Source: a virus
Reading direction: 5' to 3' (one strand)
IMG/VR virus record: IMGVR_UViG_3300033402_000312
Length of the DNA stretch: 64,000 nt
The position numbers and the translations under genes are program-made. Positions within the stretch are counted from its first letter, which is position 1. The number at the start of each line of letters is the position of its first letter. The notes beneath the pieces were generated by a model. The model was not told the DNA's origin, searched no databases, and saw only the letters and a program-made list of their open reading frames with translations. This document shows positions 1 to 64,000 of this stretch, piece by piece.

Positions 1-11
1 GACGAGGTCGA

Positions 12-227
12 ATGGCTATGAACTACGGCGAGGAGATAACGGAAACGTTCCAGCGGGAAAAGCTGGCGGAACTGCTCGCTCAATGTACCGAGGCCAACCG
101 CAGCCTGTTCGCAAAGATGTACCCCGGCGGGCCGCGCAGGGAGCAACTGCCGTGGGCAATCACACAGTGCAAGAACACGCTTGACAAAATGGAGCGTGAA
201 AAACAGGAGATCAGCCATGGCAAGTGA
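12..227 (+). CDS. hypothetical protein (possibly N-terminally truncated by window edge)
   Basis: 71-aa ORF at window start; acidic/helical; no motif recognised. Confidence 0.3.
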   Translation: MAMNYGEEITETFQREKLAELLAQCTEANRSLFAKMYPGGPRREQLPWAITQCKNTLDKMEREKQEISHGK

Positions 228-645
228 GGCATGGAAGGAAAGCATGAGGCGTTTCGGCTTTCTCTTCGTGCTCTTGCTCGCGGTCTTGGCATCTGGCTGC
301 GACACGCGGCACAAGGCGACGGTCTACAAGCTGAAGAACCACCACATCGTCATGAAAGATGACAACGGCAAGTGGTGGGAGTACATTCTCAAGAACGGTA
401 CAGACATCGACTTCGACGTCCCGTACAATGATCGCGGCGAGATGGTGCTCCCCTCGGGGGGCGATTGGCGTCCGGCGACCCAGCAGGAAGAGGAAGAGGT
501 GACCGTCGAGGGCGAAGCCACAAACGCAGAAGAAACCTCGGTTGACGAGAACGATGCCGGTGCGCCTGACGGGGCCGGGGATGTCGGCGGGGACTCTGGC
601 GGCGACTCTGGGGGCGGAGACGGCGGCGGAGGGGGAGATGAGTAA
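217..645 (+). CDS. putative lipoprotein with acidic Gly/Asp-rich C-terminus
   Basis: AGGAGA RBS 8 nt upstream of ATG 217; signal peptide FLFVLLLAVLASGC with lipobox; C-term GDSGGDSGGGDGGGGGDE. Confidence 0.5.
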   Translation: MASEAWKESMRRFGFLFVLLLAVLASGCDTRHKATVYKLKNHHIVMKDDNGKWWEYILKNGTDIDFDVPYNDRGEMVLPSGGDWRPATQQEEEEVTVEGEATNAEETSVDENDAGAPDGAGDVGGDSGGDSGGGDGGGGGDE

Positions 646-1006
646 GGCTGTAGCAGTGATGAAAGCGGTAACCGAATGTGAGCGCCAAGTGCTCCGCGCT
701 GTGCTTTCACGCGGGGGGCAGGAATGGAACGAGTGCCCCTGCGGCTGGTTCTATTCCGGACCCCGTTGCCCCGACAAGGACTGCAAGGAATGGAAAAAAG
801 CCTGGGGCACTAAACGGTTCAGGCTCTACGCCAGCGCTGACAAGGAGACTGCCTATTACATCGGGCGCGACAAGGTGGGGCTGGAGGGGGACGCCCTGAG
901 TCGGTTCTCCCGCTGGGGCGACGAGATCGAGTTCGAAGTTGACATCGACACAGAAACAGGCGACGTTAAGCTGGTCTCCGTGAACGGCCACAAGATTTCC
1001 CCGTAA
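638..1006 (+). CDS. hypothetical protein, Cys-containing (CPCG...CPDKDC)
   Basis: ATG 638 overlaps upstream stop (ATGAGTAA), GGAGGGGGAG RBS; zinc-ribbon-like Cys pairs. Confidence 0.45.
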   Translation: MSKAVAVMKAVTECERQVLRAVLSRGGQEWNECPCGWFYSGPRCPDKDCKEWKKAWGTKRFRLYASADKETAYYIGRDKVGLEGDALSRFSRWGDEIEFEVDIDTETGDVKLVSVNGHKISP

Positions 1007-1043
1007 AAGAACCGACCGGCACGATCCTCGGTATTAAGGATCA

Positions 1044-1292
1044 TTGAGGTGTGCCATTGTGCCGAAAAAGCGACCACGCAGGCTAGCAACACTTACCCCC
1101 GAGCAGGACAAAATCTGGCAGTCCCTCTTCGCCATCGCCGCCAACGACGGCGCGACGGACGAGCAGGCCGACCGCTCCGCATGGGAGGGATTGGTTGAGC
1201 AGTTCCCGGAGCTAGCTCAGTACGACGGAATCGACAACGCCGCGACGGAGGCGTCCACGAATAGCTTCGGAAAGACCAAGCCTGCGTATTAA
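1044..1292 (+). CDS. hypothetical protein
   Basis: 82-aa ORF, non-ATG start in track (TTG 1044 or GTG 1059). Confidence 0.3.
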   Translation: MRCAIVPKKRPRRLATLTPEQDKIWQSLFAIAANDGATDEQADRSAWEGLVEQFPELAQYDGIDNAATEASTNSFGKTKPAY

Positions 1293-1298
1293 ACCGTC

Positions 1299-1814
1299 AT
1301 GGCGCAGGACGTAGGGTTCAAGAAGACCGCCGAAACGGAACACCAGTACAGCACAGGAATGCACCGGGATAACCGTGAGGGCAAGGGGGCCCTCGGTTGG
1401 CTTCCTTGGGATGCTGTCTGGCTCGTCTCCACCATCTACGAGCACGGCAACAAGGGGCGCAGCAGCCGCCCCAACAAGGACGGCAAGGACCGCAACTGGG
1501 AAAACGGCGGCGACATCGACGACTTCTACCAGTCGGCGCTGAACCACATCACAGCCTATCTTGCAGGCGACCGCAGCGAGCCGCATATCCCCCAAGCCAT
1601 CTGGAACCTGCTCAACGGTCTTCAAATGTCCATCTGGGTATTCTTGGGTTTCCGCTCCAAGGAGCACAACAACCTTGTGGATCACCGCCGTGGCTGGAAA
1701 CCGGGCGATAATCCGCCTTGCCCGCTTGCGCCCATTGAGATCGAGCGCCTGAAGTTCCGTGGCGTCATCCCGAAGGATTGCCCGCCAACCGGCACAACGG
1801 CACCAATCAAGTAA
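1299..1814 (+). CDS. DUF5664-like protein (phage dATP/dGTP diphosphohydrolase N-terminal-domain-like)
   Basis: motif GKGALGWLPWDAVWLVSTIYEHGNKGRS...NW recalled from phage DUF5664 family; 171 aa. Confidence 0.45.
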   Translation: MAQDVGFKKTAETEHQYSTGMHRDNREGKGALGWLPWDAVWLVSTIYEHGNKGRSSRPNKDGKDRNWENGGDIDDFYQSALNHITAYLAGDRSEPHIPQAIWNLLNGLQMSIWVFLGFRSKEHNNLVDHRRGWKPGDNPPCPLAPIEIERLKFRGVIPKDCPPTGTTAPIK

Positions 1815-1853
1815 AGTTTTCTCTGATTTTAAGACCTTTTGTAGGACTTAGAA

Positions 1854-2759
1854 ATGCCATCCCTTCTTGAAAAGCTTTCCTATTTCGACCTTGAAACCGG
1901 GGGTACCTTCGTTATTGCCGGAGACAGTTTTCTCTGGAAAGAAGGCAAAAAGGTACCGGAAGATTCCAAAGCGACGAAGTTGGTGCAACGGTATGGTTGG
2001 ACGTTGAAATCGGGCGATGACCTGTGGTTGGTCTTCAGGCAAAAGGGCAACCGGGGCGAGCTTACTGTGATACGCGGAAGCAGGGGCTGGATTTATAGTC
2101 TGCCGGGCCGAGATATAGCCATGAAGGGCGAGGGGCTGGACAGCCTATACGACGCCCTTGAGAAAGGCATGCTCACCGAGGCTTTTGCCAAGGCAGCTTG
2201 CATCAAGGCGGAGTTTTGCCCGCAGTGCGGCTGGGACGCGGAGCGCTGCCGCTGCCCCAACAAAGCGGATTTGCTGGACGGAAAAACCCGCGCCGACCAC
2301 CTTGCCTCAAAGTTATTCCAGGCGCGGGAAGCCATGCACGACGACTCCGGCGCTCTGACGGGCCTGCGCCGCCGACCGGATTACGGCGAGTCCGACTCCT
2401 ATTCCGTCGAGATGAACGAGGCGAATTCCAAGGGGGCATGCCTGATCCTCGACGGGGGCGTCAAGACGGCATCCGGTGCTAAGAAAGCGGAACTGTACGT
2501 CACCTCGGTCGAGTACGAGCGCGGATGCGCCCTCAAGCTCGCCAGCTTCCGGTACAGCCCAAACCCGGTGCAAGCCAAGGTCTTCGGGCGTCGCATCGCA
2601 GAGAACCTTGCAAGGCAGGTTCGCGGCCTGTGCGGGGCGGTTGCCCACGTTATTGAAGCGTCTGACATCGTCTTTCGCGCCGCACAAGTGCGTCCAACAT
2701 CTTATCAAAGTCGGCGTCAGGTAACGCCCCCCGCGCTCGATTGTATACCCAGCAAGTGA
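1854..2759 (+). CDS. hypothetical protein
   Basis: 301-aa ORF; CPQCGWDAERCRCP zinc-ribbon-like segment. Confidence 0.45.
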   Translation: MPSLLEKLSYFDLETGGTFVIAGDSFLWKEGKKVPEDSKATKLVQRYGWTLKSGDDLWLVFRQKGNRGELTVIRGSRGWIYSLPGRDIAMKGEGLDSLYDALEKGMLTEAFAKAACIKAEFCPQCGWDAERCRCPNKADLLDGKTRADHLASKLFQAREAMHDDSGALTGLRRRPDYGESDSYSVEMNEANSKGACLILDGGVKTASGAKKAELYVTSVEYERGCALKLASFRYSPNPVQAKVFGRRIAENLARQVRGLCGAVAHVIEASDIVFRAAQVRPTSYQSRRQVTPPALDCIPSK

Positions 2760-2840
2760 CGCGGACGTTCTCGGGCTATAGGCCCCGATTGATCTCTACG
2801 GTCGAGAGGGTCCTTTGGTTAGCCAAATCCCCCATCGCGG

Positions 2841-2849
2841 CTGTATACT
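2841..2849 (+). promoter_or_regulatory. extended -10 element CTGTATACT upstream of ORF 2856 (no clear -35)
   Basis: same 9-mer as the four other copies. Confidence 0.3.
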
Positions 2850-2855
2850 TGGGGC

Positions 2856-3353
2856 ATGAGCGGGTTGACATTCGAGAAGTGGTGGGAAGAAAATTACTGG
2901 CGGTTTTGCGGCGAGGTCACGAGCCAGCATGTGAAGATCGCCTGGGATGCTGCGCTTGGCATGCTTCTGGTGGTGGAGGGCGACTACAACGACGCGGACT
3001 ACATTGTCAGCGTTGCGCCTGTCACCGAGGAAAAACTTGAGAAGTTCCTGCCGTTGATCGAAGCCATCAAAAATTTCAAACCCTACACGATAACCTCACG
3101 CGGGTATGCAGGCGAGGGCGAGAAGCCTTTGTCGTGGACTCACAAACACAACTGGCCCTGCGGCGAATACGGCTGCCGCCAAGACTTGGGGGAAAAGCCC
3201 ATCACGGAACTGTACCCCGAAATCGACGCGGGGATTGTCGAGGAGTTCGACCAAGAGTACGTGCCGCACAATGAGGACGGAAACGTCCATACAATCGAGA
3301 AGATTTTCACCGTGAGATTTGATAGACTCATATTTGAGCACGCAGGCAAATGA
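2856..3353 (+). CDS. hypothetical protein
   Basis: 165-aa ORF preceded by CTGTATACT extended -10 element. Confidence 0.5.
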   Translation: MSGLTFEKWWEENYWRFCGEVTSQHVKIAWDAALGMLLVVEGDYNDADYIVSVAPVTEEKLEKFLPLIEAIKNFKPYTITSRGYAGEGEKPLSWTHKHNWPCGEYGCRQDLGEKPITELYPEIDAGIVEEFDQEYVPHNEDGNVHTIEKIFTVRFDRLIFEHAGK

Positions 3354-4003
3354 GTCTCCTTGACCAAGCCATAGAGCTTGCCGTCACCGCCCATGCTGGG
3401 CAAACAGATGAAGATGGCATGCCGCGTGTCATCCACGCTTTGGAAGTGATGTTCGGGGCGAAAAAAGCTATCGAGACTAGCAGAACGTACGAAGGGCATT
3501 CCGCCCAAGAAACCCCGAATTATACCGGCACCGTGGAAGACCTGATGATCGCTGCTGTGCTCCACGATACCGTCGAGGACTCGTTCGTCACGCTACCTCT
3601 CATCGAAGTGCAATTCGGCAAGCATGTCCGCGACATGGTGGACGGTGTCACCCGGCGCGGCTTGGGCAAAGGCGAAACCAAGGAGTTTTACCGCGACTTC
3701 ATTTACCGGGCGAAAACAAACCCCGGCTCTCGCATCATCAAGATCGCTGACCTGATGCACAATTATGGGCGCTCCCATAAGATCAAAAAGGCAAGCTGGC
3801 GGAACAAGCTGATGTTCAAGTACAACGTCGCGCTGTCCGTCTTGAAAGATGCCGACCAGCCGACATGGGAGCAGGCTTCCTCTTCCGTGCAGCTTGACGG
3901 GTCGCATGCCCGCTATTTCATTGCCGACCCAGACGGCAAGAGGATCGAAGTCGCCGAAGAAGAATTCAGACGCTTATATGCAAAGCGGCCGAAGAACCCA
4001 TAG
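3350..4003 (+). CDS. HD-domain (p)ppGpp hydrolase-like protein (RelA/SpoT hydrolase-domain family)
   Basis: motifs HALEV, AAVLHDTVED, FG..V...VDGVTR typical of RelA/SpoT HD hydrolase domain; ATGA overlap with upstream gene. Confidence 0.7.
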   Translation: MSLLDQAIELAVTAHAGQTDEDGMPRVIHALEVMFGAKKAIETSRTYEGHSAQETPNYTGTVEDLMIAAVLHDTVEDSFVTLPLIEVQFGKHVRDMVDGVTRRGLGKGETKEFYRDFIYRAKTNPGSRIIKIADLMHNYGRSHKIKKASWRNKLMFKYNVALSVLKDADQPTWEQASSSVQLDGSHARYFIADPDGKRIEVAEEEFRRLYAKRPKNP

Positions 4004-4071
4004 GGTCGGCTTAATTTCTTTACCAGTCCCCGTTTCGTGCTAGTATTGCACCTAAGTTGCCGGGAGAAGCG

Positions 4072-5649
4072 ATGACTTCACAGGAAGAAAGGCTTCTCAA
4101 CAAAGCCCGCGAGAAGCTTGAGGAGCAGCAGGAACTCCTCAAGCGCCTGACCGCCTCGGCGTACCATCTGGGCGTCGTTGTCGCCGTGTTCAAAGACCGC
4201 GTGGTCGTGGACACGGGGAACCAGCTTTTCGAACTCAACAAAGTCGAATCCTCGCTCGACGTCAAGGTCGGTCAGCCGGTTGACATACACCCCACGACGG
4301 GGCAGATCGTCAAGACCTCTGAATACGTCGCCTTCGGAGCTACCGGGAAAGTCACGGCAATCGACGGCGACCTCATCCAAATCAATACCCCCTACGGTCT
4401 TATCACCACGCGTGATTCAATGGTCGGTGGGGTGAATGTAGGCGACAAGGTCGTGCTGAACAGCACGAACCATGTCATCATGCACAAGCTGCCGGAGACG
4501 TCGCAGTACATCTTCAAAACCCAATCCGTTTTGAACTGGGACGACATTGGGGCGCAGGATGACGCAAAGAAAGAGCTTATCTCCGCGCTGGAAACCCCGT
4601 TCGAACATGAGGCCCTGTACAAGTTCTTCAACAAGCAGCGCATCAAGGGCTGCCTGCTTTGGGGACGCCCCGGCAACGGCAAGACGCTCCTCGGCCGCGC
4701 AGCGGCGGGATCGCTCGCCCGAATACACGGCAAGGATGCAACGGAGTCGGGTTTCATCTACATCAAGGGGCCGGAAATCCTCGACAAGTATGTCGGAGAG
4801 ACCGAGCAGCGGATCAGCGAAGCTTTCGACTTTGGCATAGCGCACTTCAAGAAGCACGGTTACCCGGCAGTGCTGTTCCTCGACGAAGCGGACGCCATCC
4901 TTGTCCGGCGCGGCATGCGTACGACATCCGGCATGGAGCAGACCATTGTGCCGATGTTCAATGCACGCATGGACGGCATCGAGGACAGTGGGGTGTTCGT
5001 GATCCTTGCGACCAACCGCGCCGACATCCTTGACCCGGCTATCGTCCGTCCGGGCCGCATCGACCGCAAGATTCACGTTGCGCCTCCTACCAAGGAAAAC
5101 GCGCCGAGCATCTTCGAGATACACATGCGTAATGTCCCTGTAGCCAAGGGCATGAGCAAGGAACAGCTAATCGCGGCGACTGTGGATTCCCTCTACAGTG
5201 ACAAGTTTCCCCTGTACTACATCGAAACCAAAAAGAATGAGCGCTTGGTATTTGGTCTCGGCAACCTTGCGTCCGGCGCTCTCATCGCTGGGGTTGTGGA
5301 ACGGGCGTCCGCCATCGCCATCGCCCGCGTGATCACCCAGCATGTTGCTGACGGTGCGGATTACAAGGCCGTTAAAAAGCTCGCCGATGACGTCGATGCT
5401 TTAGGGAAAGTTCTCGGGCTGACGCAATCGGATTTCGACAGTGCCCTAGTCGTCATGCACAAAGAGCAGTATGGCATAAACCATTTTGACGAGCTTAGCG
5501 AGTTTGTCGAGATGGGCAAGCTGGACGTGACGTCCATTGAGCAATGCCACACCGGGCAGCGCGTGGAAACAAAGCGCGAGGAGCGCCGTCAGGTGCAGGA
5601 GACAGCGATAGTGATCCCGGTCCCGACTTCCAAGTCGAAGTTGAATTGA
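4072..5649 (+). CDS. proteasomal-type AAA ATPase (PAN/Mpa/ARC-like: coiled coil + OB fold(s) + AAA)
   Basis: N-term coiled coil; OB segment ending VGDKVVLN...HKLPE (PAN/Rpt-like); Walker A GRPGNGKT, Walker B VLFLDEAD, second region of homology (SRH) ATNRADILDPAIVRPGRIDRKI. Confidence 0.75.
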   Translation: MTSQEERLLNKAREKLEEQQELLKRLTASAYHLGVVVAVFKDRVVVDTGNQLFELNKVESSLDVKVGQPVDIHPTTGQIVKTSEYVAFGATGKVTAIDGDLIQINTPYGLITTRDSMVGGVNVGDKVVLNSTNHVIMHKLPETSQYIFKTQSVLNWDDIGAQDDAKKELISALETPFEHEALYKFFNKQRIKGCLLWGRPGNGKTLLGRAAAGSLARIHGKDATESGFIYIKGPEILDKYVGETEQRISEAFDFGIAHFKKHGYPAVLFLDEADAILVRRGMRTTSGMEQTIVPMFNARMDGIEDSGVFVILATNRADILDPAIVRPGRIDRKIHVAPPTKENAPSIFEIHMRNVPVAKGMSKEQLIAATVDSLYSDKFPLYYIETKKNERLVFGLGNLASGALIAGVVERASAIAIARVITQHVADGADYKAVKKLADDVDALGKVLGLTQSDFDSALVVMHKEQYGINHFDELSEFVEMGKLDVTSIEQCHTGQRVETKREERRQVQETAIVIPVPTSKSKLN

Positions 5650-5697
5650 GATGCATGATTTTGCTACCCACATCCGGTACCATGCGGAGCTTGGCTG

Positions 5698-5904
5698 ATG
5701 CCTCAGAGAAGAATTGAAAGACCGCAGGAGAAGAAGCCCAGACCGCAGGACAACACTGGACCTAAGACCGACCTCGAAATCGACATCGGCGAAGTGGATG
5801 ACATCTTGAAGGAGATGGACATCATCGAACACCCCGAGAAGTACACGAAGGAACAGCGCGAGTGTGGCTGCTTCACCCCGTCGAAAGGGGGCGGTTTCCG
5901 TTAA
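5698..5904 (+). CDS. Pup/UBact-like small protein (candidate prokaryotic ubiquitin-like tag)
   Basis: 68 aa, disordered basic N-term, C-terminal EVDDILKEMDIIEH...KGGG resembles Pup ETDDLLDEIDDVLEEN...KGGQ; directly downstream of Mpa-like ATPase. Confidence 0.4.
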   Translation: MPQRRIERPQEKKPRPQDNTGPKTDLEIDIGEVDDILKEMDIIEHPEKYTKEQRECGCFTPSKGGGFR

Positions 5905-6248
5905 TGAGGAAAATTCGTGAAGAACGGTTTGACGGGATCGTCGGCCTTAAGATGCCAAAGATGGGCAGCATCACGCCTAAGAATATCGAAGTGCCGGAAA
6001 TAGGCGATTTGCTCGGCAAGATAAGAGCGGCGGTGTTAGCTCCAAGCCTTACTAGCCTTGACCTTACCGACTTCAAAAACTCATGGAATTATAGGACTTC
6101 CTTTGATTTTGAAACCAAGCCTGAGCAAGGTGGTCGCTGTCGCTACGGATGCGGCTGCCTGCCCTGTCGTTGTGGGGATTGCGGTAACTGTACCGTGGAT
6201 GCACAACGCGAAACTGCCTGGGATGCAGCACAAAGGGGTAAGTTATGA
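5904..6248 (+). CDS. hypothetical Cys-rich protein
   Basis: TAATG stop-start overlap with Pup-like ORF; C-term GGRCRYGCGCLPCRCGDCGNC. Confidence 0.4.
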   Translation: MRKIREERFDGIVGLKMPKMGSITPKNIEVPEIGDLLGKIRAAVLAPSLTSLDLTDFKNSWNYRTSFDFETKPEQGGRCRYGCGCLPCRCGDCGNCTVDAQRETAWDAAQRGKL

Positions 6249-6613
6249 GCGACTGCGTGAGTATCACGCTGTTCCGCGTGATAATGATCGGCGTTGCGAC
6301 CGGGGCGATCAGCCTGTTCATCACCAAGTCCGCCCTGCTCAACCCGTTCCATGCCTGGCTGGAAAAGCAGTCGCCGTTCCTTGAAGAGATGCTTTCCTGC
6401 CCGTGGTGTACTAGCCACTGGGTCGGCGCGTTCTTCCTGCTGGTGTATCAGCCGTGGCTTCTCGACGGCTGGCGTCCGGCGTGGACGTACGCTAGCTGGC
6501 TCAACCTCCTCCTGACCCCCGTGGATTGGCTCGTGACCCTGATGGTGGTAGTCACCGTCGCGGCAATAACGGCACGGGTCATCTATAGCGCCCACAAGCC
6601 GCTTATGGGGTAA
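6245..6613 (+). CDS. DUF1360-like membrane protein
   Basis: hydrophobic helices, SCPWCTSHW motif typical of DUF1360. Confidence 0.5.
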   Translation: MSDCVSITLFRVIMIGVATGAISLFITKSALLNPFHAWLEKQSPFLEEMLSCPWCTSHWVGAFFLLVYQPWLLDGWRPAWTYASWLNLLLTPVDWLVTLMVVVTVAAITARVIYSAHKPLMG

Positions 6614-6620
6614 TAGACTC

Positions 6621-7733
6621 ATGACGCATCCCATCCTTTACAAGAAAACCAGCACCGGGGCGATCCAGTATTGGCTGATCAGCGCCGAAGGCAATCAAAT
6701 CATGACCACCTACGGTCAGGTCGGCACCGATTCGCCCCAAACCACGTTTGACACCATCAAGGAGGGCAAGAACGCCGGGCGGGCCAACGCGACCACCCCC
6801 GAGCAGCAGGCGCAAGCCGAGGCGAAGGCGAAGTGGACAAAGCAGCTTAAGAAAGGCTACGTCAAGACGCAGGCGGAGGCGGAGGCAGGGACGGTTGACG
6901 CGATCATCGAAGGAGGCATCCTGCCGATGCTCGCGCACAAGCATTCCGAGCACGCCAAGAAGATCAAATTCCCGTGCTTTGGGCAGCCGAAGTTCGATGG
7001 CATCCGCTGCACCGCGATCAAGAAGGACGGCGTTGTCTCCCTCTGGTCGCGCACCCGCAAGCCGATCAAGTCCGTGCCGCACATCGCCAGAGCCGTCGAG
7101 ACAATCCCCGGCGACTTCATCCTTGACGGCGAGCTTTACAACCACGACTACCGGCAGGACTTTGACACCATCGTCGAGCTTGTCCGCCCGGACGAGCCGG
7201 TCGAGGGGCACGAGGCAGTGCAGTACCACGTGTATGACACCGCGAATGACCAGCCGTTCAAGGAGCGCAACGACTGGCTGATCGACAAACTCGACAGGTC
7301 ATATCTCTTTGGCATCATCGTCCGCGCCGAGACCCATATCGTGAATTCTGCCGACGAAGTCGAGGCTTTCCATGAGCTTATGCTGACGCACGGCTACGAA
7401 GGCGCGATGCTCCGCAACGCTGACGCCCCGTACGTCAACAGGCGCAGCTACGACCTCCAGAAGGTCAAGAAGTTCGTGGACGCCGAGTTCGAGATCGTGG
7501 GCTTCGAGGAGGGGCGCGGCCGCCTGCAAGGGCACATCGGGAGCTTCGTGTGCAAGACGAAGGACGGCAAGCTGTTCAAGGCGAAGCAGAAGGGCAAGCT
7601 CTCCAAGCTCAAGGAGTACTTTGATGACCACTCACTTTGGCAGGGCAAAAAGCTGACTGTGCAGTACCAAAACCTTACCCCGGATGGCATCCCGCGTTTC
7701 CCAGTCGGCAAGGCGATCCGCGATTACGAATAA
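6621..7733 (+). CDS. lig: ATP-dependent DNA ligase
   Basis: adenylation motif I KFDGIRC (KxDG); size/organisation of phage ATP ligases. Confidence 0.75.
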   Translation: MTHPILYKKTSTGAIQYWLISAEGNQIMTTYGQVGTDSPQTTFDTIKEGKNAGRANATTPEQQAQAEAKAKWTKQLKKGYVKTQAEAEAGTVDAIIEGGILPMLAHKHSEHAKKIKFPCFGQPKFDGIRCTAIKKDGVVSLWSRTRKPIKSVPHIARAVETIPGDFILDGELYNHDYRQDFDTIVELVRPDEPVEGHEAVQYHVYDTANDQPFKERNDWLIDKLDRSYLFGIIVRAETHIVNSADEVEAFHELMLTHGYEGAMLRNADAPYVNRRSYDLQKVKKFVDAEFEIVGFEEGRGRLQGHIGSFVCKTKDGKLFKAKQKGKLSKLKEYFDDHSLWQGKKLTVQYQNLTPDGIPRFPVGKAIRDYE

Positions 7734-7776
7734 ATAAAAACAGAGCCGAAAAGCCAAAATCCGGCATCAAAGGGTT

Positions 7777-8517
7777 ATGGGCGATCCCGCGAAAACCAAG
7801 GTACAGGTGTTTGTTTGGGACGAGCACGAAGAGCCGCAGGAGCTTCACGGCTCCTCCCTTGAAACGGTCTTTGAGGTTGTGCTGGCCGGTTGGCTCAAAG
7901 TCAAAGAATACGGGAAAGTCCGAAGGGTTTACCCGACCGGGGAGCTTGCCATATACTACCGCGCTTTCACCGACGAGCATCGGGGCCGCCAGATCGTCAG
8001 CGGTGTCAGCCTAGCCGAACTGGACGCCGCCTACCAAGAACGGAAAAAGCAGTGCACCCTGAAGGTTTTCACCCCCGCTGAGCTTTACGCCCTAAAGCCT
8101 GTTCGAATAGACTACGATCCCTGGCTCACGGTTAGCGTGCATCTCTCCGAGGATGTCAGCCACTTTGACCTTGACTTCGACGCTGTCGAGAAAACGCAGC
8201 GCGTGGAAATCCGCACTTTAGCTGACCACGACTACGACGGCAGGCGCGTCTGGACTCTCCAGACAGTCTGGTTTGACAACAAGCCCGTGATGGTGGTAAA
8301 CAGTTCTGGAAGGGACGGCGACGAGTACCATGAGCGCTGGATCACGGATGCCCAGCTTTTCGGGGAGCTTGTGACGTTTCTGAGGACATTCACGCCTCAG
8401 CGGGACGTGGACGGGTTCGTGAAGGCCGATGCGAAAATCCCCGGCATGACCGAGTTCTATAACCATACGATTCATGATTACTACGACGTCGAGGCTCAGA
8501 GGCCTAAAAAACCGTAG
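7777..8517 (+). CDS. hypothetical protein
   Basis: 246-aa ORF. Confidence 0.45.
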   Translation: MGDPAKTKVQVFVWDEHEEPQELHGSSLETVFEVVLAGWLKVKEYGKVRRVYPTGELAIYYRAFTDEHRGRQIVSGVSLAELDAAYQERKKQCTLKVFTPAELYALKPVRIDYDPWLTVSVHLSEDVSHFDLDFDAVEKTQRVEIRTLADHDYDGRRVWTLQTVWFDNKPVMVVNSSGRDGDEYHERWITDAQLFGELVTFLRTFTPQRDVDGFVKADAKIPGMTEFYNHTIHDYYDVEAQRPKKP

Positions 8518-8573
8518 AATCTTGCACCGTTTTGCTGTATGATCGAATCTTGCATGATATAGGAGCATACGAC

Positions 8574-9236
8574 ATGTCCATCAAACAACTGATTCACCAA
8601 GCGAAGAGCCTCGTGGTCGAGGACGATGCGCCGGCCCCGCATGCCGCCGCTCCGACGACCTCGTCGCACCCAGCATTCAACTTGTCTCCGGCGTTTTCAA
8701 CCGGGACGGGCGCGGCGGCGGCCCCGGCCCCTGTCGATTCTCCGTTCTCGGTTCCGAGCACGCCCGTTCTCGACGAAAAGGTCTACAAGTCCGTTCTTGC
8801 CAAGACAAACTTCAACACCACTCCGGTTGGCACGACGATCATCAAATACTACGATGCCCTCGAAGGCATGATCGCCGACCAGAGCGCCCGCTTCAAGGCA
8901 GCCATCAAGCAGGCGCAGAAACTCGACAACATCACTCCCGACCAAGTTCTCGGCGTGTTCGATCAGCTTTCAGCGGCGCTGGACAAAGACGCGGCAAGCT
9001 TTCAGAAAGTCGCAGACAGCGTGCAAGCGACCCAAATCACAGCCCGTCAGACCAAGATCGCCAGCCTCCAGCAGCAAGTTGAGGCTTTCAACAACCAGAT
9101 CAATCAGCTTCAGATGGAGTTGGCATCGGAAACAGCTAACCATGCCAACGCGGTGACGCAGTACGGCTTGGCGCAACAGCGCCGGGCGCAAGAGATCGCG
9201 GCACAGAAAGCGCAAGTCGCCACCCTGCTTCGATGA
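8574..9236 (+). CDS. hypothetical coiled-coil protein
   Basis: AGGAG RBS before ATG 8574; Ala/Pro-rich linker then Q-rich coiled coil. Confidence 0.45.
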   Translation: MSIKQLIHQAKSLVVEDDAPAPHAAAPTTSSHPAFNLSPAFSTGTGAAAAPAPVDSPFSVPSTPVLDEKVYKSVLAKTNFNTTPVGTTIIKYYDALEGMIADQSARFKAAIKQAQKLDNITPDQVLGVFDQLSAALDKDAASFQKVADSVQATQITARQTKIASLQQQVEAFNNQINQLQMELASETANHANAVTQYGLAQQRRAQEIAAQKAQVATLLR

Positions 9237-9288
9237 GGGTTCGAAGGATCAATAAAGATTCAAGTACAAAACTGAAAGGAAAACAGAC

Positions 9289-10410
9289 ATGGCAACAAGC
9301 CCGACTCCGCTGAGTCTCAGCAACTTCTCGCCGAAATCCTTCTGGAAGAAACCGGAAGGCAAGCCCGGAATGATCTTGATGGCGGTCCTCGCGGCTGCCG
9401 GTGCATACGGGCTGTACCTGGCCCTCCCTTTCCTCATCACGCTGGTCGCGAACACGCTTTACCTTGCCCTCCTCGTTGGCGTGCTCGTCGGCATGGTTGC
9501 CCTCGTGATGAACGGCACTGTGCAAACGCTTGCGAAGAACATTTTCCAGTCGCTTTGCCGGGGCGTCGCCACGATATATACCACCATCGACCCTATCGGC
9601 ATCCTGAAGAATCAGCTTGACGACATGCGCAAGGCGAAGGCGGAGCTTGACGGAACCATCCAGCGCTTCGCCGGGTCGGACAACAACCTGAGAACCAACA
9701 TCGCCAAGAAAACCCAAGAGATCATGACGCTTAAGGCGGAAGCGGACGCTGCGCAGAACATGCTCCCCCGTAAGACCGACGATCTGGAAATCGAGCGTAT
9801 CAAGTTGCAGCAGGAGACCTACCTCCAGAAGGCGGGCCTGCTGATGCAGGCTGTCCAGCAGCTTCAGGCGCTCGAAGACCAGACCAAGGACATGCTCGTC
9901 AAGTTCCGCCACTGGTCGCAGGTCTCGGACGCCAAGATCGACCGCACTGCGATGAAGGTGGAAATCTTCGCCGAGCAGCGCAAGATGATCCTTGACGCGA
10001 AGGCAACCCTTGGCATAGGCATGCGCTTGCTGAGGGGCGATTCCGAGCAGCTAAAGCTCGTTGACGGCGCAATCGAGTTCTTGCAGGACGATGCCGCCCA
10101 GACCCTCGGCGAAATCCAAGAATTCAACCGCTTCTCCGACAAGATGCTCACCGACATCGACATTGAAAACAGCGCGAACGCCGAACTGGCCCGCAAGAGG
10201 TTCGCCGACATGGGCACGAAGCTCGAAGCCTCCGCCAACCGCCCAAGCGCCGTTGACCAGCTTCAGGCTGCCCTTGCCGGGGCGAACAGCAGCCCGATCA
10301 GCATCCCAACGACCCCGGTCGTGGGACACGGCGCGGCACGCGGCACTGCGGCTGGCATGAATCCCGGAAGCACGGGCACCAACGATTACAGCGATTTGTT
10401 CAAGGGCTAA
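9289..10410 (+). CDS. membrane-anchored coiled-coil protein
   Basis: two N-terminal TM helices then ~250 aa coiled coil; AAAGGAAAA RBS. Confidence 0.5.
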   Translation: MATSPTPLSLSNFSPKSFWKKPEGKPGMILMAVLAAAGAYGLYLALPFLITLVANTLYLALLVGVLVGMVALVMNGTVQTLAKNIFQSLCRGVATIYTTIDPIGILKNQLDDMRKAKAELDGTIQRFAGSDNNLRTNIAKKTQEIMTLKAEADAAQNMLPRKTDDLEIERIKLQQETYLQKAGLLMQAVQQLQALEDQTKDMLVKFRHWSQVSDAKIDRTAMKVEIFAEQRKMILDAKATLGIGMRLLRGDSEQLKLVDGAIEFLQDDAAQTLGEIQEFNRFSDKMLTDIDIENSANAELARKRFADMGTKLEASANRPSAVDQLQAALAGANSSPISIPTTPVVGHGAARGTAAGMNPGSTGTNDYSDLFKG

Positions 10411-10477
10411 GCTTTAACCGTCAGCCCGCAACCGGGCTGACGGAGCATCAAAAATATCAGGAGGAGAGAAAAAGAAC

Positions 10478-12298
10478 ATGGCACACATCAAACCCCAAGC
10501 CAAGATTGCATTGGTGGTGATCCTCGTGGTGGGCGTGGTCTTCGGACTCCGCATCGCTGGCGAGCACGGGTATATTCCAGTTCCCGGCTATCTGCATTCT
10601 CTGGTTCCTCAGAAAGCTAACATTCCCGACGTGCGCGACGCCGAAGTCTCCAACGTCACCCCGGTCGCGCTTCCGACCAGTTCGCCAGCTACTGTGCAAA
10701 GCACTTTGATTCGCGGCGAAATCTGGGAGTGGAACGCCCAGATGGGCTTGCTCTTTGCAAATGGCGGCCCAACCACAACCCAAGGCTCGCTGATGGCGAA
10801 GCGCAACGTCAACTTGATGCTTATCCGTCAGGACGACACCAACAAGATGCAGGAAGACCTGATCGCCTGCGCGAATGAACTCCATGGCGGCGCTACCCAG
10901 TGCTCAAACGGGGCGAACTTCGTTGTGATCATGGGCGACGGCTCGGGCCAGTTCGCGGCTGCGGTCAACCCCCAGCTTGCGAAGCTTGGACCGCAGTACC
11001 TCGTGAAGGTCATTGCCGCGACCGGCTATTCCCGTGGCGAGGACGCCTTCATGGCACCGCCAGAGGTCAAGAGGTCCGCTTCCAACGCCAAGGGCATCCT
11101 CGTGGAGGGCGTGCTCCGCGATGGCGACTGGAACATTGCCATGAAGTGGGCTGCCGACAACAACATCCCGAACAACCCCGACGAGCACACATACGACTCG
11201 GACGCCATCAACTGGGTCAACGCCCCCGACTACAACACTGCCGCATCCGACTACGTCGCTGGCAAGTGCGAAGACCGCAAGGTTGTCAAGGACGGACACC
11301 CAACCGGGGACACCAAGCACGTCTGCGTTAACGCGGTCGTGACGTGGACACCAGGCGACGTCACTGCCGTCACGCAAAAGGGCGGATTGGTGAAGGTCGT
11401 GTCATCCAAGCAGTATCGCTCGCAAATGCCAGCCGTCATCCTCGGCCCGGAGAAGTTTTTCGCCGACAACCGCGACGAGATCACCAACATGGTCGCAGCA
11501 ATGTTCGAAGGTGGCGATCAAGTGAAGGCGTTCGACCAGTCATTGCACGCTGCTGCGACCATCTCAACGAAGGTCTACAACGACGAGGGCGACAGTGTCA
11601 GCCACGGCGGGGAGTTCTGGTACAAATATTTCAAAGGCGTGGACTACCGCGACTCTGAGGGGAACACCGTACTTCTTGGCGGCTCGGCGGTCAACAACCT
11701 CGACGACAACTTGATCCTGTTCGGTCTCAAGCCGGGCACGAACGACAACTTCCGTTCGACCTACACTGTCTTCGCGAACATCGACGTGCAGCAGTATCCC
11801 ACGCTGTTCAAGGAGACCCCGATCCCGGACGTCAAGACAGTCGAAGACAAGTCGTACATCACCGGAGCGCAAGCTATACTCTCCGGCGAAGGCGACGTCG
11901 GCTCCGAGGCGCAGACTGTGGACTACACGTCGCAGGCTTCCGGCGAGACTGTCTCGAACCGTTCTTACAACATCCAGTTCCAAACCGGCAGCAGCGTCCT
12001 GACTCCCGCTGGCGAAGACCAACTCCGCCAGTTGAAGGATGGTTTGGCGATCACCGGGCTGTTCATCAGGGTGGACGGATATACCGACAACACCGGCTCC
12101 GACACGGTCAACATCCCGCTGTCGCAAGCCCGCGCCGAGTCGGTGAGGAACTTCCTCCAGCGCAACTATCCGGGAACGTTCCCGAACAGGCGCTTCCAGA
12201 CAGCGGGGCACGGCTCGCAGAACCCCATCGCCAGCAACGCGACGGCTGAAGGCAAAGCCCAGAACCGCAGGGTCGAGATAACCCTTGTGGGTCAGTGA
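10478..12298 (+). CDS. ABC transporter substrate-binding protein (NitT/TauT-like) fused to C-terminal OmpA-like peptidoglycan-binding domain
   Basis: N-term TM anchor; middle resembles SsuA/TauA-type substrate-binding protein; C-term OmpA motif GYTDNTGSDTVNIPLSQARAESV...NRRVEI; AGGAGGAGAGAAA RBS. Confidence 0.65.
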   Translation: MAHIKPQAKIALVVILVVGVVFGLRIAGEHGYIPVPGYLHSLVPQKANIPDVRDAEVSNVTPVALPTSSPATVQSTLIRGEIWEWNAQMGLLFANGGPTTTQGSLMAKRNVNLMLIRQDDTNKMQEDLIACANELHGGATQCSNGANFVVIMGDGSGQFAAAVNPQLAKLGPQYLVKVIAATGYSRGEDAFMAPPEVKRSASNAKGILVEGVLRDGDWNIAMKWAADNNIPNNPDEHTYDSDAINWVNAPDYNTAASDYVAGKCEDRKVVKDGHPTGDTKHVCVNAVVTWTPGDVTAVTQKGGLVKVVSSKQYRSQMPAVILGPEKFFADNRDEITNMVAAMFEGGDQVKAFDQSLHAAATISTKVYNDEGDSVSHGGEFWYKYFKGVDYRDSEGNTVLLGGSAVNNLDDNLILFGLKPGTNDNFRSTYTVFANIDVQQYPTLFKETPIPDVKTVEDKSYITGAQAILSGEGDVGSEAQTVDYTSQASGETVSNRSYNIQFQTGSSVLTPAGEDQLRQLKDGLAITGLFIRVDGYTDNTGSDTVNIPLSQARAESVRNFLQRNYPGTFPNRRFQTAGHGSQNPIASNATAEGKAQNRRVEITLVGQ

Positions 12299-12317
12299 TT
12301 AACCCGGCTAAGGGGAA

Positions 12318-12349
12318 GGGGTCGGGATGAAAATCCCGACCCTTTTTGT
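12318..12349 (+). terminator. rho-independent terminator after the substrate-binding/OmpA fusion gene
   Basis: gggtcggga-tgaaaa-tcccgaccc then ttttt. Confidence 0.7.
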
Positions 12350-12587
12350 TTGTGGCTGCATCAAACTGGTAGGAGCGTACGGTGACCAAAAGGGAAGCAA
12401 GGCGTTGCGGTTCGCTCTGCACCGGATGCTACAAGCGCGGAAAGCGGGCAGGGCAGCTATGCTTGAAGGTCAGCAAGTTTTTGGTGCAGATCATGCGCTA
12501 CGACAGATTCGCAAGGCGGGTCAGGAGCGGTGAGGGGCGCTGCGGGGTTCACACACCACGTCACCTTAGGACTGAAAGCCGGGCTAT

Positions 12588-12899
12588 ATGAGCCAGACTT
12601 ACGACAAGAAAACAGTGCTCGCGGCTGCGGACAAGACGGTGCAGGCTGTGCTTGCCGAGCGGAAGATACTGCTTGCGAAGTGGGATTCCAAGAACATCGC
12701 CGTTAGGTTTCTCCTCGGTATGATCGGTATAGTGCGCCCCGACTACCACGGCATATCACGGCAAAAGATCGCCGAGCGCGTTTCGTTCAAGGCGGCGTTC
12801 TGTATAGAGGATGCTACCCATCTCACCGACGACGAGATTGACGCCATCAAACATTGGTGGCTTGTCGAGGAGACTCCGAAGGCGTGCTGGCATGAATGA
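12588..12899 (+). CDS. hypothetical protein
   Basis: 103-aa ORF. Confidence 0.4.
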   Translation: MSQTYDKKTVLAAADKTVQAVLAERKILLAKWDSKNIAVRFLLGMIGIVRPDYHGISRQKIAERVSFKAAFCIEDATHLTDDEIDAIKHWWLVEETPKACWHE

Positions 12900-13677
12900 A
12901 ATCCTAGCGGCGTTCACGCCCAATAGGGCGGTGTCCAAGTCCACGATCAAGCTCATAGTCGGCGTGCAGGTCGTCGTCTTCTTTTTGCTGTGGATGTTCT
13001 CGCCGTTCGTGCTCCTGCCAACCGTCAAGGAAGTCTGGACGGCATTCGTGGAGCAGTGGTACCAAGGGCTGCCGGGCGAGCTTCTCATCAGTTTCTATGC
13101 GAACCTTCAAGCTATCGCCATCTCGTGCGTCATCTCGCTCGGGCTGGCTTACTTGACCGTGCTGGAAGGCTTCCGCCCCGTCGTCGTCTTCCTGTCCAAG
13201 CTGCGCTTTCTGTCGATGATGGGCTTGAGCTTCTTCTTCACTGTGGCGACATCGACCGCCCACCAGCTTAAGATTTCCCTCCTTGTGTTCTCGATCTCCG
13301 TGTTCTTTGTGACCGGGATGGCTGACGTCATCGAGTCTATCCCGAAGGAACAGTACGACCTCGCCCGGACGCTTCGCATGGGGCCGTGGCGCACGGTCTG
13401 GGAAGTCGTGGTGCTGGGGCAGATCGACAAGAGCTTCGACGTGCTGCGCCAGAACGCGGCAATCGGCTGGATGATGCTTAGCATGATCGAGGCAATGGTG
13501 CGAAGCGAGGGCGGCATCGGGGCGATGCTGAGCACCGCCAACAAGCACTTCTATCTCTCCGCCGTATTTGCTATTCAGATAGTAATCTTGTTGACAGGTT
13601 TATTCCAAGACTACATGATCGGCGCATCCAAACGCTTATTCTGCCCCTACGCAGCATTGACATCGGAGCGCAAATGA
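12892..13677 (+). CDS. ABC transporter permease (NitT/TauT family-like)
   Basis: multi-TM, follows substrate-binding gene; ATGAATGA overlap with upstream ORF. Confidence 0.65.
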   Translation: MNEILAAFTPNRAVSKSTIKLIVGVQVVVFFLLWMFSPFVLLPTVKEVWTAFVEQWYQGLPGELLISFYANLQAIAISCVISLGLAYLTVLEGFRPVVVFLSKLRFLSMMGLSFFFTVATSTAHQLKISLLVFSISVFFVTGMADVIESIPKEQYDLARTLRMGPWRTVWEVVVLGQIDKSFDVLRQNAAIGWMMLSMIEAMVRSEGGIGAMLSTANKHFYLSAVFAIQIVILLTGLFQDYMIGASKRLFCPYAALTSERK

Positions 13678-14030
13678 TGAACATCAAAGTCGGGGACACG
13701 GTAACGCGCCTGCTTGCCGGAACCATCCCGATGGAGCTTAAGGTCACCGAGGTCACGGATGACCGCATCGTCTGCGGCGGCTGGGAATTCGACAAAGCGA
13801 CCGGAGTCGAGATCGACGAAGAACTCGGCTGGGGGCCGCCGCCGAAGATGACCGGGAGCTTCATCAAGTCTGGTGTCATGACACCGGCAGAGAAGTTGCT
13901 ATACCAAACGTGTGCTACGTGCTCTGCCTTAAGGCTTTACTATGAAGAGACACGGAGATGCACCTGCGCAGAAGGGTTGAACCCCAACTGCCCGGCTCAC
14001 GGAGACACCAGAAAAAATAACTTGCCTTGA
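13674..14030 (+). CDS. hypothetical protein
   Basis: ATGA overlap; 118 aa. Confidence 0.4.
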   Translation: MMNIKVGDTVTRLLAGTIPMELKVTEVTDDRIVCGGWEFDKATGVEIDEELGWGPPPKMTGSFIKSGVMTPAEKLLYQTCATCSALRLYYEETRRCTCAEGLNPNCPAHGDTRKNNLP

Positions 14031-14064
14031 CTGACACTACGACTGACTGGAAGGAAAAGAAATA

Positions 14065-15003
14065 ATGCCCGCTCTTTACCCATACACCTACGGCGACACA
14101 CTTCTCAAAATAGACAACGTTTGCCTTTCCGCTTCCGCTGACGGCCTGCGCCTGCTGGAAAAGGAGGGGCCGGGCAGCCGTTCCATCCTGAAAAACGTCA
14201 CCGCCGAAGTGAAAAAAATCAACCGCGACGATTACGTGAACGGGCAGATTGTCGGGTTCATCGGTCCATCAGGCATCGGAAAGACCCAGCTATTCCGCAT
14301 TATCGCAGGGCTGAGCACCCCGACGTCCGGCGCTGTCTACGTCAACCGCGAGAGCACCCCGGTTCGGGCTGGCGAAGTGGGCGTCGTCGCCCAGAACTAT
14401 CCCCAGTTCGCGCACCGTACGGTGATGGGCAACCTCCAGCTTGCCGCAAGGCGCAGGGAAAAGGACCCCAAGGTCGCGCACGACAAGATCATGGACCTCC
14501 TGAACGAGTTCGGGCTGGCGGACAAGGCGCACCTCTACCCGGCGCAGCTTTCGGGCGGTCAACGCCAGCGCATCGCTATCATCCAGCAAATCCTCGGGGC
14601 GCAGCATTACTTGCTTATGGACGAGCCGTTCTCCGGTCTGGACATCATCGTCGAGGGCAAGGCTACCGACCTGATCATGAAGGTCGCCAACCGCGACGGG
14701 CTGAACACGGTCATCGTGGTCACGCACGACATCTCGGCGGCCGCCTCGATAGCCGACCACATCTGGGCGCTGGGGCGGCAGTTTGACGTGAACGGTACGC
14801 CGACGCCAGGCCTTCAGATTCCCAGCGAGCAGCTTGCGACCAACGGCGGGATATACCAGCCCTTGGATGGCGCGACTATCGTGAAAACGTACGACTTGAT
14901 CGAGCGGGGCTTGTGCTGGACGCAGATGGGCGACCACGCCATGGTGCAGCCGAATATGGTAGAATTCATCCGTGAGGTGAAGAGTGACTTTTACCATTTC
15001 TGA
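14065..15003 (+). CDS. ABC transporter ATP-binding protein (SsuB/TauB-like)
   Basis: Walker A GPSGIGKT, signature LSGGQRQR, Walker B LLMDEPFSGLD, H-loop VTHD. Confidence 0.8.
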   Translation: MPALYPYTYGDTLLKIDNVCLSASADGLRLLEKEGPGSRSILKNVTAEVKKINRDDYVNGQIVGFIGPSGIGKTQLFRIIAGLSTPTSGAVYVNRESTPVRAGEVGVVAQNYPQFAHRTVMGNLQLAARRREKDPKVAHDKIMDLLNEFGLADKAHLYPAQLSGGQRQRIAIIQQILGAQHYLLMDEPFSGLDIIVEGKATDLIMKVANRDGLNTVIVVTHDISAAASIADHIWALGRQFDVNGTPTPGLQIPSEQLATNGGIYQPLDGATIVKTYDLIERGLCWTQMGDHAMVQPNMVEFIREVKSDFYHF

Positions 15004-15430
15004 AAGATGGCGTTTTTTTCAGCGGGGGCTTGTGTCCTTGTTGGTCATCCCCTTTTTGTGCGCCGTAGCTTGCGACCAGCCAACGCAGCCATCACAGCCA
15101 TCCGTAAGGAACAGAGTCCCCACGGTTGCCCAAACAGATGCGCCTCCGGCTGCACCGCTCTCCACGGACGTCCTGAAGAAGGAAGAGCCTCCGTATTACG
15201 GCTCGACATACTGGGAAGAGCTTCTGACATCGGTCTACTACTATCCGGCTCAGGGTGGCGACAACGGCGACTTGACGGTGCCCTCCACGCACCTGAAGTT
15301 CAATCACCGGGACGACGCCCTCTGGCTGTGCGGCGACCAGCGCAAAATCTTCGAGCCGGGGCGCACGTACAGGCTGCTGGTGACTTTCGAGCCTAATCAG
15401 CCCTGCGTGACGAACTGGAAAATAGAATGA
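14984..15430 (+). CDS. hypothetical exported protein
   Basis: GTG start, N-terminal hydrophobic segment LVSLLVIPFLCAVAC. Confidence 0.4.
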   Translation: MTFTISERWRFFQRGLVSLLVIPFLCAVACDQPTQPSQPSVRNRVPTVAQTDAPPAAPLSTDVLKKEEPPYYGSTYWEELLTSVYYYPAQGGDNGDLTVPSTHLKFNHRDDALWLCGDQRKIFEPGRTYRLLVTFEPNQPCVTNWKIE

Positions 15431-15589
15431 GAAGCGGAAGCATGGATAAAGTCTTGGATTTTTTCGGCAAGCACCCGCTTTTCACAATGCTCGTTTTCGT
15501 GGTGCTATTCTTCGGCGGCTGCGAAGCCGCTGTCAAGCTTCACATAGTTTCGTCTTCGACGAAACTCATGCCATATTAGGAGAACTCCT

Positions 15590-15781
15590 ATGGGGTTTAT
15601 GACCGAGCCGCACGATATACAGCGTGTTAACGCGGTTGCGAAGATCGTGGAGAGCCTCAAGTCCGCGTACCCGGACGTCAAGAAGCTCCACGTTGACATC
15701 CAGTTCGAGTTCGTGCAGACGGAGTTCTGGGGCGACGAGTCGGGTCTTTGCCCTGTGGTGAAGATCGACGTCGAGAGGTAA
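15590..15781 (+). CDS. hypothetical protein
   Basis: TAGGAGAA RBS; 63 aa. Confidence 0.4.
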   Translation: MGFMTEPHDIQRVNAVAKIVESLKSAYPDVKKLHVDIQFEFVQTEFWGDESGLCPVVKIDVER

Positions 15782-15794
15782 ACTGTGAGGCGGC

Positions 15795-16511
15795 ATGGCA
15801 GAAACGGCGTCCGAAGACAAGGTGAAGATTCTCGCGATCAGCGCCTCCACGGTGGCAGACGGCCACGTGGAGCAGATGCTTTCCATCTTTTGCACGCAAG
15901 CTTTCTCCCTTGGCGCTGACGTCGAAATCGTCCGCCTCGTGGAGATGCTTCCCCCTCCCGTGTCCGGCAGGCTGGAAGGCTGGGAACCAGACCCATTCTG
16001 GGAGAAGAAGATCGGCGAGGCCGATGCCGTGGTCATCGCGACGCCCACCCACTGGTTTGCGCCTCCGGCAATCCTGAAGGCTTGGATTGACAACCTGACG
16101 CCGCTTGTCATGAAGAGCGGCAGCGACCTCGTGGGGAAGTTCGCGGGCATCATGATCTACGCCCCCGAGGGGGGCGGGGCTATGCTGGCTGGCTGGTTCG
16201 CGCTCGTGCTCAACAACATCGGTTTCACTATCCCGGCCGACGGCGTCATCTGGCAGGAGGGCCCGTATAAGAAAGCGCAGAACACATGGGTGTACAAGGC
16301 GATACCCGCGCTGGCGGGCAATATCATCGCGCTGGTCATCGCGCTGCGTAGCGTCCCCGCCGACGCATCGGTTTTCCTGACTGAGCGCGTCGCCCGGTAC
16401 CGGGCGCGGGGCGGCAAGAAGAAGAGCGGGCTGTCCGCCCTGATGGAGTTGACCGAGGAGCTTCCGCTAGTGGTGGAGGGCGAGGAGCCGCAGGCACCGC
16501 CTAAGGGGTGA
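15795..16511 (+). CDS. NAD(P)H-dependent FMN reductase-like flavoprotein (flavodoxin-like fold)
   Basis: KILAISAS...ADAVVIATPTHWFAPPAILKAWIDNL matches FMN_red pattern. Confidence 0.55.
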   Translation: MAETASEDKVKILAISASTVADGHVEQMLSIFCTQAFSLGADVEIVRLVEMLPPPVSGRLEGWEPDPFWEKKIGEADAVVIATPTHWFAPPAILKAWIDNLTPLVMKSGSDLVGKFAGIMIYAPEGGGAMLAGWFALVLNNIGFTIPADGVIWQEGPYKKAQNTWVYKAIPALAGNIIALVIALRSVPADASVFLTERVARYRARGGKKKSGLSALMELTEELPLVVEGEEPQAPPKG

Positions 16512-16703
16512 AGATGAAAGCGCCGTTTGAAAATTTCCACATAAAGGTCGATTCTATACTGATGCTTCTCCAAGTGACGCCGCAACCTAATTCCTCGGAG
16601 GAGTGCTGGGACATCGTGAGATGGGTCGAGGACGCCATCCGCGAGAAGCTGGAGCGCGAGCGAGGAGCAACGGAGTGCTGACCGGCATCACGAAGGGACG
16701 ACC

Positions 16704-17024
16704 ATGACCGAGCAGGAGACGGAGAAGTTTGCGGACGAGCTTCTGCTCGTCCTTCACAACGCCGCGAGAAAACACACGCAGGGGGAATACCCGACCTTGG
16801 AGTTCCCGACCTCCGTCAAGGATTTTCCCGAGCCGCTGCGGCTAGCACAGCTAGACCACGCCCGCTATGTCATCGGCTTACTGGATGCAGCGATCAAGGA
16901 AACATTGCTAATGGCAGCGGGGCACCAATCAATCGGCGTATTTGAGTCCCAAGTACACTGTAGTTGCGGCTGGTGTGGTCCAACATGGCGCGACCACATT
17001 CTTGGTCTTGCGCCCGACGCCTAA
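16704..17024 (+). CDS. hypothetical protein
   Basis: 106-aa ORF. Confidence 0.4.
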   Translation: MTEQETEKFADELLLVLHNAARKHTQGEYPTLEFPTSVKDFPEPLRLAQLDHARYVIGLLDAAIKETLLMAAGHQSIGVFESQVHCSCGWCGPTWRDHILGLAPDA

Positions 17025-17050
17025 TAAGGCGGGAGTGACTGGGGGGTAAG

Positions 17051-17536
17051 ATGGACAATCTACGGGAAGCCGTTGACTGGGTGCTAAACGACGCAGCCTT
17101 CAAAGCCCCCGAGCAACTTAACGGAGTCTCAATGTGCTGGATCAAAAAGCTGCAAGAAGCAATTGACGGCGAGCCGCAGCCGCCCGCCTCGGCGCACGAT
17201 GGCTTCGAGAAATACCGCAAGGTTTACGCCTTCGAGATTCCGAAGGACGTTTTGTTCGATTGGCTGGTCGAGCTTGGCTGGTCTACGGTGGATTACAGCT
17301 ACGGGCAGGTAGGCGGGGGAGCGGAAAACCTCGTCCAGTTCCACGCCATAAGCGACCCCGAGGACTCAGCTTTCTCCGTGCTGAACAACGACTGGGACAC
17401 AAAGGATTCCTTGGCGGAGGCGATCAAGAAGGCGTACTTCAAGCTGCAAGACGACCGGAAGAGGGAGCGCCGCGAGCAGTACGAGGAACTCAAAAAAGAG
17501 TTCGAGCCAGGAGATACTGGGGAAGCATCTAAATAA
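17051..17536 (+). CDS. hypothetical protein
   Basis: 161-aa ORF. Confidence 0.45.
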   Translation: MDNLREAVDWVLNDAAFKAPEQLNGVSMCWIKKLQEAIDGEPQPPASAHDGFEKYRKVYAFEIPKDVLFDWLVELGWSTVDYSYGQVGGGAENLVQFHAISDPEDSAFSVLNNDWDTKDSLAEAIKKAYFKLQDDRKRERREQYEELKKEFEPGDTGEASK

Positions 17537-17558
17537 ATGAGCGCAGGGGGAACTGTGC

Positions 17559-17921
17559 ATGGAATACTCTATCAACCAACCCGTGATCTACGAGCACCTC
17601 GACGACAAGTTCACCGGGAAGATCGTCGGGCAGGCTATTTGTCACTACGATGATTTTGGCAAGGTGTGGTGGCGTCTGCGTGTTCCGTTTGAGGGGAAGG
17701 GCTTTACAGCGCCCCGAATGGTGGGTTTTTGTGTCTTGCTGGATAAACCGCTACACGACGGTACCAAAGTTCAACTCGTCCCGTTCAGCCTTGTCCGTCC
17801 GCTCGTCTGCTATTGGTGCCTGGACACCAAGAAAGTCATTGCAAACCCCGTCACCAAGGGGCAGATCGAGTCCGGGGACATCCCGAAAGTTGACTGTCCG
17901 TACTGCAAAAGTGTAAGATGA
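17559..17921 (+). CDS. hypothetical protein with C-terminal CxxC...CxxC
   Basis: 120-aa ORF; CYWC...CPYC. Confidence 0.45.
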   Translation: MEYSINQPVIYEHLDDKFTGKIVGQAICHYDDFGKVWWRLRVPFEGKGFTAPRMVGFCVLLDKPLHDGTKVQLVPFSLVRPLVCYWCLDTKKVIANPVTKGQIESGDIPKVDCPYCKSVR

Positions 17922-17956
17922 CTTGGGGTTTGATCTAAAAAAGGAGAAACATCGCG

Positions 17957-18154
17957 ATGGAAAAGCTACTGACCTACGGTTCCTGCATCAATTGGCAAAT
18001 CGTTGAACTTGAAGACGGCTCGCACGCAATTCGCTGCTCCTCCACCAGCTTGACATTCCCGGCAGAAACCGACGCCGAAGGCGGTTTGAAAATCCCGACC
18101 GTTGACGGCTTGAGATTCGCAGAAACCGAAAAGACTGCGACTGCCACGGTTTAA
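17957..18154 (+). CDS. hypothetical protein
   Basis: AAAGGAGAAA RBS. Confidence 0.4.
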   Translation: MEKLLTYGSCINWQIVELEDGSHAIRCSSTSLTFPAETDAEGGLKIPTVDGLRFAETEKTATATV

Positions 18155-18236
18155 TTTCTGCCCAGAGCGATATGGCTCCATTTTTGGGCCGCATCGCTAT
18201 TCCTTTGTAAATTATTGATTTCAAAACACATAAAAA

Positions 18237-18266
18237 TGGACGATTTCCCGGCTCCGCCTGTATACT
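18237..18266 (+). promoter_or_regulatory. conserved promoter motif TGGACG-N18-TATACT with upstream cacataaaa box
   Basis: tggacg 18237-18242; ctgTATACT 18258-18266. Confidence 0.5.
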
Positions 18267-18434
18267 ACAGGCGAGGAAACGATCCATGGCTACCGACCAA
18301 CGTCAGGCACCACGTTACGGCTCCGGTGAGCGAGTCCGCAGCGCCCAGCGATTGCGCAGGGAAGTCATGGTGACGCAACCTCCGCTTGCCCCGGCGATAC
18401 GACTGTAAGGATCAACCGGGCTAAAGGAGAGCAA

Positions 18435-18668
18435 ATGAAGTTCAAAATCTTTGAGGGCAGCGCCATCCGTGACGTGTACGAGAAGGTCAAGACAGCGGAC
18501 GGGTTGGGCACGACCCTCCAAAAAGTTGGAATCGAGGAGTACACCTTCGTTGTCGAGATCGACGAGCATAGCCTTCGCGCCATGGGCGGACGCGCCGCCC
18601 GCAACAAGAACGGCAGGGCTGTTCGCGGCGGCTTGGTGGCGAGGGTCACGAACCGGAAGAAATCGTAA
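18435..18668 (+). CDS. hypothetical protein
   Basis: AAAGGAGAG RBS; 77 aa. Confidence 0.4.
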   Translation: MKFKIFEGSAIRDVYEKVKTADGLGTTLQKVGIEEYTFVVEIDEHSLRAMGGRAARNKNGRAVRGGLVARVTNRKKS

Positions 18669-18879
18669 GGCGTCGAAGAGGCAAAAAGCATCTAACGAAT
18701 ATGATTGATGTCAACCACCTGTTCACGCTGCACCGCACCTACACGGGTCTCGGCTGCGCCATCTGCGGCAAGGGGCCCGAGTCCCATCCGCCCGACCTGT
18801 GGCTGGTAAACGGTGAGAAGAAGGAACCGCCGAAGGAGAAAAATGTCGAACGAAAGGCGACCGCGCCGGGGGAAGAATA

Positions 18880-19401
18880 GTGATGCCGCGACGGCGCTAT
18901 TGCGACGACGAAAAGCCGGACGAGGAAGACTTCTCGAACACCGAACCGGACGAAGAGGACTTCTCGAACACTCGGCAGGAGCCGGAGGACGTCCGCGCTG
19001 CGCCGGGCATCCCGACGCTCTATGAAATCCGCAGGCACATCCACGAGCACGCATGGAACGGCGACGAGTGCCTGCCGTCCATGACGAACGAGCAAGTCTT
19101 CGCCGGGCAATGTGAGTACGCCTCGACCGCGATCTCGGAGATTCTTACCGGGACAGGCAAGAACGGCAAGCCTGTGGACTGGAACCTCCGTGTGCGGGGG
19201 TGGTATACCGGCGACCTCGGTGGGATCAGGAGCCGCTACGGCTGCGACGGGCATGTTGCCAATGGCAAGCACTGCCACTCATGGGTCGAGCACGGCGGTA
19301 AGATCATCGACGCGACGTGGTGGCAATTCGCTGGGGGCGAAGTCCGGGTCTACGTGTTCGAGTTGGGAGACCCCCGGTTTGTTAGGGACGAAAGCGCATG
19401 A
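18880..19401 (+). CDS. hypothetical protein with tandem PDEEDFSNT repeat
   Basis: 173-aa ORF; DNA-level 27-30 nt tandem duplication. Confidence 0.45.
   Translation: MMPRRRYCDDEKPDEEDFSNTEPDEEDFSNTRQEPEDVRAAPGIPTLYEIRRHIHEHAWNGDECLPSMTNEQVFAGQCEYASTAISEILTGTGKNGKPVDWNLRVRGWYTGDLGGIRSRYGCDGHVANGKHCHSWVEHGGKIIDATWWQFAGGEVRVYVFELGDPRFVRDESA
18916..18972 (+). repeat. ~30-nt tandem repeat encoding PDEEDFSNT x2
   Basis: seen directly. Confidence 0.7.
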
Positions 19402-19610
19402 CCTATCGAAAGTCTGATTTGCGCGAAGGGCAGCATTGGGACGAGGTAGGCTCGGCTGTTGTGAACGCCCGGAGTCGAAAGATCGTGGTGCTCGGGACGA
19501 AACAGTTGACTTACGAGGACGAGTCCGGCAGGGGACGAACGGTCTTGATCGCCTCGTTCTTGCGGTGGGCACGGACTTTTGCAGAGTGCCGTCCGAAAGA
19601 TAGTAATTGA
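19398..19610 (+). CDS. hypothetical protein
   Basis: ATGA overlap with upstream ORF. Confidence 0.35.
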   Translation: MTYRKSDLREGQHWDEVGSAVVNARSRKIVVLGTKQLTYEDESGRGRTVLIASFLRWARTFAECRPKDSN

Positions 19611-19844
19611 CAGTTTTCGGAATTTCGGGTATATACAGGTGTGGGGCGGTATCAGCGCCCCGCCCGTGAATCGGTGACGACCCTGCTAAGGGGTGCGCAC
19701 CCCAAGTTGCCGAGGATTGGAACAGTCCCCGTTTCAAATGCAGGGACAACCATGGGGTTTGAACCGGGGCATAACGGCAAAAAGAGGTATGGGGCTGGGT
19801 GCTGGTAGTCCCAAGGAGGGCGAAGGCACCCAGCCCGTTGTCTC

Positions 19845-19873
19845 TTGACAAGATTCGGACTTTGGGATACTAT
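19845..19873 (+). promoter_or_regulatory. sigma70-like promoter TTGACA-N17-TACTAT
   Basis: ttgaca 19845-19850, 17-nt spacer, tactat 19868-19873. Confidence 0.55.
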
Positions 19874-19874
19874 A

Positions 19875-20006
19875 GTGACATGAATCGCATACCCGCATTA
19901 TCGTCCTCCAGTAGCTCAGCAACGGGCTGGGGCGAGGGTGTGGGCGCGTAAGCAAGACGCAAACACAGAGTTCGCAGCCAGCCACCGGGAACGGTGGCTT
20001 TTTTGT
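19875..20006 (+). ncRNA. candidate small RNA / structured leader between promoter and intrinsic terminator
   Basis: promoter at 19845 and terminator at 19981 bracket ~130 nt with no credible ORF. Confidence 0.3.
19981..20006 (+). terminator. rho-independent terminator
   Basis: gccaccg-ggaa-cggtggc hairpin followed by tttttt. Confidence 0.7.
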
Positions 20007-20013
20007 TTTACAC

Positions 20014-20107
20014 GGAGAGATGCCAGAGAGGCTGATCGGGGCGGTTTGCTAAACCGTTGTGGGAGCTAAAACTTCCACCGGGGGTTCGAATCCCCCTCTC
20101 TCCGCCA
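20014..20107 (+). tRNA. tRNA-Ser(GCU), type II, CCA encoded
   Basis: acceptor ggagaga/tctctcc, T-arm ggggg-ttcgaat-ccccc, anticodon loop ttGCTaa, long variable arm. Confidence 0.75.
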
Positions 20108-20108
20108 C

Positions 20109-20200
20109 GGAAGGGTTGGTACATTGGCAGGTCCGGCTGTCTCGAAAACAGTTACGGGGCGCAAGCTCCGTTGCCCGTTCGACTCGGGTCCCTTCCTCCA
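20109..20200 (+). tRNA. tRNA-Ser(CGA), type II, CCA encoded
   Basis: acceptor ggaaggg/cccttcc, T-arm gcccg-ttcgact-cgggt, loop ctCGAaa. Confidence 0.65.
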
Positions 20201-20345
20201 AGTTTAGATCGCAGCGGTGTTGGATACAGTTACTTCGGATAAACACAACCGGCGCGAGCCGGGCGTGCAAGTCTGGGTTCGAATCCCAGCGACCGGGCGC
20301 AAGCCCGGTGTCAACTGTGCCGCTTGTTCCCTGCGATTCAGTTTT

Positions 20346-20435
20346 GGAGAGTTGGCCGAGTGGACGATGGCGCTCGCTTGGAAAGCGAGTATCCTCGAAA
20401 GGGGGTCGCGAGTTCGAATCCCGCACTCTCCGCCA
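20346..20435 (+). tRNA. tRNA-Ser(GGA), type II, CCA encoded
   Basis: acceptor ggagagt/actctcc, loop ttGGAaa, disc G. Confidence 0.7.
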
Positions 20436-20436
20436 G

Positions 20437-20528
20437 GGCGAGGTTGGTACATGGGCAGGTCCGGCGCTCCCGAAAAGCGTTACGGGGCTGACGCTCCGTT
20501 GCAGGTTCAACTCCTGTCCTCGCCGCCA
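20437..20528 (+). tRNA. type II tRNA, Ser(CGA)-like with C33
   Basis: acceptor ggcgagg/cctcgcc, T-arm gcagg-ttcaact-cctgt, loop ccCGAaa (C at position 33). Confidence 0.5.
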
Positions 20529-20533
20529 AATTT

Positions 20534-20619
20534 GGAAGGTACTGCCGAATGGTTGGCAACTAGCCTTGAAAGCTAGGGCGTCCGAAAGGACGGGCGTTCG
20601 ATTCGTCTATCTTCCGCCA
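20534..20619 (+). tRNA. tRNA-Ser(UGA), type II, CCA encoded
   Basis: acceptor ggaaggt/atcttcc, D-stem tgcc/ggca, anticodon stem ctagc/gctag loop ctTGAaa. Confidence 0.7.
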
Positions 20620-20646
20620 AATTTCAGGTATTAGCCGTAGTAATTC

Positions 20647-20735
20647 GCGGGAGCAGCCCGATTGGCCGGAGGCGGCGGACTTAAAATCCGTTGGGAGCAA
20701 TCCCTTTGTGAGTTCGACTCTCACCTCCCGCACCA
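20647..20735 (+). tRNA. tRNA-Leu(UAA), type II, CCA encoded
   Basis: acceptor gcgggag/ctcccgc, disc A, loop ctTAAaa, T-arm gtgag-ttcgact-ctcac. Confidence 0.7.
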
Positions 20736-20740
20736 AATTC

Positions 20741-20829
20741 GCTGGTGTCCGTTGGCACGGGGAACCGTTTTATAAACGGTTGCCCTAGATCGGGGCTTCC
20801 ATAGGGTTCGATTCCCTACACCAGCACCA
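20741..20829 (+). tRNA. type II tRNA with anticodon UAU (unusual; Ile(UAU)-like or noncanonical)
   Basis: acceptor gctggtg/caccagc, disc A, anticodon stem accgt/acggt loop ttTATaa, 21-nt variable region, T-arm taggg-ttcgatt-cccta. Confidence 0.5.
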
Positions 20830-20922
20830 GTTCTTCCTTCCTCAAATTTCCCCTCCGGTATTCTACTCACGTGGTAGCATGGGTGAGCAACGCTTATGCG
20901 GGCATCAACTAAGAAGGGGCAC

Positions 20923-21378
20923 ATGAACAAGCTAGAACTGGAAATGGAACGTCGGGAATCCGCCGAGAGGGCGTCCGTCGCGGCCAGCCGCAGGACTGAG
21001 GAAGCCCATGCGAAGAGGGAGCAGCGTCAAAAACGCCTCTTCGAGCGCAAGGAATTCAACCGCCTGTTCGGTCGCCTGAGGAAGATGGTGGACGGGCGCT
21101 GGGACCGCCACGGCTGGGGATGGACGTTCAAGTACAAAGGCAAGGAATACTGGATCAGCTACGATAGCTGGTCCAGCCCCAAAACGCCGGGCGATGCGGA
21201 TGACTACGACATGTCCGGCACGCATTGGGTTCTCAAGAACCACTTCAGCGCCTCGGAGGGAGACAACGGCGCATACAGCTTGGGCGACGGCGTGGGCAAG
21301 ACTGGGCTGACCGAGGAAGTGCTGAGAGGCTTGGGGGAACTGACCAAGCGCGGCGGTCGCCGGAACGAAAGGCGATAG
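20923..21378 (+). CDS. hypothetical basic protein
   Basis: AAGAAGGGG RBS before ATG 20923; Arg/Glu-rich N-term. Confidence 0.4.
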   Translation: MNKLELEMERRESAERASVAASRRTEEAHAKREQRQKRLFERKEFNRLFGRLRKMVDGRWDRHGWGWTFKYKGKEYWISYDSWSSPKTPGDADDYDMSGTHWVLKNHFSASEGDNGAYSLGDGVGKTGLTEEVLRGLGELTKRGGRRNERR

Positions 21379-21383
21379 GGCTA

Positions 21384-21581
21384 ATGCCTGAGCGCTATTG
21401 CCAGTACGACGTCAGCGTGTGGCCTTCGCACGGCTACCTTTCTGAGTACGACCCCGCCCGCTGCTGCGGAAAAGCCGCCGTGTTTACCCTGCCCACGGAG
21501 GAAGAGTACCCCAACCGCCCGGCACTGAAGGTGTGGGTCTGCGCCGAGCACTATGACGAGTGGTTTCAGGTTCCCTGTTGA
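21384..21581 (+). CDS. hypothetical Cys-containing protein
   Basis: 66-aa ORF. Confidence 0.3.
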   Translation: MPERYCQYDVSVWPSHGYLSEYDPARCCGKAAVFTLPTEEEYPNRPALKVWVCAEHYDEWFQVPC

Positions 21582-21670
21582 TGCTGGTGCATTGCGAGCG
21601 AATGACCCGGTCTTAGCGTCTTGTGGTAGCATCTAATTAGTGACCCACTGAGGCACAAGGAGACTCTCTT

Positions 21671-22354
21671 ATGTTCCGCAGAATCTTGGCAACAGCAGTT
21701 CTGGTACTGGCAACAGGCTGCGCAGCGCAGGCGCAGGAAGTCATCATGAATCAGCCGAGCGCAGACATCGTCAACAAGGGGCACGCCTTCGTTCGGTTTG
21801 ACGAGTTCTACACCCAGACTCCGGCTTTCTACCAAGAGAACCTGAACTTGGCTGTCGGTCTCGGCCATAACCTTGAAGTCTCCCTGAACAATACGAACGC
21901 TTTCAACCGCTCCCCCGTTTCCGATTCCTTGGTGCTGGGCTTCAAGTACGCCCCGGTAAAGACAAAGAACTTCGAAATCTATGTCGGTGACCAGTTCGTT
22001 CAGCCCCTGACCAACAAGACCTTCTCGCAAGGCGACATCGCCTACGAGGCGGTGGCGTACAGCACCCATGGGTTCCGATTCACGGCGGGGTCGTTTCAGT
22101 CGCACAACGGCGTGCAGCTTGGTAACCGGGCAGGGGCTATCGGCGGCATTGAATACACGAAGAACATCTCCAAGAACTGGGCAATCGGGCCGGGCGTGGA
22201 CTACGCCTCCGGCGCGGGCACCAACGGTTACATTTCGCCGGGGCTTAATTTCATGTACAAGAATTTCTTTTTCTGCCCCGGCTACATGATCGGCAACCCG
22301 CACAACCCGAACGGCGCTCACCAAAGCTTCATCATGGCGGGGTATACTTTTTGA
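21671..22354 (+). CDS. putative outer-membrane beta-barrel protein (OmpW/OmpA-like porin family)
   Basis: signal peptide ending LATGCAAQA; alternating beta-strand pattern; C-terminal ...MAGYTF (terminal Phe). Confidence 0.5.
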   Translation: MFRRILATAVLVLATGCAAQAQEVIMNQPSADIVNKGHAFVRFDEFYTQTPAFYQENLNLAVGLGHNLEVSLNNTNAFNRSPVSDSLVLGFKYAPVKTKNFEIYVGDQFVQPLTNKTFSQGDIAYEAVAYSTHGFRFTAGSFQSHNGVQLGNRAGAIGGIEYTKNISKNWAIGPGVDYASGAGTNGYISPGLNFMYKNFFFCPGYMIGNPHNPNGAHQSFIMAGYTF

Positions 22355-22617
22355 TGAGGTTCCTAGTGATGGGATTCCTAGACCAAATCGACAGGGACAG
22401 CTTGGTTTGCACGTTCTGCGGCAAGAAGCCTGTCGTAGCTTGCACCGCCTCCATTGACGCGGAGATCGACTCAACGGCCGAAAGACCGGCCCGCTACGAG
22501 TTAGTTGAAAACAGCATCATCGCAACATGCAAGGAGCACGTATCGATCCTTCAGGAGCAGTTCGAGAAGGACGTCGAGGGCGCAAAAGCAATTTGGTACG
22601 CGGTGGACGATGACTGA
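22351..22617 (+). CDS. hypothetical protein (paralog of next gene; CxFCG...CKEH motif)
   Basis: 88 aa; shared motif with 22610 ORF. Confidence 0.4.
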   Translation: MMRFLVMGFLDQIDRDSLVCTFCGKKPVVACTASIDAEIDSTAERPARYELVENSIIATCKEHVSILQEQFEKDVEGAKAIWYAVDDD

Positions 22618-22840
22618 CGCTATTCTGGAAGCAAATGAGAAGCCCCGAGTCAAGTTCGTAGTCCGAGACCACGGCAAGATCATGGAAACAGTCAACGATC
22701 TTGTAACCACCGAGGAAGCCTGTCATTTTTGCGGCGCTGCGCCCATAGTGGTCGTGTACCGCAACTGGGAAGACAAGATCGTGACCGCCTGCAAGGAGCA
22801 CGAAGAGATCGTGTTGGAGATGATCGAGAGGGACAAATGA
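22610..22840 (+). CDS. hypothetical protein (paralog of previous; CHFCG...ACKEH)
   Basis: ATG 22610 overlapping upstream stop. Confidence 0.4.
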   Translation: MTDAILEANEKPRVKFVVRDHGKIMETVNDLVTTEEACHFCGAAPIVVVYRNWEDKIVTACKEHEEIVLEMIERDK

Positions 22841-23349
22841 ACTTTTTGTATTTCTTTGCGGCTGCAATGCTGGGACATTTCGTGGGCGACTACCTCTTCC
22901 AGAACCAGTGGATGGCAACGGAAAAATCCTACCCCGGCAAGCGGGGCCACATTGCCTGCACGGTTCATGTCCTGCTCTACACCCTCGCCGTTGCGCTCTT
23001 CACGGGCTGGCACCCGCTCTTCTTGCTGGTTGTCGCCGTCCCGCACTGGGTCATCGACCGCTGGAGCCTTGCCACCTACATTTTGAAGTTCAAGAACGGA
23101 TACACCCTACAGGGCGTTTGGGAGAAGGCCCCGCTGTGCGCCGCCAATTCTCAACCGCCCCAACCCGAAACGAGTTTGCCCATGGGGTGGGTCTCCAAAG
23201 CAATCATCGAAGACGTTGCCAACAACTCCGAGAAACTCCAGCACAACGTCTGGAAAGTGGCGTTCGCCGCGCCGGTCTACATTTTCAACGACAACACCCT
23301 TCACTGGGTCTGCCTGTGGTTCACATGCAAGTGGTTTTTCAGGAGCTAG
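22837..23349 (+). CDS. DUF3307-like membrane protein
   Basis: ATGA overlap; HFVGDYLFQNQWMA motif and hydrophobic helices. Confidence 0.45.
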   Translation: MNFLYFFAAAMLGHFVGDYLFQNQWMATEKSYPGKRGHIACTVHVLLYTLAVALFTGWHPLFLLVVAVPHWVIDRWSLATYILKFKNGYTLQGVWEKAPLCAANSQPPQPETSLPMGWVSKAIIEDVANNSEKLQHNVWKVAFAAPVYIFNDNTLHWVCLWFTCKWFFRS

Positions 23350-23353
23350 ATGC

Positions 23354-23563
23354 ATGATGTGGTGCAATAACCCGGCTTGTGACTTCGGTTTTGACGAGTC
23401 AAAGGAAAAGACGCCGATGTCCTGCCCCAAGTGCAAGCGGTCGAGCTTTTCCAGACCCAAGGGCTGGGACCCGATCCGGCACAGGCTGCTGGGCTTTGTG
23501 CCGTTTCCGGGCCAACCGTTCGGCTGTGGCGTCTATGTCTATGAAAGATGGATGGAGCTATGA
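23354..23563 (+). CDS. hypothetical zinc-ribbon protein
   Basis: CNNPAC...CPKC. Confidence 0.35.
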   Translation: MMWCNNPACDFGFDESKEKTPMSCPKCKRSSFSRPKGWDPIRHRLLGFVPFPGQPFGCGVYVYERWMEL

Positions 23564-24078
23564 CCAAAGACGAATACCGCCAGCACATGCGCAAGTACAG
23601 CCGGGAGACGGCGGTTATGTCCTTCGTGGTCGCGGAGCACCCGGACTACAAGGCTCTCCAAGCGGCTGGCGCGGAGACCATCCCATGGCTGCTGGAGGAC
23701 TTGCTCGACCCGAACTGGCACTGCGGAGCCTGCCACGGCGAAGGCTACGAGTTCGTACCCACGTGGGAGGAAGAGTGGGATAAGGACAAGACCTATCCGC
23801 CCCGCAGCACGGGGAACGTCTGCCCGGAGTGCAAGGGCAAGGGCAACATCTCCTCGTGGGCGTGCATGCACCTGCTGTTCAAGAAGGCGGGCGACGATGC
23901 ACCGGAGGTCGAGGAATGGATGCGCGGCAGGCACGGCGTGCTGACGAAGCTGTGGCGCAAGTGGGGCGAGAAGAGGGGTTACCTACCCGCGACCTTCGAC
24001 GAAAAATCAAGCAACTTTTTTGGATGGCTATTCCAACTGTTTTTAAGAGGAAAAAATTTGCCGAAAGAGGAAAAATAA
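23548..24078 (+). CDS. hypothetical protein
   Basis: 176-aa ORF with CGACHG and CPECKGKG pairs. Confidence 0.45.
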   Translation: MDGAMTKDEYRQHMRKYSRETAVMSFVVAEHPDYKALQAAGAETIPWLLEDLLDPNWHCGACHGEGYEFVPTWEEEWDKDKTYPPRSTGNVCPECKGKGNISSWACMHLLFKKAGDDAPEVEEWMRGRHGVLTKLWRKWGEKRGYLPATFDEKSSNFFGWLFQLFLRGKNLPKEEK

Positions 24079-24079
24079 G

Positions 24080-24526
24080 ATGCAATTCAACAAAAAATGG
24101 CTGTATGTTTTAATTGGTTTGCCAGCCGTTATGATCTTCATGGCATTTTTTATAGGGCGCGGAACCGATCTTGACGTGAAGAACCGCGTGCCGACCATGC
24201 AAGCGCAGCTTGACCAAGTGCAGCAGGCGGCGCGGGACGCCAAGGCGTCAGAAAACCGGACAGCCCAGATCGAAAAGAACATCCAAGCCGCCATCGACAA
24301 GCTGGACAGCGAGGGGCGCAACTCCGACGGCTCCGTGAGGGTCGGCCACCCCGAGGTGACTGGAACTGGAACGGTGACGGAGGTTGGCGGTATCAAAGTA
24401 TCCAACGGGGATTCAGAGAACTACTTCCTTTGGTTCACGTTCGCCGAGAAGGCCGGATTCACCACAAGAAGTTCAACCTTGTCTGCATTGACCAAGTCAT
24501 CCCGGTCAACAAGACCGTCGTCCTGA
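24080..24526 (+). CDS. membrane-anchored hypothetical protein
   Basis: N-terminal TM helix then coiled coil; 3' end may be frameshifted (alternative frame continues to 24603). Confidence 0.4.
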   Translation: MQFNKKWLYVLIGLPAVMIFMAFFIGRGTDLDVKNRVPTMQAQLDQVQQAARDAKASENRTAQIEKNIQAAIDKLDSEGRNSDGSVRVGHPEVTGTGTVTEVGGIKVSNGDSENYFLWFTFAEKAGFTTRSSTLSALTKSSRSTRPSS

Positions 24527-24758
24527 ATTACCACTGGAAAGAGTACAGCAGCGGCACCAACCCCGGCTGCTACATGATCGACAGCTACACGGTGGTGCAA
24601 TGAAGATCGGCGACCGCGAATACGTCTTGGTGCCGAGGTGAAAGGCGCGGGAGGCGCGACATGCCTGAGATAACATGGAAGCAGTTTGATGACGCGGTGC
24701 TGGACGAAGCCTTGCGGTCGGAGAAGGAGGCCAGGGCCAAAGGCTTCCCCGAGGACGC

Positions 24759-25154
24759 ATGCAAATCGCTGACGGCTTTGCTTATTTGCCACTGCGAACT
24801 GATCGGCAGGAAACTCCTCGGGCAGCGCGGGCAGTAATACAAACGATGTGCCAAACCCGCGTGGTGCATGTCAGGCACGAAAAATTCGACATATACATCG
24901 GACGTGCGTTCGCAGAGTTTCACGAGAGTATCTGGGCAAACCCGTTCCGCATCGAGATCGGATGCGGTCGCGATTGCGTCTGCGACAAGTATGAGGCGTA
25001 CGTGCGGGGCAGGCCCGACTTGATGGCGCGGCTGGGCGAGCTTCGCGGCAAGGTGCTAGGCTGCTGGTGCAAAGGCAAAAACGGCAAAGGCAAGCGTTGC
25101 CACGGCGATACGCTAGTCAAGCTGGTGCGGGAGGTTTTTGGTGAGGATAGTTAG
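24759..25154 (+). CDS. DUF4326-like protein
   Basis: KFDIYIGR...SIWANPF...GKVLGCWC...CHGD pattern; true start may be ATG 24846. Confidence 0.45.
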   Translation: MQIADGFAYLPLRTDRQETPRAARAVIQTMCQTRVVHVRHEKFDIYIGRAFAEFHESIWANPFRIEIGCGRDCVCDKYEAYVRGRPDLMARLGELRGKVLGCWCKGKNGKGKRCHGDTLVKLVREVFGEDS

Positions 25155-25371
25155 CGCGACGCTCAGGGCGCGGGCTACGGCGGACGGCTTGGTAGAGTTC
25201 CATGACGACGTACCGTTAGGCAAGGTCTACCAGGTGGACATCGACACCATCGAAGAAACTCGCATGTTCAACGTCGTGAAAGGCATTGAACACACGAAGG
25301 TCATCGTTAGGGAACACCCGAGCGGGCGTTGGCTGCCGCTAGAGTTGATGGACCTCAGAGACGAACAATGA
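25138..25371 (+). CDS. hypothetical protein
   Basis: 77-aa ORF, TTG/GTG start. Confidence 0.35.
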   Translation: MVRIVSATLRARATADGLVEFHDDVPLGKVYQVDIDTIEETRMFNVVKGIEHTKVIVREHPSGRWLPLELMDLRDEQ

Positions 25372-25762
25372 GCAATGCGGGGGGCATTGGCGCAGGAGAC
25401 ATGGCTCAAGGACAAAACGACCATCTCGGGTTTAAGATGATTGTCGTAGCGGGAATTTTTTGGATTGGTATGTTCCTGCACGACATCGCGGAGTATCTCC
25501 GCCAGATTCTTGAACTCTTGAAAGCGCATATGTCATGAAGACGATCCGTAAAAATGCCCCAGACCACCCCCTGGCTAAGGAATGAGCACAAACCTCAAAG
25601 ACCAACTGCTCGCGCTTATGGTTTGCAGCGAATGCGGGGCACCCGTGGAGTTCGACGACGCAGACAAGTGCTACCGCCACAAAGAACCGCTTGACCGATT
25701 TTGCAGGAGAAAAGGCTATCCTGTCATCCCCAAGGTTAAGGCTTTCTGACCCATCCCCTCAA

Positions 25763-25792
25763 CCGGACAATCCCCCCTGCCTGCCTGTATAC
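25763..25792 (+). promoter_or_regulatory. conserved promoter motif CGGACA-N18-TATACT (extended -10 TG)
   Basis: cggaca 25763-25768, tgTATACT ending 25792; ATG 25809 follows. Confidence 0.5.
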
Positions 25793-25808
25793 TATGGCTG
25801 GAGGGATC

Positions 25809-26012
25809 ATGGCTTGCAGACTCAGCGGTTTCAACGTCAAGGCGTGGGAAACCATCCAGCACCGAGGGCATGTCGTAGAAATCGCCTCCGCCACAACTAA
25901 GGGGATGAAGCTGGGCGGCGTTGTCTTCAAGCTGGACGGTGTGTTCCAAGGCTTCACAGGCACCAAAGATGCTGCCATCTACTGGGTCAACGAAAAACTC
26001 AATGCCCATTGA
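25809..26012 (+). CDS. hypothetical protein
   Basis: first ATG after conserved promoter. Confidence 0.35.
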   Translation: MACRLSGFNVKAWETIQHRGHVVEIASATTKGMKLGGVVFKLDGVFQGFTGTKDAAIYWVNEKLNAH

Positions 26013-26271
26013 TTTGCCACCGGATTCGCTCGGACCAAGACCGACAAAGAAGCAGATGGAACTGCTCCGCAGGATGGCTGCGCCCGGCGCAACCGTCCAT
26101 ACGTGGACGGGCATCCGCAGCGCCGGGGGCGCGTACATCGACTACCACGCCAAAGGCGAGCACAAAACCGAGAAGGTCAACCAGGGGACGGTCAGCAAGT
26201 TCTGTGATTGGGGCTGGCTGGATGGAGCACATAGATGGCGACTGGCGGGGACAGAATTATCGCGCATCTAA
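26002..26271 (+). CDS. hypothetical protein
   Basis: 89-aa ORF overlapping upstream stop. Confidence 0.35.
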   Translation: MPIDLPPDSLGPRPTKKQMELLRRMAAPGATVHTWTGIRSAGGAYIDYHAKGEHKTEKVNQGTVSKFCDWGWLDGAHRWRLAGTELSRI

Positions 26272-26307
26272 CAGAGCACGCAAAGTCATCAAACTAGGGG
26301 TGACCCG

Positions 26308-26907
26308 GTGAGCAAGCGCAAGCCCATCGAGAATCTCGTGCGCCTTCCGTCCGAGGGCAGCGGCCCTGTCTGGACGGACACCGTGGGCAACGCCTACCCG
26401 GAAGTTCGGGACGCCTTCATGCACCTGCTCCGGCTAGTTTTTCTTACCGTTACGGTCAGAGAGCGCGAACTCCCCCCTGCGCAGCGGCATGTGAATGTCA
26501 AGAATATTCCAGATGTCAAGGCATTTTATCCCTGCGGCATAATGGCTTCCTACGTCCAAATTCCCCCGGAGCAACAGGAAGCCATAAACGACCTGTACAT
26601 GAAGATCGGCGAGGCTATCTGCAAAGCCAGCGACGAAGGGAACAAGAACGGGCGTGCCTTGCTCTTCGGGCTGGCGAGAGGCGAGATCACCGTCTCGGAC
26701 TTCGATGCTGGTGCGGTCGCGAAGCCGAAAGAGGATGAGGACAACATGAAAGATGAACAGCTTATCAAGGTGATTGACGCCATCCCGCAGCAGCCGCAGC
26801 GCCAGTACAGCGCCGACGAGCAGCTTCAATACCTGTGTGCGGCTGCCAACAAGCTTGGGTTGTACGACGCCGCCGACCGCTTGGACTTGGGGAGGGAAAA
26901 GCCGTGA
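26308..26907 (+). CDS. hypothetical protein
   Basis: 199 aa, GTG start. Confidence 0.45.
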   Translation: MSKRKPIENLVRLPSEGSGPVWTDTVGNAYPEVRDAFMHLLRLVFLTVTVRERELPPAQRHVNVKNIPDVKAFYPCGIMASYVQIPPEQQEAINDLYMKIGEAICKASDEGNKNGRALLFGLARGEITVSDFDAGAVAKPKEDEDNMKDEQLIKVIDAIPQQPQRQYSADEQLQYLCAAANKLGLYDAADRLDLGREKP

Positions 26908-26909
26908 GC

Positions 26910-27461
26910 ATGGTATGGAGAGTCTGCAAGTGGCGCAAATGCCGAAACAGGTTTTTGGCGAAGGCGGCCGACGTAAGGCGGGGATGGGGGCTTTTTTGCT
27001 CGAAGACGTGCAAGGCTAAGGAGCAGGAATCCCGCACAGGGCAGTATGCCGCGCTTTTGTCGGGTTCCGGCGACAGTCGCCATGAGACTGACCACGAGAT
27101 CGCCCAAGCTGCCATGGAAGACGGGTGGGACGGGTCACAAGGAAGCAGCGATATGATCAGCAAAGCCGAATACCCGGAATTTCACACTTTCGCCGAGGGC
27201 GTCCAGTACTTGGCGCAGGGCAACCCCATCGACTACGAGGTCAAGATCGGTCAGCATCAGGGCGCTCTGATGACCCGCGAGGAGTGGCTCACTGCGGTTG
27301 CCAACCATAGTTTCATCGACTATGACGGCATGGGCAATGAGATCGACGAGAACGGCAACGTCCTCGGTGCTGGGCCAATGTTTGACCCCGGCTGGATTCG
27401 CCCGTCCGAAGCTTCGCGGATTCGACCGGAGACGAAGTACATCCTCTGGTACAACAGGTAG
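26910..27461 (+). CDS. hypothetical protein (N-terminal Cys-rich KWRKCRNRF...CSKTCK)
   Basis: 183-aa ORF. Confidence 0.45.
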   Translation: MVWRVCKWRKCRNRFLAKAADVRRGWGLFCSKTCKAKEQESRTGQYAALLSGSGDSRHETDHEIAQAAMEDGWDGSQGSSDMISKAEYPEFHTFAEGVQYLAQGNPIDYEVKIGQHQGALMTREEWLTAVANHSFIDYDGMGNEIDENGNVLGAGPMFDPGWIRPSEASRIRPETKYILWYNR

Positions 27462-27469
27462 GAGGCGAC

Positions 27470-27934
27470 ATGCAGTACAACCTGTATTGGTTTGGAAGGC
27501 TCACGACGGAAAACGTAGAGCAGGTCGGCAAGCTGCTCAGCGAATTGCTGGAGGGCAAGTTCTACACGGTGATCACCGCTATCCCTCGGCGCTGTCCGGG
27601 GGATGCTCAGGCTTCCGACATCCGCATGGATGTGCGCACAAGCCAAAAGCTTGTGGCGGAGGGCGCTTGCGATAAGAAAGCCATCGTGGCCCATCGTGGC
27701 GACAAGAAAGCCATCGTGGCGGAAGTGAGCGACGACCGTGCCCACCTGACCATCCACGACACCTTCGGGCTGTACTGCATCGACTCTGACCTGCAAAGAG
27801 AGGTCGGACATGACCCCACCTACCAGAACCCGTACATCGTGTTCGAAGGCAACCGGGTCACCATTCGGCACCGCTCCCCGGCTGGCAACCTGCTGGTTTG
27901 GGTATTCGCCGTGGAAGACCACACGGAATACTGA
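27470..27934 (+). CDS. hypothetical protein with internal 20-nt tandem duplication
   Basis: 154-aa ORF; repeat DKKAIVAHRGDKKAIVA. Confidence 0.45.
   Translation: MQYNLYWFGRLTTENVEQVGKLLSELLEGKFYTVITAIPRRCPGDAQASDIRMDVRTSQKLVAEGACDKKAIVAHRGDKKAIVAEVSDDRAHLTIHDTFGLYCIDSDLQREVGHDPTYQNPYIVFEGNRVTIRHRSPAGNLLVWVFAVEDHTEY
27671..27720 (+). repeat. tandem duplication gacaagaaagccatcgtggc inside CDS
   Basis: seen directly. Confidence 0.7.
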
Positions 27935-27974
27935 ACCACCGGTCCGGTCTTCGGCATCAAACCGATAGGGGAAC

Positions 27975-37536: not shown

Positions 37537-37838
37537 GCAACAAAGTTCGGTTTCTAACTGAGTGTCCTGGGTGCGGAGAGATCATCCCCGTGAACGCGCC
37601 CGTATGCAAGTCTTGCGGAGCAGTTCTCGACCGTGAGGAGGCAATCAAACTGGGACTCGTGCAGTCTGAGCAGCCGCCAGCTTCGTGTCTTGACGATGTT
37701 TTGTTGACTCCTGCGACGCATGTGGCGTACGTAGCGTCGCGTGAGGAAGTGTTGGCGTCGCGTGAGGAAGTGTTGGCATTGCTGCGGAATATCGTAGACA
37801 GGCTAACCGCTATTGAGGATTTGATGAGGAGCAAATGA
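37533..37838 (+). CDS. zinc-ribbon protein with 21-nt internal tandem duplication
   Basis: CPGCG...CKSCG; repeat ASREEVLASREEVLA. Confidence 0.4.
   Translation: MSNKVRFLTECPGCGEIIPVNAPVCKSCGAVLDREEAIKLGLVQSEQPPASCLDDVLLTPATHVAYVASREEVLASREEVLALLRNIVDRLTAIEDLMRSK
37734..37775 (+). repeat. perfect 21-nt tandem duplication gcgtcgcgtgaggaagtgttg inside CDS
   Basis: seen directly. Confidence 0.8.
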
Positions 37839-38209
37839 AGATTTGCGACTCCCACTGGCAGCAGCTTCGGCAAGCGATAGACGAGCGGGGCCTCATGGGG
37901 TTCGTCGCCAAAGACGGCGACCATGCAGCCCAGAACATGGTCGCTCAGCTTCAAGGCACGGACACAAAGGAGAATTTTGATCCGCTGATGTCGGCGACCT
38001 TTGCGATCTGGGGCAATTCCATAGAGATGTGGGGGCTGGAGATCGTCCAGCCGGACGCGCCCTGTCCGCTGTGCCTCCTGGACGACCACGCAGCGACCTG
38101 CACGGAAGCAAGCTGCGCACGGAATACCGGAACCGACTGGATCAAATTTGCGGCTGACGGTCAGGTCGAGGCGGCAACGAGACTAGGCTTGCTGAGCAAG
38201 CCAAATTGA
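37835..38209 (+). CDS. hypothetical protein
   Basis: ATGA overlap. Confidence 0.4.
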   Translation: MKICDSHWQQLRQAIDERGLMGFVAKDGDHAAQNMVAQLQGTDTKENFDPLMSATFAIWGNSIEMWGLEIVQPDAPCPLCLLDDHAATCTEASCARNTGTDWIKFAADGQVEAATRLGLLSKPN

Positions 38210-38223
38210 ATGAAAGGAAAAAT

Positions 38224-38871
38224 ATGAGAATTTCATCGGTCGTGCTTTCAGTTGTCTTGGCTCTGTCGGGCTGTTCCGTCTATCAGCCAAAAGCGCCGGT
38301 CCCAGAGTCTGTCCTTACGAACAACTACCTGGCTGACCTGGAGTCGCCCACGCTCCAGAGTTCCTATGACGCCATGCCGGACGGTCCGCTCAAGGCGGCG
38401 AGGCGCAACGCCATCCTGTATGAGTACATCTGGCTGGTGGATGCATCCTACGACTCTTACGAGGCGAAGTTTTTCTCCGGGCAGGCATACGTCGCCACGG
38501 CAGTCGATTTTTCGACGATGGGGCTGAATGCTGCTTCGGCGGTCACGGGCACAGCCGCGCTGAAATCGGTCCTCTCCGTGATCGCTGGCGGCATAACCGG
38601 GTCGAACGCATCCTACCAGAAGAACTTTTTCGACCAGCAGACCCGCGAGGTCGTCGTGGGGGTGATGCGCTCGGCAAGGCTGACCCAGCTTGCCGTGATA
38701 GAGACGGGCATGGCCTCGAACAGCGACGCCTATACGCTTCAGCAGGGGCTGCTCGACGTCTCGGAATACTACCGGGCGGGCACTGTCATAGGGGCGCTTG
38801 AGACGATCAGCAACTCCTCCAGCGCGGCGTCGGCAACCGCGAGGCAGGCGATCAAGAACCTCAGGCACTAG
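38224..38871 (+). CDS. putative lipoprotein
   Basis: MRISSVVLSVVLALSGC signal peptide with lipobox. Confidence 0.5.
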   Translation: MRISSVVLSVVLALSGCSVYQPKAPVPESVLTNNYLADLESPTLQSSYDAMPDGPLKAARRNAILYEYIWLVDASYDSYEAKFFSGQAYVATAVDFSTMGLNAASAVTGTAALKSVLSVIAGGITGSNASYQKNFFDQQTREVVVGVMRSARLTQLAVIETGMASNSDAYTLQQGLLDVSEYYRAGTVIGALETISNSSSAASATARQAIKNLRH

Positions 38872-39477
38872 CCGGTGGGCCACGGAACCGACAACGCGGA
38901 AGCCAGGAGGCAAGTCCGCAACGAGACCATCGACGAACTTTGCGATTGGCTCGCCTCCTGCATTGAAAGCGTAGACCACGACACCGAGGTCTACAGGGCG
39001 TGCAGCGCCATGGTCGCCGCCATGCGGGGAAAGAAATCCTGAAGAACAGACTGAAGGGCAACCATGACCAACACACGATATTGGATGGCGTCCCTAAAGC
39101 TGGCGCAAAGCATTCGAGGACACGGCGGCTCCTGCTGGAATACCGGAGGACCGGCAGTCTGCGGTGAATGCTGGCGTAACGGGGATCGAGTCCAGCAGCT
39201 AGTCCTTCGTGCATATCGGGCGGGCTTGAAGGATGCCAAATCAAGCCATGAAAAAATTCCTGTGCATCATCGGGGTTCATAGCCCCAAAATCGTCCGCAA
39301 GGTCTTTTGGGGAAACGTGCATCGGGCTGAACTGCGGTGCACCTGCGGCAAGCGGTACGAAGGGTTCGTGGCAGGTCCCATTGGGCGCGTGTACCCGGCT
39401 GAAAACCCGTCAGATTTCTGGACTGCATATGACGCGGGGGCACTAAACCCACAAAGGATAATTTCCAAAAATAGCCC

Positions 39478-39512
39478 TTGACAAGGTTTGAATTTTGCGG
39501 TACTCTCCCGGA
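39478..39512 (+). promoter_or_regulatory. sigma70-like promoter TTGACA-N17-TACTCT
   Basis: ttgaca 39478, tactct 17 nt downstream. Confidence 0.4.
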
Positions 39513-39594
39513 GACCGCTATCTCTTGGTTAAACGCGGCTGGGCATCCCGCATAGTCCACCGAGGCGAGTCAAGGCGGGGTGCTAAAACAGTTC

Positions 39595-39623
39595 TTGACA
39601 GTTTTTCGAATTCTCAGTACTAT
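39595..39623 (+). promoter_or_regulatory. sigma70-like promoter TTGACA-N17-TACTAT
   Basis: ttgaca 39595-39600, tactat 39618-39623; same -10 as promoter at 19868. Confidence 0.55.
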
Positions 39624-39624
39624 T

Positions 39625-39809
39625 ACAGGCAGGCTAGGAACATGATTTCAAGGAAACCCAATACGATTGCCCGAAAGGGCGCGAGCCAGTGGCGGAATAA
39701 CCGCCATTTCGGCGTGGGTCTTTCCTCGGATGGGTGGGACGGCTAAAAAAACCCCAACCCAACCAAGCTGAACGGACCCGCCGACCGAAAGAGGTTGAGC
39801 GGGTTTTTT
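39625..39809 (+). ncRNA. candidate ~180-nt small RNA / leader ending at intrinsic terminator, upstream of tRNA-Trp
   Basis: promoter-to-terminator unit without convincing ORF. Confidence 0.3.
39777..39809 (+). terminator. putative rho-independent terminator
   Basis: cccgc...gcggg stem followed by tttttt. Confidence 0.45.
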
Positions 39810-39814
39810 GCTTT

Positions 39815-39890
39815 AGGGGATTGGTCTAGCGGCTACGATGCGCGTCTCCAAAACGCTGCGACGGGGGTTCGAGTCCCTCATCCCCTGCCA
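39815..39890 (+). tRNA. tRNA-Trp(CCA), CCA encoded
   Basis: acceptor aggggat/atcccct, loop ctCCAaa, T-arm gggggttcgagtccctc. Confidence 0.7.
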
Positions 39891-39912
39891 AGTTTTTGAA
39901 GGGAAGGAAGTT

Positions 39913-40543
39913 ATGGAACTGAGGTCAGGGGCTTCTCAAGCGCGAGGTACCCGCATCCTGCGGGGGGAGACGGCTGCCCGGAGGCGTCTTCATCTCGTCT
40001 AGCCTTGCGCAGAGGGCGACGGAAGCCGGGTACGAGGAGTTCGTCCTTCCGTCGCTTGAGCTTGCCGCCATGTACGCGGAGAAGGCGGGGGATGAGGTTC
40101 TGGGGCAGATGTACACGTTCCCGGACAAGAAGGGCAGGCTGCTGTGCCTGCGACCGGAGGGGACGGCGACGTGCCAGGTGCTCGCCGACACGGCGCTGAA
40201 GTCGGAGCGGGACGTGAGGCTCTGGTACCTGGCGACCTGCTGGCGCTACGAGCGGCCGCAAGCCGGGCGCTACCGGGAGTTCTTGCAGTTCGGCGTGGAG
40301 GTCCTGAACCCGCGCCGGGGCGTGCGGGACGAGCTTGTGGCGCTGGCCGAAGGCATGGTCGGAATGTTCACCGACCGCTATGAGGTGAGCAGGGCTGTGA
40401 AGCGCGGGCTGGCGTACTACGTCGAGGACGGCTTCGAGATAAGCTGCCCGCAGCTTGGCGCTCAGAAGCAGGTCTGCGGCGGCGGGTCGTACAAGCAGGG
40501 ATGCGGCTTCGCGCTCGGCGTGGATCGGCTGATGCTGGTTTGA
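39913..40543 (+). pseudogene. hisS-like (histidyl-tRNA synthetase class II core) remnant, frameshifted and internally shortened
   Basis: N-term fragment MELRS..RGTRILRGETAA stops at 40002; second frame carries motif 1 LRPEGTA, motif 2 CWRYERPQAGRYREFLQFGVE, motif 3 CGGGSYKQGCGFALGVDRL; insertion and anticodon-binding domains absent. Confidence 0.45.
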
Positions 40544-40570
40544 GTTTCATGCCGTAGTGCATGACACTAC

Positions 40571-40644
40571 GGTGGGCGTAGTTCAGTTGGGAGAACGCCC
40601 GGCTGTGAACCGGGAGGTCGCGGGTTCGAACCCCGCCGCTCACC
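40571..40644 (+). tRNA. tRNA-His(GUG) with genomically encoded G-1, no encoded CCA
   Basis: G-1 pairs with discriminator C73; acceptor gtgggcg/cgctcac; loop ctGTGaa; T-arm gcggg-ttcgaac-cccgc. Confidence 0.75.
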
Positions 40645-40689
40645 CTTTCGTGACTTCCTGAGTATTAAGTAGAGTGCTCAGGAAGGTTC

Positions 40690-41517
40690 ATGATGCTTTA
40701 CACCGTGTACAAGACGGTGAATTTGACGAACGGCAAGTACTACTTCGGCGTCCATAAAACGGACGACCCGGATGACGACTACCTCGGTTCTGGGGTATAC
40801 ATCAAGCGAGCCGTTGCAAAGTACGGGGAACAGAACTTCCGCAAGGAAGTGTTGTTCATTTATCTTGATGCGGAGTCGGCGTTTAAGAAAGAAGACGAGT
40901 TAATCCAGTGTTATCGAGGCAGGGACCCGTTGTGCATGAATCTAAAGAATGGAGGGAGAGGTGGCTATGACTGGATCAATAAAAACGGGTTAAATGGTGC
41001 GAAAGTTGCGCATCTCCCAAATGTAGAGCAACAGCGGCGACGGACATTCGGTAAAAGACTTAAGACCGACGAAAATTTTCGACGTCAAGTTGCCGAACGA
41101 GCAAAGCACGCGGCGCAATTTGTAAAAAATGAGAGCCGCTTGGAATCATTAAAGCAGGCGACAATCGCAGCAGCGAACGCAAATACGGGCAGAAAACGCT
41201 CCTCGGAATTCAAGCATAAGATTTCTGCCGCGCAGCGAGGGGGTAGGTGGGTACACCAAGGAAGAAATAAACGTCGAGTTGTCCAAGAAGATTTGCCAAG
41301 ATTTTTGAAAGAGGGCTGGCTGTTTGGACAAAAAGACAAGCCGTCGCTTAAGACCCGAAAATTAAGTAAAGCTCAAACAGCTTTCGCGGGGACACGTTGG
41401 TGCTGGGGGCATAAAGATTTTTTACCTCTTAACGCTTTTGATGGCGCAAATCGGTTGTGTAGGCTTTGCAGGAAAAAGCGGCGAGTTTTACGCCGCCAAG
41501 AGTTGGGACATTGGTAA
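40690..41517 (+). CDS. GIY-YIG homing endonuclease
   Basis: N-term YTVYKTVNLTNGKYYFGVHKT...YLGSG GIY-YIG motif; lower GC than flanks; sits between tRNA genes. Confidence 0.7.
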   Translation: MMLYTVYKTVNLTNGKYYFGVHKTDDPDDDYLGSGVYIKRAVAKYGEQNFRKEVLFIYLDAESAFKKEDELIQCYRGRDPLCMNLKNGGRGGYDWINKNGLNGAKVAHLPNVEQQRRRTFGKRLKTDENFRRQVAERAKHAAQFVKNESRLESLKQATIAAANANTGRKRSSEFKHKISAAQRGGRWVHQGRNKRRVVQEDLPRFLKEGWLFGQKDKPSLKTRKLSKAQTAFAGTRWCWGHKDFLPLNAFDGANRLCRLCRKKRRVLRRQELGHW

Positions 41518-41527
41518 TTTGATATAG

Positions 41528-41604
41528 GCGCGTGTAGCTCAGTTGGACAGAGCGCTACTCTGCGAAGGTAGAGGTCGCTGGTTCGAATCCAGTCACGCGC
41601 ACCA
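41528..41604 (+). tRNA. tRNA-Arg(GCG), CCA encoded
   Basis: acceptor gcgcgtg/cacgcgc, D-arm gctcagttggacagagc, loop ctGCGaa. Confidence 0.65.
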
Positions 41605-41611
41605 AGAGATT

Positions 41612-41689
41612 GCGCCTGTAGCTCAGTTGGACTAGAGCGTTCGCCTCCGAAGCGAAAGGCCGCGAGTTCGAGTCTCGCCAGGCGCACCA
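41612..41689 (+). tRNA. tRNA-Arg(CCG), CCA encoded
   Basis: acceptor gcgcctg/caggcgc, anticodon stem ttcgc/gcgaa loop ctCCGaa. Confidence 0.7.
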
Positions 41690-41859
41690 AGTTCGAGAGC
41701 AGTCCCGGCGCTGGCCGTGCGCAGCACGGATCAACGCCGCCGATGATTGGGGTCTGGTGCCCGAACCATCTGTGATACTCAACCGGACTAGGCGCGTTGC
41801 CGCTGGCCCAAAGTGGACGTCCACGGAAGGAGTCACGTGAGAGAGGGCTGCCTGAGTTT

Positions 41860-41937
41860 GCCGGGTTAGCTATTGGACATGGCAGCACGTCTTCGAAACG
41901 TGCAATTTAGCGGGTCCGAATCCCGCACCCGGTTCCA
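41860..41937 (+). tRNA. tRNA-Arg(UCG), CCA encoded (6-bp anticodon stem)
   Basis: acceptor gccgggt/acccggt, anticodon stem gcacgt/acgtgc loop ctTCGaa, T-arm gcgggtccgaatcccgc. Confidence 0.55.
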
Positions 41938-41943
41938 AGATTT

Positions 41944-42020
41944 GCCCCCGTAGCTCAGCGGAACAGAGCGGCACGCTACGAACGTGAAGGTCGGCGGTTC
42001 AAATCCGTCCGGGGGCACCA
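41944..42020 (+). tRNA. tRNA-Arg(ACG), CCA encoded
   Basis: acceptor gcccccg/cgggggc, loop ctACGaa. Confidence 0.7.
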
Positions 42021-42179
42021 AGGTTAGTACGAACATCAAGCCTGATTAAAGACGGTTGCTTTGAACGAGTAAAAAAGGAAGTAGTAAAGTGTGATGTGCG
42101 ATGTGCTAACTGTCACAGACGCCGCACTGCAAAGCAACAAAAACATTTTTGGCTAGAATTTTTAGCAACGAAAGTTTGA

Positions 42180-42255
42180 TGGGGTGTGGTCCAATCGGTA
42201 GGACGCTCGGCTGTTAACCGAGACGGTGTGGGTTCGAATCCCACTGCCCCAGCCA
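42180..42255 (+). tRNA. tRNA-Asn(GUU), CCA encoded
   Basis: acceptor tggggtg/tgcccca (U1), D-stem gtcc/ggac, anticodon stem ctcgg/ccgag loop ctGTTaa. Confidence 0.65.
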
Positions 42256-42362
42256 GCTTATGAAGTGGATTGCCCAAGCCCTGCTGAAGCGGATCGGCGC
42301 GTATCTGAATAACAAGCGCGGATTGACTTGGGCCGAGGCGAAGAGGTGGTATATCGTCATCA

Positions 42363-42381
42363 CCCCCCTTGCGGGGGTTTT
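42363..42381 (+). terminator. putative intrinsic terminator
   Basis: cccccc-ttgc-ggggg followed by tttt. Confidence 0.45.
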
Positions 42382-42422
42382 GAGGAAGGGAGCAAAGGCG
42401 TAAATTTGCAGAAGAGTTCTGA

Positions 42423-42497
42423 TCCTCGGTAGCTCAATGGCGGAGCAGGCGGCTGTTAACCGCAAGGTTGCAGGTTCAAGTCCTGCCCGAGGAGCCA
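42423..42497 (+). tRNA. tRNA-Asn(GUU), CCA encoded
   Basis: acceptor tcctcgg/ccgagga (E. coli-like U1), loop ctGTTaa. Confidence 0.7.
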
Positions 42498-42502
42498 AGT
42501 TT

Positions 42503-42577
42503 GGGTCTGTAATTCAGCGGCTAGAAGCCCTCGCTCTTAACGAGGTAACGAGAGTTCGAGTCTCTCCAGACCCACCA
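42503..42577 (+). tRNA. tRNA-Lys(CUU), CCA encoded
   Basis: acceptor gggtctg/cagaccc, anticodon stem cctcg/cgagg loop ctCTTaa. Confidence 0.7.
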
Positions 42578-42594
42578 AGTTTTTGTGATACCAT

Positions 42595-42671
42595 GGGCCG
42601 CTAGCTCAATTGGTTAGAGCAACTGCCTCTTAAGCAGAAGGTTCCCGGTTCGAGTCCGGGGCGGCTCACCA
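42595..42671 (+). tRNA. tRNA-Lys(CUU), CCA encoded
   Basis: acceptor gggccgc/gcggctc, D-arm gctcaattggttagagc, loop ctCTTaa. Confidence 0.7.
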
Positions 42672-42686
42672 AGATCGGAGAGGAAG

Positions 42687-42857
42687 ATGCTGAAGCCCAA
42701 CGGTGATTTTGATTTAGACGGAAAGCCGGTCATGCCCGATGTGGTTGTCGCCGGACTCATCCCCAACGAGGAGGGGCAAAACGATGTCGAGGTCGAACCT
42801 GCCGGGGTCGAACCCGACGATGACGACCTCTTCGTGGACTACGGCGGCGAGGGATGA
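42687..42857 (+). CDS. hypothetical small acidic protein (56 aa)
   Basis: GGAGAGGAAG RBS then ATG 42687; not in ORF track (below 60 aa). Confidence 0.35.
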   Translation: MLKPNGDFDLDGKPVMPDVVVAGLIPNEEGQNDVEVEPAGVEPDDDDLFVDYGGEG

Positions 42858-42901
42858 CAAGTTTTTGGGTATTAGGATTCTTAGGATAGGAGGTCGAAGA
42901 C

Positions 42902-43447
42902 GTGCCTGACGTACTGATTCTCGACATGAACTACCGCCCTGTCGGTTTCGCATCGTGGCAGGACGCGGTCAAGAACATCTGGAAGGACCGGGCTGTCGTC
43001 ATCAAGGAAGACGAGGACGGCAAGATGCTCCATTCCCCGTCCTTCGAGATGGGCATGCCGAGGGTGATCCGCGTCCGCAACGCGTGGGTGAAGCGGCGCA
43101 AGACCTCCGTCCCGTTCTCGCGGCGCAACCTTTACGTCCGCGACAGCGGCGAGTGCCAGTACTGCGGCAGGCACCTCAAGCTGGACGAGTACACGCTCGA
43201 CCACGTGGTGCCGCGCTCGCAGGGCGGTATCTCGTCCTGGGCGAACATGGTCCTGTCCTGCATGCGCTGCAACAAGCGCAAGGCGGGTCAGACGCCGGAG
43301 CAGGCAGGGATGCCTCTCTTGCAGAGGCCAATCGTCCCGAAGGTGGACGATCCGAAATATAATTTCAAATTGCACATTCGGAAGCTCCGCCCCGAGTGGA
43401 AGGAATGGGAGAACTTCCTGTACTGGAACATCGAGTTGGATAAATAG
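42902..43447 (+). CDS. HNH endonuclease
   Basis: CQYCGRHL...LDHVVPRSQGG...SCMRCNKRK. Confidence 0.75.
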   Translation: MPDVLILDMNYRPVGFASWQDAVKNIWKDRAVVIKEDEDGKMLHSPSFEMGMPRVIRVRNAWVKRRKTSVPFSRRNLYVRDSGECQYCGRHLKLDEYTLDHVVPRSQGGISSWANMVLSCMRCNKRKAGQTPEQAGMPLLQRPIVPKVDDPKYNFKLHIRKLRPEWKEWENFLYWNIELDK

Positions 43448-43494
43448 GTAGACAAGCCTCGGGGAGGACGATAACCTCCCCGAGCAAAGATTGC

Positions 43495-43572
43495 GGCCCC
43501 GTAGCTCAGCGGAACAAGAGTAGCGGTTTCCTAAACCGAAGGTCGTGCGTTCGAATCGCACCGGGGCTACCA
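43495..43572 (+). tRNA. tRNA-Arg(CCU), CCA encoded
   Basis: acceptor ggccccg/cggggct, loop ttCCTaa, T-arm gtgcg-ttcgaat-cgcac. Confidence 0.65.
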
Positions 43573-43577
43573 AAATT

Positions 43578-43775
43578 ATGATGTCAGCCGACATTTTCGT
43601 CTGGAAGTGCATCGTCTGCGGGCATAGGGTCATGACGCAGATGGACCTCCATGTCAACGACCGGCCGATCTGCGTGGAGTGCAATGCGGAGATGGAGCCA
43701 GTGAGGAAAGACCCCGAACTCGGGGAGCGCATCATGAGGATATGGGAGCGGCTGGTTCCCGGCGCACAGATTTGA
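43578..43775 (+). CDS. hypothetical zinc-ribbon protein
   Basis: CIVCGH...CVECN. Confidence 0.35.
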   Translation: MMSADIFVWKCIVCGHRVMTQMDLHVNDRPICVECNAEMEPVRKDPELGERIMRIWERLVPGAQI

Positions 43776-43779
43776 CTTT

Positions 43780-43854
43780 TGGGAGATCGTACAATCGGTA
43801 GTACACAGGTCTCTGGAACCTGTTATGGCGGTCCGAGTCCACCTCTCCCAGCCA
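43780..43854 (+). tRNA. tRNA-Gln(CUG), CCA encoded
   Basis: acceptor tgggaga/tctccca (U1-A72, disc G as in E. coli Gln), anticodon stem caggt/acctg loop ctCTGga. Confidence 0.65.
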
Positions 43855-43899
43855 AGCTTTCGGAACAGCCATGTGACTCTGGTGTTGAGCGGCGACAGC

Positions 43900-44079
43900 A
43901 TGAGCGGGTGCAAGAAGCACGGTCCCGGCGTTTGGCGCAGCGACTGCGAAGAGTGCCGCACGGCCCCGGTGCCGCAGCACGAAACCGATGTGATCCTGAC
44001 ACCGTCCTACTGCAACGGCTGCAAGTATGGCAGCCATTGCTTGGGCGCTGACCCGGACTGCGCATGCGGCTGCGAATAA
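43900..44079 (+). CDS. hypothetical Cys-rich protein
   Basis: MSGCKKHGPG...CEEC...CNGCKYGSHC...CACGC; start approximate. Confidence 0.3.
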   Translation: MSGCKKHGPGVWRSDCEECRTAPVPQHETDVILTPSYCNGCKYGSHCLGADPDCACGCE

Positions 44080-44109
44080 AGCTAGACAACGCCACGAAGT
44101 TGCGGTAGA

Positions 44110-44292
44110 ATGGGAGAGATGAACTCTCCGCTGAAGACGATCCTGAAGGTCACGGCTGCGGCGCTTGTACCGGGCATAGCGATCTACTTGCTGGCGAGCA
44201 TGATCCTGAGGGAGAACGAGAAGAAGGAATTCAAGAGGTATATCTACAACACCTACGGAGAGGGCAGCAAGTATGTTGACACCTACTATTGA
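44110..44292 (+). CDS. hypothetical small membrane protein
   Basis: single TM helix. Confidence 0.35.
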   Translation: MGEMNSPLKTILKVTAAALVPGIAIYLLASMILRENEKKEFKRYIYNTYGEGSKYVDTYY

Positions 44293-44389
44293 TTACAGCG
44301 CTCTTGCGACGATGGCGCTCGGCGTCTGCGCCCTCTGCCTCTGCCTTGCCTACCCTGCGCCACGAAGAAAACGCTGACCACATCCCTGC

Positions 44390-44465
44390 GGGCCGTTACG
44401 TCAACGGCTAGACTACTCGCCTTTTAAGCGATGGAATCTCGGTCCAAATCCGAGGCGGCCCACCA
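44390..44465 (+). tRNA. tRNA-Lys(UUU), CCA encoded
   Basis: acceptor gggccgt/gcggccc, loop ctTTTaa, T-arm ctcgg-tccaaat-ccgag. Confidence 0.65.
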
Positions 44466-44470
44466 AATTT

Positions 44471-44547
44471 GCCCCCGTCGTCCAACGGAATAAGGACACT
44501 GGCCTTCTAAGCCATGGATGCGGGTTCGATTCCTGCCGGGGGTACCA
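44471..44547 (+). tRNA. tRNA-Arg(UCU), CCA encoded
   Basis: acceptor gcccccg/cgggggt, D-stem gtcc/ggac, loop ctTCTaa. Confidence 0.65.
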
Positions 44548-44553
44548 ATTTTT

Positions 44554-44629
44554 GGGAGGTTAACTCAATCGGTAGAGTGCCCGGCCTTTAACCGGAACGT
44601 TGTGGGTTCGACTCCCATGCCTCCCACCA
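44554..44629 (+). tRNA. tRNA-Lys(UUU)-like with C33
   Basis: acceptor gggaggt/gcctccc, D-arm actcaatcggtagagt, anticodon loop ccTTTaa (C33), T-arm gtgggttcgactcccat. Confidence 0.5.
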
Positions 44630-44648
44630 AATTCCAATAGTTCGATAA

Positions 44649-44680
44649 CTAGAGTATTTAACACTTATCAGATACTCTAG
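44649..44680 (+). promoter_or_regulatory. 9-bp inverted repeat (ctagagtat...atactctag) immediately upstream of HNH endonuclease start
   Basis: perfect palindrome arms with 14-nt loop; operator-like. Confidence 0.35.
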
Positions 44681-44681
44681 T

Positions 44682-45293
44682 ATGATAAACAAAGAACAAT
44701 TAGAACAAGCGATTTCCGATGGCTTAAGTAGCTACGGCATCGCTCGAAAATTCAATGTTGGTCAAACTGCTGCTCGGTATTGGTTGAAGCGATGGTCTCT
44801 TAAGACCCAACACAAGGCTAAACGCACAGGAAAACCACGACAGTTTAATCCATGTGTTGTTTGTGGGACGCCCACAAAAAACAAGAGGGTATGTGGGTTG
44901 AAGTGCAATGGTATTTTGACAACCGCCACAACACAAAAAAGATGGCAGAAAAGAAATTGCCAAGAACTAGCTAGCTGGAAACAGGGAAAATTTCAGCCGT
45001 CTGAATTTCGTTGCAAAGCAATTTTAGTTTTTGAACGGGGCAAAAAGTGTGAGATTTGCGGCTGGGCGGAGGTAAATCCCTATACGGATCGAATCCCAAT
45101 CGAGCTTGAGCATAAGGATGGGGACTGCTACAACAACAAGTACGAAAACCTGTCGCTTTTATGCCCAAACCATCAAAGCCTGACCGCAACTTACCGGGGA
45201 GCAAATGCCCGTAGGGGACGAGGACGCAAGATGTACAAAGTTGTGAGCCAATGGGCAAAAGAAAAAGGCATCGGCATTACAACCGGGACCTAA
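44682..45293 (+). CDS. HNH homing endonuclease with N-terminal HTH
   Basis: low-GC gene; ELEHKDGDCYNNKYENLSLLCPNHQ HNH motif; CVVCG...CGLKC. Confidence 0.65.
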   Translation: MINKEQLEQAISDGLSSYGIARKFNVGQTAARYWLKRWSLKTQHKAKRTGKPRQFNPCVVCGTPTKNKRVCGLKCNGILTTATTQKRWQKRNCQELASWKQGKFQPSEFRCKAILVFERGKKCEICGWAEVNPYTDRIPIELEHKDGDCYNNKYENLSLLCPNHQSLTATYRGANARRGRGRKMYKVVSQWAKEKGIGITTGT

Positions 45294-45297
45294 ATTG

Positions 45298-45326
45298 TTG
45301 AATAATCTTGGCATGTGGTGTATTAT
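45298..45326 (+). promoter_or_regulatory. sigma70-like promoter TTGAAT-N17-TATTAT
   Basis: ttgaat 45298-45303, tattat 45321-45326. Confidence 0.5.
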
Positions 45327-45423
45327 ATCTATGTCGCTGGCGATTATGCCGGAGGCGTTGAGAAGCAAGCATACGTAGCGACCGTGTGGCTCATGTGAGA
45401 CCGCATACCGCAAAACAAAGGCA

Positions 45424-45684
45424 ATGCGAGGCATCGGAGATTGGATTGGGCAAAGCATGATCCTTACGATCAACAAGGAAGGCAAGTATTTCATGGTGGA
45501 CGATAAGACCCAGCCAGGCCCCCCGGTGGTGGGTCGCGGCCGCTCTTTCCGGGAGGCAATCGGCGACTGGTTTTTCAACCACCAGGCTGATCTTGCGGCC
45601 AGGTTCGGGATCAGGTTCGACGTAGACCCCTCCGCACAGTCAGCGGAGGGTCGGCGGCGTCGGCGGGAGTTGGCGAAGAGATAG
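45424..45684 (+). CDS. hypothetical protein
   Basis: 86-aa ORF. Confidence 0.4.
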   Translation: MRGIGDWIGQSMILTINKEGKYFMVDDKTQPGPPVVGRGRSFREAIGDWFFNHQADLAARFGIRFDVDPSAQSAEGRRRRRELAKR

Positions 45685-45754
45685 CTCTGGCTAAAACAAG
45701 GCTTTCTCTCAGGTGCCCATATTGTGCGAGCCGACCGGCTTGTAAAATAACCCG

Positions 45755-46582
45755 TCAAGGTTTCTGCCGGTTCGCCTTGTCCATGTCCGACTTCGAAAGC
45801 TGGTTGAACCCGCTGACGGACGCCAGGTCGGCTTTCAGTTGGGCGATGTTGAAGCCCTTGGGCTGCCAGGCCGCGCCGAGCAGAGTGTGGGACTCGTCGG
45901 TGTACTTGTCCCAGAACGCCACGGTCATCTTCTGGAGCATGCCCCACGTGATGCAGGTGACGGTCGTCGCGCCGTTTGCCGTGGGGTCTTTGACGTGGTA
46001 CGCCGGGCAGTAAACCGCGTGCCCGCCCGCGATCCCGCCGTCGTCCGGCACCACGTCCCAAACCTGGCCGTTCTGGTTCTGGGTGAGCGCCGAGTTGGGA
46101 AGCTGGAGACCGATGTAGACGCCGCCGAACTCCGCGATGGACTGCATGACGTGCCCGAAGTTCTGGGGCTGCGGGCTGACGTAGGCTTCGAGCACGTGCC
46201 CGCCGAACGTCTGCTGGTACCAGTCCGTGAGGACGGTGGTCTCGATGCCGCCTTGGTCGGTGCTCTCGTCGCCGAGGACGTAGCCGCACCACTTCTCGTA
46301 CTTAGCGAGGATGAGGCTGTCGGGAGGGGTGGTCGCGTCCTTCGTCCAGACCTGCACGGCGTGCCCGCAGGCGGCGATGGTGCAGTCGCCGAGGCCCTCG
46401 GAAGGGACTCCGGCAGGGGCATCCGAGTCGGGGCCGTTCAGCATCATGCCCCAGTCCGTGACGCCGTACGTGTACTGGGCGTAGGGCGGCGGGGTGTAGC
46501 CTTCCAACACGTAGTCCTTCATGTGCGGCGTCTGGGGGCTGAACAGAGCCTGCTTCTTGCCTAGCCTGTACTTGAATTGCAT
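45755..46582 (-). CDS. hypothetical protein (only minus-strand gene; possible Cys/His peptidase-like)
   Basis: GGAGGTAA RBS on minus strand before MQFKY start; GDCTIAACGHAV and GGHAVY motifs. Confidence 0.5.
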   Translation of the reverse strand: MQFKYRLGKKQALFSPQTPHMKDYVLEGYTPPPYAQYTYGVTDWGMMLNGPDSDAPAGVPSEGLGDCTIAACGHAVQVWTKDATTPPDSLILAKYEKWCGYVLGDESTDQGGIETTVLTDWYQQTFGGHVLEAYVSPQPQNFGHVMQSIAEFGGVYIGLQLPNSALTQNQNGQVWDVVPDDGGIAGGHAVYCPAYHVKDPTANGATTVTCITWGMLQKMTVAFWDKYTDESHTLLGAAWQPKGFNIAQLKADLASVSGFNQLSKSDMDKANRQKP

Positions 46583-46868
46583 GCGGGTTACCTCCACATA
46601 AGGTTCGGGTAGCGGGAAACAGGGGCAACCCCTTGAAAATCCTTGATAAACTGCGTCAAATCATGGTATTTCATGGTGAAATGGTACGCCCGCGAACCAC
46701 AAGCTCCCATATTTTCCCCGGATAGTTCGCGCTGTGATGCAAGTTTTTACGCACCTTGACTTTATGGAAGGAGCGGCTTGATTCGCAATAGCAAAACGAT
46801 GGCGAGGCTGGTGATTTCGCGAAAGGCGACCTCTGGACTATTTATTTGTAATGAGTTACGATATAGCT

Positions 46869-47554
46869 GTCGCGCCCCCGCACGGGCGCGTGGGTTGAAA
46901 CTATGATAATAATACCAAAAGACAGGAATGTTGTCGTCGCGCCCCGCACGGGCGCGTGGGTTGAAACAACGAGATGGTCATGCGTGCGCTGCGCAAGGCA
47001 GATCGCGCCCCGTACAGGTGGGTTGAAACAGGAAAATTGCGACATGGCTAACTTTATGTGTGTGGGTTGAAACATCAACGGCGGTCGAACCATCGTGGTT
47101 GTCACCCCTCATTAAGGTGTGGGTTGAAATAAAATAGGAAGAGGGCTGTTCGTTTCATGACCACGTCTTAACGCCCCTTAATTGGGGCGTGGGTTGAAAC
47201 GCCGCATCTCTAGCAGCTTTGTTTTGGCTATCATCCCACAAGGGACATGGGTTGAAACGACCGTGTGGCTCGGAGTACCAATCAATTGTTGGTTGGGTTG
47301 AAACATTCTTAATTCTTGTTTTAGCTTCTTGCTTCACCCAGTGTTGAACTGGGTGTGGGTTGAAACCTTGTTGAAGCAGCGGACCGCGACCTTCTTGCTG
47401 TGTCACCCAGCGTTGAGTGGGTTGAAACGCGCCCATCGAGGGCACACCGTCGATCTCATGAGTGCCGCCCAGCGTTGAACTGGGTGTGGGTTGAAACACA
47501 CCAGCTTCCGTGATGGAACGTCGTAAAGTAGTATCAGTTTGATTGGATTGAAAC
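46869..47554 (+). CRISPR. degenerate 12-unit CRISPR-like array, type I-C-like repeats, no adjacent cas genes
   Basis: repeat 1 gtcgcgcccccgcacgggcgcgtgggttgaaac (46869-46901), then 46936-46967, 47001-47029; later units keep the 3' tgggttgaaac but carry different hairpins (acgcccc..ggggcgt; cacccagcgttgaactgggtg); ends at 46901, 46967, 47029, 47073, 47130, 47200, 47258, 47304, 47366, 47428, 47497, 47554; AT-rich leader upstream. Confidence 0.6.
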
Positions 47555-47590
47555 GCTATCGAGTACTTCCTTTAGAGGGAGGTATTCCAT

Positions 47591-48052
47591 ATGAGAAAAA
47601 TCCTATTTTCCTTGGTTTTCAGCCTTCTCCTTTTCGCTGTCCCGATCCCGGCATCTGCCCAGCATGGGCACGGCGGCGGGCGCAGCAGCGGCCATAGCTT
47701 CGCCGGGCACGCCCCGAGCGGGTATGCCGCCCCGTACGCGGCCCCGAACCGAGGCTACAACAGAGGCGAGGCGTACGCCCATTTCTCCAACGGCCGCTTC
47801 GACCGCAGCTACTTCGCCGCCCATTGGGGCTACGGGCACCCCTTCTACTTGGGCAACTGCTACTGGTGGGGGCCGCGCTTCTACGTCGGCTCCTACTTCT
47901 GGTACGGCGGCGCGTACTTCCTGATCATCGACCCGATCCCGTACGACTGGTGGTACGACGACGTCTACGTGGAGTGGGTTGACGGCTACGGCTACGTGCT
48001 TGCCGACCCGGTCTATCCTGGCGTTTATTTCCATATCGGCGTCCGCTTCTGA
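47591..48052 (+). CDS. secreted Gly/Tyr/Trp-rich protein
   Basis: signal peptide MRKILFSLVFSLLLFAVPIPASA; aromatic/Gly-rich low-complexity body. Confidence 0.5.
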   Translation: MRKILFSLVFSLLLFAVPIPASAQHGHGGGRSSGHSFAGHAPSGYAAPYAAPNRGYNRGEAYAHFSNGRFDRSYFAAHWGYGHPFYLGNCYWWGPRFYVGSYFWYGGAYFLIIDPIPYDWWYDDVYVEWVDGYGYVLADPVYPGVYFHIGVRF

Positions 48053-48158
48053 TCTGATACACCGACAACGCAGACCGCCTCAAAGCCGGGGTTTGGGCTT
48101 CAACCTGATCCCCGGCTTTCTGTTTTGCAGCTTCTTTTTGTATTTATAGGGATAGCCC

Positions 48159-48521
48159 ATGGACGAATCGAATGCCTTGAAAATCTCGGTCTACAACTCC
48201 GACGCTGGGCGGGAGTACGACCTGTACGTCCGCAAAGACCGCCTCAAGGCGTTTGAGGCGTTTCTGATGCGCCGCCGCTGGCGCGGCGAGTACCAGCCGG
48301 AGGCGGGCGGGATGCCGGGGATTAGCTGGGCCGCCTTCAACGGGCTGGATGCGATTTTTGAGCGCCGCCCCAGGAGCTTCCCCGCACGCGACATCCTTCA
48401 AGCCCTCGCCGACGACATAGTTCCGGGCGGCGAAGCGCCCGCTGTCACCCCGCACGAGGTCGAGAAGGCGCTGGAGCAGTTTTCCGCTGTGTACCCGCCC
48501 GATGTTTCGGAGGGCGCATGA
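48159..48521 (+). CDS. hypothetical protein
   Basis: 120-aa ORF. Confidence 0.4.
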   Translation: MDESNALKISVYNSDAGREYDLYVRKDRLKAFEAFLMRRRWRGEYQPEAGGMPGISWAAFNGLDAIFERRPRSFPARDILQALADDIVPGGEAPAVTPHEVEKALEQFSAVYPPDVSEGA

Positions 48522-49108
48522 GTTATCAAAGTCGCATTCGCGAAATACAATCGAGCTTCGTGATGGGCTTCCAAGACCGCGAGACCTGCCTTTCCCTGTT
48601 CGAGGATTTGCTGCACGAGTACGGCTTGCTTCCCCATGAGGAGCAGCTTGACCGCACCATAACGAACGAGAACTTCCTCACGCTACTCAAGATGGCCAAG
48701 GACGTGCGCGAAGTTCCGCCCCCGGTGTCCGAGATCGAGAAGCACTTGGACTTGGAAAGCATGCGCAAGACGGCAGAGAACCTCAAAAAGCTTGCCGAAC
48801 GAATGGGTAAAAGCGGCCAGCGCTTCAGGATCGCCGACTCCGTGAGCCGCAACTGCCCGGTGTGCCAGAAGCCGGTACGCGCCCTGTTCAACCGGGTGCA
48901 GAGCCTAGACCACCAAGTGCTCCCTGTAGACCCCCCGCGCTGCCAAGGCTGCATGATGAAATGGGTCGAGGAAAAATTCGGTCCGCTGCAAGACCTGAAG
49001 CCCGACGAGCCGGCCCCCGCGACCCCCCAAGACGACAGCCCGGTCAGCCCCATGAGCGACGAAGAAATAGCATGGTTTGCTTCATTAGAAAAGCAAATGC
49101 AAGGATGA
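48518..49108 (+). CDS. hypothetical protein
   Basis: ATGA overlap; CPVCQ...CQGC. Confidence 0.45.
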   Translation: MSYQSRIREIQSSFVMGFQDRETCLSLFEDLLHEYGLLPHEEQLDRTITNENFLTLLKMAKDVREVPPPVSEIEKHLDLESMRKTAENLKKLAERMGKSGQRFRIADSVSRNCPVCQKPVRALFNRVQSLDHQVLPVDPPRCQGCMMKWVEEKFGPLQDLKPDEPAPATPQDDSPVSPMSDEEIAWFASLEKQMQG

Positions 49109-49130
49109 ATGAGGACAGTATTATCGAGGT

Positions 49131-49631
49131 ATGGGCTTCAGCAGAAACGCTTATCGGGAAAATAGACGGAATAAAGGACTTTGTAGAGATTGTGGGGAGA
49201 AAGCACGTAAAGGTCTATCTCTATGTGAGGCGTGCGCAAAGTCCGCTTATAAACGAAATGTAAAGCGTTCTGCTAACTTTAAGAAAAGGGGGGTCTGCAT
49301 AACGTGCGGGCGAAAAGTCGTAAAAGGCAAGGCACGTTGCGCACAACACCTACTTTATACCCGTATTTGCAATTTGCACCTGCCGCGCAAAGAAAGACCA
49401 CGTGTTGCTGCGGCACTCCGTGAGTTTGCTGGATACTGTGAATGTTGCGGCAGAAGCAAACCTGGTGGAAACAACCAGTGGAATATCGACCACAAAGGGT
49501 CAAAATTTCGTGGTATATTATGTTGGTACTGTAATATTGTACTTGGGCTTGTTTACGACAATACAGCAACACTGAAGGCGATGATCAAATACCTCCGAAA
49601 AACACGGCAGGGGAGGAAGGACAAGCCATAA
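49131..49631 (+). CDS. endonuclease VII-like HNH nuclease
   Basis: low-GC gene; CRDCGEK...CEAC...NIDHKGSKFRGILCWYCNIVLG pattern. Confidence 0.6.
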   Translation: MGFSRNAYRENRRNKGLCRDCGEKARKGLSLCEACAKSAYKRNVKRSANFKKRGVCITCGRKVVKGKARCAQHLLYTRICNLHLPRKERPRVAAALREFAGYCECCGRSKPGGNNQWNIDHKGSKFRGILCWYCNIVLGLVYDNTATLKAMIKYLRKTRQGRKDKP

Positions 49632-49644
49632 GCAGGGGTTCCTG

Positions 49645-49839
49645 ATGAGCTTCCGGGTCAACGGGGTTGCGGTGGTCTGCGCGGAAGAAGACGACATTTG
49701 CGAACTCTGCGGCAAAGTCGCCGAGCTTCGGCCGTACGGGCCGAAGGGCGAGCGCATCTGCTACGAGTGCGGCGAGAAGGACCCCGCCACGACCAAGCGC
49801 ATGCTGTATAAGGTCTTGTTCGGGGAGACGATCCAGTGA
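49645..49839 (+). CDS. hypothetical zinc-ribbon protein
   Basis: CELCGK...CYECGEKD. Confidence 0.4.
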   Translation: MSFRVNGVAVVCAEEDDICELCGKVAELRPYGPKGERICYECGEKDPATTKRMLYKVLFGETIQ

Positions 49840-50594
49840 AAGAAGACATGCCGCTGAGGGGACAAGAAACGCTCTTGAACGGCATCCTGCAAGCGCTGAG
49901 CGCCATGGTGGTGCCAGGCGTCACGACCAAGCAACTCGACGAGCAGGCGGAGCGCCTGTGCAGCCTGCACGGCGTCAAGCCCGCGTTCAAGGGCTACAAG
50001 CCCCCCAACTTCGGCACCACGGAAGGCTACCCGAACTCCCTCTGCGTCTCGATCAACGAGGAAGTCATCCACGGCATCCCGTCCGACCGGAAAATCCAAG
50101 ATGGGGACGTCGTGAAATTGGACATGGGGATCGAGCAAGACGGGCAGTTCGACGACGGCGCGACGACCGTGCTGGTGGGCGAACTCGACCCGAAGACCGG
50201 GCACATCCTCGGCACCTCGGCCGCTTCCCGCAAGCTCGTCAAGGCCACAAAGGAGGCGCTGGACGCCGGGGTCGCGCAGGCGAAGGCGGGGAAGACCACG
50301 CACGACATCGCGGCGGCCGTGGAGGCTGTCGCAAAGAAGTACGACCTTCACGTCGTCCACGGCTACGGCGGGCACGGCATAGGAAGCTCGCTGCATCTGG
50401 AACCCCACATCCCGAACGAGGTCGCCGGGGCGGGGCCGCCAGTGGAACTCAAGCCCGGCATGAAGATCGCGATTGAGCCTATGTTTTCCACCGCAAGCGG
50501 CGGCTTCACCTATGTGGCGAAGGACGGCTGGACTGTGAAGCTCCGCAACGGCGGGCTTGCCGCGCACTTTGAGCAGACGGTGACCATCGAATAG
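49836..50594 (+). CDS. map: methionine aminopeptidase (type I)
   Basis: GYPNSLCVSINEEVIHGIP...GDVVKLDMGIE...HGYGGHGIGSSLHLEP...GMKIAIEPMFS...DGWTV...HFEQTV. Confidence 0.8.
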   Translation: MKEDMPLRGQETLLNGILQALSAMVVPGVTTKQLDEQAERLCSLHGVKPAFKGYKPPNFGTTEGYPNSLCVSINEEVIHGIPSDRKIQDGDVVKLDMGIEQDGQFDDGATTVLVGELDPKTGHILGTSAASRKLVKATKEALDAGVAQAKAGKTTHDIAAAVEAVAKKYDLHVVHGYGGHGIGSSLHLEPHIPNEVAGAGPPVELKPGMKIAIEPMFSTASGGFTYVAKDGWTVKLRNGGLAAHFEQTVTIE

Positions 50595-50595
50595 C

Positions 50596-50988
50596 ATGGT
50601 CGCAAGGGGCACAAAAGCTTTCCGCGTAGACGGGAAAGGCAGGCTGCGTTTCCTGTTCCATGCGCACCAAGGGTCTAGCGTGGTTCCGCTGGATCGTTGG
50701 ATCGAGACCAAGCGCCCGTGGGTGACGGACGGCTCGCGGCAAAAGATGTATCGTGCCGCATTCCATTTCCTGCGGGATCGGGATCGCGTCGAGAAATTTG
50801 ACCGCTTGACGCAGGGAAAATATGTCATGATTCCCATCAAGGCGCAGGGAGCCGAGCGGAAACCGAGAACGAACGTCGGCTCGTGGCTGGCAAGGAAAAT
50901 TTTCGTTTCCAGCGTGGATGTCGAAAAAATTTTGGCGGAGGCTACGCATGAGCAGCAAAAGGCATCAGCGCCGCAAGGCATGCGGTAA
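50596..50988 (+). CDS. hypothetical protein
   Basis: 130-aa ORF. Confidence 0.4.
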   Translation: MVARGTKAFRVDGKGRLRFLFHAHQGSSVVPLDRWIETKRPWVTDGSRQKMYRAAFHFLRDRDRVEKFDRLTQGKYVMIPIKAQGAERKPRTNVGSWLARKIFVSSVDVEKILAEATHEQQKASAPQGMR

Positions 50989-51157
50989 TAAGGAACCCCA
51001 CCCCGACCGAGCCGGGGCGGTGCGCCATCTCGTCTCTCTCAAGCACAAAGGCAACCTCGGTCTGATAACCTACAAGTGCCCGTTCGGCAACCATTGGCAT
51101 GTGGGCCATCCTCCCCGCAGGGTCAGGAAAGCCCTCACTTCAAGGGGGATTTGGTGA
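50948..51157 (+). CDS. hypothetical protein
   Basis: 69-aa ORF overlapping upstream gene. Confidence 0.3.
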   Translation: MSSKRHQRRKACGNKEPHPDRAGAVRHLVSLKHKGNLGLITYKCPFGNHWHVGHPPRRVRKALTSRGIW

Positions 51158-51180
51158 TTTTCCCAGTATTATCTTTGGAT

Positions 51181-51594
51181 ATGGGCGAGCCAAAACCTTC
51201 TGTACCTGCAACCACCAAGGCGCTCCAGGCATGGCAGTCCGAGCTTCGCCACCTCGAAAAACGGCTGGAGGAGTGGTCTAACGACCTTGCGGTGCGCGAG
51301 GAAGACTTGGAACAGCATGAAGCCGCCTTCGCAAGCGTGCTTGACAAGGCCGACGACGAGACGATCCAGCGCTACGCCGATTACCTTGAAGACTGCGGCT
51401 GCACAGCCGAGGACGCCGCAAACGGGTGCGATTGCCCGAAGTGCGAGCAGTTCAGGTCGAAAGCCTCGTCCCCAACGATTGCAGTCCCCGGCGACAAAGG
51501 CGACGAGGTCGAGTGGCTCGAAAATCTTTGGAAGCTGAAAGATGGGCGGCGCAAACTGCCGAGCGCCAAAGCCAGAAAGGAAGCGCTGGGATGA
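51181..51594 (+). CDS. hypothetical protein
   Basis: 137 aa; coiled coil then CGC...CDCPKCEQF. Confidence 0.4.
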   Translation: MGEPKPSVPATTKALQAWQSELRHLEKRLEEWSNDLAVREEDLEQHEAAFASVLDKADDETIQRYADYLEDCGCTAEDAANGCDCPKCEQFRSKASSPTIAVPGDKGDEVEWLENLWKLKDGRRKLPSAKARKEALG

Positions 51595-52001
51595 TCAAAG
51601 TTGCCCTCATCGACCAGCACGGCACCCATTTCGCGACCTTCGACTTGCCGGAGCTTCCTCGCGAGGGCGACGTCATCGAGATCGGGTTCCCGGACAAGCA
51701 GCCCGGCAAGTCCTTCACCGTCGAGCGCGTCGTCTACCAGATGGTCTACGACGCCGGTCCCGTCCGGCACGAGATCGATCCGCCGTGGCACTGGGAAATC
51801 AGGCTATTCGGCGACATTCGGCGTGAAGCTGATGATTGGGCTTCGCGTGTTTGCGTATGCGCCCAAGGCGTGACGAAATGCCCCAAGCACGGCGATCAGC
51901 CTGCCGAGCGCGAAACCTGTCCCCTGTGCAAAAAAGCAGTTCTGGCGTATTGTGCGCAGGGCGAATACTGCACCAGCGACGATTGCAAATACGTCGCGTA
52001 G
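51591..52001 (+). CDS. hypothetical protein
   Basis: TGATG overlap; C-term CVCAQGVTKCPKHG...CPLCKK. Confidence 0.4.
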   Translation: MIKVALIDQHGTHFATFDLPELPREGDVIEIGFPDKQPGKSFTVERVVYQMVYDAGPVRHEIDPPWHWEIRLFGDIRREADDWASRVCVCAQGVTKCPKHGDQPAERETCPLCKKAVLAYCAQGEYCTSDDCKYVA

Positions 52002-52059
52002 AGACACGAAGACCCCCGCGCATACACAAATCCACGAGGGTCTAGGTGCAGATCGGTCG

Positions 52060-53400
52060 GATCACCTCCCCCCTAATCTAATGTGTTTGTGAAGCGGTTG
52101 CTCCCGTGAATCGAGGTCGCTGCTGACTGCTGAAGGTTCATGCAAAGTTCCTCCTTCGGGATTAAGGATGGACTGAGTATTTAGTTTGTGGCGGCGAACT
52201 CTGCCGCATCTATCTAAGAGGAGCATAGCGGAGAAATCGGCGCTGCCTTGCAAAGCTCTAGGGGGCTATGCAAGGCAGCCCACGATAAGACTCACCAAAC
52301 TAGATATGAGCAAGCTTACAGATTTAGCTGGACAAAGATTCGGGCGTTTGACCGTTCTCCACCGGGCGGGGAAAGAGTACCCCGTTCGTTGGGCCGTGGG
52401 ATGTGACTGTGGTACAGAAAAGACTGTTTCGCGCCGTAGGTTACTGGATGGGTCAGTCAAAAGCTGCGGATGTTTGCGCCGAGAGCTTACTGTAGCGCGA
52501 AACAAAAAAAGGACTAAACCATTTGAACTCGTAGCTAGAAAAAACGTTCTTTGCCACTACATCCAAAACGCCAGCGCAAGAGGGCTTGAGTGGGGGCTTT
52601 CGGAAAAGCATTTTTATACCTTAATACAAAAACCGTGTTTCTGGTGCGGCGCTCTGCCTGCAAATCAATGCAAAATTTCCTACCGGAAGGGGGTTTTTAT
52701 ATATCAAGGTGTTGATCGTCTAGATAATCGTTTTGGGTATTCTGAGACTAATGCAGTTCCCTGTTGTTACCTTTGCAATGATATGAAAAGTTCCACGTCG
52801 GCGCACGACTTCAAGCATCAAGTAGAAAAAATATCGCATAATCTGAAAGGACATCAATGGCCGACGACCTCTTGAAACGTGTATTTGGCATGTTAGATGA
52901 CAAAATCAGAATTTACCAAGTCATGGAAGACCGTGAGGTTTTTCGTGATGAATTTGTCTATTGTCAAATCATGTTCCAAATCCTCTTTGGTGATAAAGGG
53001 TTTGCCAAGACGTTGGGGCCAACTTGGAATCTTATACATGATCCTCGCTTTCGAGTGCTAGAAAATATGATGGTCACTGATCGCCATGCAATCTTCGGCG
53101 GGGATGCGCGTATTGGAAAACAATATATTAACGATGACGGTTCATTTTCAAGCTCTGTTGGAGACCTTGAAAAATACGCTGAGTTGTTGGGTGAGGGAAG
53201 AAACTTTCACAATGTCTTAACGCATCCAAATCAAGCATGTCCAGTACGCAAGTGGTTGGAACGCATCTATACCGGGCATACTCAGATAGTCCCAAACAAT
53301 GAACTCAATTGCGTTTGTTTGAGCAAGGAAAAAATTGACCCAACTACTTTCAAAGATCAATCTGATGAAGTAGTGTGGCGTTATATTCTTCAGGAGTGCC
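52060..53400 (+). other. low-GC (~42-45%) compositional island spanning a homing-endonuclease-like gene and the N-terminal third of the downstream 525-aa ORF
   Basis: abrupt AT-rich composition versus ~60% GC flanks. Confidence 0.6.
52306..52875 (+). CDS. putative homing-endonuclease-associated DNA-binding protein (LTGQRFGRLTV-type)
   Basis: low GC; N-term LAGQRFGRLTVL, CDCG...SCGC Cys pairs, C-term CCYLCN; family assignment tentative. Confidence 0.4.
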   Translation: MSKLTDLAGQRFGRLTVLHRAGKEYPVRWAVGCDCGTEKTVSRRRLLDGSVKSCGCLRRELTVARNKKRTKPFELVARKNVLCHYIQNASARGLEWGLSEKHFYTLIQKPCFWCGALPANQCKISYRKGVFIYQGVDRLDNRFGYSETNAVPCCYLCNDMKSSTSAHDFKHQVEKISHNLKGHQWPTTS

Positions 53401-54434
53401 CCAACCGCGCTTTCACGGAAGGCGGAGGTACGACCGCCTACGGCAAGCTGATGTACGACCTGATCCGCGCCGACCTGATCGGCCTGATCCACGACTACGC
53501 CGAGACCCCGCTGATCGACAGCTACGTCTACCTGCGCGACCACGGCGTCGTGACCGCGACCGAGACCGTCGCCTACATCGACCCGCACGGGCAGGAAGCG
53601 CCACGGGTGCTGCAAGAGGTTGACATTCTTGAGCAAGCCCTCACCCACCGCGCCACCCTGCGCGTCACCGCGTACAAGATTCTGAAGAGGATCGGCTTCG
53701 AGGGGAAGCTCCGGCAGCTTGCCGGGACGGACTTCTTCGAGCTTACCGACACGGAGCGCGACGAGATGCTGCGCTTGGTGTACGAGTCCGACTATCCCGA
53801 ACCTGACCCCAGCTTAAGCGCTTCGACTGTCCCGCTGGGGTGGCGTCCCTTCCACATCCGCCTGCGCGAATGGGAGCAGTCGCTTGAGCAAAGGCTCTTG
53901 GACTACGTGCGCAAGAACTGCATGAGCCTCGACTACCCGCTGCGCGAGAGCGCCCAGCTTGCCATCGAGCAGCGAGAGGCGCGGAAGACCGTCGCCGGGC
54001 TGCTGGACGGCAGCATCCAGCCGATCAACTCCTACACCGAGCCTACGGCCGAAATCCCCGCCGACCAGAACGAGACTGAGGTCATGAAATACGCCGCCAT
54101 GATGGAGGCGATCATGTCCAACGAGTTCAAGCAGGAGCTATACCTGCTGCTGGCGGAAGCGGAGAAGGCGGGCGAGACCGCCGTCCTCGACATCCTCGCC
54201 CCGGTGTTCCTGACACCCGGCTACCCGCTGGATGAGCAGGGCTTCTACCAAATCCTGGAACGCATCCGCATCGGCTCCAAGTCGCTCCGCGCCGAGCGCA
54301 TGGACGCCATTCGCGGAGTCAAGCAGGTCACGGACAAGGCCGGGAGCAAGCCGGAACTGGTGGAAACCGAAGGCGAATTCCACAGCAAGGACAATCCGGG
54401 CGGCATTTACCCTTCGCGCAACGCTGACAAATGA
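52857..54434 (+). CDS. hypothetical protein (525 aa; composition changes mid-gene)
   Basis: long ORF; first ~180 codons AT-rich, remainder GC-rich. Confidence 0.5.
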   Translation: MADDLLKRVFGMLDDKIRIYQVMEDREVFRDEFVYCQIMFQILFGDKGFAKTLGPTWNLIHDPRFRVLENMMVTDRHAIFGGDARIGKQYINDDGSFSSSVGDLEKYAELLGEGRNFHNVLTHPNQACPVRKWLERIYTGHTQIVPNNELNCVCLSKEKIDPTTFKDQSDEVVWRYILQECPNRAFTEGGGTTAYGKLMYDLIRADLIGLIHDYAETPLIDSYVYLRDHGVVTATETVAYIDPHGQEAPRVLQEVDILEQALTHRATLRVTAYKILKRIGFEGKLRQLAGTDFFELTDTERDEMLRLVYESDYPEPDPSLSASTVPLGWRPFHIRLREWEQSLEQRLLDYVRKNCMSLDYPLRESAQLAIEQREARKTVAGLLDGSIQPINSYTEPTAEIPADQNETEVMKYAAMMEAIMSNEFKQELYLLLAEAEKAGETAVLDILAPVFLTPGYPLDEQGFYQILERIRIGSKSLRAERMDAIRGVKQVTDKAGSKPELVETEGEFHSKDNPGGIYPSRNADK

Positions 54435-54435
54435 T

Positions 54436-54693
54436 ATGAGCAAAATGCGCAGGGCATTGGGAAAGCGCAGACCCGCATGCTTCCCGACAGCGCCGGAATA
54501 CTGGGTGGAGTTCGGCAGTCTTGGTACAAATTGGCCGATGCTGCACCATGTCGGCAAAACCGGGCTGTTCTTGGACGAGTTCCTCGACGTCCTCGAAAAC
54601 TGGGCCGCCAGCCGCAACTTCGGAGATCACGTGTACATCGAGGACATCAAGTCGGACGACAGCATCCACTACCGCATAAGCCTTGGAAGCTGA
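54436..54693 (+). CDS. hypothetical protein
   Basis: 85 aa. Confidence 0.35.
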   Translation: MSKMRRALGKRRPACFPTAPEYWVEFGSLGTNWPMLHHVGKTGLFLDEFLDVLENWAASRNFGDHVYIEDIKSDDSIHYRISLGS

Positions 54694-54728
54694 ACAACGC
54701 GACTACAAGCCTCTCTCGTAGGTGCCCT

Positions 54729-55097
54729 ATGGACGAATGCCGCTGCCTCATACCTGACGAGAACGACAATTGCATCGAGTGCGGCAGGCATATCGACCTC
54801 CCCGAGATCGGCGGTCCGATGCCGGACCTCGGGGACATACCCGGCATCTGCAAGCTGATCGACGCGGCAGCCGCCGACTTCGTCAAGGCGGTCCAAGAGA
54901 ACACCGACCCCCAAGACCCGTCGATCACGTGCCTGCGCCTTGCGGGCAGCAGGGTCGTGCGCGTCCCGCACCAGACCATCCTTCGGGCAATGCTCCGATC
55001 CCCCTACAAAGAGGCGAAGGCCTTGGGATACCGTGGCACCATCGACCGCTTCTACGCGCTCGTATGCGAGCGCATGCCCGCTGTTTTTTCGCATTGA
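54729..55097 (+). CDS. hypothetical protein
   Basis: CRCLIPDENDNCIECGRH. Confidence 0.4.
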   Translation: MDECRCLIPDENDNCIECGRHIDLPEIGGPMPDLGDIPGICKLIDAAAADFVKAVQENTDPQDPSITCLRLAGSRVVRVPHQTILRAMLRSPYKEAKALGYRGTIDRFYALVCERMPAVFSH

Positions 55098-55116
55098 ACT
55101 CTGCTATCATGGGTCA

Positions 55117-55419
55117 ATGCGAAAACCATTCTTGATTTCCAGCGTGCTTGTCGCTGTGCTCCTTGTCCTCTTCGGATGCGAAGACCTGACCGTCGTCCGG
55201 CGCACGCCTGCGGGCGTCCGGCAGGAAACCCGCTCGATGTCGTGCAGCTACCCCGGTTACTGCTACGGCATCGACGGCAAGTTCGGCTTCCACTACGACT
55301 GCGACGGCAGCCGCGACGCGGTCGTGAGCGTCCAAAGCTTTGTCGTCCGCTACAAGAGCGGGCGCATCGACACGGAGGAGCAGGTCACGGTGGTACGCTA
55401 CCTGACGGACTGCAAATGA
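55117..55419 (+). CDS. putative lipoprotein
   Basis: MRKPFLISSVLVAVLLVLFGC. Confidence 0.45.
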   Translation: MRKPFLISSVLVAVLLVLFGCEDLTVVRRTPAGVRQETRSMSCSYPGYCYGIDGKFGFHYDCDGSRDAVVSVQSFVVRYKSGRIDTEEQVTVVRYLTDCK

Positions 55420-55439
55420 GACGATAAACGTGAAACAAG

Positions 55440-55763
55440 TTGCGCTGCGGAGGGGTGATGGTTGCTTTGCCGTTACAGCTAGGTCGCAGGCGTATTTTGA
55501 TCCTCGTCTTGGAAAAGGAGAATCTAGTTCGCCTACAGCTTGCCGATCCGATTGACCTGAAAACAGATGACTACTTTGTTCCTCAGGAGAATGCGGCAGG
55601 CATTGAACTCTTGATTGCCTATGAAGAAGACCTCGAACGGCTATTCGCGCTCTCCAAATCTGGGGGCATCGCGGAGGTCATAAAGCACCTTGAGCGCGGA
55701 CGAACGATCTATGACGGCGAGGCGGTAGGACCGCCCAGAAGATTGAATGAAAGAAAAAACTAA
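55440..55763 (+). CDS. hypothetical protein
   Basis: 107 aa; start uncertain. Confidence 0.3.
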   Translation: MRCGGVMVALPLQLGRRRILILVLEKENLVRLQLADPIDLKTDDYFVPQENAAGIELLIAYEEDLERLFALSKSGGIAEVIKHLERGRTIYDGEAVGPPRRLNERKN

Positions 55764-56074
55764 TGCTAAAACGGATTGAGGACAGTTCCTTCACGTCAGG
55801 CACGCACATCTACTTCCGCAACCTTGGGCATATGAACGGCAGCCGGGGCTACCAGCGGAAGACGAACATCTACGATGTCCTGACCAAGGACAATATCAAG
55901 CTGGGGGAAATTCGCTGGTTTGCCCGCTGGCGGAAGTACTGCTTCTTCCCATGGCGGGATACCGTGTACGAAGAGACGTGCATGCGCGACATATCTCAGT
56001 TCATCGAAGAGGAGACCTCAACCCAACGCAAGGCGGTCGCGAAAAGAAAGGTGGCGAAAGGAGCCAGTGCCTGA
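55763..56074 (+). CDS. hypothetical protein
   Basis: 103 aa. Confidence 0.4.
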   Translation: MLKRIEDSSFTSGTHIYFRNLGHMNGSRGYQRKTNIYDVLTKDNIKLGEIRWFARWRKYCFFPWRDTVYEETCMRDISQFIEEETSTQRKAVAKRKVAKGASA

Positions 56075-56240
56075 GGTGTCGAACGCGTACCGCTGCGACT
56101 ACTGCCATGCGCTCATGGAGCCTATAGAGGAAATCACCGAGCGCTGGCACACGAAGTGGTGCTCCGCCTGCGGGGCCAAGCTTTGGGATGTATTCGTGGG
56201 GGGAGAACATGAAACTGAAGACTCTCAAGAAACTGCTTAG
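56067..56240 (+). CDS. hypothetical zinc-ribbon protein
   Basis: AAAGGAG RBS then GTG 56067; CDYCH...CSACG. Confidence 0.3.
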   Translation: MPEVSNAYRCDYCHALMEPIEEITERWHTKWCSACGAKLWDVFVGGEHETEDSQETA

Positions 56241-56436
56241 CGAGCTTCCCGCCGAGTTCGACGAGAAAAACGTCGTCCTGTCCGCCGACGCCGAAGGAAA
56301 CGGTTTCAGCGCCTTGGCGGACGTGGGCACGTGCTGCATGAAAAAAGAGAAAAACAGTTGCTTTTTCGACATGGTGTGGAACGAAGACGGCGAGACCCAG
56401 CCGAAAGCGAACACCGTTGTCCTGTGGCCCGTATAG
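56209..56436 (+). CDS. hypothetical protein
   Basis: GGGGAG RBS; 75 aa. Confidence 0.35.
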   Translation: MKLKTLKKLLSELPAEFDEKNVVLSADAEGNGFSALADVGTCCMKKEKNSCFFDMVWNEDGETQPKANTVVLWPV

Positions 56437-56442
56437 CCGAGC

Positions 56443-56472
56443 CGGACATTTTCCCTTCCTTTGCTGTATACT
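56443..56472 (+). promoter_or_regulatory. conserved promoter motif CGGACA-N18-TATACT
   Basis: cggaca 56443-56448; tgTATACT ending 56472; ATG 56497 follows. Confidence 0.5.
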
Positions 56473-56496
56473 GGGGATGCGAAGAAGGGAAGGCTA

Positions 56497-58808
56497 ATGA
56501 AATTCGAATCCGAGAAGTCACCCACCGCGACATCCGGCATGCAGCCGAGCCGGGCTTTCCATTTCGAATTCAACGCAACGATGTTCAAGATGCTGTCCAG
56601 CACCACGTACTCGGACCCCATCCGCGCCATCATCCGCGAGCTTGCCTGCAACTCCTCCGACGCGCACGAGATGGCTGGAACCAACGGCAAGCCCTTCGAA
56701 ATTCACCTGCCCACAATCCATGAGCCTGAGTTCATCATCCGCGACTACGGCACGGGGATGAACGACGGGGAGATCAACGACCTCTTCACCATGTACGGCG
56801 GGTCGAACAAGCGCGGCGACAACCGCACCATCGGCGCTCTCGGCATCGGCTCCAAGTCCCCCTACGCGTACACCCAGATGTACAACGTGACGGCTACCAA
56901 GGACGGCGTCACGCGCACCTACGTCGCGCACGTCGAGAACGGGATGCCGCGCCTTACACCGGACAAGGTCTACGAGACGCCGGACGCGCCCAACAGCGTG
57001 ACCGTGCAGTTCCCGGTCAAGGAAGGCGACATTTGGGAGTTCGAGAACAAGGCGAAGATCGCGCTCGAATTCTTCGAACCCCTGCCGAGGGTCAACGTCC
57101 CCGGCTTCGTCCCGCACAAGCAAAGCTACATCCTCCGGGGCAAATTGTGGGGACTCCGCAGGGAAGCGCGGACGGCAGCGCACGGCTACACCTGCCGCGC
57201 CATCATGGGCAAGGTGCAATACCAAGTCGGCGGCATCGACGAGTCCCGCACCAATTCTTTGCAACGCAAGATTCTGGACATGCCCATCGACATGTTCTTC
57301 GCCCTCGGCGAACTGGAATTCGCGACGAGCCGCGAGACGCTCCAGCTTTCCGAAAAGACGGTCGCCGCCATCCTAGCGATGTGCGACAAGATCGTCGAGG
57401 AATCCATCCAGAGCGTTAAGGACAAGATCGACGCCTGCCAGCACGTATGGGAGGCGCAGGTTCTCCTGTTTTCGCTGATAAACCAAACGTCCAACTCCGT
57501 CAGCGGGAACGGCATGAGCGCCCTCATCCGCGAGGCGCTTGACAAAGGCAAGCTGTACGGCAAGTACAAGAACTTCGACTTGTCCGAGTCGAAGGCAGTC
57601 ATCAACATGCTGGCGTACAGCCACATCAGCGTGACCAAGTTCGAGCGCAACGCCAGCAGCCGGAGGCGTTCCACGAAGGTACCTTTTATTTCGACGGACG
57701 CCAAGACCCTGCGCGACGACAAGGCAGCAGCCAAGGCTACCGGAGACCCGCTGGTGATCGCCCGCAACCGCTACGAAATCACCGTCAAGCCGGACGTGCT
57801 ATTCGTGATCAACGATACGAAATACCCCGGCGACAAGTACGTTCACATGCACGTCCAGGAGTCGCCCGCCAACCATACTTTTCGCGAAGTCTACCTGATT
57901 CACAAGCCGAAAAGCGAGCCGGGCACCGACCTTGCCCTGACGGTCAACAACGCCAAGAAGCTGATCGCCCATATCGGCAACCCCCCGGTCAAGCTGATGT
58001 CCGAACTGGTCGCCGCCTATGCTCCCATCTTCGCGCAGCGCCGCTCGGCAGGCTCCTCGTCCAAGGCGCGGCAGATTGCCGTGCTGGTGGACGAGATCGG
58101 TCACCGCCGCCGCTACAACCAGAAAGGCTGGGGAAAGGCGTGGCGCTCCCCGAGCGAAGAAGAGATCGCCGCTCCCGGCAAGAAGTATTACGTCGCCATC
58201 GAAAAGCTGGTCGCGGTTAGCGCTAGGTTTGACGATGCTTGGGATTTGCGCGAGTTCGTGGACATGGTCGCCGCGTCCGGCAAGTTCGGCATCGACCGCA
58301 ACACGCCAATCTACGGCGTGAAGCACAACCACAAGGTGCTCAAGGAAAACAACGGCGAATGGGTCGAGCTTGTCCACCATGTGTACAGGCGCGTGGGCGA
58401 GATCATGACGCCGGAAAAGACCATGGCTGCCAGCCTGTACCTGACGCCGTTCAACGACGACCTGCTCGACCTGCTGAACCACCTTGCATCGAAGCAGCCG
58501 CTTGCCAACTCGCCGTTGCAGATGTTCGCGGTGGCGCTGTCCGAGGCGAAGAGCTACAAGATCGACAACTGTGGAGCAGCCTCAAGTGGGTGCTCGATTT
58601 TTGCGCCCGGCGCGGCAAGTACACCGAGGGCAAGACCGTGGACTTCAACGAGAAGTTCATGCAGGTCAAAGCGATGTACCCCATGCTCCAGTTCGTGGGA
58701 AGCTACAGCCTCCGCAGCAACCTCAAGACCTTGGTAGACTACATCCGGCAAGTGGACGAGCAAAATTTCAGGGAAGCCGTTTGCTTTGCGGCGGCATCCA
58801 ACCAATAG
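56497..58808 (+). CDS. GHKL/HATPase_c-domain ATPase (rIIA-like); 3' end requires a -1 frame change near 58565
   Basis: N-box IRELACNSSDAH, G-boxes IIRDYGTGMNDGE...GALGIGSKSPYAY; frame A runs to 58737 but becomes low-complexity after ...KSYKIDN, while frame -1 continues as LWSSLKWVLDF...AASNQ to 58808. Confidence 0.55.
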
Positions 58809-58819
58809 GAGAAAGAGCC

Positions 58820-60181
58820 ATGTCACTAAGCTACGCTTTGAAGGGAAACAACCTGTCGGTCGCTGTGACCGACAAAGAGACCGGGCTGCCCGTGTGGAGG
58901 ACGATGCACTCCTCGCACGTATCGTTCAAGAGCATTGTCCGCGCCCTCAAGAGGGGCGACGACGCCAAGGCGCTCCGGCTGTTCGACACGGCGCAGCTTA
59001 TCGCCGACAAGTCGCAGGGGCGCGTGCAGGTGCGGAAGGACGGCGTCTACTACAACGGCACCAAGATCGACAACTCCCTGACCGTCCGCATCCTCCGGCT
59101 TATCCGCGAGGGCAAGCCCGTGAGCCACATGCTCAAGTTCATGGACAGGCTCTACCAGAACCCCTCGCAGGCGGCCATCGACGAACTGTACGACTGGCTG
59201 AACGGCTGCAAGCTGCCGATCACCGACGACGGGCGCTTCGTCGCGTACCGCCGCGTCAAGAGCAACTACAAGGACTGCCACACGGGCACCATCGACAACA
59301 GCCCCGGTCAGATCGTCTTCATGAAGCGCTCCGACGTGTGCCCCGACCGCCGCAACACGTGCGCACAAGGCTTGCACTTCTGCTCCGTCGCGTACCTGCC
59401 GAGTTACCCCGGCGACCGCGTCATGCAAGTGGTCGTTGACCCCGCCGACGTCGTGAGCATCCCGAGCGACTGCGAGTACACCAAGGGCCGCACGTGGCAG
59501 TACGAAGTCGTGAAGGAAATCCCCCGCGAGCAGATCACCGACTTGCTCGACCGGGGCATGGACATCGACGATTACCGCGTCTCCGTCTACAGCATCGCCA
59601 GCGACCGCAAGAAGCTGGTCGCGGACATTCTTGCGCTGCCCATGGTCAAGTCCATGTTGCGCAAGGCGAAGAAAGTCCGCCGCATGAAGCGCGGTCGCAA
59701 GGCAAAGAGCGTCGCATTCCTCGTCTCCGAGCGCAGCATCCGCAAGATGACCTACGGGCGGCTCGTGAGCCTGTACAAGGTGTACGCGCCGCCTGAGCCG
59801 ACTACGCTCTCGCAAGGCATGTTCTTCGACCCGGTCACTGAGCAGAACCGCCTGTTCACAATGCGGAAGTCCTACGGCTTCTCTCGCGGTCAGGTCGCTG
59901 ACCAAATGAAGGTGAGCTACGGCACTGTCGCCAGATACGAGTCGGCGGTTTCGCTGCCGCAGGCAACCATCGACGAATACCTTGACGCCATCATGTGCCT
60001 GTCGCGCCTCGGCGCAACCGACCAGACCGGGCTGTCGCTCCCGAAGCCCACGCAGAAAACGAGTGCGGCTGCGGCTGACGGCGGCTCACTCAATGACGTA
60101 CCGGAAAGCGACGCGCCGGAAAGCTGGACGGTGGACAACGACGAAGAAGAGATCGACGAGTTCGGCTACGAGGATGCCTGA
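58820..60181 (+). CDS. hypothetical protein with C-terminal XRE-type HTH (possible rIIB-like partner)
   Basis: AGGAGAAAGAG RBS; conserved-looking core NPSQAAIDELYDWL...DNSPGQIVFM...CAQGLHFCS...DRVMQVVVDPADVVSIP; C-term GQVADQMKVSYGTVARYE. Confidence 0.45.
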   Translation: MSLSYALKGNNLSVAVTDKETGLPVWRTMHSSHVSFKSIVRALKRGDDAKALRLFDTAQLIADKSQGRVQVRKDGVYYNGTKIDNSLTVRILRLIREGKPVSHMLKFMDRLYQNPSQAAIDELYDWLNGCKLPITDDGRFVAYRRVKSNYKDCHTGTIDNSPGQIVFMKRSDVCPDRRNTCAQGLHFCSVAYLPSYPGDRVMQVVVDPADVVSIPSDCEYTKGRTWQYEVVKEIPREQITDLLDRGMDIDDYRVSVYSIASDRKKLVADILALPMVKSMLRKAKKVRRMKRGRKAKSVAFLVSERSIRKMTYGRLVSLYKVYAPPEPTTLSQGMFFDPVTEQNRLFTMRKSYGFSRGQVADQMKVSYGTVARYESAVSLPQATIDEYLDAIMCLSRLGATDQTGLSLPKPTQKTSAAAADGGSLNDVPESDAPESWTVDNDEEEIDEFGYEDA

Positions 60182-60340
60182 ACGGAATAGGGGCACCTTC
60201 CCTTCTTCGCAGAGAGGAAATGCCCTTGTAGCCGGGAAGCTTGAGGCGGGCTGTTTCGGGAAGACCACATTCTCTAAATGCCTGACAAGGGTTTCCCGGC
60301 TTTGTTTCCTACAAGTCGTTGATTATTGGGCACATAAAAC

Positions 60341-60370
60341 TGGACATTTGGCGCATCCAATCTGTATACT
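60341..60370 (+). promoter_or_regulatory. conserved promoter motif TGGACA-N18-TATACT
   Basis: tggaca 60341-60346; tgTATACT ending 60370; upstream cacataaaa box shared with the 18237 copy. Confidence 0.55.
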
Positions 60371-60390
60371 ACGGATGGAGGAAAAGAGGC

Positions 60391-61428
60391 ATGGCAAAAG
60401 CAAAGAAAAGCACCCACACCAGCGGTATCCCGAAGGGCTTCGATTCGCACGGCTCCGGCTCCGTGGGCGAACCCGCGAAGCAGAATCCCACCGACGTCGC
60501 CGCGAAGCTGGCGGACATGCTGAAACAGTCGGCTGCGCAAGAACACGGCGACGTGAACGTTGACACCAATGTCCCGGTGAAGAAGATCGCTGGCGGCAAG
60601 GCGACGTGGGCAGGTGTCATGGAACTGCCAAACGGCAGCGGCGGCGTCCTCGCGAAGTTTGCGGTCAAGACCTGCAAAGCCGTTGACACCGAAAAGTTTG
60701 AGCGGCACATGTACCACAGCGCTGAATGCAAGCACCGCGCCGAGCGCGGCGACATGGTCTGCTCCGGCTGCGGAGCGAAGGGGCTAAACGAGTACAACGT
60801 CGTGAAGGGCGTCGAGTTGGACGGCGAAGTCATCCTGATCTCCGACGAAGAACTGGCTGCGCTCGTCCCGCAAAACGAAAAGACGATGCGCATCACCGAG
60901 TTTGTGGACGGCACCGAGATCGACCCGATCTACCTCGAAGAAACCGAATTCCTGTACCCCCAAGAAGAGAAGAAGAGCAAGGCTGCGCAGTTGACGTTCG
61001 CCGTCCTCGGCGACACGCTCCGTGGCACCGGGAAAGTCGCGAAGGGCGTGCGCGTGAAGCGCGGCAAAGAGCAATACTTCGTCGTCCGCCCCTACGGGGC
61101 GAACGGTCTGACCATCAACATGCTTCACGCCGAGTACGAAGTACGCGACGCTTCCAGCCTGTGGCTCGCGGTTGAAGCTCCGCGCGAAATGGTCGAAATG
61201 ATGATGGCTCTCATCGAGACGCCGGAACTGACCAAGCCGTTCACCCCGGCGAAGCGCGACCAGTACCTAGCGAACGCGAACAAGCTGGTCGCCGACAAGC
61301 GGGCCGGCATCAAGACCGAGTGCCCGACCCCCGAGCCGGAGCAGAAGGGCACGGACAATTTGCTGGAGAAGCTCATGGCGGCGGTTGCGACAAACGCAGC
61401 GGCGAAAGCTGCCAAGGCTGGCAAGTAA
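60391..61428 (+). CDS. ku: Ku-like DNA end-binding protein
   Basis: KATWAGVMELPNGSGGVLAKFAVKT and ISDEELAALVPQNEKTMRITEFVDGTEIDPIYLEETEFLYP resemble bacterial Ku core. Confidence 0.55.
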   Translation: MAKAKKSTHTSGIPKGFDSHGSGSVGEPAKQNPTDVAAKLADMLKQSAAQEHGDVNVDTNVPVKKIAGGKATWAGVMELPNGSGGVLAKFAVKTCKAVDTEKFERHMYHSAECKHRAERGDMVCSGCGAKGLNEYNVVKGVELDGEVILISDEELAALVPQNEKTMRITEFVDGTEIDPIYLEETEFLYPQEEKKSKAAQLTFAVLGDTLRGTGKVAKGVRVKRGKEQYFVVRPYGANGLTINMLHAEYEVRDASSLWLAVEAPREMVEMMMALIETPELTKPFTPAKRDQYLANANKLVADKRAGIKTECPTPEPEQKGTDNLLEKLMAAVATNAAAKAAKAGK

Positions 61429-61597
61429 CAGCAGTTAAGGCTGGCTGAAAAGGCGCACAGGAGGCGTATGTTTCATCTAACTTTCGCCATCTTCACGCTG
61501 GCGGGAATCGTCCTGTGGACGAAGAACCATAAGGGCTGGGCGGTGCTGTGCTTTGTCATTGCTGTCTTGATTTTGCTCTAGCCCTTGGGATAGCTCT

Positions 61598-61837
61598 GTG
61601 GGAATCGTGATTGAGACAGAGGTCACTGACCGTGAGTTGGAGATCATCCGCCTGCTTCTGCAATACAAATCCTACGAGGATATTGCGGAAAGGCTGGGGG
61701 TTACCAAACGAACGATCAAGTGGAATATGGCGAATATCTACCGCAAACTGAACTTCAAGTCTCTAAACTTTTCGCCCTATGAGTACCGGGTGGCGTTGCT
61801 GCGTTGGGCGATACAAAACAACGTCGTGAAGGAATGA
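61598..61837 (+). CDS. LuxR/GerE-family HTH transcriptional regulator
   Basis: ELEIIRLLLQYKSYEDIAERLGVTKRTIKWNMANIYRKL. Confidence 0.6.
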   Translation: MGIVIETEVTDRELEIIRLLLQYKSYEDIAERLGVTKRTIKWNMANIYRKLNFKSLNFSPYEYRVALLRWAIQNNVVKE

Positions 61838-61863
61838 ACTTACTCTCAAAGGAGAAAACTGAT

Positions 61864-63063
61864 ATGAAAAAGCTTTTCCTCTCTCTGTTGCCTATTGCTT
61901 TGCTTCTCTCAGGATGCCACGTTGCGCCGACTCCCCCGGCACCAGTGGGGACTCTGAAGATCGACACGACCACAGTTCCCCCCGCGACACAGGGGCAGTC
62001 CTACTCGACGCCTCTGGTCTCGGAGGGCGGCACCCCGCCGATTACGTGGTCAGGCGGGTCGGGCCTGCCACCGGGGGTGGGGGTGGTCCCGGCTGGGTAT
62101 GTCACGACCAGCGGGCTGCCTCTCTCGGCAGCGGTCGGGGCTTACCCGTTCTCAATAGCGGCTACTGACTCCGCGACTGCCCCAAACAATCAGCAGACAG
62201 CCACGCAGAGCCTCACGCTCCAAGTAAACCCGGCTACGCTGGTAATCACGTCTTCTGGAACCCTGACAGCCGGGCAGCAGGGAGTCGCATACTCGACGAC
62301 GTTTGTTGCGACCGGGGGGACGGGGGCCGATACGTGGTCTGTTGCCACAGGCTCAACCCTGCCGACAGGCATGTCACTGACTGCTGCTGGGGCTTTGACA
62401 GGAAGCCCTGCCGCTTACGGGCAGTACACGTTTACGATCCAAGCCAAGGATTCGGGGTCGCCTGCCCAGACAGCGACGCTGGCTTGCAGTTGGACGGTGA
62501 ACCCTGCGACTCTTGCGATCACCACGACTTCGCTTCCCCCGGCAACTGCCGGTGTGGCATACAGCGTTCAACTGACTGCCACTGGCGGGGTGACACCGTA
62601 CACTTGGTCGATCACCAGCGGGACTCTGCCGACCGGAATCGCGCTGTCTTCCAGTGGCTTGCTCTCTGGAACGCCGACTGCGACAGGGACATTCAGTCTG
62701 GTTATCCAGGTGCAGGACTCTGGAACCACATTCTCCGGGAAGCAAAACGCCCAAGTCCACACGGTTGACATATCTTGGGTTGCCCCGGTTTCTTCGCCGA
62801 CCCCTGTGACCAACTTCAATGTCTACGCCGAGGTTGCCCCGGCGACCTCAGGGAAGAAAGTCGGTCAAGTCCCTGTGACTCAGACGGTCTACACAGACCT
62901 TGAGGAAGAGTCTTTGAAGGTGACTTACTGGGTCACGTCCTACAACTCAACTTTGAATCTGGAATCGGTTCCGTCAAACACCGTGACAACGACAATCCCG
63001 GTCTCGGTTGCGTCGCCTGACGGACTTTCCCCGACAATCACAAGCGTGCAGACGACTACATAA
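61864..63063 (+). CDS. lipoprotein with four putative-Ig (He_PIG-like) repeats
   Basis: MKKLFLSLLPIALLLSGC lipobox; repeats ...GxxYSxxLxAxGGxxPxTWSxxxGxLPxGxxLxxxGxLxGTP. Confidence 0.55.
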   Translation: MKKLFLSLLPIALLLSGCHVAPTPPAPVGTLKIDTTTVPPATQGQSYSTPLVSEGGTPPITWSGGSGLPPGVGVVPAGYVTTSGLPLSAAVGAYPFSIAATDSATAPNNQQTATQSLTLQVNPATLVITSSGTLTAGQQGVAYSTTFVATGGTGADTWSVATGSTLPTGMSLTAAGALTGSPAAYGQYTFTIQAKDSGSPAQTATLACSWTVNPATLAITTTSLPPATAGVAYSVQLTATGGVTPYTWSITSGTLPTGIALSSSGLLSGTPTATGTFSLVIQVQDSGTTFSGKQNAQVHTVDISWVAPVSSPTPVTNFNVYAEVAPATSGKKVGQVPVTQTVYTDLEEESLKVTYWVTSYNSTLNLESVPSNTVTTTIPVSVASPDGLSPTITSVQTTT

Positions 63064-63092
63064 CGAGAACGATTTCAAGGGGCGATCTTTGG

Positions 63093-63308
63093 TTGACCAA
63101 GGGTCGCCCCGGAGGCACAATGACGGAAGCCAAGCAAAACCTGCCGACCCTGCACCCCGACGAACTGGCGGAACTCCAGCGCATCGCCGGGCGCAGCCTC
63201 ACTAACGACGAGGCGCAACTGCTGCTGCGGAAAATCACAATCGAAGCGGCCTTCAACGCATGGCTTCTCGAAGAGAAGTGCGGAAAAATCAATAGGGAGA
63301 GCCTCTGA
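63093..63308 (+). CDS. hypothetical protein
   Basis: 71 aa. Confidence 0.3.
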   Translation: MTKGRPGGTMTEAKQNLPTLHPDELAELQRIAGRSLTNDEAQLLLRKITIEAAFNAWLLEEKCGKINRESL

Positions 63309-63808
63309 TGCCTTGGTATCGCATATTCGCCAACCATGGACCGGGGCATCAGTCCAGCACCGAGTTTTACTGCTGGTACGAGAAGCCTCTTGACACGAAA
63401 GAAAAGCGGAAAGAAGCGTGGGAAACCGCATTCGACGACGTACGCTATGACTGGCCCATCGGCGACGTGGAACTGGTGGACAAGCTGCCGCAGCATATCC
63501 ATGACGAAAAGATCGCGTCTTTTCAATTGGACATCGCGCACGCGTACAAGATGCTGGGCGTACTCAAAGACACGCTGACCAAGCCCGTGATCTGCGTGCG
63601 CTTTGAGGTCGTGCCGGGCGGCGAGAACGGATACCAAGCGCGGCTGATGGACAAGCCGGACGTCGTCGGCCCGATCAAGCCGAAGAGAGACGAAGCCGTG
63701 GACGCGCTGCTGGCGGTGTTTCGCCGGGAGAATCGCAAGGTTTTCAAGGCGAAGAAAGGCGCAACCCGCTATTCACGTAGAAGCGACTACGCGGTGATAG
63801 CCCGGTGA
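63308..63808 (+). CDS. hypothetical protein
   Basis: ATGA overlap; 166 aa. Confidence 0.4.
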   Translation: MPWYRIFANHGPGHQSSTEFYCWYEKPLDTKEKRKEAWETAFDDVRYDWPIGDVELVDKLPQHIHDEKIASFQLDIAHAYKMLGVLKDTLTKPVICVRFEVVPGGENGYQARLMDKPDVVGPIKPKRDEAVDALLAVFRRENRKVFKAKKGATRYSRRSDYAVIAR

Positions 63809-63830
63809 TGCAGGAAGGAGAGGAGAAATT

Positions 63831-64000
63831 ATGTTGATCGAGTTCGAGAAAGGAAAGTTTCAGTCCGGGCCAGCGGATATTCTCTGCATTCTCAAATTTC
63901 CGGCAGGCACGTTTCACGTTGCCTTTTTCGAGGAGAATCCGTTTCCCGGCCCGATCAAAAAACTCGAAGAGTGCGACGTGCTCCGACTGAAGAGCAAGAT
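63831..64000 (+). CDS. hypothetical protein (3' truncated by window end)
   Basis: GGAAGGAGAGGAG RBS then ATG 63831. Confidence 0.35.
   Translation, partial: MLIEFEKGKFQSGPADILCILKFPAGTFHVAFFEENPFPGPIKKLEECDVLRLKSK

What the first reader, a model, noticed from the sequence alone, without database searches (positions are those of the whole stretch)
39913..40644. Decayed histidyl-tRNA synthetase-like gene immediately upstream of a tRNA-His with encoded G-1
Class II aaRS motifs of HisRS are recognisable (LRPEGTA; CWRYERPQAGRYREFLQFGVE; CGGGSYKQGCGFALGVDRL). The N-terminus is in a different frame (MELRS...RGTRILRGETAA then stop at 40002) and the insertion and anticodon-binding domains are missing. 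27 nt downstream lies a tRNA-His(GUG) whose extra 5' G pairs with C73, the HisRS identity element. Pairing a (former) synthetase with its cognate tRNA on a mobile element is unusual. The remnant could be a pseudogene or a minimal HisZ-like regulator.
Basis: partly seen in the sequence, partly recalled or inferred. Interest (0 to 1): 0.6.

Follow-up and report, generated by a model that had tools for sequence, protein, structure and literature searches.

The report
Frameshift-controlled mini histidyl-tRNA synthetase gene
The "broken" histidyl-tRNA synthetase gene is not decayed: it belongs to a widespread family of histidine-free mini-synthetases in giant phages and bacteria, and its reading-frame break is a conserved release-factor-2-style +1 ribosomal frameshift signal that has a histidine codon as its likely sensor.

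Summary
This includes the HisRS motifs, an N-terminus in another frame that ends at TAG 40000-40002, the missing insertion and anticodon-binding domains, and a tRNA-His with G-1:C73 27 nt downstream.

The "decay" reading does not hold. The gene belongs to a large, strongly conserved family of about 200-aa HisRS catalytic cores. The family occurs in huge phages (450-640 kb) and in Pseudomonas and Burkholderiales genomes.

About half of the family (63 distinct sequences here) has the same frame break at the same codon. Nearly all carry one cassette: SD-like CGGAG(G/C), a 3-nt spacer, CUU or GUU, a His codon (CAY), then a 0-frame stop 0-13 codons later. This is the prfB (RF2) +1 frameshift cassette with a His codon where prfB has UGA.

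Four observations support it:
- Synonymous sites inside the cassette are frozen.
- The codon-position substitution pattern switches frame exactly at the site.
- Half of the loci have no alternative start codon.
- The fused product folds confidently as a HisRS core.

The products contain almost no histidine (3 His in 9,701 residues).

My best explanation is a programmed +1 frameshift that senses His-tRNAHis supply and autoregulates a backup mini-HisRS. I found no description of this in the searchable literature. No experiment has tested it.

The parts
39815..39890 (+). tRNA-Trp(CCA) 22 nt upstream of the ATG. The order tRNA-Trp / mini-HisRS / tRNA-His is also found in the 463-kb relative L004.
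39897..39909 (+). Ribosome-binding site (gaagggaaggaag) for the 0-frame start codon.
   Evidence: Read directly. All 46 parsed relatives have an ATG or GTG preceded by an SD-like purine run.
39913..40002 (+). ORF0. This is the true N-terminus of the mini-HisRS (codons 1-26, MELRSGASQARGTRILRGETAARRRL), followed by His27 (CAT), two more codons and stop TAG 40000-40002. Without a frameshift it yields a 29-aa peptide.
   Evidence: It is homologous to the in-frame N-termini of intact family members. The substitution pattern shows 0-frame coding.
39979..39984 (+). Internal Shine-Dalgarno-like stimulator CGGAGG (Arg-Arg codons CGG AGG), 3 nt upstream of the shift codon. The position matches AGGGGG in prfB.
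   Evidence: Count matrix over 47 distinct sequences: C43 G47 G44 A41 G45 G24/C21. The wobble G of CGG is kept in 44/47, although CGG is only 20% and AGG 7% of Arg codons in these genes.
39988..39994 (+). Shift site CTT CAT C. The P-site holds Leu CUU, which can re-pair to UUC. The 0-frame A-site holds His CAU. C 39991 is the skipped base.
   Evidence: [C39/G8]TT CA[T39/C8] in 47/47 distinct sequences, with one exception that has CTC. The same holds in 16 bacterial genome loci and one RefSeq megaplasmid.
39992..40543 (+). +1-frame body of the mini-HisRS (183 codons plus stop TGA 40541-40543). It holds class II motifs 1-3 and the HisRS-specific LRPEGTA, RGLAYY and GGGSY motifs. The full product is 209 aa and contains no histidine.
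   Evidence: AlphaFold pLDDT 91.7 with a continuous helix 19-37 across the junction. Foldseek finds E. coli HisRS at TM 0.85. His-free sequence.
40571..40644 (+). tRNA-His(GTG) with genome-encoded G-1 (40571) paired to discriminator C73 (40644). It lies 27 nt after the stop codon and is probably co-transcribed.
   Evidence: In the whole set, 11 of 55 shifted loci but only 2 of 59 intact loci have a tRNA-His within 500 nt.

Best explanation
Window 39913-40543 encodes one functional protein, a 209-aa 'mini-HisRS'. It is the catalytic core of histidyl-tRNA synthetase without the insertion and anticodon-binding domains. Making it requires a programmed +1 ribosomal frameshift at codon 26.

Proposed sequence of events:
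1. Ribosomes start at ATG 39913.
2. When Leu codon CUU (39988-90) is in the P site, the A site holds the only His codon of the mRNA (CAU, 39991-93).
3. An SD-like CGGAGG 3 nt upstream pairs with the 16S rRNA tail, as in prfB.
4. If His-tRNAHis arrives quickly, the ribosome decodes CAU and stops three codons later at TAG. The result is a 29-aa peptide.
5. If His-tRNAHis is scarce, the ribosome pauses. Peptidyl-tRNALeu slips from CUU to UUC, and translation continues in the +1 frame (AUC...) to give the full enzyme.

The enzyme contains no histidine, so it can be made while His-tRNAHis is limiting. It would then restore charging of tRNAHis, including the phage's own G-1:C73 tRNA-His encoded 27 nt downstream. 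This would be a homeostatic loop built like RF2 autoregulation, with a 'hungry' cognate sense codon in place of the stop codon.

Shown here: the conserved cassette, selection at the nucleotide level, the frame switch of coding constraint, a HisRS-core fold with intact catalytic residues, histidine depletion, and tRNA-His linkage.

Inferred, not shown: that ribosomes really shift there, that shifting responds to His-tRNAHis, and that the product aminoacylates tRNAHis.
For: 1. The frame break is real and old.
- The identical sequence occurs in independent samples.
- The same break is found in 63 distinct homologues, which are 45-88% identical to the window protein.
- These include a 463-kb IMG/VR phage with the same tRNA-Trp / gene / tRNA-His order, the isolated Sinorhizobium phage Phosso, and isolates of Pseudomonas, Paraburkholderia, Burkholderia and Chromobacterium.

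2. The cassette is conserved. In 47 distinct sequences it reads CGGAG[G/C] at -9..-4, a variable 3-nt spacer, [C39/G8]TT, CA[T39/C8], then a 0-frame stop 0-13 codons later.

3. Selection acts on nucleotides.
- Wobble positions -7 (G in 44/47) and +2 (T in 46/47) are frozen, while other third positions nearby show all four bases.
- CTT, CGG and AGG are minority codons in these genes, at 15%, 20% and 7%.
- The encoded residues over the SD-like element vary (RRR, RSY, RGC, RGF, REY), yet GGAG is kept.

4. The coding frame switches at the site.
- Phosso-like and bacterial sequences: differences by codon position are 2490/1699/4270 in the 0 frame upstream and 1097/738/3348 in the +1 frame downstream.
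- Window clade: 82/48/225 upstream and 160/182/329 downstream.

5. There is no alternative way to start the body. 24 of 47 loci, the window included, have no ATG, GTG or TTG in the +1 frame upstream of the site. Every ORF0 has its own start codon and SD.

6. A +1 shift at this point restores exact register with in-frame homologues. The fused protein models at pLDDT 91.7 and pTM 0.89, with helix 19-37 running through the junction. Its best structural matches are HisRS.

7. The residues that bind ATP and histidine are invariant across the family: RPEGT, motif 2 R/E/R, Q..E, RGLxYY, GGGxY and motif 3 GFAxGxDR.

8. Histidine is depleted. There are 3 His in 9,701 residues of shifted products (0.03%). 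In-frame family members have 0.28-0.31%, and the same core of full-length HisRS has 0.92%.

9. The first base of the +1-frame codon after the shift is A in 47/47 sequences, giving Ile or Thr. In-frame homologues use Leu, Ile or Val there with varied first bases. This fits selection for CAY in the 0 frame.

10. Known precedent. prfB uses CTT_TGA_C plus an upstream SD-type stimulator for autoregulation (PMC3711429; PMC5009743). Ty1 uses CUU_AGG_C with a slow sense codon, and 'hungry' codons promote +1 shifts (PMC5009743).
Against: - There is no direct evidence of frameshifting, such as a junction peptide, ribosome profiling or a reporter assay.
- A His codon is not intrinsically slow, so efficiency under normal conditions may be low.
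- Eight of 47 sites have GUU in the P site, and tRNAVal re-pairs poorly on UUC.
- One locus (L148) has CTC CAT, and one (L084) lacks the SD-like element.
- The CAY conservation is partly confounded. Its third base is also the second base of the +1-frame Ile/Thr codon. The sequences are also phylogenetically related. They fall into about ten shifted clades on a neighbour-joining tree, with about nine state changes and an ambiguous ancestral state.
- The enzyme lacks the insertion domain that clamps the acceptor stem. In place of the Gly-Gly G-1 pocket of T. thermophilus HisRS it has Lys-Gly or variants (my alignment against PMC4357726). tRNA charging is therefore not assured.
- Bacterial copies are not next to tRNA-His and share no conserved neighbours.
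- More enzyme would not help if free histidine itself were limiting.
Confidence: 0.68

Rival explanations
1. Pseudogene or decaying remnant. A former hisS lost its domains and acquired a frameshift, and no functional product is made.
For: Taken alone, the window shows a broken ORF. There is no start codon in the body frame before ATG 40070. NCBIfam hisS scores below its cutoff.
Against: - The short architecture is shared by thousands of database proteins. The top 120 are all 144-260 aa, and the catalytic residues are invariant.
- The frame break is conserved in 63 distinct sequences, with purifying selection on both sides in the respective frames.
- Synonymous sites of the cassette are frozen.
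- L121 shows what real decay looks like: it has no recognisable N-terminus at all.
Confidence: 0.03
2. Sequencing or assembly error. The true gene would be one continuous ORF.
For: Single-base indels are common in metagenome assemblies.
Against: - The identical sequence was assembled from different JGI samples.
- There is no homopolymer at the break.
- The same extra base occurs at the same codon in an isolated phage, in finished bacterial replicons and in dozens of metagenomes.
Confidence: 0.01
3. Two separate polypeptides. ORF0 would give a short N-terminal peptide. The body would be started independently, with the internal GGAGG acting as its ribosome-binding site (for example at AUC, 7 nt downstream) or by termination-reinitiation. 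The two pieces might assemble as a split enzyme.
For: The SD-like element lies 7 nt upstream of the +1-frame AUC, which is a good initiation spacing. The 0-frame stop is close by, which could allow coupling.
Against: - The +1 codon is ACN, which is never a start codon, in 8 of 47 sequences, and AUC or AUU in the rest. None is a canonical start.
- 24 of 47 loci have no ATG, GTG or TTG upstream in the +1 frame, and where one is present its position varies.
- The P-site NTT wobble T is frozen, which initiation would not require.
- The model shows one continuous helix across the junction.
- In-frame homologues make a single chain.
Confidence: 0.08
4. The frameshift is programmed, but the product is not a tRNA-charging enzyme. 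It could be a HisZ-like activator of ATP phosphoribosyltransferase, or a histidine- or His-AMP-dependent factor. The His codon would then sense histidine starvation to raise histidine supply or signalling.
For: - Like HisZ, it lacks an anticodon-binding domain.
- RefSeq names relatives 'ATP phosphoribosyltransferase regulatory subunit'.
- The insertion domain and the canonical Gly-Gly G-1 pocket are missing.
- Bacterial copies are not linked to tRNA genes.
Against: - Sequence and fold are much closer to HisRS than to HisZ. NCBIfam gives 143.7 against 84 bits. PDB profile E-values are 1e-34 against 1e-10.
- Motif 2 and motif 3 arginines and the HisA and HisB residues are invariant. HisZ proteins are known to lack aminoacylation activity (my recollection of Sissler et al. 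1999, not checked here).
- No hisG lies near any locus examined.
- In phages the gene is often within 5-30 nt of tRNA-His.
- Engineered HisRS cores of 119-145 residues still activate histidine (PMC3060492).
Confidence: 0.18

Closest known systems
prfB (bacterial release factor 2) autoregulatory +1 programmed frameshift
   Same: - A short 0-frame ORF of about 26 codons precedes the shift. The E. coli UGA is codon 26, and here the shift codon is Leu26.
- An SD-like purine tract lies 3 nt upstream of a CUU P-site codon.
- The A-site codon is decoded at a rate that depends on the gene's own product.
- The rest of the protein is in the +1 frame.
- The cassette is conserved across distant lineages, and some lineages have in-frame versions (PMC5009743; PMC3711429).
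   Different: - The A-site codon is a sense codon (His CAY), not UGA.
- The 0-frame stop follows 0-13 codons later.
- GUU replaces CUU in 17% of sequences.
- The sensed quantity would be an aminoacyl-tRNA, not a release factor.
- The gene is an aaRS paralogue found in phages and bacteria, and no experiment has been done on it.
Ty1 / ABP140 / EST3 +1 frameshifting at CUU_AGG_C, and 'hungry codon' frameshifting
   Same: Peptidyl-tRNALeu slips on CUU while a slowly decoded sense codon waits in the A site. Efficiency is set by the supply of the A-site aminoacyl-tRNA (PMC5009743).
   Different: - Those systems are eukaryotic, have no SD stimulator, and depend on a constitutively rare tRNA.
- They are not feedback loops on the tRNA's own charging enzyme.
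Canonical histidyl-tRNA synthetase (class IIa; PF13393, TIGR00442), engineered N-terminal catalytic fragments and HisRS 'urzymes'
   Same: - Motifs 1-3, the HisA and HisB peptides and the fold are shared. TM is 0.85 to E. coli HisRS.
- Engineered 119-145-residue HisRS cores still activate histidine (PMC3060492).
- In the T. thermophilus complex the main tRNAHis identity element, G-1:C73, is read by the catalytic domain. Insertion-domain contacts are largely dispensable: the R197A mutant keeps more than 50% activity and K209A is about wild type (PMC4357726).
   Different: - It lacks about 90 residues of insertion domain and about 110 residues of anticodon-binding domain.
- It scores below the NCBIfam hisS cutoff.
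- It is nearly free of histidine.
- It is a natural protein of about 205 aa, not an engineered fragment.
HisZ (ATP phosphoribosyltransferase regulatory subunit)
   Same: It is a HisRS paralogue without an anticodon-binding domain. Database annotation pipelines give relatives this name.
   Different: - HisZ is about 300-400 aa, keeps the insertion region and works with HisG.
- Here no hisG is nearby, the scores favour HisRS, and the catalytic residues are intact.
his operon leader attenuation and T-box control of aaRS genes
   Same: The logic is the same: expression of histidine or tRNA-charging functions is set by the availability of charged tRNAHis, read out on the mRNA. This comparison rests on textbook knowledge and was not tested here.
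   Different: Those systems act on transcription termination, through ribosome stalling at a run of His codons or through direct tRNA binding. This one would act through a change of reading frame at a single His codon. No T-box or other Rfam element was found.

Membership tests
Histidyl-tRNA synthetase (class IIa aaRS) | Class II motifs 1, 2 and 3 plus the HisRS-specific histidine-binding peptides (RPEGT, RGLDYY, GGGRY) | tested here: met
   LRPEGTA, CWRYERPQAGRYREFLQFGVE, RGLAYY, GGGSY and GFALGVDRL are present and invariant in the 26-sequence alignment. They align to E. coli HisRS.
Histidyl-tRNA synthetase (class IIa aaRS) | Full-length architecture: insertion domain and C-terminal anticodon-binding domain, with a score above the TIGR00442 cutoff | tested here: not met
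   It aligns only to E. coli HisRS 14-150 and 243-315. TIGR00442 gives 143.7 bits against a cutoff of 286.75. The product is 209 aa.
Histidyl-tRNA synthetase (class IIa aaRS) | Catalytic-domain fold | tested here: met
   The AlphaFold model has pLDDT 91.7. The top 18 Foldseek PDB hits are HisRS, with TMq up to 0.86.
Histidyl-tRNA synthetase (class IIa aaRS) | Histidine activation and aminoacylation of tRNAHis | not testable with these tools
   This needs biochemistry or complementation.
HisZ (ATP-PRT regulatory subunit) | Score above the TIGR00443 cutoff, and association with a short-form hisG | tested here: not met
   TIGR00443 gives 84.4 bits against a cutoff of 271.65. There is no hisG in the flanks of phage or bacterial loci.
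prfB-type +1 programmed ribosomal frameshift cassette | SD-like element about 3 nt upstream of a CUU P-site codon | tested here: met
   CGGAG[G/C]-NNN-CTT in 39 of 47 distinct sequences and GTT in 8 of 47. One sequence lacks the SD-like element.
prfB-type +1 programmed ribosomal frameshift cassette | The A-site codon is the stop codon UGA, followed by C | tested here: not met
   The A site is His CAY in 47/47 sequences. In 12 of 47 the next codon is UGA, for example CTT CAT TGA C in Paraburkholderia. This makes it a variant, not a member in the strict sense.
prfB-type +1 programmed ribosomal frameshift cassette | A short 0-frame ORF, the main body in the +1 frame, and both under purifying selection | tested here: met
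   ORF0 is 24-40 codons long. The substitution spectrum switches frame at the site.
prfB-type +1 programmed ribosomal frameshift cassette | Frameshifting demonstrated, and responsive to the level of the product | not testable with these tools
   This needs reporter assays, ribosome profiling or mass spectrometry.
Pseudogene | Relaxed constraint, with a lesion private to one lineage | tested here: not met
   The same break occurs in 63 distinct sequences from phages and bacteria. Third-position excess is seen in the proper frame on each side.

The most novel reading that the evidence does not exclude
This would be a natural 'hungry-codon' feedback circuit. A histidine-free minimal HisRS, the smallest natural synthetase of its type with no anticodon-binding domain, would be switched on when ribosomes pause at a single His codon inside a prfB-like +1 frameshift cassette. 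That would make it the first aminoacyl-tRNA-synthetase-family gene known to be autoregulated by programmed frameshifting on its cognate codon. The circuit is shared by huge phages and by Pseudomonas and Burkholderiales chromosomes, and current annotation hides it.
Probability: 0.5. Interest if true: 0.9.

Novelty: new variant of a known kind. Interest (0 to 1): 0.85.

Why it matters
If this is correct, it adds a third natural sensor-effector frameshift to the classic pair of RF2 and antizyme. It would also be the first in which the sensed molecule is a specific aminoacyl-tRNA.

It would show that the competition between A-site decoding and +1 slippage, which has been exploited as an experimental tool and is known from Ty1, has been used by evolution as a regulator.

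It identifies a natural HisRS catalytic core of about 205 aa. That matters for three questions: the minimal requirements for tRNAHis recognition through G-1:C73, the 'urzyme' models of early synthetases, and how huge phages keep translation running.

There is a practical consequence as well. Gene callers mis-annotate these genes as truncated proteins, as proteins with spurious N-termini, or as 'ATP phosphoribosyltransferase regulatory subunit'. Examples are Phosso XYS97181.1 and RefSeq WP_051374196.1.

The hypothesis can be tested directly in culturable systems: Sinorhizobium phage Phosso, Pseudomonas and Paraburkholderia.

Tried and rejected
- **Assembly error.** Rejected. The identical sequence occurs in independent samples, and there is no homopolymer at the break.
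- **Pseudogene.** Rejected on conservation and on the frame-specific substitution pattern.
- **Alternative genetic code with TAG as sense.** Reading through TAG 40000 gives ...HLV?PCAEGDGSRV... and then TGA. This does not restore the HisRS frame.
- **Transcriptional slippage.** There is no repeat run at the site (cggaggcgtcttcatctc).
- **Independent initiation of the body.** There is no conserved start codon.
- **Known RNA element or T-box.** Rfam finds only the two tRNAs.
- **Conserved neighbours in bacterial genomes, to infer function.** None were found beyond the gene itself, and no nearby tRNA genes.
- **SD-like and CTT codon usage at the equivalent position of in-frame homologues.** None of 56 distinct in-frame loci has GGAGG-NNN-CTT there. 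Most of them are AT-rich phages, so this control is confounded by base composition.
- **First neighbour-joining tree.** A parsing slip dropped the window clade. It was redone. The identity figures from that script looked inflated, so I do not use them.
- **Single-sequence significance of the motif.** It is not significant: 0.52 matches are expected per window.
- **Literature searches.** I looked for a HisRS or aaRS frameshift in the held library, in the 2016 recoding review and in the GeneTack survey. There was no mention. Subscription journals are not covered.
Full report
**1. What is in the window**

The ATG at 39913 is preceded by gaagggaaggaag. It opens a 29-codon ORF, MELRSGASQARGTRILRGETAARRRLHLV*, with TAG at 40000-40002. 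The next frame reads ISSSLAQRATEAGYEEF...GFALGVDRLMLV* through to 40543.

Both pieces are HisRS-like. Pfam PF13393 gives E = 1.5e-21. NCBIfam hisS gives 143.7 bits, below its full-length cutoff, and HisZ gives 84 bits.

tRNA-Trp lies 22 nt upstream. tRNA-His(GTG) lies downstream, with G-1 (40571) and C73 (40644), 27 nt after the stop codon.

The window is phage DNA. It has 22 tRNA genes, RIIA and RIIB, a DNA ligase and a homing endonuclease.

**2. The short architecture is a family trait, not decay**

A protein search with the two pieces joined returned 2,246 hits. The best 120 are all 144-260 aa.

In-frame members of 208-226 aa begin ME(L/I)KI..Q.RG(T/V)RI..G..A..RR.(L/I)(L/I)N...LAE..GFEE. 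This matches ORF0 followed by the +1 frame.

They occur in several places:
- huge uncultured phages (LR745206, 635 kb; LR756502, 642 kb);
- IMG/VR contigs of 350-675 kb;
- bacterial genomes such as Hahella, Massilia and Kangiellaceae.

Mean column identity is 65%. Every residue that canonical HisRS uses for ATP and histidine is invariant.

A family profile aligns to E. coli HisRS 14-150 and 243-315. The family is therefore the catalytic core without the insertion domain and the anticodon-binding domain.

**3. The frame break is conserved**

The closest database proteins are 74-88% identical to the window protein. They either begin with the +1-frame reading of the canonical N-terminus (..REAPASCGGRRLPGGVFISS..) or start at internal codons.

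I translated 235 related loci in three frames against an HMM of the in-frame members. In 63 distinct sequences the N-terminal 24-30 residues lie in the frame one base behind the body. Sixty sequences are in frame.

The shifted set includes:
- a 463-kb phage with the same tRNA-Trp / gene / tRNA-His order;
- contigs of 447 and 465 kb;
- the isolated Sinorhizobium phage Phosso, whose annotated CDS starts at a spurious +1-frame ATG;
- isolates of Pseudomonas grimontii, P. cerasi, P. amygdali, P. fragi and P. syringae, several Paraburkholderia, Burkholderia orbicola and Chromobacterium vaccinii;
- the finished megaplasmid of Paraburkholderia sprentiae WSM5005. There RefSeq calls a 203-aa 'ATP phosphoribosyltransferase regulatory subunit' from a TTG in the +1 frame.

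The window's own sequence, break included, was assembled identically from two different samples.

**4. Anatomy of the junction**

In 47 distinct sequences parsed automatically:

| Position relative to the P-site codon | Content |
|---|---|
| -9 to -4 | C43 G47 G44 A41 G45 (G24/C21) |
| -3 to -1 | free |
| P-site codon | CTT (39) or GTT (8) |
| Next codon | CAT (39) or CAC (8), always His |
| 0-frame stop | 0-13 codons later; directly after His in 16 |

The body resumes as (C)-A(T/C)N. The window reads cggagg cgt CTT CAT ctc gtc TAG (39979-40002).

There are two exceptions. L148 has CTC CAT, and L084 lacks the GGAG element.

The layout matches the prfB cassette, which has an SD-type stimulator upstream of CTT_TGA_C (PMC3711429; PMC5009743). 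The difference is a His codon in the A-site position.

**5. Evidence that the cassette is selected as nucleotides and that the frame switches there**

- Third codon positions upstream of the cassette show all four bases. The wobble base of the first Arg codon (-7) is G in 44/47, and the wobble base of the Leu/Val codon (+2) is T in 46/47.
- In the same genes CTT is 15% of Leu codons, GTT 17% of Val codons, CGG 20% and AGG 7% of Arg codons.
- The amino acids over the SD-like tract differ between clades (RRR, RSY, RGC, RGF, REY), while GGAG persists.
- Pairwise differences by codon position switch frame at the site:

| Set | Upstream, 0 frame (positions 1/2/3) | Downstream, +1 frame (positions 1/2/3) |
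|---|---|---|
| Phosso-like and bacterial | 2490 / 1699 / 4270 | 1097 / 738 / 3348 |
| Window clade | 82 / 48 / 225 | 160 / 182 / 329 |

- Every ORF0 has a start codon with an SD.
- 24 of 47 loci, the window included, have no ATG, GTG or TTG in the +1 frame upstream of the site.

Taken alone in one 64-kb window, the motif is not significant, with 0.52 matches expected. The argument rests on conservation.

**6. The product**

Joining codon 26 (Leu, CTT) to ATC at 39992 gives a 209-aa protein. Its length register matches the in-frame homologues exactly.

AlphaFold2 with the family alignment gives pLDDT 91.7 and pTM 0.89. Helix 19-37 runs straight through the junction.

Foldseek finds E. coli and T. 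thermophilus HisRS, with TM up to 0.86 on the query. HisZ and PylRS score lower.

In the T. thermophilus HisRS-tRNAHis complex, the acceptor end and G-1 are held mostly by the catalytic domain. Mutating insertion-domain contacts has little effect (PMC4357726). Engineered HisRS cores of 119-145 residues activate histidine (PMC3060492).

A stand-alone core that reads G-1:C73 is therefore plausible but unproven. The Gly-Gly G-1 pocket of T. thermophilus corresponds here to Lys-Gly or variants (my alignment).

**7. Histidine depletion**

| Set | His residues / total residues | Percent |
|---|---|---|
| Shifted products | 3 / 9,701 | 0.03 |
| In-frame family members (loci) | 33 / 11,644 | 0.28 |
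| In-frame family members (database proteins) | 45 / 14,395 | 0.31 |
| Same core in 76 full-length HisRS genes from the fetched loci | 150 / 16,316 | 0.92 |

In the window mRNA the only His codon of either reading is the A-site CAT. The protein can therefore be made without His-tRNAHis. This is what one expects of a product needed when that species is scarce.

**8. Link to tRNA-His**

A tRNA-His lies within 500 nt in 11 of 55 distinct shifted loci. In the window clade it is 5-29 nt after the stop codon. Only 2 of 59 in-frame loci have one that close. Bacterial chromosomal copies have neither a nearby tRNA-His nor conserved neighbours.

**9. Model**

Ribosomes translating ORF0 reach CUU in the P site with CAY in the A site, while the SD-like tract is paired 3 nt upstream.
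- Fast decoding of His leads to early termination.
- A pause favours slippage of peptidyl-tRNALeu from CUU to UUC, followed by +1 decoding.

The output, a His-free HisRS core, would raise His-tRNAHis and close the loop. This is RF2 autoregulation with a hungry sense codon, as in Ty1, in place of the stop codon (PMC5009743).

Shown: points 3-8 above. Inferred: actual shifting, its response to His-tRNAHis, and aminoacylation activity.

My probabilities:
- break real and selected: about 0.97;
- expressed by a +1 ribosomal frameshift at this site: about 0.85;
- His codon acts as the sensor: about 0.65;
- product charges tRNAHis: about 0.55-0.6.

**10. Rivals**

Pseudogene and assembly error are contradicted by points 3-5. 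Separate initiation of the body lacks any conserved start codon. It also does not explain the frozen NTT wobble base or the continuous helix.

A HisZ-like or other non-charging role for the product remains possible. That would keep the frameshift sensor but change the output.

**11. Distribution and evolution**

On a neighbour-joining tree of the shared body, shifted sequences form one clade of 33 (bacterial type), one of 15 (the window clade, huge phages), one of 6 (Phosso type) and several small clades. These are interleaved with in-frame clades. Parsimony needs about 9 changes, and the ancestral state is ambiguous. The tree is crude. It suggests repeated loss, or less likely repeated gain, of the cassette, as reported for prfB.

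**12. Novelty**

I found no mention of a frameshift in a HisRS-like gene or in any aaRS-family gene. I checked the held literature, the 2016 recoding review and the GeneTack survey of prokaryotic frame transitions. That library omits most subscription journals, so prior description cannot be excluded.

The mechanism class, SD-stimulated +1 slippage on CUU, is known. New elements are the cognate sense-codon sensor, the aaRS-family target, the His-free product, and the sharing between phages and bacteria.

Noticed in passing
window 40690-41517 (+): A 275-aa ORF lies 45 nt after tRNA-His, inside the tRNA array. It matches PHROG 314 'homing endonuclease' (E = 2e-40) and has a GIY-YIG-like N-terminus (YTVYKTVNLTNGKYYFGVHKT). 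It has no Pfam hit at 0.01. The same ORF follows the gene in the independent contigs L236 and L237.
   Followed up: partly
window 39595-39814 (+): A sigma-70-like promoter (TTGACA-17-TACTAT, 39595-39623) is followed by a roughly 190-nt region that folds unusually well (-74.6 kcal/mol, z = -3.06). The region ends in a GC-rich hairpin plus a U-run just before tRNA-Trp. There is no Rfam match. It could be a small RNA, a leader, or just the terminator of the upstream unit. L004 also has a terminator-like hairpin before its tRNA-Trp.
   Followed up: partly
window 20014-20829 and 39815-44629: The window has 22 tRNA genes in two arrays, with heavy redundancy: five Ser, six Arg isoacceptors, four Lys and two Asn. 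ARAGORN calls an unusual 89-nt 'tRNA-Ile(TAT)' with its anticodon at position 31 (20741-20829).
   Followed up: no
L004 5497-5564 (IMGVR_UViG_3300033405_000001): ARAGORN reports a 68-nt 'tRNA-???' with a two-base anticodon (ac) in the tRNA array of the 463-kb relative. It may be a mis-call or an odd-looped tRNA.
   Followed up: no
L001 3585-4175 (Phosso XYS97181.1); L238 2447-3058 (RefSeq WP_051374196.1): Public annotations of shifted family members start at fortuitous +1-frame ATG or TTG codons. The deposited proteins therefore carry 9-20 spurious N-terminal residues and lack the conserved (M)LRGTR... N-terminus. Many database entries of 144-193 aa are truncations of the same kind.
   Followed up: yes
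L148 (ena ERZ27241273 k141_82525) about 890-915; L084; L121: Three loci are variants of the cassette. L148 has CTC CAT instead of CTT CAT, and its 0-frame ORF runs on for 13 codons. L084 lacks the SD-like tract. L121 has no recognisable N-terminal ORF at all and may be a genuine pseudogene.
   Followed up: partly
window 56461-60181 (+): RIIA-like (56461-58737) and RIIB-like (58484-60181) ORFs overlap by about 250 nt as listed by the mechanical ORF finder. The true RIIB start is probably further downstream.
   Followed up: no
family-wide: The in-frame members of the mini-HisRS family are also about three-fold poorer in histidine (0.28-0.31%) than the same core of full-length HisRS (0.92%). His avoidance is therefore a family trait that is most extreme in the frameshifted members.
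   Followed up: yes

Follow-up and report, generated by a model that had tools for sequence, protein, structure and literature searches.

What use would a phage have for a row of CRISPR repeats that have kept one end and lost most of the rest? The question is raised by a 64,000-nt stretch of viral DNA (IMG/VR record IMGVR_UViG_3300033402_000312; the whole stretch is called the window below), which was originally predicted to hold an orphan, degenerate type I-C-like CRISPR array, possibly a crRNA mimic. A scan of both strands of the 64 kb for the 11-nt type I-C handle TGGGTTGAAAC, allowing at most one mismatch, returns 12 copies, all on the + strand at 46891-47554, and no copy on either strand outside this interval. 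The chance expectation is 0.92 copies, and none of 100 shuffles reached 12. A covariance model trained on 30 I-C repeats from other loci has exactly the same 12 units as its 12 best matches in the window, confirming the twelve units with a common 3' handle that had been predicted. The distances from handle to handle are 66, 62, 44, 57, 70, 58, 46, 62, 62, 69 and 57 nt, an irregular spacing of 44-70 nt, as first described. The leader, the units and the flanking genes are laid out as follows.

45755-46597, - strand: upstream neighbour gene, divergent, 275-280 aa, phrog_19005.
46691-46868, + strand: leader, type I-C style, with CGCGAACC at 46691-46698, GTTCGCG at 46725-46731 and TTCGCGAAA at 46816-46824.
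46869-47554, + strand: whole array, 12 units, each closed by the 11-nt I-C 5' handle.
46869-46901, + strand: u1, full repeat of 33 nt with an extra C in the loop and a 7-bp stem abutting the handle; 47.5 bits; folds at -15.7 kcal/mol with the handle unpaired.
46902-46935, + strand: spacer S1, 34 nt, GC 27%; target not found.
46936-46967, + strand: u2, canonical repeat of 32 nt, GTCGCGCCCCGCACGGGCGCGTGGGTTGAAAC; 56.6 bits.
46968-47002, + strand: spacer S2, 35 nt; target not found.
47003-47029, + strand: u3, 3' arm deleted, handle intact; 17 bits.
47030-47062, + strand: S3, 33 nt, directly before u4.
47063-47073, + strand: u4, handle only, hairpin part absent; 16.3 bits.
47101-47130, + strand: u5, 4-bp stem CACC/GGTG, handle TGGGTTGAAAT; 20.4 bits.
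47171-47200, + strand: u6, new stem of 6-7 bp, (A)CGCCCC-TTAATT-GGGGCG(T), abutting the handle; 21.6 bits; -15.2 kcal/mol.
47234-47258, + strand: u7, 4-bp stem TCCC/GGGA, 2 nt off the handle; 14.4 bits.
47277-47304, + strand: u8, 6-bp stem ACCAAT/GTTGGT abutting the handle; -7.9 kcal/mol; the unit overlaps S7, which would otherwise be 35 nt.
47335-47366, + strand: u9, 32 nt, new stem of 7-8 bp, CACCCAG(T)/(A)CTGGGTG, abutting the handle; -15.8 kcal/mol.
47404-47428, + strand: u10, of the u9/u11 type, 3' arm deleted, handle intact.
47466-47497, + strand: u11, 7-bp stem CGCCCAG/CTGGGTG with one G-U pair, abutting the handle; -10.8 kcal/mol.
47533-47554, + strand: u12, terminal unit, 4-bp stem, handle TGGATTGAAAC.
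47591-48052, + strand: downstream neighbour gene, 153 aa, whose translation has a hydrophobic, signal-peptide-like N-terminus.

Full type I-C repeats are confined to u1 and u2. The remaining ten units reach 14-22 bits, about what the handle alone contributes, and taken singly they do not qualify as I-C repeats. In these units (u3-u12) the 11-nt handle is kept and the 21-nt hairpin part has been replaced or deleted, so that unit length varies. The inferred spacers measure 29-41 nt, compared with the regular lengths of about 33-37 nt typical of a I-C array, and the spacer-like segments are heterogeneous in GC content (27-64%). An Rfam scan returns no family at E < 0.5, the best match being CRISPR-DR9 on u9 (E 0.56). 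A coding repeat was rejected, as the distances between handles do not keep to multiples of 3 and the motif occurs in three different reading frames of spurious minus-strand ORFs. Iterons or another DNA-level repeat are not favored, since u1, u2 and the leader are unmistakably I-C.

A repeat outside every I-C repeat family would have spoken against the original prediction. Instead, u2 agrees base for base with the repeat in L012, a cas-linked array in the Syntrophomonadaceae MAG contig JAAYAC010000120.1 (30 of the 32 nt were searched exactly, and the full 32-nt repeat was then read in L012). The L012 array lies directly after cas8c (a fragment), cas7c, cas4, cas1c and cas2, and the repeat of this matching I-C system has the form GTCGCGCCCC...TGGGTTGAAAC. 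I-C repeats are about 32 nt long, with a 2-nt overhang, a 7-bp stem, a 5-nt loop and an 11-nt 3' overhang (PMC8524198). The exact match is the only one found, and the exact 24-nt repeat has no match in IMG/VR. The leader-like region noted ahead of unit 1 is also real: the phage motifs align in the same order with the leaders of L012 and L011, both cas-linked, and an AT-rich stretch separates them from repeat 1. The orientation of the array, with repeats ending ...TTGAAAC and the leader upstream, agrees with cas-linked I-C loci. Bacterial I-C (Dvulg) arrays, such as those of Nitratidesulfovibrio vulgaris DP4 pDVUL01 and the MAG, thus share the 32-nt repeat architecture, orientation and leader motifs of the phage array; they differ from it in that the phage array has no adjacent cas genes, has lost 10 of its 12 hairpin parts and keeps its terminal handle. 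Judged by its sequence, segment 46691-47554 is the leader and array of a bacterial type I-C locus, carried by a phage.

The carrier is a phage, as had been proposed. The window encodes rIIA (8e-99), phrog_10079 (8e-104), HNH and endonuclease VII genes together with 22 tRNAs, and it has relatives in IMG/VR. One neighbor gene of the array is found on contigs of up to 894 kb, and the whole phage genome may measure several hundred kb. No cas gene was detected in the window by tblastn with the pDVUL01 Cas proteins as queries (no match below E = 0.01). Cas profile HMMs, each made from 12-37 homologues and run on every ORF of the window, likewise gave no match at E <= 10. The predicted lack of cas genes near the array thus holds for the entire window, 47 kb upstream and 16 kb downstream of it, and makes the array an orphan within these limits. 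Relatives of the phrog_19005 neighbor in IMG/VR have no array beside them, and homologues of the downstream neighbor in related phages sit beside tRNA clusters, likewise with no array. These more distant relatives, reached through one neighbor gene or the other, all lack the array, a distribution that points to a lineage-specific insertion. Six array-bearing contigs are on record, all 100% identical, with no sign of spacer turnover. As a description, then, the original prediction of a degenerate type I-C array, orphaned and phage-borne, is supported.

The hairpin parts fall into several states. The canonical hairpin had been assigned to the first three units; it is present in u1 and u2, while u3 has lost the 3' arm. 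Later stems had been described as diverse but still self-complementary, which is correct for about half of the degenerate units: new stems, 6-8 bp long and placed at the cleavage site, are present in u6, u8, u9 and u11, and u5 and u12 have weak 4-bp stems. The description fails for u3, u4 and u10, which have no stem, and for u7, whose stem is shifted by 2 nt. The background probability of a stem of at least 6 bp at a fixed position is 0.025. Compared with the canonical stem, the new stems carry changes on both sides, and those of u6, u8, u9 and u11 fold in a way that leaves the handle unpaired. The handle itself shows 2 changes in 132 positions across the 12 units, a conservation that applies between units within one array, as all array-bearing contigs are identical.

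This asymmetric conservation, with the handle kept and the hairpin diverged, far exceeds that of ordinary I-C arrays. The comparison set comprised 82 ordinary I-C arrays that share this handle, together holding about 2,300 repeats. Units that keep the handle and lose the hairpin make up 0.6-0.75% of these repeats and number at most 2 per array, and the reverse class, hairpin kept and handle lost, is as rare (12 versus 17). Per-site mismatch is likewise similar in the two repeat halves of ordinary arrays (0.64% versus 0.51%). In the phage array, by contrast, 10 of 12 units keep the handle and lose the hairpin, and none belongs to the reverse class. The predicted divergence of stems behind a conserved handle therefore goes well past what ordinary arrays display. 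Several of the hairpin-kept, handle-lost units elsewhere resemble repeats at a trailer end (L044, L054, L065 and L133 among them), and the last repeat of pDVUL01 is of this kind (the array-end position is confirmed for pDVUL01 only); u12, the terminal unit of the phage array, retains a valid handle.

Cas5c is the processing and Cascade-nucleating subunit of type I-C. Its recognition covers the cut site together with nucleotides U22-G23-G24 downstream, in the 5' handle, whereas the loop and the 5' overhang may vary (PMC8524198). Because the conserved part of the phage units is the part that Cas5c recognizes, we take the locus to be a captured array and its RNA to act on host Cas5c/Cascade. A huge phage would have captured a bacterial I-C leader and array without the cas genes. 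RNA transcribed along the + strand from the leader would carry 12 copies of the 11-nt handle, and what has been retained, the cut site and the handle downstream of it, would be what Cas5c reads. Such an RNA would most likely be a ligand of host Cas5c/Cascade in trans, and a cleavable one at five or six units. Loaded onto host I-C Cas proteins, these crRNA-like phage RNAs would occupy them and compete with host crRNAs, with net inhibition as the expected outcome, and the intact R1-S1-R2 portion may also act as a true guide.

The survival of the handle alone in ten repeats suggests that the RNA is used to engage or jam host CRISPR. Our leading, still tentative, interpretation is that the locus acts as an RNA anti-CRISPR in array format, based on the handle and competing with host crRNAs; competition, or a decoy role, is weakly favored over guiding. 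Since what Cas5c recognizes is the cut site with the handle, and not the hairpin, a dozen handles on one transcript could jam I-C. One specific version is possible though doubtful: the captured array would be an I-C-specific, multi-copy 'Cas5c sponge' whose hairpins and spacers are free to decay, possibly with cleavage at u12 coupled to the downstream operon.

A precedent for repeat mimicry in phages comes from Racrs, which are solitary repeat units, often beside acr genes, for which repeats within 100 bp are excluded as arrays by SRUFinder (PMC10651486). RacrIC1 inhibits a type I-C system, and the inhibitory part of RacrIF1 is the hairpin, not the handle (PMC10651486). By analogy with a Racr, the present locus is a CRISPR repeat mimic in a phage that could bind the host processing nuclease and compete with crRNAs. 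It differs in being an array with a leader and in conserving the handle, whereas the active part of RacrIF1 is the hairpin, so that for a handle-based reading the Racr analogy is indirect. By definition the locus is not a Racr, as its 12 units stand 44-70 nt apart behind a leader and are not solitary.

Several observations count against this interpretation. A full leader and two pristine repeats exceed what a decoy needs, and the spacers have the length and GC ranges of real acquired spacers. The promoter scan finds no sigma-70-like promoter on the + strand of the leader, and comparison with Pfam and PHROG, which gives the neighboring ORFs no function, brought up no anti-CRISPR protein gene near the array. 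The sole exact repeat match lies on a contig of 45% GC, compared with about 58% for the phage. Selection preserving the handle may have acted in an earlier bacterial carrier.

Conceivably, although we think it doubtful, the array instead supplies genuine crRNAs with which Cascade and Cas3 of the host I-C system attack rival phages or plasmids (superinfection exclusion), a role that has been proposed for viral mini-arrays and for cas-free arrays of huge phages. Viral mini-arrays have 1-2 spacers, mostly targeting related viruses (PMC11656645), and R1-S1-R2 resembles one of their one-spacer units, with a repeat identical to that of a cas-linked bacterial array; the 11-12 units here and the undetected target set the locus apart from them. 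Arrays without cas genes are also known in huge phages (Al-Shayeb et al. 2020, PMC7162821). The present array is like these in belonging to a tRNA-rich, very large phage and in being compact, with repeats of bacterial type and neither acquisition nor interference genes close by, and unlike them in its hairpin decay with the handle kept, which is not described there, and in the lack of a spacer target. Its complete leader and its spacers of 29-41 nt with heterogeneous GC would suit a guide array as well.

The spacer searches do not bear this out. Blastn returns no target in INPHARED or PLSDB, and S1, S2, S8 and S11, searched as exact patterns with every sixth base free, have none in IMG/VR, so that the idea of spacers aimed at competing elements, offered in the original prediction as an alternative, gained no target. 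Blastn-short finds none in the window, in related phage loci or in 742 kb of I-C loci. The best spacer match in these I-C loci, cas operons included, is 16 nt long with GCG, not TTC, as its 'PAM'. Targets missing from databases are weak evidence. The units themselves weigh further against guiding: four have no cut-site hairpin, which should keep the spacers beside them from maturing, although these units retain intact handles, and the handle of the terminal unit has no spacer after it. The 9-mer CTTCTTGCT occurs in both S8 and S9, in each case just 5' of the hairpin, and S8 also contains internal repeats, suggesting remodelling rather than conserved guides. The identity of all six contigs, with no sign of spacer turnover, points the same way.

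The reverse search was similarly without a hit. None of 2,158 I-C spacers from 120 metagenome loci targets the window; their best matches to the phage are 18/34 to 24/35, with no TTC PAM, which is the chance level. The Syntrophomonadaceae MAG is a candidate host by virtue of its identical repeat, to be set against the GC content of its contig (45% versus 58% for the phage) and the lack of an I-C spacer matching the phage.

An improbable explanation is that the array is a functionless passenger, a decaying host array and leader whose architecture came from the donor or from hairpin-specific deletion or templated mutation. The lineage-specific insertion at this site fits such a relic, as do the missing cas genes in the window and the missing spacer targets, and hairpin-deleted, handle-kept units do occur, rarely, in bacterial arrays (L124, L098 and L021). 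However, neutral decay predicts equal divergence of both parts, and here the handle has barely changed and the hairpin parts are largely unalignable. Ordinary arrays never exceed two such units. The length of the new stems and their position against the cut site have been maintained, and the array still ends in a handle, in contrast to the handle-lost units elsewhere that look trailer-end.

That the array serves a type I-C variant encoded elsewhere in the same phage genome is more improbable still. The contigs of up to 894 kb that carry the neighbor gene far exceed the 64-kb window and would leave room for one, and huge-phage I-C variants with Cas5d-like, Cas7 and Cas8 proteins and a helicase replacing Cas3 have been reported (PMC7162821). 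One huge viral contig of 527 kb (L142, IMGVR_UViG_3300005613_000001) carries a 17-unit array beside a Cas3-like helicase. It has the same handle, TGGGTTGAAAC, abutted by a short non-canonical hairpin (CGTCA/TGGCG), and 5'-part deletions occur in some of its units. Apart from these the units are alike, though, and the phage is unrelated to the one studied here. The cas-free 47 kb and 16 kb on the two sides of the array also argue against a variant of this kind, as do a repeat and leader of the ordinary bacterial I-C type, the former identical to that of the MAG.

Least probable, and very unlikely, is a Cracr-like role, in which crRNA-like RNAs partly matching host cas or creT promoters turn Cascade into a self-repressor: ten degenerate units flanking spacer-like sequences in a virus do recall Cracr arrays, whose degenerate repeat-like phage units include nine two-spacer I-C arrays (bioRxiv 10.1101/2024.10.29.618823), but a Cracr is by definition a partial match between spacer and such a promoter (a host CreA/CreR target, with at least 9 PAM-proximal matches) and has 2-3 spacers (same source) against 11-12 here, and no promoter match, nor any PAM-flanked seed match above chance, was found in the 742 kb of I-C loci, a weak test, since these loci need not include that of the true host.

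Phage-borne arrays, Racrs and Cracrs all illustrate that viruses reuse CRISPR RNA parts. In this locus, twelve units of different age combine a near-invariant handle with hairpins that have been replaced, rebuilt or deleted, a pattern that fits the way in which Cas5c is known to recognize RNA. Should the RNA engage host I-C complexes, the array would be a natural experiment defining the minimal recognition element of Cas5c/Cascade, and RNA anti-CRISPR mimicry, seen so far in solitary hairpins, would include handle arrays as well. If it is only a relic, it still documents a complete leader and array captured by a huge phage.

The 3' end of the array adds a minor observation. The ATG of the next gene lies 36 nt past u12, and a terminator scan finds no terminator-like site between the array and this downstream gene, which is possibly co-transcribed with the array. 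A further possibility is that a Cas5c cut at u12, so close to the next ATG, links downstream operon expression to whether the host has an active I-C system.

The twelve units u1-u12 (plus strand, 46869-47554) all end in TGGGTTGAAAC, the 11-nt 3' part of each repeat that corresponds to the 5' handle of a crRNA. Ten handle copies are exact, one carries a final T and that of u12, the last, is TGGATTGAAAC, giving 2 changes in 132 positions. Distances between successive handles are 66, 62, 44, 57, 70, 58, 46, 62, 62, 69 and 57 nt. The array originally predicted is real and non-random: 0.92 copies are expected by chance, none of 100 shuffles gave 12, and no further copy with up to one mismatch lies outside the array on either strand of the 64 kb. 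A protein-coding repeat was rejected because the distances are not all divisible by three and the motif, reverse-complemented, occupies three different frames of spurious minus-strand ORFs.

The array is of CRISPR-Cas type I-C (I-C). The u2 repeat (46936-46967) is GTCGCGCCCCGCACGGGCGCGTGGGTTGAAAC, and u1 is the same with one additional C. Both have the geometry described for I-C repeats (2-nt overhang, 7-bp stem, 5-6-nt loop, 11-nt overhang) and fall within the I-C repeat definition; the other ten units fall outside it. Among 185,579 species-representative genomes, exact matching with 30 nt of the u2 repeat found a single locus, L012 of a Syntrophomonadaceae MAG, where the complete 32-nt repeat occurs eight times behind ORFs assigned by NCBIfam to Cas8c (C-terminal fragment), Cas7c, Cas4, Cas1c and Cas2. 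A similar repeat occurs in the classical I-C locus of Nitratidesulfovibrio vulgaris pDVUL01, ordered cas3-cas5c-cas8c-cas7c-cas4-cas1c-cas2, leader, array, in the same orientation as in the window. The 180 bases upstream of u1 can be aligned with both of these bona fide leaders. All three share CGCGAACC ... GTTCGCG, which lies directly 3' of the cas2 stop codon in L012 and pDVUL01, and, roughly 45 nt upstream of the first repeat, TTCGCG(G)AA, so the region predicted to be leader-like does carry I-C leader motifs. Together with the array, these motifs show that the phage has the entire post-cas2 portion of an I-C locus, and 46691-47554 is best classed, from its sequence, as a type I-C leader plus array. 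The array is termed orphan because no adjacent cas genes occur within the window. The lack of cas genes, predicted for the surroundings of the array, holds for the whole window: the seven Cas proteins of pDVUL01 had no tblastn hit below E 0.01, and profile HMMs, each built from 12-37 homologues of one Cas protein, gave none at E <= 10 among all stop-to-stop window ORFs of at least 40 aa.

Upstream of the handle, the 21-nt hairpin part has decayed in ten units.

Hairpin parts of the degenerate units (plus strand, within 46869-47554) and genes flanking the array
45755-46597, minus strand: upstream neighbour gene
u3, u10: hairpin part partly deleted
u4: hairpin part absent, handle directly behind a 33-nt spacer
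u5, u12: hairpin part reduced to a 4-bp stem
u7: likewise a 4-bp stem, displaced by 2 nt
u6: different stem CGCCCC/GGGGCG, ending exactly at the cleavage site
u8: different stem ACCAAT/GTTGGT, ending exactly at the cleavage site
u9: different stem CACCCAGT/ACTGGGTG, ending exactly at the cleavage site
u11: different stem CGCCCAG/CTGGGTG, ending exactly at the cleavage site
47591-48052, plus strand: downstream neighbour gene (153-aa protein P0001)

The canonical hairpin, predicted for the first three units, is thus present in u1 and u2 but not in the partly deleted u3, and self-complementary stems, predicted for the later units, occur in about half, the others being deleted, absent or displaced. 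The 12 best window hits of a covariance model built on 30 I-C repeats from other loci are exactly the 12 units; u2 scores 56.6 bits, u1 47.5 bits and the other ten 14-22 bits, which is about what the handle by itself contributes. The replacement stems of u6, u8, u9 and u11 are 6-8 bp long. By chance, a stem of 6 bp or more with a 3-9-nt loop arises at any one fixed position of this window with probability 0.025; such stems occur in 4 of the 10 degenerate units, or three times independently when u9 and u11 are taken as duplicates. In isolation, u1, u2, u6, u9 and u11 fold into hairpins of -10.8 to -15.8 kcal/mol with the handle single-stranded. Between the near-identical u9 and u11, contigs of independent assemblies (JGI, ENA, Logan) end or start at 47371-47405 in spacer S9, a hint that this part of the array is heterogeneous in the population or undergoes repeat-mediated deletion.

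This pattern is rare in ordinary I-C arrays. A metagenome scan for GGGCGCGTGGGTTGAAAC gave at least 120 loci, and 82 arrays with about 2,300 units among the matches listed were compared, hairpins less than 70% identical to the array consensus being counted as lost. Among these matches, 0.6% of units kept the handle and lost the hairpin (at most two per array); a search from either half found 17 such units and 12 of the reverse kind, similarly rare, and per-site mismatch was alike in both repeat halves (0.64% versus 0.51%). Several of the reverse units look like trailer-end repeats. The last pDVUL01 repeat likewise keeps its hairpin part and has lost its handle, whereas the terminal u12 has a valid I-C handle. 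With 10 of 12 units handle-kept and hairpin-lost and none the reverse, the window array lies far beyond normal I-C decay. Small degenerate arrays of a similar kind occur at low frequency (loci L021, L098 and L124), and the window array belongs with the cas-less CRISPR arrays already known from phages. Handle-only conservation over a 12-unit array was not found described in the papers cited here on such arrays, RNA anti-CRISPRs (Racrs) or crRNA-like regulatory arrays (Cracrs).

The conserved portion is the one read by Cas5c, which recognises chiefly the cut site with the adjoining downstream bases (U22-G23-G24), tolerates loop and 5' overhang mutations, and stays bound to the 5' handle within Cascade (PMC8524198). 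Most simply, selection to remain recognisable by Cas5c/Cascade would have preserved the handles and, in about half of the units, a stem at the cut site; these proteins would have to be provided in trans because the window lacks cas genes. All phage copies are identical, so this constraint is read entirely from comparison within the array, and it could have acted in an earlier bacterial carrier.

We lean weakly towards array RNA that would compete for Cas proteins, an anti-CRISPR effect, over one that guides. Racrs are one precedent, RacrIC1 among them having been validated (PMC10651486), and Cracr arrays, likewise with degenerate repeats, are another (bioRxiv 10.1101/2024.10.29.618823). Guides against competing elements, as is usually proposed for mini-arrays of viruses and for cas-less huge-phage arrays (PMC7162821, PMC11656645), are a possible alternative. 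R1-S1-R2 forms a textbook mini-array, and the spacers (29-41 nt, 27-64% GC) look like real ones in length and mixed GC, which keeps the lean weak. Against guiding, and for competition, handles are intact where no mature crRNA could form (u3, u4, u7, u10 and the terminal u12), S8 and S9 look remodelled (a common 9-mer; S8 repetitive within itself), and the array is identical in all six contigs that carry it. Spacer targets, predicted among competing elements, also argue against guiding, as none was found in INPHARED, PLSDB, related loci, the window or, for S1, S2, S8 and S11, IMG/VR; this too weighs lightly, since the majority of spacers in any array have no database match. The 2,158 spacers taken from related I-C arrays among the matches listed include none that targets the window.

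A phage-encoded I-C variant effector elsewhere in the genome is also possible, as such systems have been described (PMC7162821). An example is the 527-kb contig IMGVR_UViG_3300005613_000001, whose 17-unit array (8307-9390, minus strand) immediately precedes the gene of a 735-aa Cas3-like helicase (6081-8288). Its repeat, CTAACAATCGTCATTTGATATGGCG+TGGGTTGAAAC, has the same handle with a different, short (5-bp) hairpin, and several units have 5' deletions. The original description of an orphan degenerate I-C array with conserved handles is largely correct, and its interpretation as a crRNA mimic or mini-array is partly supported; a Racr is rejected by definition, as the units are not solitary. 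The Cracr-defining promoter match was not found in 742 kb of I-C loci, a weak test without the host's own locus. The L012 MAG contig, with its identical repeat, has 45% GC versus about 58% in the phage. On a 90-kb IMG/VR contig, a two-repeat unit (7628-7697, array orientation) with a 28-nt short spacer and stems that differ on both sides (GCGCCC/GGGCGC, GCACCC/GGGTGC) looks like a Cracr or mini-array.

The window is phage DNA. It encodes an rIIA-like protein (PHROG E 8e-99), a phrog_10079 protein (E 8e-104), HNH endonucleases, endonuclease VII, Ku, an ATP-dependent ligase, an AAA ATPase and 22 tRNAs in two clusters (20014-20829, 39815-44629), including five tRNA-Ser, six tRNA-Arg and tRNA-Ile(TAT). 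Both array-flanking genes have relatives in IMG/VR or phage-like metagenome contigs. The array is absent from six IMG/VR loci in which the upstream gene is encoded with identities of up to 75%, and from four contigs whose homologue of the downstream gene (67% identical) adjoins a tRNA cluster, so it is a lineage-specific insertion. In related phages (L013-L015), 16 tRNAs in opposite orientation adjoin this homologue. The 36 nt from the last handle to the downstream ATG contain no terminator-like site, and no plus-strand sigma-70-like promoter was found in the leader scan. The sole such site of the region (46937-46909, minus strand, ACGACA-17-TATTAT with TG; about 1.2 expected by chance) lies inside R2/S1, directed at the divergent 280-aa gene.

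Contigs recorded with the exact P0001 protein reach 894,233 bp; the longest, if one phage genome, would surpass the 735-kb record given in PMC7162821. An 810-aa protein (30843-33275) without a PHROG match has major vault protein shoulder (E 4e-25) and vault repeat (7e-10) domains, unusual for a phage. The Ku-like protein and ligase (60319-61428 and 6621-7733) suggest a phage-encoded end-joining pair. A 157-aa ORF in the tRNA region (40070-40543) matches histidyl-tRNA synthetase families and may be a fragment or regulatory paralogue. ORF 29710-30288 contains a tandem repeat of CCGTTCCCGGAGCCAGAC (30127-30261, period 18, 7.8 copies). Three HNH or endonuclease VII-type nuclease genes less than 8 kb from the array (44682-45293, 49131-49631, 52186-52875) may be homing endonucleases marking a recombination-prone region.
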